From Lingula anatina (Eukaryota > Animalia > Brachiopoda): a stretch of DNA of 64,000 nt. Location of the stretch: assembly GCA_051362555.1 (NCBI GenBank), contig CM120641.1:3844001-3908000 (forward strand). The letters are read 5' to 3'. The first letter of the stretch is position 1; each line of letters starts with the position of its first letter. A program made the translations under genes and the position numbers. Shown here piece after piece: positions 1 through 64,000 of this stretch. The notes under the pieces are model-generated. The model made no database searches. It saw only the letters and a program-made list of their open reading frames with translations, and was not told the origin of the DNA.

Positions 1-218
1 ATGCTGAGGGGGTCTAGAATGCATTCTTGGGAGAGTAATTTGGAAATGAAAGGGCAATATCATGCCTTATGTGTGGAAATTTAGAAATTGGTTGGAATTT
101 CTACTGAATGATACCTTGTCAGTGTTGGATTTAGAGGGGTCAGGGGGGTCCTGATGCCCCCCCCTTTCAATTTCTGCAAAAAAAAAAACAATAACAATAG
201 CAGCAACACAATACATAC

Positions 219-405
219 CCCAACAACAGGCTTGTTACACTTATTGCAGCTAGGGGCAAAGTACTTGGCATAGTCATTCTCACAGTACAATTTTCCATTC
301 ACTTCAATGAAGCCGGTATCCATTAGCTTGGTACGGCAGTCAGGGTTGGAGCACACAAAGTGATCTGGGCACCAATTCTTACCAAGGGCAATCACAAATG
401 GGCCT
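219..405 (-). CDS. Gene 1 exon: LIM domain body and start of next LIM (RGPFVIALGKNWCPDHFVC...CENDYAKYFAPSCNKCNKPVVG)
   Basis: ttttttccag| acceptor, |gtatgt donor, 187 nt, phase 2 to 0; zinc-ligand spacing of LIM domains. Confidence 0.95.
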
Positions 406-3400
406 CTGGAAAAAAGAAAAAAAAATATTTCCAAAGAAATATTATTTGAAAACAGAAAGAAGCATATGTTCAGACAACACCAAAAATCCATAGTAAAAGT
501 AACTACACAGAAACTTCACTGGTGTGTTCACAGACAGCTGAAATGTGTTAGGTGAGATAAAGGCAATGCCCAAGTCGAGAGCCCACTTGATAGGTGAACT
601 GTATTCAGCATAGACAGAGATCTTTCTTCCCTACCCACAGATAAAGAGACAACTGAAGTGTGTTAGGTGATTAGGTAAGATATAGGCAATGGTCTAGTTG
701 GGAACCCACCTGATAGGTGAACCACATTCAGCACAGACTGGGATCTTCATTCCTGTGCCCACAGATTGCTTGAACACATAGTCCCCTCTCTTTCCTCTCT
801 GAATGGGGCCAACTGGGCCTGCACCTGGGAAGGGCCTGGGTCCTGCGGGGGCCTTCACAGGGGCAGGGGGTGCCCTGGGGGCCGCAGGGGCTGGAGCAGG
901 AGGCGGCGGTACACCAGCTCCAGGACGTCTGACACCACCTATGAGTGACATAATGGTATTATTATGAACTATATTGCTTAATGAGCTTTAAATATGTAAC
1001 AGCAATTTCATTTGTATATATCATTTTGATTTAAGGAAAGAAATTGAGTAGCACAAATTGCCATACATCAGATAAAATATATAGTTATACTGAAGCAATG
1101 AGTCATGACATTCAATAACATATCTCAAAACACTGTGAATATAACCAATACTTTTTTATTTTGAACCATTTAACAAAAAAAAAAGAAAGAAAAAGAAAAC
1201 AATACTTTCAGGAAATATATCTGATCCTTATTATTATGATGGTAAGTTATTAAATAATGTTTACTTAATGATCTATTCATATCACCTTACCTTGCTGTGG
1301 AGCATCTCTGAAGGAAAATGGATAAACATGTATAAGATGGAGTTGTATATACTTCAACAAACATTCTGATATCAAACTACCAACTAATAAATATTACTAC
1401 ATCCTTTTATAACAGAATGTTGGCCAGAAAGCAACAAACTGTATATACATTAAATCTAAAAACATTATATATACAAAATAATTTCTATGAAAATCATCAA
1501 TATAATTTTTGACAATATTATTGTTAACACCTCATCTTCATGCTCACACGAATAGATTATGTAGTTTCCTCAAGTAGCATTACAGAAATCTTACCACTGT
1601 AAAAACCACTGACAAACTACTCAAAGTGAAGTAAAATGCACAAGAACCTGTTCAAAACAAATTGTGTTAGTTGTTCCTAATTCATGCAAAATTTTCAATC
1701 ATGGGATTCAAATATTTGGTGGTATTCAAAGAGCTCACAAGCATATGGAGGTGCACAGGATTTGAAATTTTCAGGTAAGATAGGGAGGAAAGGATATATT
1801 AAAGACAGTTTACCTGGATTTTCCTTTTGTTTTATAAAAGTATAGAATATGGTTTTCTTCTCTGTTGAGTCCTCTGATTGAAGCCAAGCTTTATATTTCT
1901 TATGTGCATGAGAGAGAGATAGAGAGTGAGAGTGACAGAATGACTTACAACACTTACACCATTTTGTGTGGCATCATACTTTCCAATTATGTTAAACTTA
2001 CTTCACTTTCCCATCCAATAACTGATAGGTTTTTGACTGCACTCCGGGACCAGAAGGGGGGTCAGATTTCATTTTGTCCATCTCCTCAGCATGCACCAAT
2101 TTCAAAGTATCTGAAGGAGCATATTTTTTCACTTCATTCTCTTTACCCACCACTGCATACCTGGAAGAACACATGCACTATGCAAGAATACATGCTGGGA
2201 CAGGGGGGGGGAAAACATGCGGCATTACTGAGGGGTGGGGGGGGGTGGGAGAGGGGGAGGCGTGGCATCTTGTGCTGGAATTCAATTTAAGATTTATGGT
2301 ATCATTGAAGTTTGGAGGAGGCAAAATGTTTGTGTGAAAGCAACATCAGCTTTGTACTCATCTGACATTACTCAACTTTAATTACACTTGTATCTATAAG
2401 AAATATTGACCATATTATGAAAAAATAGACATAAGATGTTTCAATATGCCAAGAAATTTTGTTTTGTACAGTTCCTGACTTTCCACGAACAATTCACCTC
2501 CTTTATATAAAAAGAAAACATTCATTCTCTCTCTTTTGAACTCGAGTCAGTATTTGGGGTTTAATTGCACAATAACTGAACTTTGAGTTTAGATTAAAAA
2601 CAACTACAAAATGATGAAAAATCCATACTTGGCATACATGCTAGTTATATGAAAAAATACATAAAAACCTTTGTTCAGTGTTTCATAATGTTAAATATCC
2701 TGACCCAAAAGATTAGGTTATATATTAAATACCCGATTAAGAAAATACTTTAACCAATCAGAATGCTCAGTCCAAAAATTTCTTCTGTATATATAAATAT
2801 ACATATATCCTTATCAAAGATTGATTTCATGCTCATTTCACTGTATATTAGCTACTTCTCCATCACAGAAACCAAATATTATCCCAAAAATTATAGGATC
2901 CATTTTTCTGAAAATTTCTCAGCCCTAAGAATCAATTGTTTTGTTCAATACAAAAAAGCTGAGATTTCTCGGGAAAAACCAACCTTTGATATGATATATT
3001 AATGGTTATTTACAGATAGAAAGCAAATGTAGTATAACTGCCATCAACACAGATTTAAATTCCTTAATTTACTTTCATTTAGCAAAAGTAAAAAGTGAAG
3101 CACAAATAAAAGATTTCTCAGTGCATTAACTAGCAGAAAATGAAATAATTAAAAGACCACAACTACCAAAATAAGTGTAAAAAAATAAACGAGTACAAAG
3201 TGTATAATAAAACAAAATGAATTTTCTCTCAAATGAAAAAAGTACATACAGAAAAAAAAAACAACAAATTTGTGATATAAGCTTTACTTTACTACATGTA
3301 TCACAAATATCTTTCCAATAAGCAGAAAACTTTGTAAAATTAGTATCTTGACTTAGGATGATTTTAATTTGTACCAATGATGGCTCTAAAATAATAAATA

Positions 3401-6400
3401 ATAGCATCAAAAATGGGGAAAACTGCAAAATAGTTCCTGGTCAAACTTTTATATTTAAAATTAACATAAAAGCCAAATTAAGTACAGCTAATATTCCTCC
3501 ATACCCTGGAAAAATTTCAAACATTCAATTCTTTGCAGGGAAAAGCTTGTCTGCCAAAATATTTAGGGAAAACATACAACAGCAAGCAAAGCAATATGAT
3601 AAATAAAAATGTATCAAAATTTCAAACAACTCCAAAAATGCCCATGCCCAAATTTCACATAGAATGTGGTACTACCTTGCCCATGGAGCGTCCCTGACAG
3701 TAGCTGGGTCTGAAAAAGATCACAGTGAGTGCTAAGTGAGAGTTGTATAGTCTACCACCTAATGGCATAGCTGGTATAAAATCATGATACTCAGATTTTC
3801 TTAATTCCACCCTAAGATTCTTCTAGGAAAATTTTTTATAGTAAATGGAATCAAAAGTCATAACATATACTTGTTTTTAGGCAATAAATTTGATACCTAA
3901 AACAAGATATGAATATCCATTGGTAACGTAACTGGGAATATCTAAATGCTCTGAAGATCATGAGATTATACCTGCCAGCTGATAGAGAGTGCTGCAGTCT
4001 GTGGAAGACAATGCCATCTATGTAAGATGTTTCTAGGAGACGAGCAATCCAAGGTTAGAAAAAATAGAAGCTGTTATTTCTAATTCATTCTAACTGGAGC
4101 TGCACTATTGTTGGATACCTCCGAACTATCCATGTTAGATAATTCTAGGAAGGGAACAATCCAAGATTAGACAGAACTATAAGCTGTTATTTCAACTTCA
4201 TGCTTCCTAACTGTTAGCTGCTGTGGTGTTAAGGTACCCCTAACCTATCTAGCAGGATGCTATATCCTAGAACCTATTACCCTTTCTTGTTTGCTGTAGC
4301 CAGATGAGTCGCTGACTTGTTAGCGTTGGTATAAAGACCAAAGGGGGAGTTGTATTGACTGTGAAACATCTGGGCCGAGGCCTCGGTCTGGGCAGTGGGT
4401 GATGGGGTTTGCCGTTTGGCAAAATTGGCAGGGAGGGAGTCTGAAATGCACACTGTCAAGTTGATTAAATCTAAACACCTTCCTTTCACAAAGAAGGCCC
4501 ATTTTTAAAAGATTATCCATGATAATGATATGGTTTTTAACTTCTTTTATGTCAAAATAGTTGGTAGAATTGATATCATTTTTGTCAAAAAAATTAGCAT
4601 TAAGCAGTAGCTTAAATTTAATGTGACAAGACTGTAAAAATATTTCTTTTCAAAGCATCCTTTCCCAACCCTTTGCCATTTTTCTAACATCATGGATAAC
4701 CCTTATATTAATCCAGTATCTCCCATGCACCCTTCCCTCATGGAACTGACTCTATTAGGATCTCTTTTTCCATGTAATCTTGTTCTAAACTATAATGTAA
4801 TACATGCAGCAGCTTACATCATTATACAGGTTAACTTCCTAAAACAAGCAAAATAACACAAATACCAAATAAAACCAAATAGGTTATCAAGAAAATATAA
4901 GTAAGATCTATCTTTCTATGGCTTATGGGCACTTTGACTTTGAGGTTTCAAAATAAAATTGGTATTTAAAAAAAACAACTTCTTTATGGCTCTAAAAAAT
5001 TAGCATATAAATCCATCATTAACTTATTAGAATGAGCATTTTTTATATAGTTTAATTCATCAAAATGAATATTTTGGTATCGAAAAACAACATTCATATT
5101 TAGGGATCTAAAACAAATAATGAAAAGCATTACTAAGCTTGTCAACAAAAATTTAAGCATTTCAATAAAATCCCTTTATAAAGCATTAACACCAAATATA
5201 TAGCAAAGCTCAAGCAATTTAGGTTATCTGTTAACAGTACCACATCACTGCAATAAAACTCAGTATGTGAAGCATCCACACTAAATGTAAGCAACACTAA
5301 TTTTGATATTACAAAATCTTTATATTTTTATTTAGAAAATTCATCATAGTATTTCAGTTCATGATCTACAACATCTACTTAATTCCATAGGCATAATATA
5401 CATCCTCAAAGCACATTTCTCAAATCTAAGTTCATTTTTGAATTTGTTTAATTTTTTCTTATGATTTCTTTGTCTAACTAAAATTCAAATTGCCACACAG
5501 CCATCTTTAACAGATGGAGTGTCCTAAAAACAATTTGTCAACGTTTTAGCTACTCTTCATTTAGTTGGCTATATTACGCCAAACTAACCAATCAGAGAGA
5601 GTTTGACATTTACCCTGTCCTCTGTCTATGGTATCCTTGAGTACTGTGAAGGAGTGGGATTGGGCATTAGGGTCAATGTAACCAGGGTAGTGCATTTCTT
5701 GTCCAGGTTTGTGTTCATCGTAGCGAACACTGTGGTCTGCAGGTCTGAAATGACCAATAAGTTAAGATATATCATGAAAAATCTAAGACATATAGTCATG
5801 ATCAGTAATAAATATTACAGGAAGCTACTTCTATTTCTTTTCTCTTCTTATATTAAAAAAAAAAAAAAAAAAAAAAACAACAATTTACAGGGCCTAGCCC
5901 AGAAGAATGATACTGAAAGCATTCATCATTAAAAAGTGTACTTCTATAAAATTTATTACATTTCTTATTATCAAGTATAACACTGTTTCACAATGACAAG
6001 ATGCTTTCTGAAATGGCACAACTTTTATACAAAATAATATGAGGCAAAAATTAATTAATCAAAAAGTGCTAAATTTACTAAATATCAACATATTACCATG
6101 TCACTAGTCATAGCTTGATCTGCCCATACCTGTGTGCTGTAACTGTTGTCTTCTGCATCTGGGTGGTCACAGAGTCCACACTGTCACCATAAAGCTTGCC
6201 AGGATGATTATATGTCTGTAATATTACAGTAACACTTTAGCATGAGATACTGATCAATCTATATATGCTAATTGCTTCATTGTGTTAGTTGAGAGAGGTT
6301 AAAATAAGAGTGTTGCCATGGCACTACAGACATATTGTAAGATCATGTTTTATCACACAACATCAACAGTTTTCTCCAAACAAGATAAGGAGTCAAAGAT

Positions 6401-9400
6401 ATTTATGTTCTGAGTTAAATGAATGGATAACATCAACCATCAAAAACCAACTAGATGAGTACTAAAGTAAACACCCATTTGTGATCCATTTAAATTCAAT
6501 ATTTTCAGACCCTACAATTAAATGTTTTATATGGATTTTTAAATGATTTAACAGGAAAGTTTAGAGGGTTTTTATTAGAAATGAAGCCAAATGAAGCATG
6601 ATGTAAACCTCTGGTCTATCTCCAATCACTGTTCCCTCTGAAAGGCCAATGCCCCCATCAACCTTGGTTTCACCTTAGACTATCTACAAGTTTCTATCTG
6701 TGGCTATTTCTTAGCGGTGATAGGTGGCAGCAACAGTTCTCAGAACATGATACCCCAAATCCCAATTAAATCTGTAGACTATCCCTATGGCTGTGCCACT
6801 ACCCTCCCTCAGTATTATATGAAAGTGGGTATTTATACTCTCCCTGTGTGCTAACCAAGAAAGACTATCTAAAAATGTGTAATATTACTCCACACACCTG
6901 TCAAAACCAGAAGAGAAATACACACAGACATCTTAAACTTGAGCCAAAATGGACGAGACATAAAGTGGAGGTTGTTACTTAAAATATCACAAGTTTGGAC
7001 AGTTTCACCAACTTTTCCCATCAAGTTGTATATGTAACACCCACACAGCTATCTCACACAGCTATCTAAACTTAAAGTATATCCATAAAACATGTGTTCA
7101 GTCTCAGGACATTTCTCAGAAATCAAAGCAGCTATCTAAGCAGAACACCTTTTTCAGGTTTTCATGTTGCGGGCATATTCAGAACTCTTCTAAATACCAT
7201 AAATACACTCTGGTCCCAGAAAGTGATTCCTGCCATGGCTTCTACAGCACTGTAGTTGTTCTAGACCAGAACAATTCTAGCTTTCTTTTTTGTCTGACGC
7301 CATGTACTTTTACATCATACCTCACACCATATAGCCCAGTCTGCACCTTAGGATGCTATGTCAACAGTCTCTGTTTGTCCTGAAGAACTTGGGTGTAAAA
7401 TAAACCATTAAGAAAACGAAATATCTTGAACTCTTCTCTACAGTCTGACTCTCTTCATCATCAAGTCTTCTCCAACTTCAGGAGAAAGTGCACAAAAATT
7501 AGAAGAATATCTGGTCTTTTGTTACAACTTTATATTTTTTAACTTTTGAATTGAGGTTTATTCATTTATCCTTTCAAAGTGTGTAAAGTATACAGGACTA
7601 TGAAGCAAAATATTCAAACACCAACATGTGTATGCTAATGTACTAACACAAAATGACGGTTTACTTAAAATTCATCTATTTATGAGTTCATGGCTTAAGC
7701 ATAACAGATAACAAGTCCAGACAGACTTCTTTCATGTTTAGATAGTTGTGTACATTTTATGTTGCCTCAAAGAAAAGATGTTACATCTCTAATACACCGA
7801 GACAGGTGGAGGGAGGTTTAGAAGAGAAGGGCAGGTATTTTAGTTTCACCTGCAGATTAGCTGTAGGTGTTATAGGCTTCAGGAGGTGTCTTCACAACTT
7901 GTTTAACTTGAACCAGAAATATTCTGAATGGTGTCACCAATAAAACAGATCAGATCTTGACCCCCCTATACTCATCGGGAGCCACATCGCACCCTAAAAT
8001 TTATAATCTGACAAAAAGCAATCAGGCTGCAAGTGATGACAGTTGGACTATTTCTGGTTTAACTTAGATCAGTGCTGAACATGCCTTGTCTTCCATCTTG
8101 AGTGATGTACACAGGTTACCTTGGGTGCCTGCATGGAGTGAAGCAAAGAAAGGCTGAACACATGCAGTTAAATGCTATATGCACAGTAAAAGCATGGTTT
8201 AAGGTAATCTATATTAAGCAAAAACGGGTAACAACTCCCAGCTACATTTTCGAGCTTCATATAAATGTTACTAGCCCAATGAGCATAACAGAGTGGAGTC
8301 TAAACTCAGCAAAGCAAAAAACAGGTTCAGAATTAACCTGTAGGGTAAGATCTAGTATCTAACAAATAAGGGTTCAATTTTTATCTCACCAGTATCACCA
8401 ATACTTCCAAGTTTTTTCATTTTATCTATAGTGCTATTAAAAACTGATGGTGCATTAAATTAGCCCTATTATTTCAATGTTATTTCCATATTTAACATAT
8501 TATTTTTTTAGGTTTTTTTCTCAAGGCCTCTATGTTTCTCAGGTTGTGCTATACGTGTGACAGTGTGTTAGGTGTGATAGTGTGCTATGTATCACAGTGT
8601 GTTAGGTGTGATAATGTGACGTATATCAGTGTGTTAGGTGTGACTGTGTGACATGTATCAGAGTGTTAGGTGTGATAATGTGACGTGTATCAGTGTGTTA
8701 GGTGTGACTGTGTAACATATATCAGTGTGTTAGGTGTGATAATGTGACGTATATCAGTGTGTTAGGTGTGACTGTATGACATGTATCAGTGTGTTAGGTG
8801 TGATAATGTGTTTAGTGTAAGATGTGCTGTGCGTGTCAGTGCACTATGTAGATATCTAAAATAAATCATTTCTCTCAACAAGTAATTTGATATATCTGAA
8901 TAAGAAAACTTATCATAAAATACATCACAGAGTATTTAATATTTCTAAAACATATATTCTTAAAAATGCAGTTTGTATCCTGCACCTGCATAAGTACTAT
9001 ACTTTATAATATAACCATGATATGTATAGTGTATGCACCAGATTTAGTATTAGCAGATACTTTTAAAATGCCATACACCCAGCTCATATGGCTTACTAAA
9101 TCAACTCCAACTTTTTTGGGTTTAAACATGCATCGTTCCCATTAAATCAACATTGATTTACATGCTACTTCCAAATGAAATTGATCAAGATTGTCTGGCT
9201 AACATTTTTAAGAGTGGGTTTAGGAAATGACTCGTAACCACAGGTATGTATCTTTAGGCCAACTTTAAAGCTTGTCTAACTTGGGAGTGAAAAAGTAGTT
9301 CTACCAACAGCATAAGACAGACAAATTTAAAATGACATTAGGCTCTTTCCAGTATATGCTTTATCAATTCTTAGCACACCTATCTCTAAACCTCTAAACT

Positions 9401-9710
9401 TTTTTATCTGATATAATACCAGCACCAATACACATGAATATATAGGTGAATTCAGCAAGCCGTAACATTGTTCAAACAAATACTGCCATACATCAACATG
9501 ATGAATATGCTAGTCATAAATAAATCAAGAGAACCAAAATCAAATTGAAGGCATGGTAAATACAACCGTTACAATATGTCACATTAGCCAGTAGTTGACA
9601 AAGTTACTAGCCCGATTGAAATAGTGAAATTTTACCAGTTGCTTTAAATTATTTTCCACTATCTCCAGATTCCATTTTCAGACTAGTTAATTTTGACTTG
9701 TGCTAGGATT

Positions 9711-9749
<39 letters not shown>

Positions 9750-12700
9750 TTTTCTGTGGCCTACTCCCAGTTGTCTGAATAGTAACCAGTGGATTATATA
9801 TAACCTGGCAAGCAATCTGAGAGTAGGCTGAACATGGCTTAAACCCTGTTCTTGGATCACATTTCCAGGAAAACTCCAACCTAACAATAAATTAATTACA
9901 TCATATTCACACATACAAACTATTTCAAATGCTAGCCTGGTTTTAATGGTGATCTTTCAAAGCCGTTTCAATCATGTAACATGCTGGATAGTTGAACGTA
10001 TCCACATGTCAAACATATGTTCATCATGCTGGCAGCTCAAGTGTCTCCTATCTAAATTTACCTATGTGGAACTATTGAAAGATTATAGACATCAAATCTG
10101 AATACACTGAGCACAGATGTTGGGAAGACAGGTGCATCAATAACAACACTTTAGCTCAGGCTGGTTAATAAAACAGTGCTGGTTGAGAAAAATAACATAT
10201 ATATATATATATTTTTTTCTTATTTGCCAATGTATCATCTTTTTGTTGAGAATATATTTTTTACCAAAAGAAAAAAAAAAAAAAAATTAATGCAATCATA
10301 ACCCAAGCATCAGCTCTATAGCTTTCAAAAATTTTATTCCTCAAATCTACTGAAAGCTATGCCATTTGTATGTGTATATCAGACATGTTCACAAATGTTC
10401 TAACTTAAACAGAGAGATGGTCTAATTGTTTACCATGGTAAAATGGGTGCCACTGTGTGAATTGTTCAGTTAGACTATGGATGCATTCAGAACTAGTTAG
10501 TCCACAGGTCAAATATGGGTAACGACTAAAAAGTTTGCCATCTGATCTGCTAATAGACACTGAATATAATCCCCACGGGGAAGTATTCAAGTTGGTTGGC
10601 CATATTTGACCCCTGAACTAGATAGTTCACTGTTCTGAATGTGGCCTGTTTAAGTTAGAACATTTGTTTGAAGTCAGCCCAGAGCTGGCAATTTTTTTTT
10701 ATTTTTTATTTTACAATTCTCAATATTTGAATTAATTGCAGAAATAAATGAAAGACACTCACAGTCCCAAATTGTGATGAATCAGGTTTCCTCATGGCTG
10801 GTCCACCCCTGAATACATATAAGTTATTTTGTTGATAAGAGGTTAAAATAAAAAGATAGTCTTACCATCAATATCTGGATATAATTTTGCTGGAACATCT
10901 ATTTGAAGTTATTTTCAAATATTTTGAAAAGCAAAAAAAGGAAAATGAAACAATATCATAACCAGACAAACCAATTTAAAGAAACAACATTATGTCTTAA
11001 AAAGTTTTCCAAGTCAACTGAAAGAGATTAAGATGGCTTTGCTTTAACATTATCTAAAAACTCTAGAAACACTTTCATATATTCATTGTTCAAATTGTTA
11101 ACTTATTCTTCAACATTATCTCAGACAACCTGTACAGGAATATCGCAGAACATTTCATTGCTTTTTTTTAAACTCCATCTCCCTCCTCACCTGAGTAAAG
11201 TCAGTTCTAAGTGGTCTCCACTCTTGATGATGATATCTTGTGCTTCTTTGTGCTTCATGTTCTCAGCATGTAAGCCGCCCACTCTGAGGAGGATGTCACC
11301 TTGCTGGAGACCACATTTGGCTGCCAAACTTCCAGGCGTCACCTATAAAGAAAGACATTGAGTTTTTAACAGTAATGACATTGAGTTATATAAAGAAATG
11401 AAAGTAGGCCTTCTGAATTTGTTTTAAGATCAAAATAGCTACCCTTCTCTTTTTAAACAACATCCAGTAGTCATCATTATTTATAACCCTTTTTAAATTG
11501 AAACAAGGCAGCAAAGCTGTCAAATGTACAGACAAAAAACAGAAAAAAAAAAGATGCAAAATAGGTCATTATGTCAATTTTGATGCAATAATAAATGCTT
11601 ATAATAGCACAGTCAGTCAACACTGGTTTTTAATCATGCACAACAGGTAACATGGTCAATAACAGAAGCAGATTCAGAGATATTTTCTGACAGTATTCCA
11701 AAGTATCTTTGTTGATCCATCCTCCATTTTGATAGTCTTCCAACAGAAACCCGTTAATATAAACTGTAAAATCTGACTGTCTTCCAGGAGACCCAGAAGA
11801 TGGTCTTAATCCACCCTTTCAATAAGATTACAATGTCAGGACCATGAGAGTTAAAATTCACATGATGAAAGTCCCTATATATGAAAAATGATGACAGTGC
11901 ATAAAATAATATTACATCGTGTTTAAAGACATAAATACCAATACAGCTGCTTATGTGGAAATACTGAAAATGTGCACAGCCTCAGGTGGATGGGAGTTAA
12001 GAATCACATCTTAAAAATGCCAGTGTTGGAGAAAAAATTAAATAGAAACAACAAAAATATAATTCTAATGAAGCTGTTATTCACTGCTTCCTTATTATGG
12101 ACACTATGTTATCTAGCAGAGAGCTTAACAGGGAAATATCAACAAGTGTGCTTTATGAAATTTCAATTAATGGCTACTTAATTAGGTAAATGAGTTTATA
12201 GCACTGAAATTAGCCTTGTGAATACCCAAGGGGAATTAACAGACTGACCACACAAATTTGTCTATCAAAGGTCTTCAGGCCCATAAGTCACACCTTAAGA
12301 AAAGCAGAAAACAATAATGCACAAAAACAGGAGACTGCCCAATTCTGATGCAATAATACATTATGTTTAACTGCACAGTCAACATAAAATTTTAATTATG
12401 CACAACAGGTAACGCTGATGAAAGTAAAAGCATAAGGCTCCAGGCCCATCAGAGTTCAAGTTTTCAATTAGAAAGTGCCAGAATGAGAAAAATGAAAATT
12501 TCACAAAAAATGCATAAATTTAATAAAAAAGATGACCCAATTGACCTGGCTTTCTAATTTGAACTGCATGCCAATCCTAAAAATCGTACTTATAAGTTAA
12601 ATATAATAATAAGTAACACAGTTTTCTTTTCATAATGTTTGCAGTAGCAGTGCAAAAAGATTATTGTCAATTTTGATATAACATTACATAATAAATTATA

Positions 12701-15700
12701 GAATAATTATCACCAATTTTTGATTATTGACTATAAATAGCATGGACATGTAGAAAATTTGATTACCATTAGGCTTCATGTCCATGGGAGCTCTGAGTCC
12801 CACAATGAATATGCCAAAAAGATAATGAATATTTCATTAAGTGTATAACTTCCAGAAAAAGAAGCCAATTAGACTGCTTTTCCAACTCGGGCTGCATTTT
12901 AGTCCTGTGTTTCTTTTTTGAAAGTTTGACAGTAATAAGTAACACCGTTTTCCCATAATGGTCATCATGGCAGCAGCACCAAATATTGTGTTTTCTTCTA
13001 TTTTGATGCAACATTACATAATGCTTAACAGCATAATGACCATCAATTTTAAATGATAAAATATACGTGTCATGGATTTTCAGAAAATGTGACTAGCAAG
13101 GGTCTTCAAGCCCGTGGAGGTTCTAAGTCGCACCTTGAAAATGTCAATAAGTGAAAAATTAAATTTTCACAAAAAACTGTTAAATTGCCAGAAAAATTTA
13201 CCAAACAGACTGCATTGCCTACTGAGGCTGTATGTTAGACCCATGTTTCTTTCTTGTAAGTTTGAGAACAGCAAGTGACATGTTTTCCCTTAAATGGTCA
13301 TCATAGGAGCAGTGCCCTAAATAGGGGTTTCTTCAAATTTTGATGCAACGTTACATAATGTTTAACAGCATAATAACCATCAAATGTTATTAATAAAATA
13401 TTAGTAACATGGACATTCAGAAAACATGACAAGCAAAGGTCTTCAGGCCCATGGAACTTCAAAGTCACATCTTGAAAATGCCAAAATGTAAACAAGACAG
13501 CACTGTCCTGAAATGGGTTTATTTCCATTTTTAACACTTTTTAACATAAAACAAAATAAACATTTTACTGCCATTTTTATATGACCAACTAAGAAAATTG
13601 ATGAGATGGGAAAAGTATCAATAGAACAGTGTTAAATGTCCAATTTCCTCCATTCTGAGATTCTGAACATAGTGGATGATTGAATCTGACAAACTGCAAT
13701 GATATGAGTTTATTTCCATTTTTGACACTTTATTACACAATACATGATAACAAGTTTACCATGTTTTTTTACATAATCAACTAACAATGTTGTAAAGATG
13801 CAGGAAATATCAAACAAACACTTTTACGCATCTAATTAGTTCAATAATGAGACTGTTAACATGCCTAATAATTGAATCTGAGGAAATGTGAAAAAACAGT
13901 ATAACTTCTAAAATAATGGCCCGATTATGCTGATTTTCGAACTCAACCTGCATTTTAGTAAGATTGGCCACTCCTGTGAATATAATGCCAATTGGCCAAT
14001 CCGTTTTTCTTATATTGTGTTATCAGTGTTGCATTTATATTGAAAAGTGAAAAAACAGCATAAATTCCCTAAAAATGGCCCAATCATGCTGATTTTCCAA
14101 CTTGACCTGCGTATTAAGAATTTTCATCAGTTCTGTAAGTTTCAAGCCAAAAGGTAAAATGGTTTTCCACTTACTGTGTTATCGGTGCTGCATATATGCT
14201 GAAAAAGTGAAAAAACAGCATAAATTCCCTTAAAATGGCCCAATCATGCTGATTTTCGAACTTGACCTGCATATTATGAATATTCATCAGTTCTGTAAGT
14301 TTCAAGTCAAAAGGTACAATGGTTTTCCACTTATCGTGTTATCGGTGCTGCATATATGTTGAAAAAAGTGAAAAAACAGCATAAATTCCCTAAGAGTGAC
14401 CCGATCATGCTGATTTTCGAACTTGACCTGCGTATTATGAATATTCATCAGTTCTGCAAGTTTCAAATCAAAAGGCAAAATGGTTTTCCACTTATCGTGT
14501 TATCAGTAAAAGTGCACGGCGACGGCGACGACGGCGACGACGACGGCGACGGCGACGACAGACGCAGATGATGGCTATATGTACAGACACATCTGTGTCT
14601 GTACATAAAAATTGTTTTTGTTTAATTGGATAAAATATCACAGTTGTGGGAGTATATTAAGGGCCAGTTCTCTATGGTAATTGGTAGTGTAGGTGGTTGA
14701 CAACCAGCAGACCTTTGGCAGGTTTCATATAAGGCCATAAGATTAAATTTTTAACTATTGGTCTATAACAAAGAATTTATTTTTCTTCATAAAACAGGTG
14801 AAAAACTTATGTAAGAAGACTACTACTGATTTCTCTTGGGACAAAGCAAACTAATGTTGGTCTTACTAGTACTAGTAAGTTCTTTGGTGAAAAGGACCCC
14901 AGGATTGTAGCTACAGAGATAAATCATTGGAAAATGAAATGGAGAATGAAAAAGGCTGAAATTGAAATTTAGCATAGAGAAGATTCACTGGTTTTAATTC
15001 CTATTGAAGGAAAGGACAATTTCCAAAATGTTTTAACTAAGTCTGTTAAAAACTGTCCTGCAATAATACAAATTGTAAATTGATTACTCTCAGTGCAAAA
15101 AGAAAGTGTTGTGTCTAATAATGGGTCCCCTAACCTTAACAGTCTAATATATGCCAGTTGATTGTAAACTCCTCTCCCTCCCAAGTACATACACACTTCT
15201 ACCTTCCTAATGTTATGAAAAGCAAGAAAAATGTCCTATTAGTGGGTAACCAAAACCAAAAATGGCTGTAAGCAAACTTTTTTCTATTCCTAAAATTGGC
15301 TTTGTAAACTGGTGCACAAAAATGGAAGACAAAATGTCCACTTCTGAAAGTTCTGAGGCCATGCCCACAAAAAGTGTTGAGAACTACCTTTTGTCCTAAA
15401 TACAATCTCTAAAATACAAAAAGTCAGTTGAAGTGTAATAAAAAGTGAGACGGGTGTAATGTTACCAGTAATGTGTGGCACTGCCTTCCACTGATTTTCC
15501 TAAGGCAACTGTACTAAGTGGAAAATGAGTTTCAAATTTGACACCCTTTTCATCTGATAAAGCAACAATAAATGCAATTGGAAGTGCAACAATAAATAGC
15601 AAACAAAGTTTAACAAAATTTATCTTCCCAACAATGCAATTAATCTTTTTTTGTTAAAAGAATGTAACAGACCGATAGCTCGGGTAGATGTTTCTTTATT

Positions 15701-18700
15701 GTTGTTGTACAAATATCTCCAAATATCTCCAAATATCTCCAAATATCTCCAAATATCTGCAAGAGCAATATAAACAAATTAATTTTAAACAATTACATAT
15801 ACAAAATTTACACTGACGAAAGACAAGAAAGACAGAACAAAGAAATAAAAATATAACAATGCCAAAAACACCATAAAAAATAAATATATCAATTTAGAAA
15901 TGTATGAATTTAAACTATGGATTGGTCCTTTATTAAATATAGTTAAACTTACCTGCAAGCTCACTGGAATACCTATTTCAGTTATTCAACCTGCATCTCC
16001 GTCCGACTCTCAGGTGGAAATCAAATTTTATGGGGCGCGGTCTTTCAACCCTTGACCTCCACGTACACATACGAACATACACAATACACACCGAACGCAA
16101 TCATAGCTAACACAACAAACACAGCAAACCTTACATTCTCCCCTCCCCCCGAAATGGGTTCCACAGCATTAAAAACAACAACAACAACATCAATCTTTGA
16201 TTTATATTTATTATGCCATATAATTTTATTTACAATATCCAATCTTTGTTATTCATCCATTCTGGCCTGTTCCTACTTCTTGTGGTCGTACTTCTGCAAG
16301 TTCTTCATTCTTTTTTTCTTCATATTCCTGTTTCATTTCATAGATGGGAAGTAACATGTTTTGATGTAGCGTCTTTGATTTTCCTGCACCATCTTCTCTT
16401 TTCACTACATACACTGGAATACCATCATTCTGCTGATCTACTACCACAAACACTTCACTCTGCCATCTATCAGCAATCTTGGTGTTTAGCATCGAATGCG
16501 ACATTCCGAACTAAAACACGGTGATATAAAACATCAGACGCAGGACTTGAGTGACCTTCTGATCGCATTTAATAAAACGGCATCGGAATAAATACCGCCA
16601 CATCGAAGAGCTTTGACTTCAAACAGCCACTGCTTAAATGGAATACCAGATGGAAATTTAAAGTCTTTCAATTCAGAGTCTGTAATTTGTTCAGGCAGTC
16701 CAGTAATGACAATGCTTCTTGACCTTAATAAAGACGATGGGTAGGCCATTCTCAAAACCGTTTATGCCTGATGCTAGCTAATATATATACATCACATTCA
16801 TTCATGAATAATAACAACACAATAGTAAAAAATGTTTATTTATTCATTGTCAAGTACATATCAATAGCATCAATTCACAGTCATGATTTCACACCATCAT
16901 ATCAATATCAACACAACATATTCATAATCAGTTGAAAACACATTCAAAACTCACACATCGGGAGAAATGTAGGCCCCCTTTCCCCCAGGCAAGAAAAAAA
17001 ATCCCTAAATAAATATCACTTACCTGAGAGAAACTGCTGGATATATAGGACCATAAGACTCCGTGTCTTTATATAGAACTAGTTCACTAATTAGAACCAA
17101 TCCAATAGTCTGAGATATCGCCAACTATGATCTAAAATTGGTGTGTTTAGAACTGTCTGCAAAAAAAAATAAGAAAATTAGTCAAACTACTGTAAAGAAT
17201 CAAACTGATAAGAAAAAATAAATAAATTATTTGATATTCATTACTTTAAAGAACTCCTACGAAGCCTGGTAATCAACAAACCAACGTGTTAGATGAAAAT
17301 AAAAATTCTACCAACGTTCTGTTTGTATTATACCTAGCCTCAAATATACAAATTACTGATGAAAAACATATGTACAGGTATTAAATTAGTTAATCAAAAG
17401 TCTTTATATGGACAAATCCAATAGTCAATGTGAATAGTAGTCCAATTTTATGCAACAGTGCAATCAGAAAAGTTCAAAATCAATGTCTGAATATCGGCAA
17501 AAAAAATATTAAAGTCCACAGTCAAATGAAATATATACAGCCTAGGCAAAATATGTACACTGCAGTCAATGTAAAGTTCGACAATTACGCCAAACCAAGC
17601 AACCAAATCCTCGACTGTCAACTCGTAGCTGTCCACATAGACCTATGCGAATCGGGCACAGTCACAAACGCACAGCATTAGATCGACGACAACTCGTCCA
17701 TGGCCATCACCACATCATCTGAATATACTGATCGGTGTTTTACCGGACAGCAAGAAAAACAATCCCTCTTCACTGGACCGTGTTCTACGGGGCAGCGGGA
17801 ATCCTTGGCGGAGAGAAAGAAAGTATCCCTCTTCTCTGGACCGTGTTCTACGGGGCAGCGGGAATCCTTGGCGGAGAGAAAGAAAGTATCCCTCTTCTCT
17901 GGACCGTATTATACGGGGCAGTGGGGACCCTTGGAGGACGGACGAAAATATCTCTCTTAACAGGCCGTGACTCTTGCAGATATCGATTTGTAGTCAAGTC
18001 TCTGTTCGGGCGCCAAATGTAACAGACCGATAGCTCGGGTAGATGTTTCTTTATTGTTGTTGTACAAATATCTCCAAATATCTCCAAATATCTCCAAATA
18101 TCTCCAAATATCTGCAAGAGCAATATAAACAAATTAATTTTAAACAATTACATATACAAAATTTACACTGACGAAAGACAAGAAAGACAGAACAAAGAAA
18201 TAAAAATATAACAATGCCAAAAACACCATAAAAAATAAATATATCAATTTAGAAATGTATGAATTTAAACTATGGATTGGTCCTTTATTAAATATAGTTA
18301 AACTTACCTGCAAGCTCACTGGAATACCTATTTCAGTTATTCAACCTGCATCTCCGTCCGACTCTCAGGTGGAAATCAAATTTTATGGGGCGCGGTCTTT
18401 CAACCCTTGACCTCCACGTACACATACGAACATACACAATACACACCGAACGCAATCATAGCTAACACAACAAACACAGCAAACCTTACAAGAATAAAAA
18501 GAAATCGAGACAATTTGATTATAATTTGCATATTTTTGGAATAACTTTTATTTCCTTCAGCAAAACACAAAGAAAAAAAAGTTTTTTAAGATAATGTCGA
18601 GGTTACTGGGACGGGTCAAAAATACACATTCAAACTTTAAAAAAATTATCCAGTTTTCTTCCACAATCTAATCTAAACACCCACACAGTCTGAAATACTA

Positions 18701-21700
18701 ATTTGCTACAACAAAAACAGACCCACAGGGCATTTTTTTAGTGATGACAGCATTGGAAAAAAATTCCAGCTACGCAAGTTTGCAACAGTCACTTTATGCT
18801 GCAGACACATTCTAAACAATTTTACGTTAAAACATTAAAACTGTATGTATCATCTGGTCATACCTGTTGTACCAATCTCGTTTACATGGATGTTAAACTG
18901 ACCTTTATTTATGAGGACATTCATCTGCATGAATTCTTATCAACCAGTGTACTGAGACCTCTTTTGTTAGCATTACTTGAAGAATTAGTTGTCATTAGTT
19001 TCCAGCAGTTGACTTTAATGATGATTTACTTCATGTCTCTCCTGCATGCTACTAGTGGTTGATGCATTGTTACCTTAGACATCATTGATCAGGCTGAAAT
19101 GTGTGAGTGTAGTATGTGGAGTGCATGTGTGCCTACATATGTACATTTTGTACACTCACATCAACAGGAGTCCATGCACTGATTTATGTGTGGAGACTGA
19201 TTATCTATACATTTGCATATGTGTGAGTGTGTAGTGAAAAAAAAGTTCGACTGACCAAATATTGAAAATGAAAGTAGTATGGCATTGACATTGTCACTAT
19301 CACCTTCTAAATAAAAAGCGACACACGTTACCAATGGATTTACCTGTGACCTCCAGGTCTGAATTCAATAGTAACACCATTTGACACAGACACAGCCCTC
19401 CTGTCAAGGTGTATCAGTTTCTAAAACAACAGTTTAAGGACATCCCACTGATAACCATGTGTTGTATACAGCCCTACAGCTAGTAAGAGAACCACACAGG
19501 AGATGCTTCAACTCAGCTGACCTCCAATTATCATGTCCCTCTTTGTACTTTAATATGGGCATGTGAATCCTGGTTAAGAATCTATCAATGTGTGTGCATA
19601 AACATATAGGTAAATAAAGCAAAAAGATGACATCATTTCTATAAATGTGATGGTAAAAAATCTTTATCTTTTCAAATCTTTTTTAAACAGGGCAACTGCA
19701 TTCTCTGTCCAGTGAGAGAATCACATTTTTCAATCACAGGTAATCACTTTCTTAAAAGTCATACAGAAAATGAATCTATGCTTCACTCAACTTATACCAG
19801 ACATTCTTAACCTCATCATGTCCTGTGTGTCATCTTCAGTGGTTGGTTTTATATTTGCTTTTAATTCAACATCCATTTTTTTCAGTTATTACAAAAACAC
19901 AGACAGGCTCTGACTATCACGGGCAGTTTTCCCTTTCACCACCAAGATACTTGGTATGCACCAATTCCTGACCTGTGAGAAGTTTTATATATCTTTCTCC
20001 CCATCTACCAGGGCAACAGGCACTCAGTTTACCTGGGGCCAGTCTTACAGTAGAACCTGAGACTGAAAGTTGGTCATAATCTTACTTAGGGGCCTTTCCC
20101 AAAAACTATCGTAGTAAGAAGAGGCATGTTAATCTGTTCATGAATCTGACTGCATCTGATCTGATCCAACTATATGTAAGCCTTAAAGATATATTTTCTA
20201 ATGTTTCTTGGCAGGTATTTGTGATATGCAGCCTCTCACACACTTATTCCTCATCTGTAATCGTTGGGATTATAAATAAACCATGAAATAATCCTTTCTA
20301 TATCTATCCTCACCTATAAAACTGTTGCTGATTCCCCATGCCAGGTGAGAGCTAACTGATATTAGGATAGTACTAGTAAGTGAATATACAGCCACTATAA
20401 AGTGTTTTTCATGCATATCAAATTCTTTTCCTTACATAAAACTTTTACTTTCTTTTTTCAAAATTCCATGAAAATGAGCAAGAAATATAGGAAACTGTAT
20501 CTTGGCTGAATTATAATAAATTTAATTGGCACTCAGAAAAGTTGCTAAATATTGCACTGAATGAGAAATATTCCTGTATGGTCAAACTGTTGTGGATTGA
20601 CCCCATAATAACAATACAGATATAAATATTTCCTGGTTTGGTACATAAATAAATAGATATTTAGGGATGGTTTTTATAGATTATCACCTAAATTATCTCA
20701 TTACAAGACACCATTTCTTTTATATGTGTTTTATAATGATGATAATCCCACCTGAATTTTGGACAAATTCTGATTACCTCTATCAGGTAAAACATATATT
20801 ACAACATTGTGTTTAATATAAACTTTATATGGTTTCTGACCTGACTGCCAGGCATCATCAATATGAAATCATACTATACTGTCTTGGAAGTAAAACCATC
20901 TCACCTGAGCCTAAAGACAGAACTTTGGGTAAATTTTATTTTTACAGCTGTGCCAGAATGAACCCTCTTCTAAGATACATATTTGTACTTCTGGTATAAC
21001 CCCTACAGCCCTTATACTGTAAATCTCTATAAACCCGATGAGAGTTGGCCCCAAATTACCAACACAAAGAGATTGTTCACAAAGCTTTCAATGAAACCAC
21101 AATTTATCAAACCTCAACCAAAGCCAAATATGAAGATATGTAATTTCAGTTGATAAAAACTTACAAGAAAACAAAGGCTTAATGCCTATCACAATTCCAC
21201 ACAAATGAACATGTTTTTCAGTACCCTGGGGTTCAGATTCTCTCTGCTGTTCTAGCAGTTATGAAACTGATTGTCATTCAAATAATTTTGTAACAGCTAT
21301 AAGGACATATGGTAGAAAGTAAGTTTTATATGTACTTTATTTATTTACATTTTCATCTATCAAAAGCTAACTCAATAGTTATCTCAGTAGCATACAGCCT
21401 CTAAGAAATATCCATACTTGAAATATATGGATCAAACAACAACCTCATGACCTTTATTCTTTCACCCTGAAACTCAGGTTAGAAAGTTATTTTAAGAGAT
21501 AAACAGGGTACCAAGTAAACCTCAGCCCACTTCCATTGTGCTAGAGATAAATTTAAAGGGTATCGATTTCAAATAAAGAAAAGTCATTTTTTTTAAACCC
21601 ATCATTCTGAAACTCAGGGTGAAAGGCTATTCATAGTGGCAAACACAGTTAGATTAACATTAGTCCAGACAAGCTGCTCAATCCTGATTAAGAGTTCTAC

Positions 21701-22946
21701 ACAAGGAGGGATACATTATCTGGTATGTGATACACTGAGCCATTAACAGAAACTTGGAATGTTTGAATGAGTCAATGTCTCCACTGACCCAGGACATTAA
21801 TGCCATGAGGAGACATAGAAATGTCACACTTATGAATCATTAACTTGATTAAAGTGAAAGATATTGGCAGCTTATTGAATTATGTATGTTAATGAAGATG
21901 TATCGAAAATCATAAAAATAGATCTGATTGCGACAATGTCATCACAATATTAGTAGGCTACAATATAAAGTATTTTATTTTGAATTATAAAAAACTTGGT
22001 GCTTACATTTCTTAAAGAAAAACATATTTTACAAAGCATTCCTAGTTCTTCTTCCCTATGAACCTAAATGACCAGAGCAAAGCAATTAGGAAGGTGTGTA
22101 ACTGGGCACTTCACTGCTACCAAAACAGATGTCTGGCAGCAATGAAAATAGGTTGTTTTAGAATCATGGATGATAGATTCCATTTCTACGACCCATTGCA
22201 TGTGTACAAAGGTACATGTAGAAATCCATATTAATATGAATATCTGACAAAGTATTCATTAATTCAACTTCTATTCGAATTAAAAATTTTATTGTAAATC
22301 TACCTTCATGTTTTCACTCCATAGCACTCCTTCTTGAAAGAATACTAAATTCTCAAATTAAGGACTGTATTTTAAGAAGGCCACACAGAAATGAATGCAA
22401 GGGGAACTACAGAATAACAGTTATCAAAACTGACATTTATTTTGCACCCACTATTATATATTGTGAAAGTATACATACTTCAACACTAATTCAGGCTGTG
22501 AATAAGAAAGACTCCTGTAGTTACAGGTGCGGGTTTACTTATTTGATACTGTACCGGGGTTATAGTGGTGTTATCAGAAGTACAAATCTCACGCCTACTA
22601 GCAATGCATACATAAACGATGAACCGACCTACTACTACTCCTCAATCAAGGTAAAGTTATCTTAACTAGTAGAATGCACCATGACAATTACTTATTGAAC
22701 GACTTTGAATGACACAGTCGCGGGAAAGCAATTAAACTGACATTAAAACGACACTCATGACAAAGGTTAATTACAACACATGTTCACAATTTCCTCAAAC
22801 CGACCATTTCCTATTTTGGTCAATCATCGACTTACCCTCTGAATGGAGAGTGGGGCGCTGAAATCCTTTCCCCCCTGCATACGAAACCCCCATGGTGTGC
22901 TGTGATCTACACGCGCTAAGTTCGCTTTTATCTGGACGCCTGACAT
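219..22946 (-). CDS. Gene 1 (multi-exon, 3' end outside window): PDZ and LIM domain protein, Enigma/Zasp-like (PDLIM5/7/LDB3, Zasp52 type). Exons 22836-22946, 11191-11342, 10763-10808, [8120-8128], 6130-6215, 5614-5744, 4281-4440 (or 3676-3709), 2002-2160, 1291-1307, 710-938, 219-405
   Basis: The main chain of ten exons has GT-AG ends and compatible phases (1278 nt = 426 codons in window). It encodes PDZ (PWGFRMQGG...GDILLRV...HKEAQ), ZM motif HSQYNSPFGLY, AM-like QSHSFTVL and QSKTYQLL, and LIM CAEC..RGPFVIALGKNWCPDHFVC, resembling the first of the three C-terminal Enigma/Zasp LIMs, plus the start of the next LIM. Confidence 0.9.
533..766. repeat. Diverged ~115-bp tandem duplication spanning an exon/intron boundary of gene 1
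   Basis: 533-642 aligns to 648-766. Confidence 0.8.
710..938 (-). CDS. Gene 1 exon: Pro-rich linker plus start of LIM (IPVCAECGSPIR)
   Basis: cactcatag| acceptor, AG|gtgggt donor, 229 nt, phase 1 to 2; ORF 694-951. Confidence 0.92.
1291..1307 (-). CDS. Gene 1 17-nt microexon (DAPQQG)
   Basis: cattttccttcag| acceptor, AAG|gtaagg donor. Required to convert phase 2 to the phase 1 of the next exon. Confidence 0.75.
2002..2160 (-). CDS. Gene 1 exon: YAVVGKENEVKKYAPSDTLKLVHAEEMDKMKSDPPSGPGVQSKTYQLLDGKVK (second AM-like motif)
   Basis: gtgttcttccag| acceptor, |gtaagt donor, 159 nt, phase 2 to 2, open frame. Confidence 0.8.
3676..3709 (-). CDS. Gene 1 candidate alternative 34-nt exon (DPATVRDAPWAR)
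   Basis: atctttttcag| acceptor, AAG|gtagta donor; same phase pair (1 to 2) as exon 4281-4440. Confidence 0.5.
4031..4270. repeat. Diverged ~112-bp tandem duplication
   Basis: ttctagga..caatccaag.ttaga..aagctgttatttc occurs twice. Confidence 0.65.
4281..4440 (-). CDS. Gene 1 exon with ZM (Zasp-like) motif: DSLPANFAKRQTPSPTAQTEASAQMFHSQYNSPFGLYTNANKSATHLATANKKG
   Basis: tgcatttcag| acceptor, |gtaata donor, 160 nt, phase 1 to 2. Confidence 0.88.
5614..5744 (-). CDS. Gene 1 exon: PADHSVRYDEHKPGQEMHYPGYIDPNAQSHSFTVLKDTIDRGQ (AM-like motif)
   Basis: catttcag| acceptor, |gtaaat donor, 131 nt, phase 2 to 1. QSxSFxxL. Confidence 0.85.
6130..6215 (-). CDS. Gene 1 exon: TYNHPGKLYGDSVDSVTTQMQKTTVTAHR (degenerate ZM-like motif)
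   Basis: attacag| acceptor, |gtatgg donor, 86 nt, phase 0 to 2. YNxPxxLY pattern. Confidence 0.8.
8120..8128 (-). CDS. Gene 1 candidate 9-nt microexon (APK)
   Basis: cctttctttgcttcactccatgcag|GCACCCAAG|gtaacc; frame-preserving between two phase-0 junctions. Confidence 0.45.
8561..8810. repeat. 32-bp minisatellite, about 8 copies
   Basis: Repeated cagtgtgttaggtgtga core with alternating tails. Confidence 0.9.
9708..9752. repeat. (ATTT)n microsatellite
   Basis: Directly visible. Confidence 0.9.
10391..10667. mobile_element. MITE-like inverted-repeat element
   Basis: 22-bp inverted repeat ACAAATGTTCTAACTTAAACAG plus an internal GGTCAAATATGG/CCATATTTGACC pair. Confidence 0.6.
10763..10808 (-). 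CDS. Gene 1 exon 3: (R)GGPAMRKPDSSQFGT
   Basis: tattcag| acceptor, |gtgagt donor, 46 nt, phase 2 to 0. Begins RGG like gene 2 exon 3. Confidence 0.8.
11191..11342 (-). CDS. Gene 1 exon 2: VTPGSLAAKCGLQQGDILLRVGGLHAENMKHKEAQDIIIKSGDHLELTLLR (PDZ C-terminal part)
   Basis: ctttatag| acceptor, |gtgagg donor, 152 nt (same length as exon 2 of genes 2 and 3), phase 0 to 2. Confidence 0.95.
11502..14607 (-). mobile_element. Helentron/DINE-1-like non-autonomous rolling-circle element
   Basis: Terminal palindrome TATGTACAGACAC-agat-GTGTCTGTACATA, (GTCGCC)n microsatellite, about 160-bp core tandem repeats (13888-14510), and an opposite end with subTIR TGTCTGTACAT, stem-loop GACAGCtttGCTGCC and TTGTT. 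Confidence 0.75.
15663..16135 (-). repeat. 3' LTR (473 bp), contains (AAATATCTCC)4
   Basis: Direct repeat of 18018-18490; adjacent 16136-16150 polypurine tract on the minus strand. Confidence 0.95.
16253..16504 (-). pseudogene. Gypsy integrase C-terminal remnant
   Basis: KIADRWQSEVFVVVDQQNDGIPVYVVKREDG..KTLHQNMLLPI resembles the KLADRWE..YVV..PVY.V...TLHRNLLLP pol tail. Confidence 0.7.
16534..16755 (-). pseudogene. Gypsy gag N-terminal remnant (PNMA-like capsid segment)
   Basis: FKQWLFEVKAL...SDAVLLNAIRRSLK resembles Gypsy gag F..W..EV..L...IRRSLRG; truncated. Confidence 0.6.
17762..17940. repeat. 63-bp tandem repeat (about 2.7 copies) in the LTR-element leader
   Basis: atccctcttc(a/t)ctggaccgt recurs at 17762, 17825 and 17888. 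Confidence 0.85.
18018..18490 (-). repeat. 5' LTR (473 bp)
   Basis: Direct repeat of 15663-16135; followed on the minus strand by the PBS at about 17994-18015. Confidence 0.95.
22836..22946 (-). CDS. Gene 1 exon 1: MSGVQIKANLARVDHSTPWGFRMQGGKDFSAPLSIQR (PDZ N-terminal part)
   Basis: ATG at 22946, 111 nt, donor AGG|gtaagt, phase 0, PWGF loop. Not in the ORF track (short). Confidence 0.95.
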
Positions 22947-24472
22947 CGTTGGTTGGCAGTCTCTTTAAAAATCCTACAACAAACTTTTCGACCCTGCCCC
23001 AGTCCTATTTTGATGCATAACTTTCAAGCCTCAGAGTTCCGGTAAATGGCGCCCTCTATCAGCGAGACGGAAGCGATGACGGTATGAGGGAGCAGTAGTT
23101 TTTGTATATCAACTAAAGAGTCAGTTGAGCTTGATAGGCAGAACGATATGACTAATTGTGAAGCGAAATATAGGCGCCTATTTTTAACAAGTAAATACAA
23201 AAATGTAAAAAGGGAAAAACTAATATTCAAAACTGACTTGCCTCCATCTTTTTCACATCTTCTATCTTAGATACATTGTTATATTGTAAATGTACACTAT
23301 CTTTAGTAGGAAAGTCTCATTCTATGTTGCATTGTAACTTTATAAAACAATTTAAGTTTACTGTATATCACACTCACGACTCATTTAGGCTAGTCATATA
23401 TTGGCAAACAGAGTTAGATAAACGCAAGTCGAAAAAGAGTGATCCCGTCTTCACACCTGAAGGGGCGCTACCCTTTACAAAAAAGTGTAAATCTTATCTA
23501 ATCCAAATACGAAGGAACTTCTCATAAAATTCTTTTAGAGTTGCCTGTTTTGTACGCATCTATATTTTGGGAATAATTTTGGATAACATTTAAATGATAA
23601 ATTATAGTTCGAATTCCCCAATGCAGGATGAAAGAAAGAATACAGATTGGCCTACACATTGTAATGAATATCAGTAATTCCACCTCATTTAAAGAAAATA
23701 TTGAGGCTACACTCAATTAGAATCAATTATAGGATCAGTGTTTTTATTTTTGGATTTTTGGTTCATCTTTGTTTTGAAAATTTCCCTTGTTCTCACTGCA
23801 GTCCTTTTAACCCGTCTGGTTGCGTCATGATGTCTGTTGAACAACTAACGCATTCAGAGAGTAAGATAATATAAAAGAGTAAGCTAGAGCTATTCATGGC
23901 TAGTATAAATTTGATCTTAAAATATAAGCTCAGGACTTGACTTTTAAAGTATTACCACAGATGGACATTACACGTTACTTTTTAAAATTTTTTCAGACAA
24001 AAGACTATTCCATCTGCTGGTTTAAATCAACAAGATGCAAAATGACTTTTCATTTTTACAAAAATGATTGCTCCCTAAATCTTTAGTCAATGAAGGTCAT
24101 AAAGGGGAACAGCAGAACATAAACTTCCGGCCCCAGTTGAGAGCGGATATTTGTCATAGTGTGTAATGCATTTATTCATGGTTATAATTCATCTTAATGT
24201 TGATAAACCCACATAAACCACAAGTGTGTGTTTCTTAAAGATTAACACACATTGTTAAAAATTCCGACATTGAGAGAGGACACAGTTTTAAAACAGAGAA
24301 AAACAAAGGGAAATTCATTGCCAGGCTGGAAAATTTACCTCGGCCGCCCTCTACGAAGAAGAGCTATATTCAAATCGAGCGCCATTTGACGTACATCAAG
24401 TCTGAGGCTTTGAAATTTGATCCGGCGCACTATACTTCACTCAGACTCCTTCACTTCTAACAGGTCAACAAC
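22947..24472. promoter_or_regulatory. Bidirectional promoter region between head-to-head genes 1 and 2
   Basis: Divergent ATGs about 1.5 kb apart, locally CpG-retaining, mirrored GCGCCATTT...TCTGAGGCTT motifs upstream of both ATGs. Confidence 0.7.
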
Positions 24473-24589
24473 ATGGAGCAGGGACATCAAAGACTGAGAA
24501 TTACCCTCGCCAGGCCGGACAGTGGGGTGCCCTGGGGGTTCAGGCTTCAGGGTGGGGCCGATTTCACCACACCCCTCTCAATTCAGCTG
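24473..24589 (+). CDS. Gene 2 exon 1: MEQGHQRLRITLARPDSGVPWGFRLQGGADFTTPLSIQL
   Basis: aacATGg start, 117 nt, |gtaagt donor, phase 0, PWGFRL motif. Confidence 0.95.
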
Positions 24590-27500
24590 GTAAGTCAGTA
24601 CTTGTCAAAAAAAGTTACGAGTTGCCACAACTTTTTGATGCCGACTTCTCTGCATGGTGATTAAGCCGGAGTGTGGTTACGGACGCTATTCTTTGATAAG
24701 CCCAAGCAAGATATTAATTTGTTATGATGAATTAAGGAAGAAATTGCGTTTACGATCTAAATGAATCATGGTAGTTTGTTTAAATGTATTTTTCTGTAAA
24801 AATGATTTGCATTATCATTCTTAACCTGTAGACTTCTGACCTGACAGCTTTCCTGTTGCCATATATTAGACTGATGGGGAATCTGTGGGGGTAATATGTT
24901 TTCACTGAGAATACTCTTAGTGCTCTTAGTTTATGTGCTTTGCCTATAATACCTGGGCTGCTATATTGCAAAGGCTAAATTTACCTGGAGCCCAAATATG
25001 GCATCAGCAATATGGGATCTGGTTCACCTGAAACTGTGATCAGCTGATCACTTCTTAGTTATATAGTTTTATTGTATATAACTATTTGTATCTTTTCTGT
25101 GATTCATATGTCACACAAAGATACATATTAGCAAAGTTGTAATTTTTTAAACATCTTTTTGGCATGCTGATAAATCACATTCATCAGCCCATCTGTTGCT
25201 AATAAGACCTAGACTTTTGATGTCGAGTTGAAATTTGCTACTGCAAATCACTTGCAGATAGGTGGCATAATGTGTTACATAATGTAAAAGGTGTGAAGGT
25301 TTTAATTATTTTTTCATGAATAGTTCAATGTGTGAACATGCTGTTGAGATATGTAACTAAGCTTCTGATGCCGCAATTGAATTTCCCCATATAGTCAAAT
25401 TGAGGCCAGGTGAGATACCTGACAAATAGCAACAAGTGGTGTGTAAATATCTTTTCACATAGATTTTATATAAATGAAAAACATTCCGTTGCAAAGGAAA
25501 TATCTTTGAAGGCATCTTGTTACTAATGAAATAGTTCACCTGTCAGAGGTGGAGTGTAAATGATACCCACATGGAGTAATTACATCCAACTTTGTACACC
25601 TTTAAGTTAAACCAAAATAAAGGCATGCCATCATTATTTTCATAACATAGATTGTTAAACAAATTTACTAGCAGTCACTGATATAACTATATAATTTGTC
25701 AGGTCCACAAAAGCAGTAAGAACTGATAGATGAGATGCTATTAAGATAGTGCTTTTATGTTAGTACCACACTCTTTGAACATCACAGCAGGGGCCCCGGC
25801 CTTTTCTTTACATGATCTGACAAATTTCCACCAGGTCCTTATAACCTGGGATTTAGATTAGGTTAATTTTTATCATATCCAGCGTGAAGCACTTGACGGG
25901 GTTATATTTGGGTTCAGATAAAATCACTTTGAAAGATAGTGACCACATTTAGGAGACAATTTGGATTAAAGTATCAAGGCTAATCTTTAATTTGTGAATG
26001 TGTAAACAAATGCTTTCTTGTATAGAAAGGTTGGAATTTTGACTAAATATGGAAAATGTTAAGATTGTAACCAGAATACATCAGTAAGGAGTATGAATCA
26101 TTAAGCAGTACTACAGTTATATATTAGTTGTGGTGAACCATGTCAAGCCGTTTGCATGCAAAAGTATAATTAGATTAAAGTCAAAACAACAATGTCTAAA
26201 TATGGTTTCATGGACATCCCTATGATATGAGTTTTTATGTACAGACACAGATGTGTCTGTACATATTGCCATCACCTGCGTCTGTCGTCGCCGATGGCGA
26301 TGCCGATGGCGATGGCGATGCCGGCGCCGTGCACTTTCCTTGTAAACACGATAAGTGGAAGGCAGTTTCACTTTTTGGCTTTATATTTACAGAGCTGATG
26401 AATATTCATAAAACGCAGGTCAAGTTCGAAAATCAGCATGATCGGGCCATTATTGTAGAAGTTATGCTGTTTTTTTCACTTTTCAGCATATTTTTCACAT
26501 TTCCTCAAATTCAATTCTTAGGCATGTTAACAGTCTCATTATTAAACTAATAAGATACGTAAAAGTGTTTGTTTGACATTTCCTGCATCTTTACAATATT
26601 GTTAGTTGATTTTGTAAAAATGATGGTAAACTTGTTATCATGTATTGTGTAATAAAGTTTCAAAAATGGAAATAAACTCATATCATTGCAGTTTGTCAGA
26701 TTCAATCATTCACTATGTTCAGAATCTCAGAAGGGAAGAAATTGGACATTTAACACTGCTCTGTTGATATTTTTCCCATCTCATCAATTTTCTTAGTTGA
26801 TCATATAAAAATGGCAGTAAACTGTTAATTTTGTTTTATGTTAAAAAATGTTGAAAATGGAAAAAAAAAACATTTCAGAATAGTGCTGTCTTGTTTACAT
26901 TTTGGCATTTTCAAGTTGTGACTTTGAAGTTCCATGGGCCTGAAGACCTTTGCTAGTCACATTTTCTGAATATCCATGATACTAATATTTTATTATTAAA
27001 AATTGATGGTCATCATGCTGTTAAACATTATGTAATATTGCATCAAAATTTGAAAAAAACCTATTTTGGGCACTGCTCCTATGATGACCATTTAAGGGAA
27101 ATCATGTCACTTACTGTTCTCAAACAGTACAGTAAATATATATAGATGTGTCTGTACATATTGCCATCACCTGCGTCTGTCGTCGCCGTCGCCGTCGTTG
27201 CCGTGCACTTTCCTTGTAAACACGATAAGTGGAAGGCAGTTTTACTTTTTGGCTTTATATTTACAGAGCTGATGAATATTCATAAAATGCAGGTCAAGTT
27301 CGAAAATCAGCATGATCGGGCCATTATTGTAGAAGTTATGCTGTTTTTTCACTTTTCAGCATATATGCAACACTGTAAACACATTTCAACAAAAACCGAT
27401 AGGCCTGTTGTCATGAAACTCACAGGAAAAATTGATCTTACTAAAACGCAGGTCAAGTTCAAAAATTGGCATGATCGGGCCACTATTTTAGTAGTTATGC

Positions 27501-30500
27501 TTTTTTTTCTTTTTTCAGCATATATGCAACACTGTAAACACAATATAAGAAAAACAGATAGGCCAATTGTCATTAAACTCACAGGAGTGGTCAATCCTGC
27601 TAAAACGCAGGTTAAGTTCAAAAATCAGCATAATCAGGCCATTAATTTAGAAGTTATGCTGTTTTTTACATTTCCTTAGATTCAATTCTTAGGCATGTTA
27701 ACAGTTTCATTATTTAATTAATAAGATATGTAAAAGTGTTTTTTTGACATTTCCTGCATCTTTACAACATTGTTAGTTGATTTTGTAAAAATGATGTTAA
27801 ACTTGTTATTGTGTATTGTGTAATAAAGTTTCAAAAATGGAAATAAACTCATATCATTGCAGTTTGTCAGATTGAATCATTCACTATGTTCAGAATCTCA
27901 GAATGGAAGAAATTGGACATTTAACACTATTCTATTGATATTTTTCCCATCTCATCAATTTTCTTAGTTGGTCATATAAAAATGGCAGTAAACTGTTAAT
28001 TTTGTTTTATGTTAAAAAAGTGTTAAAAATGGAAATAAACCCATTTCAGAAAAGTGCTGTCTTGTTTACATTTTGGCATTTTCAAGTTGTGGCTTTGAAG
28101 TTCCATGGGCCTGAAAACCTTTGCTAGTCACATTTTCTGAATATCCATGATACTAATATTTTATTCTTAAAAATTGATGGTCATTATGTTGTTAAACATT
28201 ATGTAATATTGCATCAAAATTTGAAAAAAACCTATTTTGGGCACTGCTCCCATGATGACCATTTAAGAAAAACCATGTCACTTACTGTTCTCAAACAGTA
28301 CAGTAAATATGTACAGATGTGTCTGTACATATTGCCATCACCTGCGTCTGTCGTCGCCGTCATCGCCGTTGCCGGCACCTTGCACTTTCATTGTAAACAC
28401 GATAAGTGGAAGGCAGTTTTACTTTTGGGCTTTATATTTAAAGAGCTGATGAATATTCATAAAACGCAGGTCAAGTTCGAAAATCAGCATGATTGGGCCA
28501 TTATTGTAGAAGTTATGCTTTTTTCTTTCACTTTTCAACATATATGCAACACTGTAAACACATTTCAAGGAAAACCAATAGGCCTGTTGTCGTGAAACTC
28601 TAAGGAGTAATCCATCTTACTAAAATGGAGGTCAAGTTCGAAAATCGGCATGCAGCCTGAGTTGGAAAAGCAGTCTAATTGGCTTCTTATTCTGGAAGTT
28701 ATACATTTTCAAAGTGTGAACTTGAACTCTCATGGGCCTGAAGCCTTATGCTTGTTACACATTTTACTTTCATTGGAATTACCTGTTGAGCATAATTAAA
28801 ATTTGATGTTGAATTTACAGTTTAACATAATGTACTTTTGCATCGGAATTGACAATAGCCTATTTTGTGCATAGTAATTTCCTGCTTTTTGTCTGTACAT
28901 TTGACAGCTTTGCTGCCTTGTTACTTAAATGTATGACTTTATTGTCTCTTTGACAATTTGTCGTTTTTATGAACTCTTCAAAGTGACAGACCCTTATGCC
29001 CAAGTCTGACGTTTTCTATACTGCCTGGACCTGTCCTGACTTAATTATAATTGCTGAATTTCTGTACAGGCCTTTCAAGGACAAAAAATGTAATTTGATA
29101 TTATTTTTAACTTTTTGCTAGGATTTTGTGTGGTAAAACCAGCTGCTGGTGTCATTCACTTGAACTTGGTATGGATCATGTTATTGATATGTTCAGGATA
29201 GTGATATTATCTTGAGTAGGTTGTTGAAGTTCCATTAGTCTTGAAACTAAGGGCGAGTTTCCATTAAAGTTGGAACAGTTAAACTTGTGCACACTTTATC
29301 AGTGGATGTAAAAGTACACTGTATTTTGTAATCATGTGAAGCCTGTCTTACAGCACATGGTTTGCCTCAGTTACAGTGGTTGTGGACAGAATAGCACAGG
29401 GATTGGATTACTTTTCAAATTTCTGTGAATAGATTTGGTAATCAAGTAATCTACTGGGCTATCAGGTACTAAATTGACGGGTCCTAACTTGATTAGGAAT
29501 ATTCCTCAAATAATATAATGCTTGAATTCAGCTTATATGCCAAGTTTTACAAAATGGCTATTTTATTCATTTGGCCAAAACATAATAGTTGATCAAAACA
29601 TTTACAGTATAGATGTCCATTCTAGTTTTCAGCCTATTGATAAATAGATTTATGGCCAGAAAGATATTTCATGTAATGATCCAAGTAAAGGTTATCCTGG
29701 TATGTTGTAATCACTTTGCCATTTAGAAAAGAGGAAATTTCCTAACTGTCTATGGTCTGCTTATCTTGGCAACTCACTTAGGTCTTCTAAATAGGACAAA
29801 AGGTAGAGATATATCTGTAACAGGAAATAATATTATTGTGTGTGTGTGTGTGTGTGTGTTATCCCTGATCATCTCACACCAGACATTCATGTATAATAAC
29901 AAAATACAGAATTTATTTTGAAGAAAATGTCCGTTTGTGAAATTAACTGAGAGAGAGAGAGAGAGAATTCTCCCTATTAAAAATGTTCTGTAGGATCCTA
30001 TAGGACTTTTTTATTAGGGGGAGAGAGAGAGACTGATATGAGTAAGCTTGAGGATGTGACAGCAATGGAGGGAATGCAGACAGATAGATAGGGAGCCCTC
30101 TCTATGATTATAGAGGCATGCCATTGATAACCTTTGGTGACTTTGATGCTGTTGCTACAGGAGTCCTTTGGATAACTTGGCTATGCAGTGACACTCTCGT
30201 ATCACTTTGTTTCATAGATATCAGGCAAGTCTTCAAGGCGGCCTTATAACACTTCAGATATGTATAACATGTCATTATCCCTTGATGTCTTTTTAACACA
30301 TATATTTAAGAGATGGAGGGAGTGAGGATTTTTTTTTTCAAAAGATGATCGAAATATTGTAAACAAATGCAATCTTAACACAAAATCTAAAGAAGGACCA
30401 GGATTCTTCCTGAAGGTTTACCACAGTGACAAGTATGAATTCATGCACCCATCCTTTCTTATATAACTTCAGAAAATGACTTCTACTCCAGACCTACGGT

Positions 30501-33500
30501 AATACTCACAGTTTTCAAACACCATACTGACTTCAAAATATCCTTTATTTCTTTTGTTTGAACTAATTGCAGTTATTGAAAAATATTTATGTACGTGTAT
30601 TAGTTATTAATTAACACATCTTTCTATGTGGGACTTTTTAATCATATTTTCAGGTGTCAACTTGAGGAAATCTGATTAATTGATTTAGTTCAACTTAAGT
30701 GAAAAATTATCATGTCAAAGGATGGTATACTGTGGTTTCTAAGAATACTTTGCTCTGTCAGAATCTACGTTTTATATGAAATAGTACCCAGCATGGGGAA
30801 TTAATTGATTTACCCTCATACACTGTGAGATAAATCACGCCACAGGGATCCTTTCACCTGTGTCGTTGTGTCGTCATTTTAGGCAAGACTGCACCTGAAT
30901 CTGGGGCTGGATTTTATAAAACAACTCAGGACTGAATGTAACTGAAGAATTTTGTTCATTTAAAACTGGGATAAAATCTGTAGCAGTCCACAAAAATAAA
31001 GTGACCATTTATCTTCAATATGAACCATTTCCTTCTTTTTATGTACCAGGCTTGATTTTTCATGTAAGTGGACTTCTTCAGCTTTATATAGGGTCAAAGT
31101 AGACTAAACATTTTGGGCTTAAAGTTTAGACCGACTTTCAGTCTGAAGTTCTTCTGTGCAACCAGGCCCTGAGAGAACTCCAGGTCACAGAATTTGATTA
31201 AGACCCCTTTGGAATGCATATGACATAGAAAACAGCTGAAATGAAATGTGTACTTAAAATTGGCAGTGGCAATTTAAGTAAATATTTAGCAAATGCTTGT
31301 GAAAAATTGCTCTCTTTAGAGGCATTTTTTATAATTCATGTTTAGAATTAAACTAACAGACCATTAATGCAATACTTTTATTGCTATTTAATGCTGGAGG
31401 ATTAAGTAGATATGACCAGTCTGGTTAGGATAGAGTCTGGCTCATGCTATCTCAAGTATATAGCGGGTGCTTGGGTACTAGTAATAGACTGACCCCCCCC
31501 CCTCCCCTGTGTGAGTGTGTGTCCACTTCAGAGTGCATGACTGACCAGCATTACAATTAAATGAGTTTTCATTCTTAATGTTTTGAGTCCAGTGTGGTGG
31601 CCCCTGAGTGGCATGCAATTTAACTTGATAGTCATCAAAAGTCAATTGGATGGCGAAGATAAATAGGATGTCTTTTACTGCAATAAATGGATTGGGGTTG
31701 TTATTTGTTGAGTACATGTACCAGTACATATAATGCACAGTGTCATTTGAAAAGTGATTGAAATACAGCATGCACAATTAATATAAATATTTCAAGGAAT
31801 GTCTGTCTGAATACTAGTCTAATGTAGAACAGGTATTCAGGTATTTAATACTTATGAAAGGGTAGAAAAATTAAAAATAAAAAAAAAAACTTTCCTGTTT
31901 CACTTCATCAAAATACCACCTTCTTCTTAGAAAGAAATAGTTGGATGTTTGCAAACATTAACTTATCAAAATATTTACCTCATGTTATAAAAATACAAAT
32001 TACTTCTATCTTTTTCTTTCATTCTGCTAAAAGCTTTCATTTTCATTAGGTCTAACTCTTTAAAGTGAAAGGTTGAAATACTCATTTAAAGAAATCTGAG
32101 AGAATGTATAGGTGTGAACTACTTTCAGAAAAGTTTTTCCTGAGACAGTCGGCCAAGATAAAGAGGAAAGATTCAGTTATAATTTCTTTTGGTTGCATGT
32201 CACCCTTACCCAGTGTCACTGTCTGTTTTCTTTGTTTATAATGCAGACCTACCTAGTCTGGGGCATTGTGGTCACCAACATTGACCACACAACAGATAGG
32301 AGGAGGTATTTCCTTTGAAGCAAAAGGGGAGGGGAGTAAATTAGGTGAATAACATGGCTGGATAATTATCAGGGATCTCTTGAATGAAGTCAGAGGTTAG
32401 CATACTGGTCAACCACTTCCTTACATTTTTAAGGAAATATGGCTGTGCCTATTGAGTTCAGTTTTAGAGCATGCATATTTCCTTCATAACTCATTGGTAC
32501 AGCTACTGTGTATTGTCAGTGACAGATGTGAAAGTGGTAGTGGTAGGTGTCATTTGGTGGTCACCCCCACCCCCACCCCAACGCCCTTTTCATGCCCTTA
32601 TTGTAAAACTAGTCTTTTAAACACTAGGAATATTGTCAGATGTCCCTCCCTATAGTATTTATATTTTAATGTTACCCCCCCCCCCCACCACACTTACCCA
32701 AATCAACAATGTTGCCAGTGTGTATATTATAATATACATCTTCTGTGGAGGCAGTGGGCTTTGACACAGAATATATGCACCCATGTGTATTGAAATTATC
32801 CTCTACATTGATGTCAATTTCAGGCTTGAGGTGGGACAAGAAATGCAATAGATTATCATCCGTACAACTGACTCTGTTATTATTATAGTATGTGATTCAC
32901 CTTCATGAATTGAACATTAAGATTTTCTTCCTTTGTAGAGTTGAAATAAGAAAATAAATCTTAGAGTGGACTTTTTAAAACGTGTATTGTTAGAGTCACA
33001 ACATATAATATTTGAAGTTTAGTACATAACACAAGTATTGTTCTTTATGATTTATCGGCATACCAGAATATATATCTGCTAAGTGAAATTTGTAATATAT
33101 TGACCTATTAGCTCAACCCATTGTCACCCTGCCTTGTGTACACAGTGTTAGGAGGAGGCATAAATTATACATTCTTCATTAACTTTCAACTTTAAGTGTT
33201 ATGTACCTTTACCAATTTATTGCTTTCATGTCAGCTGCTGTGGATATTTCAAATTCAAAAATTATAATATCTTTGTTTCATGAAAATCAGATTAATGTCA
33301 TATTTTGTGCTCTGGACACTATTAATAAAATAATATAATTAAAAAATACTGACTTAAAAAGATTGAGAATGGAAATATATGGTTAAATTTTGTATATAAT
33401 ACTATAGGCATAAAAAAGATACCTATCACATATATGGTGTGACCTGTATGAAGTAATGGAATACTTAAACAACTGGGTGTCTGCTTTACATGTTCAATCA

Positions 33501-36500
33501 TGAGGTATTACACAGAATGTAATTTTCCAGTTTATTGTCACTGCACACACAGGAGCAACAAATACACACGTATGATAAGTTTCATTGGTGCCTCCTAAGG
33601 ATGAGGTGAAGGGTGATGGTTGTTATGAAAATATCCCTGCAGCGTTAAGTTTGTGGAATAATAACTTTTGATTTCATCTCAGTGGACTGTTTGAGTTTGC
33701 CATGCATACCTTAACCTTTACTGTGTTATATGTGTGTTCATATTGGCATAATTCTTTTATGCACCTTGAAGAGTGAGTCTCCATTGCAGAAAATATAAAT
33801 GTCATCAAATAGTATTTTGTAATAATGGCACTACAGTTACTTGACTTTACTTTTTGCTGTGTTTATATTTCTTTTGTTTGTGAAGAATGCTGGCATTTTA
33901 TATAAAGCACCCCTCGAAAAATTCCAAGATTTGGAATGTCCCACCTGTGACATACTAGTGGTAAGGTGGTATATATAAGTCAGGTGCAAAGGAATTCTGC
34001 CTGTACCTATGATATATGGGATATTTGTCTTCATGGCAAATGCTCTTAAACACTTAAAAGACATTAAATGAGAACATTTGCTTCTTTGAAAGATGTCATT
34101 ATTGTTCAAGATGTGCTGTCAGGTGATTTATCTTACCTGTCTCACCTGTCATCAAAAATTTGATACACCTGAGGAATCAGTGCAACATGGGCTGCCTAAT
34201 TTGTGCAATGTTGATATATATTTTGATTATAATTGTTTCTGTATATGGCCAACTGTCTTGCTAATGTATATACCAGTAGCTTTATTGTAAGAAGAATGAT
34301 GTATCCCACTGAAATTATTGCTAGATTGGCAAAGATTTTGTCAGTAAAAAAGCAGAAGAATATATATATCAGGAGTAATTTATACTGTTAATACTTTCCT
34401 CAAACATGACATCTTGAAATTTTGATAACCTTAGTGGGTGTGTGTCACCCATTTCACATTACTGCACATATCTCACACTGCTGTGATATTAATGTTAATA
34501 CATCATTTATAAAAATGAATCATATTGCAATATAGCAATATTTCAATATAGAATTAGAAATAGAATCACACCTACAAGGCCAAATCCTGTTGATAAAACA
34601 TTGTATTACTATATAACAGTTATGTTATATCAATCTGTTTGTTACCAAAATAGAACTTTTTATGTTGGATAGGAATGGGGTGAAGTAATATTCTCAAGAA
34701 GAAATGAGTGAATTGCAAATATATGTTTATTCCATTTGCCTGGACTCTTCATACAAATCAAAGCTATAATATTGACCTTCAAGCCCAAAAAGTCTTTCAG
34801 TTTTTATCTGGCTTTGCATGAGTGTTTGCAGATTGGTTAAAAAAAAAAAAACTCCAGAGGATCAGCTCCTTGGTGTTCCAGGCCCAGAACATATGAAACT
34901 AAGCAAGGTTTAATCAAAATATTTGATCTAAAGATTAAGGATCAATGGAAGTGAAATAAAAGACAAATTGCATCCAGCCAGCTTTGATGGAGATGTCAGG
35001 TTAAATAAGGGTATGAGGGAAACTTGAGGAGTGGGAGACCTGTCTTGAGGGGGGATTGTTATTTCAGCATCTCTAGTATATCTTTCACATTCTTTGGAGG
35101 GAGGGTATGAGAAGAGCATTGATGCAGAAAATAGTCTTGATAAGTAAAATAATACTAGTGAATTCATGTGGAAAAAGTATCTATACATGAGCTTTTTGGA
35201 TGTGTTCACAAACAGTCTCTCCCCCTTGTTAAAAGTGTTTTGGAAGTTGTCAAGTTTCCGATGTGGTTACTGAAATAAAAGGAGACAGAATTCACTGAAT
35301 GTTCTCCCAGACATTTGTTGGCATTTTTGGACAATGATTCAGAAAAGTTCACAGTCTAAAACCTGACTTGAGATTAAAACAATTCACTAGGGAGTTGAAA
35401 TAGCATTAGGAAGCACAGTTCTTGCAGTTAATGAGAATGTTTCATGACCCGTTTTCCTGTATGGAAGCATGAGGCAATAGAATTTTAATTAGAAATTACC
35501 TTGAAAACTAATAGCAGTTCAGTGACATAACTTACAAGGATAATGAAGATAAAACTAACTGATAATCACCTTTTAAGGACTAGTTGTACTAGTAAATTTA
35601 AAAATATTGATTGATGCTTATTCTGTGTTTGCATGTATAACATCCACAATATGTGACATGTTTTACTGCAGTATAACTATATTATAAGTTTTTTATAACT
35701 ATATATATTATATTGGACATTGAACCAATCATTCTGCGTTTCTCATAATATGTAGCAAATAGTTTCTTTAAGTAACATTTTTATTACATATGTGATGTAA
35801 GAAGTTGAAACATTGTAACATCATTTGACAACATTGTATCTTACTTGCAGGTGAACCCTGGCAGTGTGGCAGAACGCTGTGGTCTGCACCCTGGGGATGC
35901 CGTGCTGCAGATTAATGGTCAGAATGCTGACTACATGGAACATGAACAGGCTAAGAAGGAGATCGTCAGGGCAGGGAACCAGGTAGAATTTATAGTAGAA
36001 AGGTAAGTTCATGAGAAGATAAAGTGGGAATGATTGAATTGGGACCACTTGTAGAGTTAGTTTGAAAGAGGTGTTCAAGGGATCAGTAGATCATGCGTGT
36101 GGTCACGGTTTTATGCGGTCAATTATGATATTGCCTTTAAAGTATTTGTAGATTAACAGATACATATTGAATGTTGGTATTAGAAACAGAATTGCAATAT
36201 CAAGTGGAAACCACTAATCCCATATTCTCCTAAGTAAGGTAAAACAATCTTGATGTAATTTGAGAAGTATGTACATTATTTGATAATGTGACATAACATG
36301 TGATTGTGAAAAAAATAAACATAAACCTTCATCTGAGGGGTTCTATTACATTACATAGACTAAATAGACTCAGGGTATCAAAAGTAAATAGTCCCCAGTG
36401 ACTCACAAATTTATTTTTGATATTTGTATCATCTGTATATATATACATACATGTGAGTCACAGTGATAAGCTATTTTGGTACTTTTAGTAAGCTGTTTCT

Positions 36501-39500
36501 TAAATATAACAGTATGGTTGATGCCAGAGGTTGTTTTCCTCGGCACAAGTCTGACATTTTACGTAGTCTTTATTTTAAAGTGTGAAGAAAACCAGCTTCT
36601 TTCTTTTTGTTAATCTTTGAATGCAGAATAAGTGGTTAGATTCAAGAGTGTTACACGTGCCACTCAACATTTTCCAGGCTCTTTCTGACACGCAGCCACA
36701 CATATATTTGAATTAACAAGTAAATTGTGTTTGTATTCCCATTAAGAGTTTCGTTGAAGACTGTCTCCATCAATCAGAAGTGACTTTCCCTTGTTTGATT
36801 TGAATGGAAGATCAAACTTGAATGATTAGACTAAAAATATGTTTTTTGATGTCTTTATAGGGCCTATTCTATTTTTAAAAGAGGAAAGAATGATGTTAAC
36901 TGTGTTATGTCAGGCCCGTAGCCAGCAAATTCAAAAGGGGGGTTCTTTTTCTGAAAAAGTGGACCTTTTATAATGAAACTTATGTGTACCTAGATCAAAT
37001 TTCACCCAAAATGGACCTTTTCCTGACAAAAGGGGTGGTTCTTTCGAACCTCCAAACCCCCCTGGCTACGGGCCTGTATGTACTGTATATAAATACCGAT
37101 GTCACAGTACTTGGCAAGTGTGTATTAGTTTGTTATTGTGCTGGAATCATTGTATTAAAAGGTGCCTAAAGCAACAACTGACACAGTACCTCCAGCCAGT
37201 TATATTCCCTCAGGTCATGTTAGATGAGCCAAACATAGTAATTATTTAACAATCATATTCTGATGGGAATTGGAAAATGAGTATATCATTTGGTTGTTCA
37301 AATAATAAAAATTGTGTTCATATCTTTTATAATTACTTGCAATAGTACATTAAGAATTTGAAACACTGAGGCTATCTTAATCAAATTGAAGTTAGAGATT
37401 AAATGTTTTACAAGTCTGGTTGTTGAAATAGTTGTTCATAATTGCTAATAATATTGTTTTACAGAGGTGGGGTTAGAATTTGGAAACCCAAAGTCACGCC
37501 CATGTCTGAACTGCGACCTGGGGAGCTGCAGACCCATGGCGTTCCTAATGAACCAGCTCCTATACAGAGGACATCACTGGCACACCATGAAATACAGGTA
37601 GATAGTAGTGCTTTTAACACAGTGTCTCAACTTACACAATGTCACAACAAACACAATGTCACAGCTAACACAATGTAATATGCATTGTGCTGCCTCAGGT
37701 CACACAATGGTACACAATGTGTGATGTCACATGTAATACACCTTGTGTACTATCTTGCCTGTCATAACATCAAACCCAATGTAGTGGTATAGCATATGTG
37801 CTGTCACTTCAAGCATAGCAACATAACAAACACTGTGTTATATCAGATGTTATGCACACCAAGCACAATGTCTCACCAAGTGCAAAGTCACACCTAACAC
37901 AATCAAATCTTTAACTGGGCTACACTTCCACACTTTAGCATTTATAAACTTGGCACTCCTCTTTTGAAGTATTTTCCGATAATTCTATTTGTATGGTGTG
38001 ATGCAAGCTACCAGATGATGAGTGAAGTGTATCAGTGCCCATATGACATTTAGACGGAAAATTTGCTCAATTTTAACTTTCAACATGCAGATGCATACAC
38101 ACACATCATTTCCACTCATAATGTTCTCTTTGTTTTTATCCTAAAATATTCTTCCAATGCATAACTACATTTTACACTATTCATGATGAGTTGCCAAGCT
38201 ACACCATGTGATTGAGCCATATGTTAGGAGCAGGTGTAGGATTGAGATCTGGTTGGAGGCCAGATGTTGCAGCAGATTGGCAGTCTAAGCTCATGTCATT
38301 TTTATTGTCATCATGCAAGCAAGACCAGTCTCAAGTACATGTAATAGGAAGAAACAACTCTTAAGGAAAATCCAGTTTAGTAAACATCGTGACAGTCTTG
38401 AGTGCCCTGAAACCAATTGTGGTTTCTCCAGAAAACCAGTTCTTCCCACTACTACTGCTACACACTCATGCAGCTGTGAAAGATTCATATTTAGATTTAA
38501 CCTAGAAGCAAAAAAGTATTTTTGGTTTTTATATGTAGACAGTCTGGGAACAGAGAATAACAAATTTATTCAAGACAGACCATACTTGTTGTTGAGGTGA
38601 AATTATCTGATTTAAAAAAATCCTGTGTCTATCTTGCCTAATGGTGATTGAATCTATTTTTTATATTATAAATTTTTTTGCCTGTATATGTACAATCTTT
38701 GGTATTTAGTTGCTGTTCATCATATTCAGTTGACATTTCCAACATGTCTGTATGACCTACAATTTTAGTAAAAAAAATTCAGAAAACATCTTCAGCACCA
38801 GCTTACGTTTTGCATTTTTATGTGCTCTATTTGAGTAGATCTGCATTGCCTCACCTAACAGGGTTCATAACAAATCTTAACAAATCAACACATTAGGAGA
38901 GCCAGCCTTAGACTTGATTTCTAGCTTAAAAAAAGATTTGATGTCTGTGACATTCAATTATACCAGCACCATCAGAACTGACATTTTCAAAAGGCATTAA
39001 GACCAGCAAAACTTTATGTGGTGTTTTTTTGCCAACATCCACTTATACAATGTTCATGGTCTTTCTCTGTGTCTTGTTTTGGAAGGTCTCTATGCTGGGA
39101 GGAAATTGATCTGGGAATTTGGCCCTAGAGATGATGATTCACATATTTTTCATGAAAGCAAGCTGTCTCAGGTGAAACTGTGCCATAACATAGGATTTCT
39201 TCCAACATTAGCTAACCATTACTCCTCTGAGCAAGGTTCCAAAGAGTTCTCTTGGACACCAAAAGATAGACATTCGCTTATCCTAAATGGAAATAGATCA
39301 AAACCCTTAGTCTTTAAGTTGATGAAGACCAACTTTCAGCCTTATATTATTTTATAAAAAAAGCCCATGTGAAGTTAAAGGATTGTGAGGAGTGATTTGC
39401 AGTTGTTAATGATGTGCACTATTCATAAAAGAACTCTGTAAAAAAAAAAAGACAAAATTGCTTGAATCTATGCAAAGATGCACATGCACATTGAAAGATA

Positions 39501-41050
39501 CATACACTGGCAAAAACAAATGCATTCACACTCTGACAAACATACCATAATACAACAGCTTCATCAGTGAGACAGCTTTACTTATTAGTCAGAAAGCCCC
39601 TACCCTGAGCCTGCCCAAGAGACTACATTCTTATACATCAATCTACAAAGAAACTCAATTACAAACTTCTCTGCTTCATAAACTCCTAGGGAAGATATAA
39701 ATGACATTCTGATTGGCCACTTTGATACCTAGTGACCACAACACTGGGCACAACACTGGAACCACTGGGCTATGACTATGATCAAATGCTTCTGGCATTT
39801 TGAAATCTGATAGTCAAATTAGTTCCATAACAATGAGAGCTTGTGATGTCATTTAGTTTTTTGTCTGTTTAACAAAGTGGCAAAAGTACATGTAGTTCAG
39901 TCTTGAGTTAAATCTTGTAAAGGTGGCAACCACATGTAGAAGAGTTTGGTTACACTTGTCTGTAAATGGGGTTTCAGTCTCACATATGGTTGATCAACTT
40001 TCCCTGGTCAGGATAGATATAAAAAGACTTGGGTAAGTTGATTGTACTGCATTGTACAGAGACCACAGCTAATGACTGGCATTGCATAAAAAGTATATGT
40101 ATCCGTATGGTGTTATAAAAAGCTAAACTGATCAATCTGGGACAGGGTTATCCAGCTACCTTCATATGAACTAGGTTTTTTATTACATTATGCAGAAGCC
40201 ACACCAGTCTCTGCTGGAGATAATGCAACCAACATTGACAGCCATTTTTAGATTGGTTGGTCTTATTAAACTGTTTAGTCTATTTTGGGTGAATTGTTAT
40301 CACATTATAAGCAAACACAGTATCTGTATGTATATATATTGGACCCTTGTTCCATTGCAGCTGCTGTATTTATCAGCATTTCACTTACACATAATATGTC
40401 AAATACAGTTTAGCACTTAGGGTGTGGTCCCATATTGGCTTTCTGATGATATTTTATTGGTTAAGAAATATGTGGGCCAGAATGTTTTTCTATTGAAATA
40501 GCAACAGCTAAATTCTTGGCTAAATTTGACTTCAATTCCTTGTGGCCATAACCTTAACACAGCTTGCTCAATCATTTTTTGATCCAAATTTTTCTTCTTG
40601 CTCACAGGCAGGGTAACATAATAACAGCTGATGAGAAAGAAACAGTTAACTCTCAAGAGAACAATAAACATGATGTGCGAATGATGGTGAAGATTGCTTA
40701 TGGTTTTTAATTGAGTTGGATTGCCAAATGGATCCTCTGCTTATAACCATTCATACATGAAAAAAAAAACTAGTAATTTCACTTTGAAGTATTGATCTCA
40801 GCTTGAACACAATGAGTGTTAATGAGCCAGAGTGCAGTGTAGGTTTGTCTTCATGTCACAGAGATGTCTTATACTGTACATGGTTGATTATACTTGTACT
40901 GATCAACATTGCCAGCATGACTAAGTGATCTACAATTGGAAAAAAATTCAGATACTTTTCCTCATACTAGCGAACATTGTGATTTTATACCTGCACTCTC
41001 TCATCACCAAACCAAACTGACTTTTAAAAGTATGTTCCTAATGGAACATA

Positions 41051-41087
<37 letters not shown>

Positions 41088-44000
41088 GAAGGAGGAATGG
41101 AGGGGATTGTGCATATGAAACTTGTACAGACAAAAGTAACTTTCATTAGCTGTCTTACTGCCTTTAACCCTCCATTCATCCACCAGTTTACTGCAGCATG
41201 GTGCACAAAAAGCTGTCCTCAAGCAGAGTTGAAAAAAAAAATGGAAGGTGTTTGCAAACACTTAGCACTCAGGACTATATTAGCTTAAGAGGGCTAAAGC
41301 TGACATATTTGGAGACTATGTTTATAATCCTGGCAGCAAATGTTGGTTGTTGTGACCTGTGTATTTGGTGACTCCTCTCTTGAGCAAGTTATTATTGACA
41401 CTCGGTGAGAGTCATATGCCACTCAGTCACAGCACAACCAGGCTGCTTTCAGTTAAATGAATCAGTCATAGTTTCATAAAATGCTCCTAGACCAATATCA
41501 CAGAGTTGACTAATAAAGCTCAGACTTTCTGCTTTTTATGAAACAAGGCCATTTGTATTCAGTTGCACTTAATGGGTGGTATTCTTGCTTTGGTTGATTT
41601 TAACATTGACATACATATTGTTCCTGTATTATGTATAAGTATTAACCTAGATTTGCGTCATAGGTGCTATTTTTTATTTAGTTTCATAAGAGTTTTAATG
41701 TTAAAAGAAAATTATTCAAATGAGCATTTTCAATTATTTATGGTTGGAAACATGTATTTTTGGCAAATTTTGCTATAAAATTTGGATGTAATTCACTTAT
41801 TATCTGAAAATATGATTGGATTATTAACATTAATTTTCTCCATTAATGCCTCATTATTTTTCATCAGTGTGTAGAATATTTCATCCAGGGACTAAAAATG
41901 TTCTGGAACTTAAATTGAGAGGGACAAGTGGGACAATTTGGCCTTCTAATGAATATTGCTTGTTGCCATTTGGTTGTAAATGCCATGTTTGAGAAGAATT
42001 CAAGCTGAGAATACCACAACCTTTGTAAGTGGTTTCCTCCAGGGTGGTATCACATATTGTAGTAATAGAATAGGCTAGAGTTATGTAAAATGAGTCACCT
42101 GTGTTTAAAAAATGACTTCGTTGCATTTGTATTTGGCCACATGCAGGCACAAAATACTTGGTCTAAAAGCATCCTCTGGTAAAGCAACAGGCACATATGA
42201 TAATACCTATTGTTAATACTGAATAACTGATTACCAGCCTGGATTCTTGGTAACATCTTTATTCTTATGACAGAAAAAACAATATTAACTTGTACCAATT
42301 AAGATTAATTGTAAAAGGTTCTTGCAATCACATGATTTCAAAATAATTTACTGATGAGTTAAAATAACTTGGTATTCAGCATACATGTATGTTTCAAAAT
42401 CAATACAGTTTGTATTCGGCATATGTTTCAAAATCAGTACAGTTTTTGTTTTGCTTTATTGATGAAAAGAAAAAAAATATGTACATAAAAATAAGGTCAA
42501 ACTTGCAGAAACTCAATAAATTATATGTTCATTTATATAAAGGACATGCTTCTGAACTCATCCTTCAAGCAGATGTCATTACCAAATTACTGGGTTTGGT
42601 ATAAAAACTGCAAGCGTATGATTTGCAGGCAAATAAATCATACCTACAAGGAGCTGGAATTCACCTTAATTTACATCTGAATTGAAAAGGGGCCAGTAAT
42701 CAAAACATTTTCAACAACTCCACCCTGCTTCTTCAAACACTGTTCAATTGTATGTCTAGCTGTGCACATTGAATTTATTATTGAAGTAACACTTGGCATT
42801 AAAACAACAAGATAAAGAAAACAGATATGAAAATGATGATATATTTTTATAAAAAGATGATTTTGCACAAGTGAATAGGTAGATTATTGAAGTACAAGGG
42901 TTTGATAAGAGATCTATTATTGTAAATGGTTTTGCTAAGATGTGATAAAGTGCAGGTTATGTGCCATGTCACTTGATTGATCAACTTCTTCAGTGATGGC
43001 AGATCATGTAGTGCTTGCAAGTTCTATATTTATACCATCCAACTGTTCTTATACTGGTATATACTGTATTATTTAATGGATATTTAAGGCTATGGACCAT
43101 TGGCTAAAGGTATTCCAGTATATTTAAACTGTTACGGTATGACAGCTCTGAATACTGAATGATGTTAATGTTCTAGAAATTTAAAAAACTTGAGTTTTGA
43201 AGATTATTGCAGTAATTATCCTATCAATATCAGTAGTGCTTCTGTTGCAACTGGAAATGAGAGATGTGTGGCTAAAAAAGTTATTTTCCAATAATCTCTG
43301 AACTCAGGGTGGTTTAAAAAACTAGAAGGTACAACAAAAACTTTTCCTTGGTTTCCTTTGGCACTCTGTTCACAAAGAAGGGCACAAAAAGAACATGCCA
43401 GCCCCTCCCTTAACAATATATATGTTATTACACCTTTCACTTATGTGAGTACATCTCTTTTTTACAAGAAGATGTACATTGTTCATCTGCCCTTCAATCA
43501 GAGGTTCATAAAAGTATTTGCTCTCTATGATTGTAATGAAACCTAAAATAACCTTGAAAGTATTTTATGAATCCTTGCCAGAAAACATGCAACCTGTTAT
43601 TTTATTTGTAATGCCTGGGGTCTAATGATATAGGCAAAATGCATTGCGTGTTTATGAAAATATATATTTCAGCATCTAGATTATGCCTCCTATTGCTATA
43701 TGTGCCACATGTATTCATGTTCCCCATCATCAGATACAGAGCAGAGTCCAGTTCATGTTTGTTTTCACAAGAGAATTGTTAACCTTTTCCTGCCTTTTGA
43801 CAACTACACATAACTACATGTATGTGGAGTGATACCTCATCTTTGATACAAGCCAGCTATCTCATTTAGATTATGCCCAATCCCAGCACAGTTGTGAAGG
43901 CTTATTAAAGCACCTGACCTCAGTTTCACAAAAAAAGTCAGTTCCCTGGCTTAGTTGACTAGGGTTTTCATGAGAGTGTACACTGCTCTTGATAGGGTAA

Positions 44001-44144
44001 GATATGCCCATGTGACCATGTAACCTTGGTAACTAAGTTTTTAGCCAGGGAACCTGACTCAAATTTTTTTGTGAAACCGATATGTAATTTATGATAAACT
44101 CATCTGAAGGATGCATTCTAATATGTTTGTCGTTCCACAACCAA

Positions 44145-44200
<56 letters not shown>

Positions 44201-47200
44201 AGTATGTCAGATGTTAACTTGGCTTCCTTTGGGTTAGAAATAGTCGTCACACCATCTTCCCAGATAATGTGGCATTAAGTGAAGCAATCTTAACTTGACT
44301 GGAATCACAACTGTATATGGCTCTAAGTTAAACCATTTTAACTTGACCGGAACCACAACCACAGGTGTGCCTTCAGGAGAGACTCTGGAACTGATACACC
44401 TAAGATGGACTCCCAGAAGGGTACATCCTTAAGGAGGGATTAGACACTAACATTTCTGTGTCTGATTAAACTTAAGGGTACTTCAGAAGAGATATCTTCA
44501 GTTGATACACTCAAGGGTGACCTGATGCCTCTTTAAGTAAACTCATACAACTGATAAATGTATTTGGGGGGAGGGGATGATAAAATTGAAGCACCAGCCT
44601 AAGCACTAATTGATTAAACTTAAAGGTGCTTTAGAACTGATAGTGTCTTTAGAGGACACAGGGTTGCTTGATACCTCTTCATAGCTAGTAAAACCTAACA
44701 ACTGATAAACATATTTAGGGGAAGGTATCACTAGAATATAATACTAGGCCAAGCGTTCTTATGTTGACATTATTCTTTATGGATTACTTTATAGCATACT
44801 GAATTCACCATCTTTTTTTTCATAATTTTAATATGGCATCAAATTACCATCAGATCTGTATAAATGGTAGAAAAGTTTTCCAAAATGTGGTCACTGTGAC
44901 ATTTTAATTATTGTTTTTTTTATTTTTAGTTAATGTTTTATTTATAATCTCTCCACTAGGGTCCCAGCACTATTGGTGTTGCTCATAACCGTGCTGCCCG
45001 TCCGTTTGGTGCCTCCAACCTGAACCAGCCCCCCTCTGGGTACAAGCCAGGGGTGGTCCACTCCCAGTTCAACACCCCCATTGGTCTGTACTCTGCAGAC
45101 AACATTGCCGACACCTTTGTATCCCAGACTGCAGCCATGTCAGAGTAAGTCATCCAATTTCTATGAATATAATTGAAATGTTTTTGTAAATTTTCAATCA
45201 GATGTTTTGATTTTTTTTAACCATGTAGTGGGTATTAGTCATGTTGCGCCAGAGACCTCGGTCTTGCATTGAGATGTTTTTAAAGATTTATGACAAATGC
45301 AAATGTATGAAGCAAAGCTGGAAGTATAATTATTGTTAATGCCAAGCTTTCTGTATAAGTCCTATTTTTTCAATTTCCTTTGTTCCAGAATATGTTGTGA
45401 CTTGAATGCAGTTTCCTTTTCAATTGAAAAAAATTTAATTCATTTAAAAAAATCATTAAATGCCCAAAAGCTGTCATGTTTTTAATGAATCACTGGGTAA
45501 TCTCAGCCAAAGACTGCCGAAGAGTATAACTTCCCAACCAGGGCAAAATTATATTAACTGCTGGTATTAGGGGTTAGATCCAGTAATACAGTAAATCGAT
45601 CCTAGACCTTATATATTTTTTCGAAATTGATGTCCTGTTTTTTGTAGACTGCGAGGGCAGCCTTTGAATGTTGGGGTATCTGACTACCAAGGTAGGATTC
45701 CTGGAATTTTGAAACCCTGGAATGCCTTGTTGAAAAACTTGAAAAGTTCTTGAGATGTTTGTTATTTCTCCACACTATAGGGTTGACATACTAACACGCA
45801 TGGAGTACGTTTCAGTGCCTGCCTTCTCAGTTGTCAACAAAAGCATAAAGATGGATTTGGCAGTTGTCATTAATGTGGGATTTTCTTTCTACTCCCATTG
45901 GAAAGGTGACACTGGGTTTCATTAATTCTGCCCTGGTGCAGTGTTCTGTTGGCAAATGAATGGAAAGACATGCTGAATGCAATCATGCACACAGAAGATG
46001 TACTTTACAGTCTGAAGGGATGAGTTATGGAGGAGATTTGTTTTCATGTTTTATTGGCAGGGCTTAAAATTACAAGGGTTATGAAAATATTTCCCATGTT
46101 TTGAGAATAGATAATTCTTAAATGTCTCCCTCACAATAATATTGAATGCTAAAACATTTATAAGCATTCGGTCTGTTAAAGCTTTTACAGTACACCTTTT
46201 TCCTCAGTAGATTCCATGTTAATTAGCCAAAAGACTTGGTGGAATATCCTTATTGGGACATGACAATAAGAAAATAGGTTTATTAGCCAGTCCCTACACC
46301 ACCACTTCCTAACGCGTAGATAAGTATTTCATAATTGCTTAGGAAAAAAATGCACTCTAAAAATAGCTTCCCATCTGCTCTTGAGAACTAGCATGTTCAA
46401 AAGCAAAAAGAAAAAAAAGAAGATAGCGTCAACACAGCTGAGTGAGCAAAGAAATGGCGTAACTGAAATAAGAAATGTCTGCACTGCCATTTCTCAAAGC
46501 CGCAGGTGATGTAAACACCTGTTTTTGTGAATCATGCTGCTGACACCTGTTATGGTCAGTGTCACACACAGCAGATACTGGTCATTGTCTTGTATTGTCT
46601 CACATTGCTGCAGGTCTATGTGTTCTGTAGTTGGCATGGGAATAATGTAGAAACAGATTGATACTCCATACTTTATGACTAAAAGTCTACATCATATTTT
46701 AATGTTCCACATCCATGCAGAAAGATGTGCATAAGAACACTGTTGAGGAATTATAAGGGCACTTGACTAAACCTCATCACATTATTGATTAATGCTGGTA
46801 GTTTAGATACTTAGAATTAAGATGCTGTGGGAAAATGCATCAGGGCACCCTGACAGGCACACCTAAAAGCTACATGTACATGTTCTGCCACAATGTATGT
46901 TATATGCTTCAGGTGAATGTGTTGACTTTGTGGGAAAATGCATGAAAAATTCCAAAAGTCAGATATAGGTTTGATGCTATCATGGTAGCAATTTTGCAAA
47001 ATATAAATGAAATGAATAAATGAATGTTATGTAAAGACTTTAAAGAAATGATAATAGTTTCTGGGATTCATATCCATTCTACTTTAAATTTTACACCCCT
47101 TTCAAATTTTTGAAATAGATGAAATGGTATTTTGAAAGATGAAATATCTTATGAAAAAGAAAATATAGGATCTTCCCCATTATTTCAATTTATTTTGTGT

Positions 47201-50200
47201 CTATGAACTAATTAAACTTTAAAAGAGTTGTAATGGCCTTTAAAGAACTAAACAGTTCCTCTTGGTGGGTATCTACACTTTAATTGCTGGTCACCCAAGA
47301 AAATAACTAGTATTTTTTATTACAACTTCCTGTATCAGATTAAATTGTTGTTTCTTTTCTTTCGTCTCCTTTTGTGAGTGGACATAGTCCAATAGTGTTC
47401 ATGGTTTTTGCAGGCAGTGTATGCAGAAAACCTGTCCAACAGGATTGTGCATGTGATTTGAGATGTGTTTTGGCTTGTTGTGTAATTTTTTTCCTAACTG
47501 CATGTTTGTTTGATAATTTTTTGTAGCCTAGATATCAATGATCAGGCAGATGGCAATTTTCCACCTCCACCACCACCAATTGCAGCCCCAGCCCCAGCTC
47601 CAGCCCCATCCCAGCATTCATCAGCAACATGGCGGCCGCCTTCTCAGACTCCGCAGGCACCACCTGTGAAGATACAGCCAGCACAATATCCTCCTCCTCC
47701 TCCCTCTCAAAAACTTTACACAGGGGCACCACCCCCGGCACCACCAGCTCCTCCAGCACCACCAGCTCCAAGTGGTTCCAGAGCACATGTGGTCTCAAAA
47801 GTGGCGCCACCTTCAGCACAGCCTGTAAAAGTTGCTGGAATTGCACCAAAGGCGGCACCTGAACACGTAAATGGAAATCACAAAAAAGGCGAAGAAAATG
47901 GCAACCATAATTTGCCAGCAGATGCCCCCCCTGAGATCTCGCCCACTTTGTTAGCATTGCAGGAGGAGCTGAAGGCCCAGCAGAGAGGAGAACAGGAGGT
48001 GTTTAAAGGTTTGGGGATGTCCAATACAGAGAATCACCAATCACGATCATTCCGCTTGTTGAAGGAGGATTTAGACAGTGGTGGAACAGGTAGTTTAAAA
48101 TTGTTGTCCTCTGTCCTGTAAAATAATCAACTGCCAGTGATATAAAAGGGAGAAATGCATAAATAATTGTAATTGTGTGTTGTTGTGTTATGTTATGTGT
48201 AGTTATTTTTTTTTAGTTTGTGCTTGTTGTACTGTTTTGCGCTCCCAAATTATGTTACTGGTATATTTTTTTCTTTTTTTTTTTCTGCAGTATTACAAGT
48301 TTTCCTAACACTTGCCTCATGTTGGCATGTGCAATGTTTGTTGTTTGAATTACTCATTATTTTTATTTACAAATTCTCAATTACCCATATTTTGCACCAC
48401 AGCGTGTATGAGACTTCTGGTGATATATTTTATGTGTTGATTAACTAAATTACAGCTGTTGTTCAAAGAGTTCATTATGTGCCTGCACATCATGAACATG
48501 AACATGAAGAAGAGGGTGAGTTGAAGCATGGTTTTATGTTTGACTGCTGCAGGATTCCTGTCTTTATTTTCTGATAATATAAATCAGATTTCTCTATTTT
48601 TTTTAGTCCTTCCTATTTTTTTCCTTCTTTCTTTTCATATATATTCATGCATTAAATTATTTATGTATGATGTATATTTAACCACAAAATAGATATGTAG
48701 ATTTTAGAATCTTTTATTGTAAGTATCATTTAGTATTTTGTGAACAATTTACTAAAAGTTTGTCAGTATACAGGAATTGAAAGTTAAATGGTATTGCTAC
48801 TAATTAAAAAAAATACAAGGAATTAAAACCCTGCAGCAGTCAGAAAGATAATTATGGTTACAGCATGCTTTGCTTCAGTTAAAACAAAAATGGGAAGGAT
48901 GTTATTTATTTATTTGGTAAAGGTGGACAGAAACACCACCATGCATGAATAACAAATGAAGGGGCTTGCGGATATATTAAAACATTTGAAGAAATATAAT
49001 AAATTTTATTATACCAAAGGATCAAAATAAAAAAAAGTTTCTGTTTTTGATAACAAAAAATGGTTTTTGATTTGTGAAATTATTATCAGATTTTGATCCT
49101 TTGGACATTTAAAACAAGATATACTCTATCCATATGTACAACACACACACACACACATACACACACACACACACACACACCGTTGTATTGAACATGTCAG
49201 TGTACGTCAGTCAGGTGGAGGTCAGAGGTCAGGGGTCACATTGCTACCAACATCATGTGACAGTGGGTTACTGGGAAGGGTACTGTAGCAGAGAACAATG
49301 ACTGATAGGAGTGAGAGGAGAGTAGCTTTTACTTGCAAATGGGTGGGATTAACCTTTGTCATAGCTTCTTTAACCTTATGGAGATGGTTTATCATGGTAT
49401 AAATTTGATTCTTTGAAAGATTCGGGTGAATCTTTGGTCTTTTTAATGAAAAAATAAAATGACTTTTGTGTCTAAGGCTTCGTTCACATGCAATGTCTAT
49501 TTTCTAAATTCTATTTTCTATTCGCGCTATCTTATGATCACGGTCTGTGCACTGAACATCCCGCCGCGTAATTACTGGCAGCGCGAGCCAGTTACTTATA
49601 GTAACTTATAGTAACTGGCTCGCGCTGCCAGTAATTACGCGGCGGGATATTCAGTGCACAGACCGTGATCATAAGACATGCCGCAAATAGAAAATAGAAT
49701 TTAGAAAATAGACATTGCATGTGAACGAAGCCTAAGATAAATTTCCCTTCACAGAATCCTACCACTGAAGATTTTGGTGTAAATTTTGGCATCTGTGCAT
49801 CAGGTTTGACATAAACAAACAAACAGATCACAGAGGGACTCCTATTGTGTTCAATTAATTTTTTTTAATTTATCATTTTATGAGTTGGTATCATTCAAAT
49901 GTCACACTGGAAAATATAGTATTTATTGCTAAAATTTCTATTTTCTGTCTATCTCAGGTCAGTCAGTCCCGGGTATGCGCTCTGTGAAAGCCCCCCAGAC
50001 CAGAGCCCCTGGTGCGCCGACTCAGCAATCTGGCGAAGCTTGCGCCATTTGTGGCATGCTGGTCACGTAAGTTGTCGTCTTGAAAGAATTTCTTTTTTTA
50101 TTGGCTCGATCTTTCTGAGTGGTCTTGCCTAAATAAAGTGTTCTTTAAAATTTTTTGAGGTGTGGCTATCACTAATCTCAAGTCCTATATCTTGATAACT

Positions 50201-51530
50201 CAAATTTAATTGACTAGATATCCAGGTGAAAAGATTTGTAATTTTTTAATGTATATTTAATTCAACTGTCACTTTGACAATAATGAGATGTTACAAAGTA
50301 TTAGTAAATATTAGCTATTTCCTCTTTGGAGAAGAAATACAGAATTAAAACGTCCTAAATGAGTGCATGATGCACATTGTTGATATTAGCTCTTTGAATT
50401 TTTTTTATATTTTTAGCTTTTTAAATTAAATTATGTTATTGGACTTTTGCAGAGGAGTGTTTGTTAAAGTGAGAGGCAAGCCCCTCCATGCTGACTGCTT
50501 TAGGTGTGACGAATGCAGGAAGAGTTTAAAAAATCAAGGTATTTCCTCAATTTAGGAACTGAACTAATGTTTTAAATGAATAGCATTTGCTAATTTACCA
50601 GATGTCGTGGACTGTGGAGTCTTATACTTGAAGACTAAATGCAGGTAAATGGAGTGGTATTTGCAGATAGGTTGAGTCCTATATGTGCAGATGAAGTGAA
50701 ATGTCACAATTTGTGTATGGTTTATAACATGTAAATTCAACAGTTCATACCAAGAATTCTGAAGATGTTAGGAAAACAAAATATGAAATAAATGTGCTTG
50801 TTAGTTAAGACCATACTTAAGTCCAACATATTTGTTCATTAAGGATTGAGAGAATGACATTTAGATTACATAAATGATATTTAAAAAAAGATGAATATTT
50901 GTAGCCAACAGCAGCTATTTACCACAGTGATTTGTTTACTTTGAAATCAGGTTATTTCTGGATTAATGACCGTATGTATTGTGAGGAACATGCCAAGAAG
51001 TTGACCCAGCCCCCTGACCCTGACCTGGTAGCAGTCCCCATCTACAGGTGAGAATAAACAGCAGATAGCGCCATCTAGTGTTTAAAATGTTTGCATACAT
51101 ATATTTTATCTGTTTACAAAAAGAAAAAATGTCACCAAAATCTGTAGTTGAAAATGTTATTAGATTTTATGTTACAGTTTTTCAAGTTCAAAAGTACTTC
51201 TTGTTTTTTCCCCTTTTGTCACATATATTCAGTCAACTTTGGCTGATTCCTATGCAGATTTTGATGAATTTGTTTCAAAATGTTACCTAGGAATCATTTA
51301 AATTACATGCTTTCTTGCTTGAACAAGAAAACAATAAATTTGTGGCATATTTCATTCTAGTATTGAGAACAGGAATGGCATTTAACTCATACTAGTAAAG
51401 ATTTAAAAATGTCTAAACCAGCTTTATTTTCGTACAAAAATTACTCAGTACATGTATGTATTTAATGTGTGTGTGTGTTTTTTTTTTTGATGGTTTCAAA
51501 TTTTGATGCATATCTTTTATTTTCAGATAA
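24473..51530 (+). CDS. Gene 2 (complete, 481 aa): ALP-subfamily PDZ and LIM protein (PDLIM1/2/3/4-like). Exons 24473-24589, 35851-36002, 37465-37597, 44960-45144, 47527-48089, 49958-50066, 50453-50538, 50951-51047, 51527-51530
   Basis: All junctions GT-AG and in phase (1446 nt). PDZ; IGVAHNRAARPF; ZM VVHSQFNTPIGLYSADNI; AM QSRSFRLL; GMRSVKAP; single LIM CAIC-HADC-CDEC-CEEH. These motifs are characteristic of ALP proteins. Confidence 0.93.
26236..28922 (+). mobile_element. Helentron/DINE-1-like element of the same family, three head-to-tail units
   Basis: Same termini as 11502-14607 in opposite orientation; the head sequence agatgtgtctgtacatattgccatcacctgcg recurs near 26249, 27144 and 28316. 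Confidence 0.78.
35851..36002 (+). CDS. Gene 2 exon 2: VNPGSVAERCGLHPGDAVLQINGQNADYMEHEQAKKEIVRAGNQVEFIVER
   Basis: ttacttgcag| acceptor, AG|gtaagt donor, 152 nt, PDZ C-terminal part. Confidence 0.95.
36911..37076. mobile_element. Small MITE with CAGGCCCGTAGCCAG terminal inverted repeats
   Basis: 15-bp perfect TIR; TATGT flanks both sides. Confidence 0.75.
37465..37597 (+). CDS. Gene 2 exon 3: GGVRIWKPKVTPMSELRPGELQTHGVPNEPAPIQRTSLAHHEIQ
   Basis: gttttacag| acceptor, CAG|gtagat donor, 133 nt, phase 2 to 0. Confidence 0.9.
43921..44079. mobile_element. MITE-like inverted-repeat element
   Basis: gtttcacaaaaaaa..gtcag.ttccctggct is mirrored at the right end. Confidence 0.55.
44146..44198. repeat. 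(TTA)n microsatellite
   Basis: Directly visible. Confidence 0.95.
44960..45144 (+). CDS. Gene 2 exon 4: HNRAARPF and ZM motif (VVHSQFNTPIGLYSADNI)
   Basis: ctctccactag| acceptor, |gtaagt donor, 185 nt, phase 0 to 2. Confidence 0.95.
47527..48089 (+). CDS. Gene 2 exon 5: Pro-rich linker plus AM motif (SPTLLALQEE...QSRSFRLL)
   Basis: tttttgtag| acceptor, CAG|gtagtt donor, 563 nt, phase 2 to 1; ORF 47510-48121. Confidence 0.92.
49141..49180. repeat. (CA)n microsatellite
   Basis: Directly visible. Confidence 0.9.
49476..49732. mobile_element. PIF/Harbinger (Tourist-like) MITE, almost fully palindromic
   Basis: GGCTTCGTTCACATGCAATGTCTATTT... long inverted arms; TAA target-site duplication on both sides. 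Confidence 0.88.
49958..50066 (+). CDS. Gene 2 exon 6: GQSVPGMRSVKAPQTRAPGAPTQQSGEACAICGMLVT
   Basis: tatctcag| acceptor, |gtaagt donor, 109 nt, phase 1 to 2. Confidence 0.92.
50453..50538 (+). CDS. Gene 2 exon 7: GVFVKVRGKPLHADCFRCDECRKSLKNQ (LIM)
   Basis: cttttgcag| acceptor, AAG|gtattt donor, 86 nt, phase 2 to 1. Confidence 0.93.
50951..51047 (+). CDS. Gene 2 exon 8: GYFWINDRMYCEEHAKKLTQPPDPDLVAVPIYR (end of LIM)
   Basis: aaatcag| acceptor, AG|gtgaga donor, 97 nt. Confidence 0.93.
51527..51530 (+). CDS. Gene 2 terminal exon coding part (A + TAA stop), followed by 3' UTR
   Basis: atcttttattttcag|ATAA completes the AGA Arg codon and the stop. Confidence 0.7.
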
Positions 51531-53713
51531 ACACTTATTCGGAACATAAAAATGTTTCTTGTGTCAAGATGGAAGCTGTGTGAACTTTGACGTGTGAAGC
51601 CATAATATATTAAGATGACAGGGTACAGGCCCAGAGGACAATTGGGGGGGGGGTAATTTTGTGTGGGGAAATCATATGGTGTCTATGAGTAAAAACACCA
51701 CTTATAAAACTACACAATGTTACATTATTTATTTTCCCAAACCACTTGCTGCATTTTCACGGAGTGCATGGAGCATTGTGTGAATTAATCAGCTATGAAT
51801 ACAGTGAGTTGAAGCAATAAATGAAATATAAGCACCTATTGCCACATTATAAGGTTGAAATATAAAAAAAAACTTTTTATACATAATATCTAATAATTGT
51901 TATCCTCTCTTCCAATTGTCTATTATATAATTTGCTTCTTCCAATCAATGTAAACATATTTTATTTGAAAGACATTGAATTAGTAAAAGGGGTTTTACTT
52001 CAAACAATACTATTTTGAATTTTTTTATTGTTATGCAGCCCCATTAGTGAATGCCAGGTTGGTCCCAATGTATAAGCCATGTTATACAAGAATTAAGTTT
52101 ATCATTCACTGTTTACATGCAGTTAAGAGAAAGATTCATTCTACACATTTGTTAGAAGTATTTTTTTTTCTTTTTCATGAAATTCTTCAATTGTTTACTG
52201 TTTTCTTTGTTTATGTTGAAATTTTACACCAGTTGGTGAAAAATGTTGCAACTGCAGATGATAAGATGGAAAAACAAAAGGGCACACAAACCAAAAAAGT
52301 GGGTGGTCCCAGGTGTCAGCTGTCACCAAAGACTGGGAAACATTTATAAAAATTCTTCTACACAAAGATTTTTGTGAATGTTATGTTATTTAGCAAGTAG
52401 ACTTTATTATTAGGGTAGCAACCTGTAAAAGATCTAGTACGAGAATATTTCTTACAGAAAAGTAAATTTTGGTACAACTATTTTAAATGTAAAGCCAGTG
52501 TATTTTATAACACTAGAAATCATTGTTTAGTATTTACAAAGCATGAAGGCATTATACTTACACCCTTGTAACCTTTATATTATGTTATTTATTTATTTCA
52601 AAACCTACAGTGTCATTGTTTAGCTTGGCTAGAAAAATTATTTAACCCACATGCCAAAGTATTATCATTTCTCTTCATATTTATATACATTTTATTCTAA
52701 TATAAGTCCTTGATATCATTCACTATTTAGTTTTTTCACACCATCTAGTCGAAATCCTTCATTTGATTTTTTAGTGACTTATATGAAAAGCAATTCTGTT
52801 GTGCTGCATACCAATTTGAATTATACAGTTTAAAATGCTTGAGGAGATGTAGATGTATTATGTTTTTGCTAAGGAATCCACTATTTTCAGTCATACTTTA
52901 GTGGCAATATTTGATTTTTTTCATATTACATTGTAACTCTTTGCCCTCTGAATTAAGTTTGCTGGAAAGAAAGAACTCTTATTTGTTTACCTTATTTTGA
53001 TGAAGATATTTATACTACGGGATTTGAATCAGTGGTTAAACTCATATTTTTCAGCATTTTTATTATTCTTGAAAAACTATTTGAAAATGCCAAATTATAA
53101 AAGTTCAAAAAAAAATTAATACTTATATTTAGTTACGTGACATGTTTTTTTTTTTTTTTTTTTTTTTTCATAATGTTCTTGCTGTTTTCCTGCCTATCTT
53201 TTTGTTTTTCTTCAATATTGGATATATGTTAACAGTTTCTGGGGGTATTTAATTTTCACTGCAAATTAGATGATATCTACATATATAGTATGACCTGAAA
53301 ACATTTTGTGTACATAAAGAATCGAGGTTTTATCTGGAGAGTGAAGTGCAAATTCTGCTGTCCAAGTTACATAGGCACAGATTTTCAAATGTTAACAAGG
53401 CAAATTAGGGAGCAGGTACTTCAAGAAGAATAAAATGGAGAATGCTTCCTCAATGGTGTATCAACAATGAAACCTTTGGCCCTAAGGTGCTTACTACAAG
53501 CACGGGGCGTGAAAAGTAAGCAAGTGAGAAATAGCATTACAAACTGTCATTCATTATTTTCCTTTATTTTTTTCATGTAGTCTTCCCAAATATCTATACC
53601 CCATGTATTTTCCATAAAGAAGAGGAATGTTTAACCTTCCAAACAACCACTGTACTTGCAGATGTATTGCAACTTTATATTGTAAATATTAATTTCCTAT
53701 CTTATTAAAGTCA

Positions 53714-53719
53714 AATAAA
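53714..53719 (+). terminator. Candidate polyadenylation signal of gene 2
   Basis: AATAAA followed by T/GT-rich sequence, coinciding with the end of the CpG-depleted domain. Confidence 0.4.
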
Positions 53720-55100
53720 CTGCTTTTGCTACTCTTTATTTATTAAAGCTATTTTGTTTTGTCTTTTTGAAAGATTATTTTTAAAGAAGACAACGATATT
53801 TATTAGAAAAGTTTATTCCAGGAAGAATAAATGAACAAATGCGTATAAATTGCGGTAGAGGAGTCTGTAAAATGCGCTGCATTGTGTTTTCATTGACGTG
53901 TGTACCGCTGAAGAATACTACACCAAGAATCGATTTCTTGAAATGGTGACGATGAAAAATTATAAGTAATCGACTTATTTTGTTTTCTCACATTCGGTTT
54001 TAACGCTAACAATGACCCAGAATAGACTATTATGCAATAAGTGTCACAATCAATGATTAATGGTCTTTCGTTCTGAAAATTATGCAGCAAAATGTGTCTC
54101 GTCCAAATGTTGCGTACTACTATGAACTTTCCCATCACCTGGAAATCTTTACTTTAAAACTGTCAAGCCAGCTTACGTGAGATTTCAGCACACCTACATA
54201 TGTTGCATTTCATTATTAGTACGTACCGGTATGGAGATTTCCAAAAAATAATAATTATAATAATAATAATAAAAATAAATAACAAAATAAAATAAACAAA
54301 AATAGAACTAAAGTAGCTTACACAGTACCACCATTTCTATTATTTTTAATTTCTATTTGATTAGTTTTCGCGGGCATTGTCTGTACTTTCGAAGGGTCCA
54401 CTTATAATTGTACTTCGAAGGGTCCATCTTGTTGAACGTGGTCTTGATTAGAAAGTATAAACAGACTGCAACTGTCGCTCTTTTCACCCTTCGATTTAAT
54501 CACAGTTAATCTGAAAATAAAGGGAAAAAACATCAAATAAGGACATCACCACTAAATATTTTACGGCATCCAAAAAAGTTCGTAAATTTACTGCAATCGA
54601 CCGCTATTGCTGAGCCTGCTTATCTGAGCATCTTCAGGTAAAACGTGAATGAGGATCGGTACCTCCATCCCCGACTGCCAAATGTCACCGCATAGCCCGC
54701 GAAATATTGAAATATCGGATTGCAAAAATTTTAATGAATTTGGTCGTGGAGGGGGGTACACAAACTACACCTTAGTGAATCGCACAACTGATAGAATTAT
54801 TATGAATCAATTTAGCGTTGGTGACACTGTTGAAATAGGCTACGTGTTTTGCGTGAATACAATTTTCTCTGGCATTTTTATTGTGAAATGAAATATGGCA
54901 AGACATCTATCTTGCTGTATATGGGCATATATATATATATTGCTGCATATATGCTTACCCTCTTCCAGGACCAGAGATTGTTTTTTCACTACATATTCAC
55001 AGATATTGGTCGTCAATTCATGACATTTTTCTACTGTACTGTCCAGAGAGAATGTGTTAATTTCATCCCTCTGGCCTCTAGTATAGAGAAAGATATATAC

Positions 55101-55323
55101 CTATTTCGCCGGCTGTTGTGCCTGCGCGGCATGTTCCTCCTCTGAAAGTTGCATTTGTAGAATCCTGAAGGACCGGGACTGGACATTGGACGCGGCGTGT
55201 CCTGGGTGGCCTGACACGGGGCCCTCGGTGTGGCGTAACGTGCCCTCAAATTGCGCGCCAGAGTCGTCCACCGTGTCTCCGGCACCACACTGGTAAGCTG
55301 GGTTAGTCAAGTCTATAGCGCCC
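55101..55323 (-). CDS. Gene 3 constant exon 3: GAIDLTNPAYQCGAG...SNVQSRSFRILQMQLSEEEHAAQAQQPAK*
   Basis: gtacttttag| acceptor, phase 2, AM-motif core QSRSFRIL, TAG at 55103-55101. Confidence 0.88.
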
Positions 55324-57154
55324 CTAAAAGTACACCCTTGTGTCAGTACTGAACAGAAATTGTTATATTTCTAAAAAGTGTAGATGCATTCACCTGTTTT
55401 AATTGTTTTAGGCTTCTGCGATAAAAGTTTACTGTGCACATTTCCCTAACAACCACCGTTGTATCATGCTTAATTATCTATTATCTTGACCATGTAATGC
55501 CAAAAGAAAATGTAAATGTTAATGAATATTATGCAATGTTAAAAGTATTCTTTTAACATGTATCCGGGTCTGCAGTAGTTTACCACCAATTTTCGAACTA
55601 TTTATGTTCATTAGATATTTTTTAATGGTGGTAACCGAGGCAAAATATGACAATAGTTTTTATTTTATTAAGAATATATCTTACTTCTGCAGAATAAAGT
55701 CGAGCTCGTTGCCCGCCCTGATCACTTCCATCTTAGCTTGGTTGTGTGAAAGACCGTTGGCTATTGTATTTCCTATACGGAGGACGGCATCGCCGGCAGC
55801 CATGCCATGCTTGGCCGCTATGCTGTTAGGAGTGACCTAAAACACAAAAGAAAGAAAGAAAAATCAGCACCAATGCCAAGTATTAATTATTTCAAAACGA
55901 ACCTATACAAAGGATAATAAAAACTCACATTTAAATACCGAGTGTGCGCGCTCGTGCGGGGTGGGGGGTAGGAGGGGAAGTATAGGTAATTGGATCCTTT
56001 TTTGAAACCTCGTTAACAGTGTTTCCTCATGTAGAGTGCACAGACTGGTCAGGCCTATCCTGGTTTTTCAATAATGTACTTGGGTTATCTGTGTAGAATT
56101 CAAGCAGTGGGCGATTCTGAAGTAATGGTAAATACTAAAGTAAAATTATCTTCAAAATGTAAGGGAGAGTAATGGTTGATTGCTATCCAGTTAGGTGCAC
56201 TCTGAATTTAATCTTGGTCGCTATCTATTTTTATAAATTAATGTAAATATACAATCGGATTGGTTAATTCACCTTTCATTCAAAGAAAATAAAGTCAAAT
56301 ACACAAAAAATCAGGGAAGTTAGGGGTTACTTAGAAAATCAAACAGACCATGAATGTGTGCCTGGTAAAATATCATTTGGGGTTATCTTGTAATGAGTTG
56401 GGCGTTATGTTGGCCGATGTGATTCTATACCTGAGGCACCACTAAAATTTAGGATCCAAAATAGTGTTGGATCCTAGCTAACATCTGATCCTTATACATC
56501 TTGATCAAATGTCTCCTGTAAGTCAATTCACAAATATAGATCCCATTTTAAAATATGGGACCTACATGTACATGTACCAGTAAAATTGGTTTCAAGGGAA
56601 CTATAGCCGTCTTTAGGAGAATCAGCAACACTGTTCAAATCCATCAAAGCACAGAGCAAACAATATGCAGGGAATACAGATTCATTCATTCTGCAACTTT
56701 TAATCAGGTATTTCAGTAAAACTAGTTGCTAGCACAGATCTAATAAGGAAATTAACAGCAGGTCCAGATGCGCAGCAGATGGGAGTACGCTATCTTCTGG
56801 TGTGGCAGTTTAATAACAAAAAAATCTTTTCTCCTCCATGAACAGTGGTCCTAGGCGAGCTATGATTATTTATAACAATTTAAAGAAACGATCTGTTTTA
56901 TTTGAGCAATCGGCCATGTTTTCTTATTATTTTTACTACGATTTTCTTGTCAGAAAAAATACAAGATTTCTTCACATTAAAAAACATTGGATATTCCATA
57001 CAGATGGTATGAAATTTAAACCTGTCTGATTCATAAAATGATAGTTGCATCCAAGTGTTTCACCTTACGGCGAGTATTAAAGACCTGTTACCCTCTGATC
57101 TGAAACCTACACAGAACCTCTGTACTATAACAAGGTACAGAACCCACGCACTGT

Positions 57155-57222
<68 letters not shown>

Positions 57223-60200
57223 ACGATGTTGTCAAACTTCGCAACTTGGGCACAGCAGATAAATAAGTTGATCCTGTTAACGACTTGGGTAGTATAATAA
57301 GTGTGATGTTACCTGCACTAGTGCCATACTATCATCTTCGTTAATTAGTATTGAATACACATGCAAACACGGGGGAGTGGGCCAAATTAATACAAAACCT
57401 GCCTTACACATCGCTTATTCAGTAAAGCAATATACACAAAACCATCTCTGTCTTCCACTAGCAGCTGACAGACCGGCATTAACACATCATTCACTTGGCC
57501 TAGATATTTACGTGGTGAATTCCGGGAAATTCAATTAACGAAGCGACTTCAGCATACCAAGGTGCTATGGATTTCCTTAGACCCCTTGGAGGGGGGAAGT
57601 AAACATTGGGTAATATGTGCACACACCACGTGGATTTAACAACTCAAACATCTGGCAATTAAGATTTCTGCGGGTTACGCATCCTTGTTTTAACAAATAA
57701 ATCCCAAGGCTAACTGCAAAAAAAGATAATAAAAATTTCGGCCACAAATTTCTAGATCTATTTTGCAATTTTTGCGAAAATGTGAAAAAAAAAACACCGG
57801 GATAAATATTCGCCATTCTACAGTGCCATCGGTTTGTTTGTGTACGCGATCCTTTGGTTAATGATGATGCAGTACTCCATCCTTTTAAGGCAACCGGACC
57901 AGGTAGACAGCTACCTGTGGTGTTTCAGATCATCTGGAGGCCAATACCGCGAGCGTAATACTAATAAAACAAGTGCAAATGCCGTTAATCTCTACTCTGG
58001 TATATGGAATATACCCCCGCTTGACTGTCTGAGTGATTGTGAGCGCGTGTGCTTTCCAAACAAAATTACCCTGCCGTAAAACTATTACCATTATAAAAAA
58101 AAACGTAAGGAAGAAATTGAGGGTTGCAGGCCTACTATGAACGCCGTGATTAATTTAATATAATTTGATTACGTGACCAATGATAAACAGATTACGGTTA
58201 ATATAATAGCGTCTTAAAGTTTCCCCGCACATACTCCTAGCTGTGCAAGACAGCTCCCTTCATCACCTTACTTAAGTGGAGCATGGTGCCAGAGCATGTA
58301 CTCCGAAGTGGTAGTTTTTTGTACGTAATAGGAACCGATGTTTACATCACTAATTCACTTAAGCTTCAGTTGTTCACGCTAACTCTCACAGACCACATAT
58401 CACTAGCACTGCGAGTAGCTTCGAATCTAGTTATAATCCACATGATAAAAGGAATTACACATTAAAATGGATTAAACTGTAGGTATATCGGCACATTTGC
58501 TACAGTCAGATTAATAAGTGCATTTCGTTTAGAATAATTGTTTAGAATATCATTCAGGCTCTTTTGCTGTACCGGCATTCGGGCATAGACTTGAGGCACG
58601 TATACAATCCTCGGCCGCATAGCATCCCCTATACACGTTACCTTGGCTAAATAAAGTGGTAATCCAAAGTCTGCACCCCCTTGCAGCGTGAAGCCCCAGG
58701 ACGTACTGGTCTGTTTTCTCCTTAGCCGCACAATATACTGGCCCTCGGCCATTGTTTCTGAGAAATATTACGGGAAACGCACAGACGTTTCCTTGAATCC
58801 CCTGTCCTGGTTGAAACGCGCACAACAGCAGTCGGATGGGCTTAAGCAGTATATTCCTAAGCAGAATCAAATTTCATTCTCCACTGAAATTAGCGATTTG
58901 GGGGGATTCCTTGTATGTCCAGCAGATGGCGATAGTGTGCAGTCACCGAAGAATTATCTACAACAGATGGGATTCACTCAGAGAGATAATAAAGGATGTA
59001 AAAGCGGGATAAAATTGCAATGAAAACTCCATTAGAAAATTTTCTGAGATGTAAATCTCTAATGAAGGTTTGACAAAGGCCATGAATGGATCAAGGATGA
59101 ATGACGTAAGAGAACAGAGAGAATAGTGGCGGGGGATAAAATTAGGAAAATATACCATGAAGGCAAAAAGTAGGTCGATTTATTGAGGGTCAAAAATAAA
59201 TTTGAGAGAAAAGCAAAAAGAGAACGACATCAATATCCATTCAAATAAAGAAAGTTCAGGAAAGCTCAAAAACCTGAATTCCAATATGACTTTTTCCTGC
59301 TATCGATAGAGAGAGACCACTCAAGAAACGGATGAACTTTATGGTTACAGGGACAAATGGCGCTAAGGAAAAATTTGGATTTTCAAAATATTCACTTAAG
59401 TAGTGTTAGCGTTACACGTATTAGAGTAATAATAATGTGGGAATGTTTTATCATTTGTTATTCCCATCTTGTCCATCATTCCATTATCCATTTCTGCGCA
59501 CATCACATTCCGCAGTCAAAGAGTGTATTAGATGCGGCCGTCGATTGGTGTGGTAGTTGGGCGTCGACACAGTCGCAATAATGGCGGATCTAGGATTTTG
59601 CCTGCTAAGGGGGAGGGGTTTAAAACATTCGTCCGAGCTTTTCTCGGCAGATATAATTTAAAGGGGTGATGTGGCACATGTGTTAGTCCCAGCGTGCCTC
59701 TTGGACCCGCCATTGCTATAATTCACTGAAAACTCGTTTTGTAAAAACAAGGTACAATTAGTATATAAAACAAGTATCTTTTAAGTACGTGTACATGTAC
59801 ATTTGTAGGTTGCATAAACTAAACGTGAGATAATTTATGGAAAATGCACAGCAGAATTACCGATCAAAATCACCTGACCACAATAAACGAATGCAAGCTG
59901 CCATCGACCATCTGCTAAAAAAAGAAAATAAAGAAATTATCTGTAGACGTGGCATCTGCCGGTCTAATCAGCAGATCTACATCTTTCATAGCGTGGAAAA
60001 GCGATTACATGGGAAAATATGACAAGGATGAATAATATTAGCCAATGTCTGCTAAGGTGAAAAAAAAATATTTTTTTCATCATTTTGGAGAAAATAAAGA
60101 GACCAATGCATTCTGCTGTTATTAACAGCGATAAGCTAAAGAAAGGAATGAAAGAAAAACGGCATTTTCTTCAACAAAAGCCTAATGATTACAGAAAAGG

Positions 60201-62219
60201 CGGGGGGGGGATAATTAAAATAACGGCTTTCTGGAATGTAGCGCCTGATTGCAATTACCTGGCTCAATAGATCAAACAGTTTGGCATCTGAATTCAACTG
60301 CTTTGTAGGAGAAATATTCAAAACAAATCAAAAACAGAGGACTTAATGAGAAAAAAGAAAGAAAGCATTTACCTGCTTCAAACAGTGCTAACAGAAAGGA
60401 CTGACAGAAGTATGAACTTTGAAGATGGAAGTGTTTGAAGAGAGTTAGGAAAGAAATGTCAGGAAAGATCTGCAGCAGGTTGGGAATGCTATACATAAGC
60501 AAAATATGAAAACTTCATGCAATTAATGAGTCCAAACAAGTAATTACACCATTAAGCAGTACCAATTACATTCTTCGTTGTTAGAACTTATAATAGGTCT
60601 TATTAGCTGAAAGTTAAGGTGCAAATGAGGAGGATAAGTCGTGGGCAAATTATTATCCTTACGTATGGTTTCAAACATCGATCGGACCGTTCAATAAGTC
60701 TCACCTTTTTAATGAAAAACGGCATATTATAGTTTGCCCCTCCCGCCAACTGAAACCCCCACTGCGTCTGATTTAGGTGCCTCCGAAGCTGTACCTTGTA
60801 TACGTCTCCCTGAGTCATGGTTAGTCTCCTGTTTGAAGTTTCTTCATCAACTCCCTGGTGCAAGGAGGCATACGAATATTGCCAACTGGTTCGTTTTTCT
60901 CTTGGCACACACACTGATATCCCAAGATAATAATCCTTGCAGGGGATATAACTATCTCAATATCTATCAAGATATATAACGTTGTTACTGATATTCCGTG
61001 TGCCCGGAAATCGGCCAAGGTTTGCTTATTATGATGAAGCCCAGCTCAGAGCGAAAAGCGATCATGCAATAAGACAGACCTACGCTGAGATGAGCATCTC
61101 TGTTTTCTAGATTTACATGTACAAGTCAGACAAGATCTACAAGCTATTGGTATGCGAAAGATTCAGAAGAAACTTGTGCAAGAATAGTGTACTTTGATAC
61201 GGTAAATCACTTAAAGGTTTTTCAAATATGTCATCGAGTTACAATTGGTTGAATATTTTGGCACGCCCAGTAGCTTGTTAGCGAATACAAGCCCGCTACG
61301 AGGGAACGTGCTGCTCGTGATTACTACATTAACTTTAACTATAACCCCATTCGCATGAACGCAGGGCTCTTGAGTAAAGGTTAAGCAGACGACCTCTCCT
61401 CGAAATGCCGCTGATTCCGAGGAACGTGGGCGAATAAACACAACTTGAAGTTGACATTGCCATAGATCAAACCAAGCTTCAGCGAAGGTGTATTTTTAGA
61501 TACACTTTGAGGTGTTTACACCTGGATTGCAAATAACCAGGGCAGTGGAAATATAGGGACATATAAAATATATTATGGAAGAGAGGCAATCTGGGGAATG
61601 AATGATGAAAAGGTTAGAAAAAAACAAGATAGATGAATCGAAATGTTATGAAGCAAAGGTTATATATATAGTGATGCATACGTGTGGATTGCTGTTATGT
61701 AATTAAATGAATAAACAAGAGTTGCGAGACTCTCTCTCTTCCAAAGAGAGAAAGAGAGAGAGAAAAAGAGGGAAATCTCGACATCCAACTGACACTAACG
61801 TTTTCGATTAGAGTACAAGTTTACAGTTCTGACGAAGCTACTCGTCTTCCAAAAATTAACAAGCACACTGTATTGCTTCTCAGTTACTCAATACAACATT
61901 GATAACTACCCGTTAACCGTCTTCGCTCAGGTAGATACGCACTTTAAAATCGTTAATGTGAATCATCTTCTCATTTTCGAGAAATATCCACCTACAGAAA
62001 TGTACAGACTATTCTAATTAACTCCCGTAAATCTAAACTGTCTGTATCTTTTTCTGAGATATTTTCGGCCCAGCCCTTTTAGTATGGGCAATATGTCTAG
62101 AATAACGCGTACGGAAAGTATGTTGAGTATGAATATATAGGATAAGTCACATTGTATTATTACAGGTAGAATGACATTATCAATTCTTTTTGATCCAGGC
62201 CTCCGTTGTGGTTTGCTCC

Positions 62220-62277
<58 letters not shown>

Positions 62278-62955
62278 CGTTACTTGGATCGCCTTATACA
62301 ACACTCAATCCACCTTGTTTCGAATTAATCGCTGATTCCTTCACTTCCAAAAATGACATGAAAGGGTGGTCGTATAGTGTAAAGATTGGGTATTCGAAAA
62401 CTTACAAGTTTTATACATATTTTACTTCTTTTACATACACCCAGAGAACATCCAAGAGGGGTCCTCAATAATTTATTTCATCACTCTGGATAATGAACTG
62501 GGCCTTACTCCGCCCAACTGAAGGTAGTTAACTGGCGAGGATGAACTTGTTTTCGCACAAATATTTCCGGCGCACAAGAGTTTGAGCCAACGTAAACACG
62601 CCACACCCTTGATATATGTGTCTTCTCAGAGGAACGGAGGATTATATACAGAACAAGTTAAGAACCATTTCCTAACACATGAAATCAACCTGTATATTCC
62701 TGTAAAATCATTCACAGTTTGCAAATGTTTCAAATCCTTTAACAAAAGTAAAATGTTCGTTTGCTGGATAAATGTAGAAAGAGAATATCACGCAAAACGT
62801 AACAGACATACAATAAATTTTTTGCTTACCTTTTGGATGTAAAGTGGTAACCCAAACTCCACTCCCCCTTGCATCCGGAATCCCCAGGGGTGGTGGGTCT
62901 GTTTGCGGCGGAGACGGACCTCTGAAACTCCCGGTGGGTACTGTACATGTGACAT
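55101..62955 (-). CDS. Gene 3: short LIM-less PDZ + AM-motif protein (161-166 aa) with three alternative first coding exons (62830-62955, 60705-60818, 58642-58752) and constant exons 55685-55836, 55101-55323
   Basis: Three PDZ N-terminal exons, each with ATG and phase-0 GT donor; only one PDZ C-terminal exon found downstream; the last exon carries VQSRSFRILQ then TAG. Confidence 0.82.
55685..55836 (-). CDS. Gene 3 constant exon 2: VTPNSIAAKHGMAAGDAVLRIGNTIANGLSHNQAKMEVIRAGNELDFILQK
   Basis: Strong polypyrimidine tract ...ttttgtgttttag|, donor |gtaaga, 152 nt. Confidence 0.95.
57158..57218. repeat. (TA)n microsatellite
   Basis: Directly visible. Confidence 0.95.
58642..58752 (-). CDS. Gene 3 variable exon 1c: MAEGQYIVRLRRKQTSTSWGFTLQGGADFGLPLYLAK
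   Basis: acaATGg at 58752, 111 nt, AAG|gtaacg donor, phase 0. Confidence 0.93.
59580..59714. mobile_element. Small MITE-like element with imperfect AATGGCGGATC TIRs
   Basis: aatggcggatctagga ... tcttggacccgccatt. Confidence 0.5.
60705..60818 (-). CDS. Gene 3 variable exon 1b: MTQGDVYKVQLRRHLNQTQWGFQLAGGANYNMPFFIKK
   Basis: accATG at 60818, 114 nt, AAG|gtgaga donor, phase 0. Confidence 0.9.
62222..62275. repeat. (TA)n microsatellite
   Basis: Directly visible. Confidence 0.95.
62830..62955 (-). CDS. Gene 3 variable exon 1a: MSHVQYPPGVSEVRLRRKQTHHPWGFRMQGGVEFGLPLYIQK
   Basis: gccATG at 62955, 126 nt, AAG|gtaagc donor, phase 0. This frame is absent from the ORF track. Confidence 0.92.
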
Positions 62956-64000
62956 GGCGACTAAAAAACCACTTTCTTCTGGTTACGAATACCAAATTGA
63001 AAATACTTTGTTCCTAGATGTTCAGTAGAGTTATTTGAATCCTCCTAGCTTGAAGAGCCGGAGACGGAGAGGAATTTAACAATCTTCTCAAAGTTGATGC
63101 CCTCTGAAATGTAGGCTATGCACCTCTTGGTTCTCAGCACAAAGACGAAGACTCCGTATTAAATGCCGGGAGAGATCAGGCACCTTTACCTGGATTAAAG
63201 ATAATTTAAAAGCTGCGATCACCCGTCTTTTCCTATTTCAGCTCAGGTCAGCTAAAGTAACATTTAACAGCGGAGTGAAACAAAAATTTACGAAAGTGAC
63301 GAAGGTACTTGGAGCAGAAAGAACATGTGTTGGTCGAAACTTAAATGCCAACTTTTGTAAATGTTTACTATATGTGATTAAAAGCAGCAATGACATATAA
63401 TTGAGTTGGAGGCCGCAAAATGCACCAACCACAGTAAACCAGTAAGTAACGCTTCATATCCGACCTGAATAAAACGGCTATACTTCAAATATCACAAGTA
63501 AACAACCGAAATCAGTTTTGCCAATTATTTTCATTTACGTCTTGTGTATTATTTTATGTATTTCGTTTGTTATCAGGTATTTTTCCATTAATTGTTAGAA
63601 ACAAGATAAATTGAGTAAGTCAGAAGGTGATAGAAAACAGAATATGGCTCTACCTGTACAAGTCCGCTTCTATCCACAGCTTCTCTCCGAAGACTTCTTA
63701 TTAGTTTCCGAAAATTAAATCAGATCGGCGCATGGGTGGAAAGTCTTTTGGCAAAGAGTTTGAAAATGTTAGCTATCGCAAGCAGGTGAACGGAGAAGAG
63801 GAACTGTTATTAGTCACTTGGAATGAGTTAGACCTCGTTATCCCGCTGATGAATGTTCGGGAAAAATAAATTAACCACCGGGAAGGATTCAGGAGAATTT
63901 TCTAGTGATTTTCTAGCTTGTTTTTTGTGACTAGTATGGTCAAGGAACTTTGCAAAACAGATTCTAAAGAGCCCCATTCGGTAAACTTAGATTTTGTTTA

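What the first reader, a model, noticed from the sequence alone, without database searches (positions are those of the whole stretch)
55101..62955. Variable-exon PDZ gene: three tandem first exons swap the ligand-binding half of one PDZ domain
Seen: three intact paralogous exons (1a 62830-62955, 1b 60705-60818, 1c 58642-58752; donors about 2.1 kb apart). Each has its own ATG, encodes betaA, the WGF carboxylate loop, betaB and betaC, and ends AAG|gt in phase 0. I found no 152-nt PDZ exon 2 between them; the only one is 55685-55836. The variable residues are the peptide-contacting ones: PWGFRMQGG/PLYIQK, QWGFQLAGG/PFFIKK and SWGFTLQGG/PLYLAK. Established: betaB/betaC side chains help set PDZ ligand specificity, the PWGFRL-type motif of Zasp/ALP PDZs is needed for alpha-actinin binding, and variable-first-exon/constant-exon layouts occur in clustered protocadherins and UGT1A. 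Inference: promoter or exon choice yields three PDZ specificities on a shared alphaB-His/AM body, a split-domain diversification I do not know from this family. The array may continue beyond the right edge of the window.
Basis: partly seen in the sequence, partly recalled or inferred. Interest (0 to 1): 0.92.

Follow-up and report, generated by a model that had tools for sequence, protein, structure and literature searches.

The report
Swappable exons rebuild one PDZ groove
A small Zasp-family scaffold gene of the brachiopod Lingula splices one of three duplicated 5' exons onto a shared second exon, so one PDZ binding groove is built in three versions in sample-dependent ratios, and the version that dominates some samples carries the same Arg-to-Thr change that abolishes alpha-actinin binding in fly Zasp52, which likely retargets it to other partners.

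Summary
Confirmed. The window is Lingula anatina. Exons 1a, 1b and 1c are intact, and only one exon 2 lies downstream. RNA reads join each to exon 2 and none to each other. RefSeq already lists the three proteins (XP_013392472-474), so the transcripts are annotated, though I found no paper on them. Use varies: 1c is 65-69% of 1a+1c junction reads in two runs, 8% in a third run of that study (p=4e-5), and 0% in three runs of a divergent population. Corrections: 1a follows a non-coding leader exon, and only half the groove is swapped; the class-setting alphaB His/Lys and the WGF loop are constant. New: the Zasp52 R22 site, where R22T abolishes alpha-actinin binding (PMC5081203), is R in 1a, Q in 1b and T in 1c. 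Inferred: promoter choice switches a LIM-less mini-Zasp between an actinin-binding form and retargeted forms. Binding is untested. The mechanism class (N-terminal tandem-exon substitution) is known; its use inside a PDZ groove was not found in print. The scan noted a similar spare PDZ exon in a probable annelid (unchecked). Interest 0.55.

The parts
63654..63800 (-). Non-coding leader exon spliced only to 1a in the listed joints; its 5' end is not defined (63800 is approximate; low depth runs on toward 64000)
   Evidence: Joint skipping 63190-63653 in X4, X5, X6, X7, X8, X9; donor CAG|GTAGAG
62830..63189 (-). Exon 1a: 234-nt UTR plus 42 codons (betaA, carboxylate loop, betaB, most of betaC); canonical motif PWGFRMQGG, R at the Zasp52 R22 site
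   Evidence: RefSeq X1; strands E10-16, E26-31, E36-43 in the model
60705..60900 (-). Exon 1b: own 5' end likely near 60900, 38 codons; most divergent copy, QWGFQLAGG; rare
   Evidence: 7 (X4) and 3 (X7) junction reads; read-end pile at 60900 in X5; RefSeq X2
58642..58895 (-). Exon 1c: own 5' end likely near 58895, 37 codons; SWGFTLQGG, T at the R22 site; dominant in X4 and X5
   Evidence: 104 and 164 junction reads, read-end piles at 58895 in X4 (12 molecules) and X5 (10), no upstream joint listed; RefSeq X3
55685..55836 (-). Shared exon 2: C-half of the PDZ domain (alphaA, betaD/E, alphaB with His73 and Lys77 in X1 numbering, betaF)
   Evidence: Only C-half copy downstream of the array; Pfam PDZ positions 32-77, E 0.0014, below cut-off alone; helix H73-83 in the model
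55101..55323 (-). Shared exon 3: low-confidence linker plus the SRSFRILQ helix (AM-type motif; that label is recalled), stop TAG at its last codon; no ZM, no LIM
   Evidence: Joint 55322/55684; DUF4749 positions 69-90 only, E 0.034; pLDDT <50 at 107-141, helix 143-161
53735..54510 (-). 3'UTR exon 4 (3' end approximate; AATAAA at 53817, 53804, 53744)
   Evidence: Joint 54510/55101 and depth to about 53734

Best explanation
This is one LIM-less ALP/Enigma (Zasp-type) gene of Lingula anatina whose first coding exon was duplicated twice in tandem and is spliced in three mutually exclusive forms onto one shared exon 2, likely through three separate promoters, and the swap likely retunes which partners the PDZ groove binds. 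Shown: the family's conserved intron splits the PDZ domain inside betaC, so each copy supplies a complete betaA-loop-betaB-betaC half. All three are spliced in frame, and 1a/1c ratios differ strongly between samples. Inferred: 1a (own leader exon; PWGFRMQGG; closest to mollusc and other orthologues) is the ancestral, broadly used form that would bind alpha-actinin. 1c (T at the R22 site) and 1b (Q there, plus A at beta2-4 and K at beta3-4) would keep class-I C-terminal peptide binding through the shared alphaB His and the invariant WGF loop, but would lose or weaken alpha-actinin binding and prefer other -1/-3 residues. In the samples where the gene is most highly expressed (tissue unknown, plausibly muscle), the 1c form supplies about two thirds of junction reads, so the majority product there would be a retargeted PDZ.
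For: Junction reads and absence of inter-exon joints. Models equal RefSeq X1-X3. 1c:1a is 164:75 in X5 versus 1:11 in X6 of the same study, Fisher p=4.2e-5 (by distinct starts 69:41 vs 1:9, p=1.6e-3); X4 and X5 agree (p=0.51). Read ends pile at 58895 and 60900 with no upstream joint, whereas 1a has its own leader. 1a vs 1c over the last 30 codons: dN 0.28, dS 1.13 (ratio 0.25); 1b has saturated dS (pS 0.75-0.78) yet an intact frame, WGF, GG and donor. Model of X1: pLDDT >90 over the PDZ, rmsd 1.0-1.3 A to PDLIM7, ZASP and PDLIM4 PDZ structures. R22T alone abolishes Zasp52 binding to alpha-actinin without affecting stability (PMC5081203, passages and section 14). R at that site in 11 of 11 non-Lingula homologues, in 39 of 51 unique homologous N-halves and in both paralogous genes of the window. 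beta2-2 and beta3-4 contact ligand position -3 (PMC2553845 passages).
Against: No binding data for any Lingula isoform; the R22T result is from Drosophila and needs a C-terminal PDZ extension that may differ here. 12 of 51 homologous N-halves lack R at that site (4 K; 8 A/N/V/S/T, including T in Owenia fusiformis P0112), so the change is tolerated elsewhere in the family. Read-end piles are not cap mapping, and the 1b pile at 60900 sits right behind an AG, so it could be an acceptor. 1b is rare (10 junction reads in 2 runs) and has an upstream ORF ending just before its ATG (UTR ATGs; frame read). Tissues of the runs are unknown; absence of 1c in X7-X9 is confounded with a divergent population (90-99% alike). 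No CArG or MEF2 site within 600 bp of the three candidate starts. No protein-level evidence.
Confidence: 0.6

Rival explanations
1. Regulatory subfunctionalisation only: promoter plus first exon were duplicated to give tissue-specific expression; the three PDZ versions are biochemically near-equivalent and the residue differences are tolerated drift under purifying selection.
For: Sample-specific use is the best-shown feature. W, G, F, GG, beta3-5 and the whole alphaB side are constant. dN/dS of 0.25-0.36 shows constraint, not positive selection. Non-R residues occur in 12 of 51 homologues.
Against: Both derived copies changed the one groove residue whose single change abolishes actinin binding in Zasp52 and that is R or K in 43 of 51 homologues; Q there was seen in 0 of 51.
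Confidence: 0.27
2. 1a and 1c are functional but 1b is a leaky or decaying copy that yields little or no protein, so the system is two-way.
For: 7 of 166 and 3 of 28 upstream junction reads in X4 and X7; longest end branch but one in the tree (0.93); upstream ATGs in its leader.
Against: Synonymous sites saturated while frame, ATG, WGF/GG and donor are intact; spliced in two divergent populations. A rare cell type would give the same low counts.
Confidence: 0.1
3. Separate genes or an assembly artefact (each exon 1 has its own missing exon 2, or the copies are haplotigs).
For: The window has repeats and duplicated segments at 12-29 kb.
Against: Direct spliced reads from all three exons to the single exon 2; copies are only 52-73% alike in DNA with unrelated flanks.
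Confidence: 0.02

Closest known systems
N-terminal tandem exon duplication-derived substitutions (human catalogue, PMC8373072; triples in GCNT2 and KCNAB1; protocadherin and UGT1A clusters)
   Same: Homologous duplicated 5' coding exons, one per transcript, joined to constant exons; attributed there to alternative promoters (passages).
   Different: Here the variable exon is about 40 codons and supplies only half of one small globular domain. None of the 39 human N-terminal events listed is an ALP/Enigma gene; that none touches a PDZ domain is my recall of those genes, not a tested result.
Drosophila Zasp66/Zasp67 (LIM-less ALP/Enigma proteins)
   Same: N-terminal Zasp-type PDZ, no LIM domain.
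   Different: Zasp66/67 keep a ZM domain; this protein matches only the C-terminal part of DUF4749. No alternative PDZ halves appeared in the passages read. Orthology not tested.
Human PDLIM3 and LDB3 homologous exons
   Same: Same family, duplicated mutually exclusive exons, in a region tied to alpha-actinin binding (PMC4494069 passages).
   Different: Internal exons at the ZM region chosen by splicing; the PDZ domain is invariant.
PTP-BL PDZ2 / PDZ2as (PMC4365404, search listing only)
   Same: Two transcript forms of one PDZ domain.
   Different: A 5-residue insertion, not an exchange of homologous half-domains.
Spiralian small PDZ + SRSF-motif proteins (Ostrea, Saccostrea, Dreissena, Tubulanus; mostly auto-named 'PDZ and LIM domain protein 7-like')
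   Same: 132-188 aa, 41-50% identical over most of the length, same PDZ signature and C-terminal motif, no LIM.
   Different: All 9 annotated oyster isoforms share one N-terminus within a species and vary at the C-terminus instead.

Membership tests
ALP/Enigma (Zasp PDZ) family | N-terminal PDZ closest to PDLIM/ZASP PDZ domains | tested here: met
   Best PDB sequence hits PDLIM7 and ZASP, E 4e-13 to 4e-12; best Foldseek hits 2q3g, 4ydp, 2v1w
ALP/Enigma (Zasp PDZ) family | PWGFRL-type motif | tested here: met
   Full in 1a (PWGFRMQGG); altered at the P18 and R22 sites in 1b and 1c
ALP/Enigma (Zasp PDZ) family | AM motif (shared in part by all members per PMC9751615) | tested here: inconclusive
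   SNVQSRSFRILQ closely matches the LDB3 stretch shown and DUF4749 positions 69-90 at E 0.034, below cut-off; that this stretch is the AM motif is recalled
ALP or Enigma subclass proper (RefSeq name PDLIM7) | One or three C-terminal LIM domains | tested here: not met
   Stop at 55103-55101 in spliced reads, 161-166 aa, no LIM
Zasp66/67-type LIM-less proteins | ZM domain | tested here: not met
   DUF4749 positions 2-29 match paralogous gene B (E 4.9e-9) but not exon 3
ALP/Enigma (Zasp PDZ) family | alpha-actinin binding, Z-disc or stress-fibre location | not testable with these tools
   No binding or localisation data; no Lingula alpha-actinin among session sequences
N-terminal tandem-exon substitution | Homologous tandem 5' coding exons | tested here: met
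   8-13 of 20 motif residues identical; 1a/1c blastn 79% over 66 nt, E 2e-8
N-terminal tandem-exon substitution | One copy per transcript joined to constant exons | tested here: met
   Three joints to exon 2, none listed between copies (listing needs 3 reads and 2% share)
N-terminal tandem-exon substitution | Separate promoters | tested here: inconclusive
   Read-end piles at 58895 and 60900 and a leader joined only to 1a; no cap mapping; AG next to 60900
Clustered protocadherin-type system | Large array, whole ectodomain per exon, stochastic single-cell promoter choice (recalled) | tested here: not met
   Three 111-126-nt coding exons for half a domain; single-cell choice not testable

The most novel reading that the evidence does not exclude
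Spiralian animals repeatedly, or once anciently, exploit the conserved intron in the middle of the Zasp PDZ domain as a hinge: promoter choice snaps different betaB/betaC halves onto one alphaB half and switches a mini-Zasp between an alpha-actinin anchor and actinin-blind forms with new ligands, the actinin-blind 1c form being the main product in the tissues that express the gene most. This would be a combinatorial half-domain code for PDZ specificity, and a natural R22T experiment that exposes the non-actinin partners of Zasp PDZ domains.
Probability: 0.25. Interest if true: 0.75.

Novelty: new variant of a known kind. Interest (0 to 1): 0.55.

Why it matters
PDZ specificity is usually varied by gene duplication or by splicing of the ligand's tail; here one gene exchanges half of the groove itself. 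The three isoforms differ only in about 40 N-terminal residues on an identical body, which makes them a ready-made controlled experiment on how beta2-2, beta2-4 and beta3-4 set ligand choice and on whether the PWGFRL arginine is the alpha-actinin switch outside flies. If 1c is actinin-blind yet dominant in some tissues, Zasp-type PDZs have a main job other than actinin anchoring, and its ligand can be found directly. It is a modest, lineage-level finding unless the arrangement proves shared with annelids.

Tried and rejected
No whole genome is held, so sequence beyond 64000 and synteny could not be checked; a fourth copy further upstream is not excluded, but none is suggested by the loose ends shown (7 and 42 rows hidden) or by the three RefSeq isoforms found. 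Word-based search with exon 1a alone found nothing. Pfam did not recognise any N-half exon alone. No RNA holder was listed by the run index; the RNA runs came by species label. X1 and X2 gave only repeat-derived reads. Single-sequence fold of the 1b isoform failed (pLDDT 34.7): uninformative, no evidence on 1b folding. The 31-column tree of 56 N-halves could not resolve whether 1a/1b/1c form one clade (3 changes, few supported forks; 1b beside Owenia P0112 at 93/79 on a long branch). Search for the same arrangement elsewhere: among 68 of 161 proteins with the N-motif in register, only the Lingula trio had identical C-halves with N-halves 40-65% alike; five pairs around P0010 (C 0.86-0.96, N 0.70-0.80) look like between-species variation. 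That test is weak because the library collapses isoforms at 50% identity. Motif scan for CArG/MEF2 was blank. ESM Atlas gave only PDZ/DUF4749 clusters. No complex was predicted: no partner sequence was available. Literature searches with no hit; listings with nothing on this case by title or abstract start. Subscription journals are largely outside the library.
Full report
Observation. On the minus strand, 1a (62955-62830), 1b (60818-60705) and 1c (58752-58642) are open frames from ATG to AAG|GT in phase 0, and exon 2 (55836-55685) continues the PDZ domain. Profiles of the PDZ N-half and C-half, built from alignment A1 and run over all six frames, find five N-halves and three C-halves in the 64 kb, with a wide gap to the next score. 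Two N/C pairs belong to two other ALP/Enigma genes (A and B); the remaining three N-halves share one C-half. The profiles include the Lingula sequences themselves, so the gene's own scores are inflated, but they detect the paralogues at E 1e-11 or better, so a further intact copy inside the window would have been seen.

Organism and annotation. Exon 3 matches two Lingula anatina RefSeq proteins at 100%, and their clusters hold a third: XP_013392472.1 (166 aa), XP_013392473.1 (162 aa) and XP_013392474.1 (161 aa), auto-named 'PDZ and LIM domain protein 7' isoforms X1-X3. The spliced models 1a, 1b and 1c + exon 2 + exon 3 equal them letter for letter. There is no LIM domain. So the isoforms exist in a database, without any description that I could find: searches gave no papers, and the listings showed none on this case.

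Transcripts. Eight of nine listed RNA runs were laid, about 6-30% of each. Six express the gene. Junction reads into exon 2 were, for 1a/1b/1c: X4 55/7/104, X5 75/not listed/164, X6 11/not listed/1, X7 25/3/0, X8 27/not listed/0, X9 31/not listed/0. No joint links the copies with each other. 1a has an acceptor at 63189 and a non-coding leader exon from 63654; no leader joint is listed for 1b or 1c, whose reads end in piles at 60900 (7 molecules, X5) and 58895 (12 in X4, 10 in X5). That fits three promoters, but it is not cap mapping, and an AG lies next to 60900. Within one study, X4 and X5 agree (p=0.51) while X6 differs (p=4.2e-5 against X5; p=1.6e-3 on distinct starts). X7-X9 lack 1c altogether (0 of 83 1a+1c reads) but come from a divergent population, so tissue and genotype are confounded. 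Tissues are unknown.

Age and selection. The copies are old: 52-73% DNA identity over the last 20 codons, with unrelated flanks. 1a against 1c gives dN/dS 0.25 (30 codons) or 0.36 (20 codons); synonymous sites of 1b are saturated while its frame, WGF, GG and donor are intact. These are very short alignments. In the divergent population the 7 shown differences in 1a and exon 2 are all synonymous; no rows were shown for the coding parts of 1b or 1c.

Structure. The X1 model has pLDDT above 90 over the PDZ and superposes on PDLIM7, ZASP and PDLIM4 PDZ-peptide complexes at 1.0-1.3 A (sequence hits). The exon boundary falls at the end of strand betaC. In Tonikian et al. 2008 (three passages), beta2-2, beta3-4 and beta3-5 contact ligand position -3, beta3:alpha1-1 contacts -1, and alpha2-1/alpha2-5 set -2. 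Mapping by position is mine (F after G = beta2-1): the variable exon gives R/Q/T at beta2-2, Q/A/Q at beta2-4 and Q/K/A at beta3-4, while W-G-F, GG and beta3-5 K are identical and beta3:alpha1-1, alpha2-1 His and alpha2-5 Lys are in the shared exon. So the class of ligand is predicted constant and the fine preference variable. The single-sequence fold of the 1b isoform failed and says nothing.

The actinin switch. Liao et al. 2016 (passages and section 14) number the motif from P18; R22T alone abolished alpha-actinin binding without destabilising the protein. 1c has T at this site, 1b has Q, 1a has R. R is present in 11 of 11 closest homologues, in both paralogues of the window and in 39 of 51 unique homologous N-halves, K in 4 more (these 51 come from 68 of 161 session proteins with the motif in register, the rest being fragments or distant PDZs). 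Against this, 8 of 51 carry A, N, V, S or T, so the family tolerates the change, and the fly result need not transfer.

Distribution. The gene belongs to a spiralian group of small PDZ + SRSF-motif proteins (oysters, Dreissena, Tubulanus and unnamed assemblies). Nine annotated oyster isoforms share one N-terminus per species, and no other same-body/different-head set stood out, a weak test. It is a lead for recurrence, not support.

Comparison with known systems. Martinez Gomez et al. 2021 (passages; supplement rows) define the class: duplicated 5' coding exons used through alternative promoters, 39 human N-terminal events, triples in GCNT2 and KCNAB1, plus the protocadherin and UGT1A clusters. 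In this family the catalogued human events are internal ZM-region exons of PDLIM3 and LDB3 (PMC4494069 passages). PTP-BL PDZ2as is an insertion (listing only). Family definitions come from PMC9751615 (passages, Introduction); PMC6910826 passages showed no alternative PDZ halves for Zasp66. te Velthuis 2007 and Koch 2012 were not seen. The finding works like a small variable-first-exon system and passes that class's tests except direct proof of promoters; it fails the LIM test for PDLIM7 and the ZM test for Zasp66/67.

Verdict. Real, expressed and sample-dependent; mechanism class known; transcripts already auto-annotated; the half-domain exchange inside a PDZ groove and the natural R22T form were not found in print. 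Shown: exon structure, splicing, differential use, constraint, fold of X1. Inferred: separate promoters, tissue identity, altered ligand preference, loss of actinin binding. New variant of a known kind; interest 0.55.

Noticed in passing
window 22946-22836, 11342-11196, about 735 and 371 (- strand): Paralogous gene A: Zasp52/Enigma-like, PWGFRMQGG PDZ split by the same intron (about 11.5 kb), LIM exons near the left edge; single first exon by profile scan.
   Followed up: partly
window 24473-24589, 35851-36003, 44996-45145, about 48040, about 50450-51050 (+ strand): Paralogous gene B: PDZ-ZM-LIM, head to head with gene A (ATGs about 1.5 kb apart) and tail to tail with the studied gene, 3'UTRs meeting near 53730. 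The window thus holds a three-gene ALP/Enigma cluster.
   Followed up: partly
window 55100-54511: Intron directly after the stop codon (0 nt), spliced in all expressing runs; it carries a short repeat at 54955-55006 that attracts unrelated reads. Oyster orthologues vary their C-terminus at about this point.
   Followed up: partly
runs X7-X9 on window 53000-64000: Reads carry many fixed differences from the assembly (90-99% alike), as from a divergent population or cryptic species. Of 16 coding differences among the 40 rows shown for (41 hidden), all 7 in the PDZ exons are synonymous and 4 of 9 in exon 3 are not.
   Followed up: partly
window 12300-14600 and 26200-28900; 15661-16135 vs 18016-18490; 49471-49737: Repeat family copied in inverted orientation into the first introns of genes A and B; a 475-nt exact duplicate (possible assembly feature); a 267-nt palindromic MITE-like element.
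   Followed up: no
P0112 (Owenia fusiformis), P0122 (Rodentolepis nana) and relatives: Other spiralian homologues also lack the PWGFR arginine (T, A, V, S), so actinin-motif loss may recur in this subfamily.
   Followed up: partly
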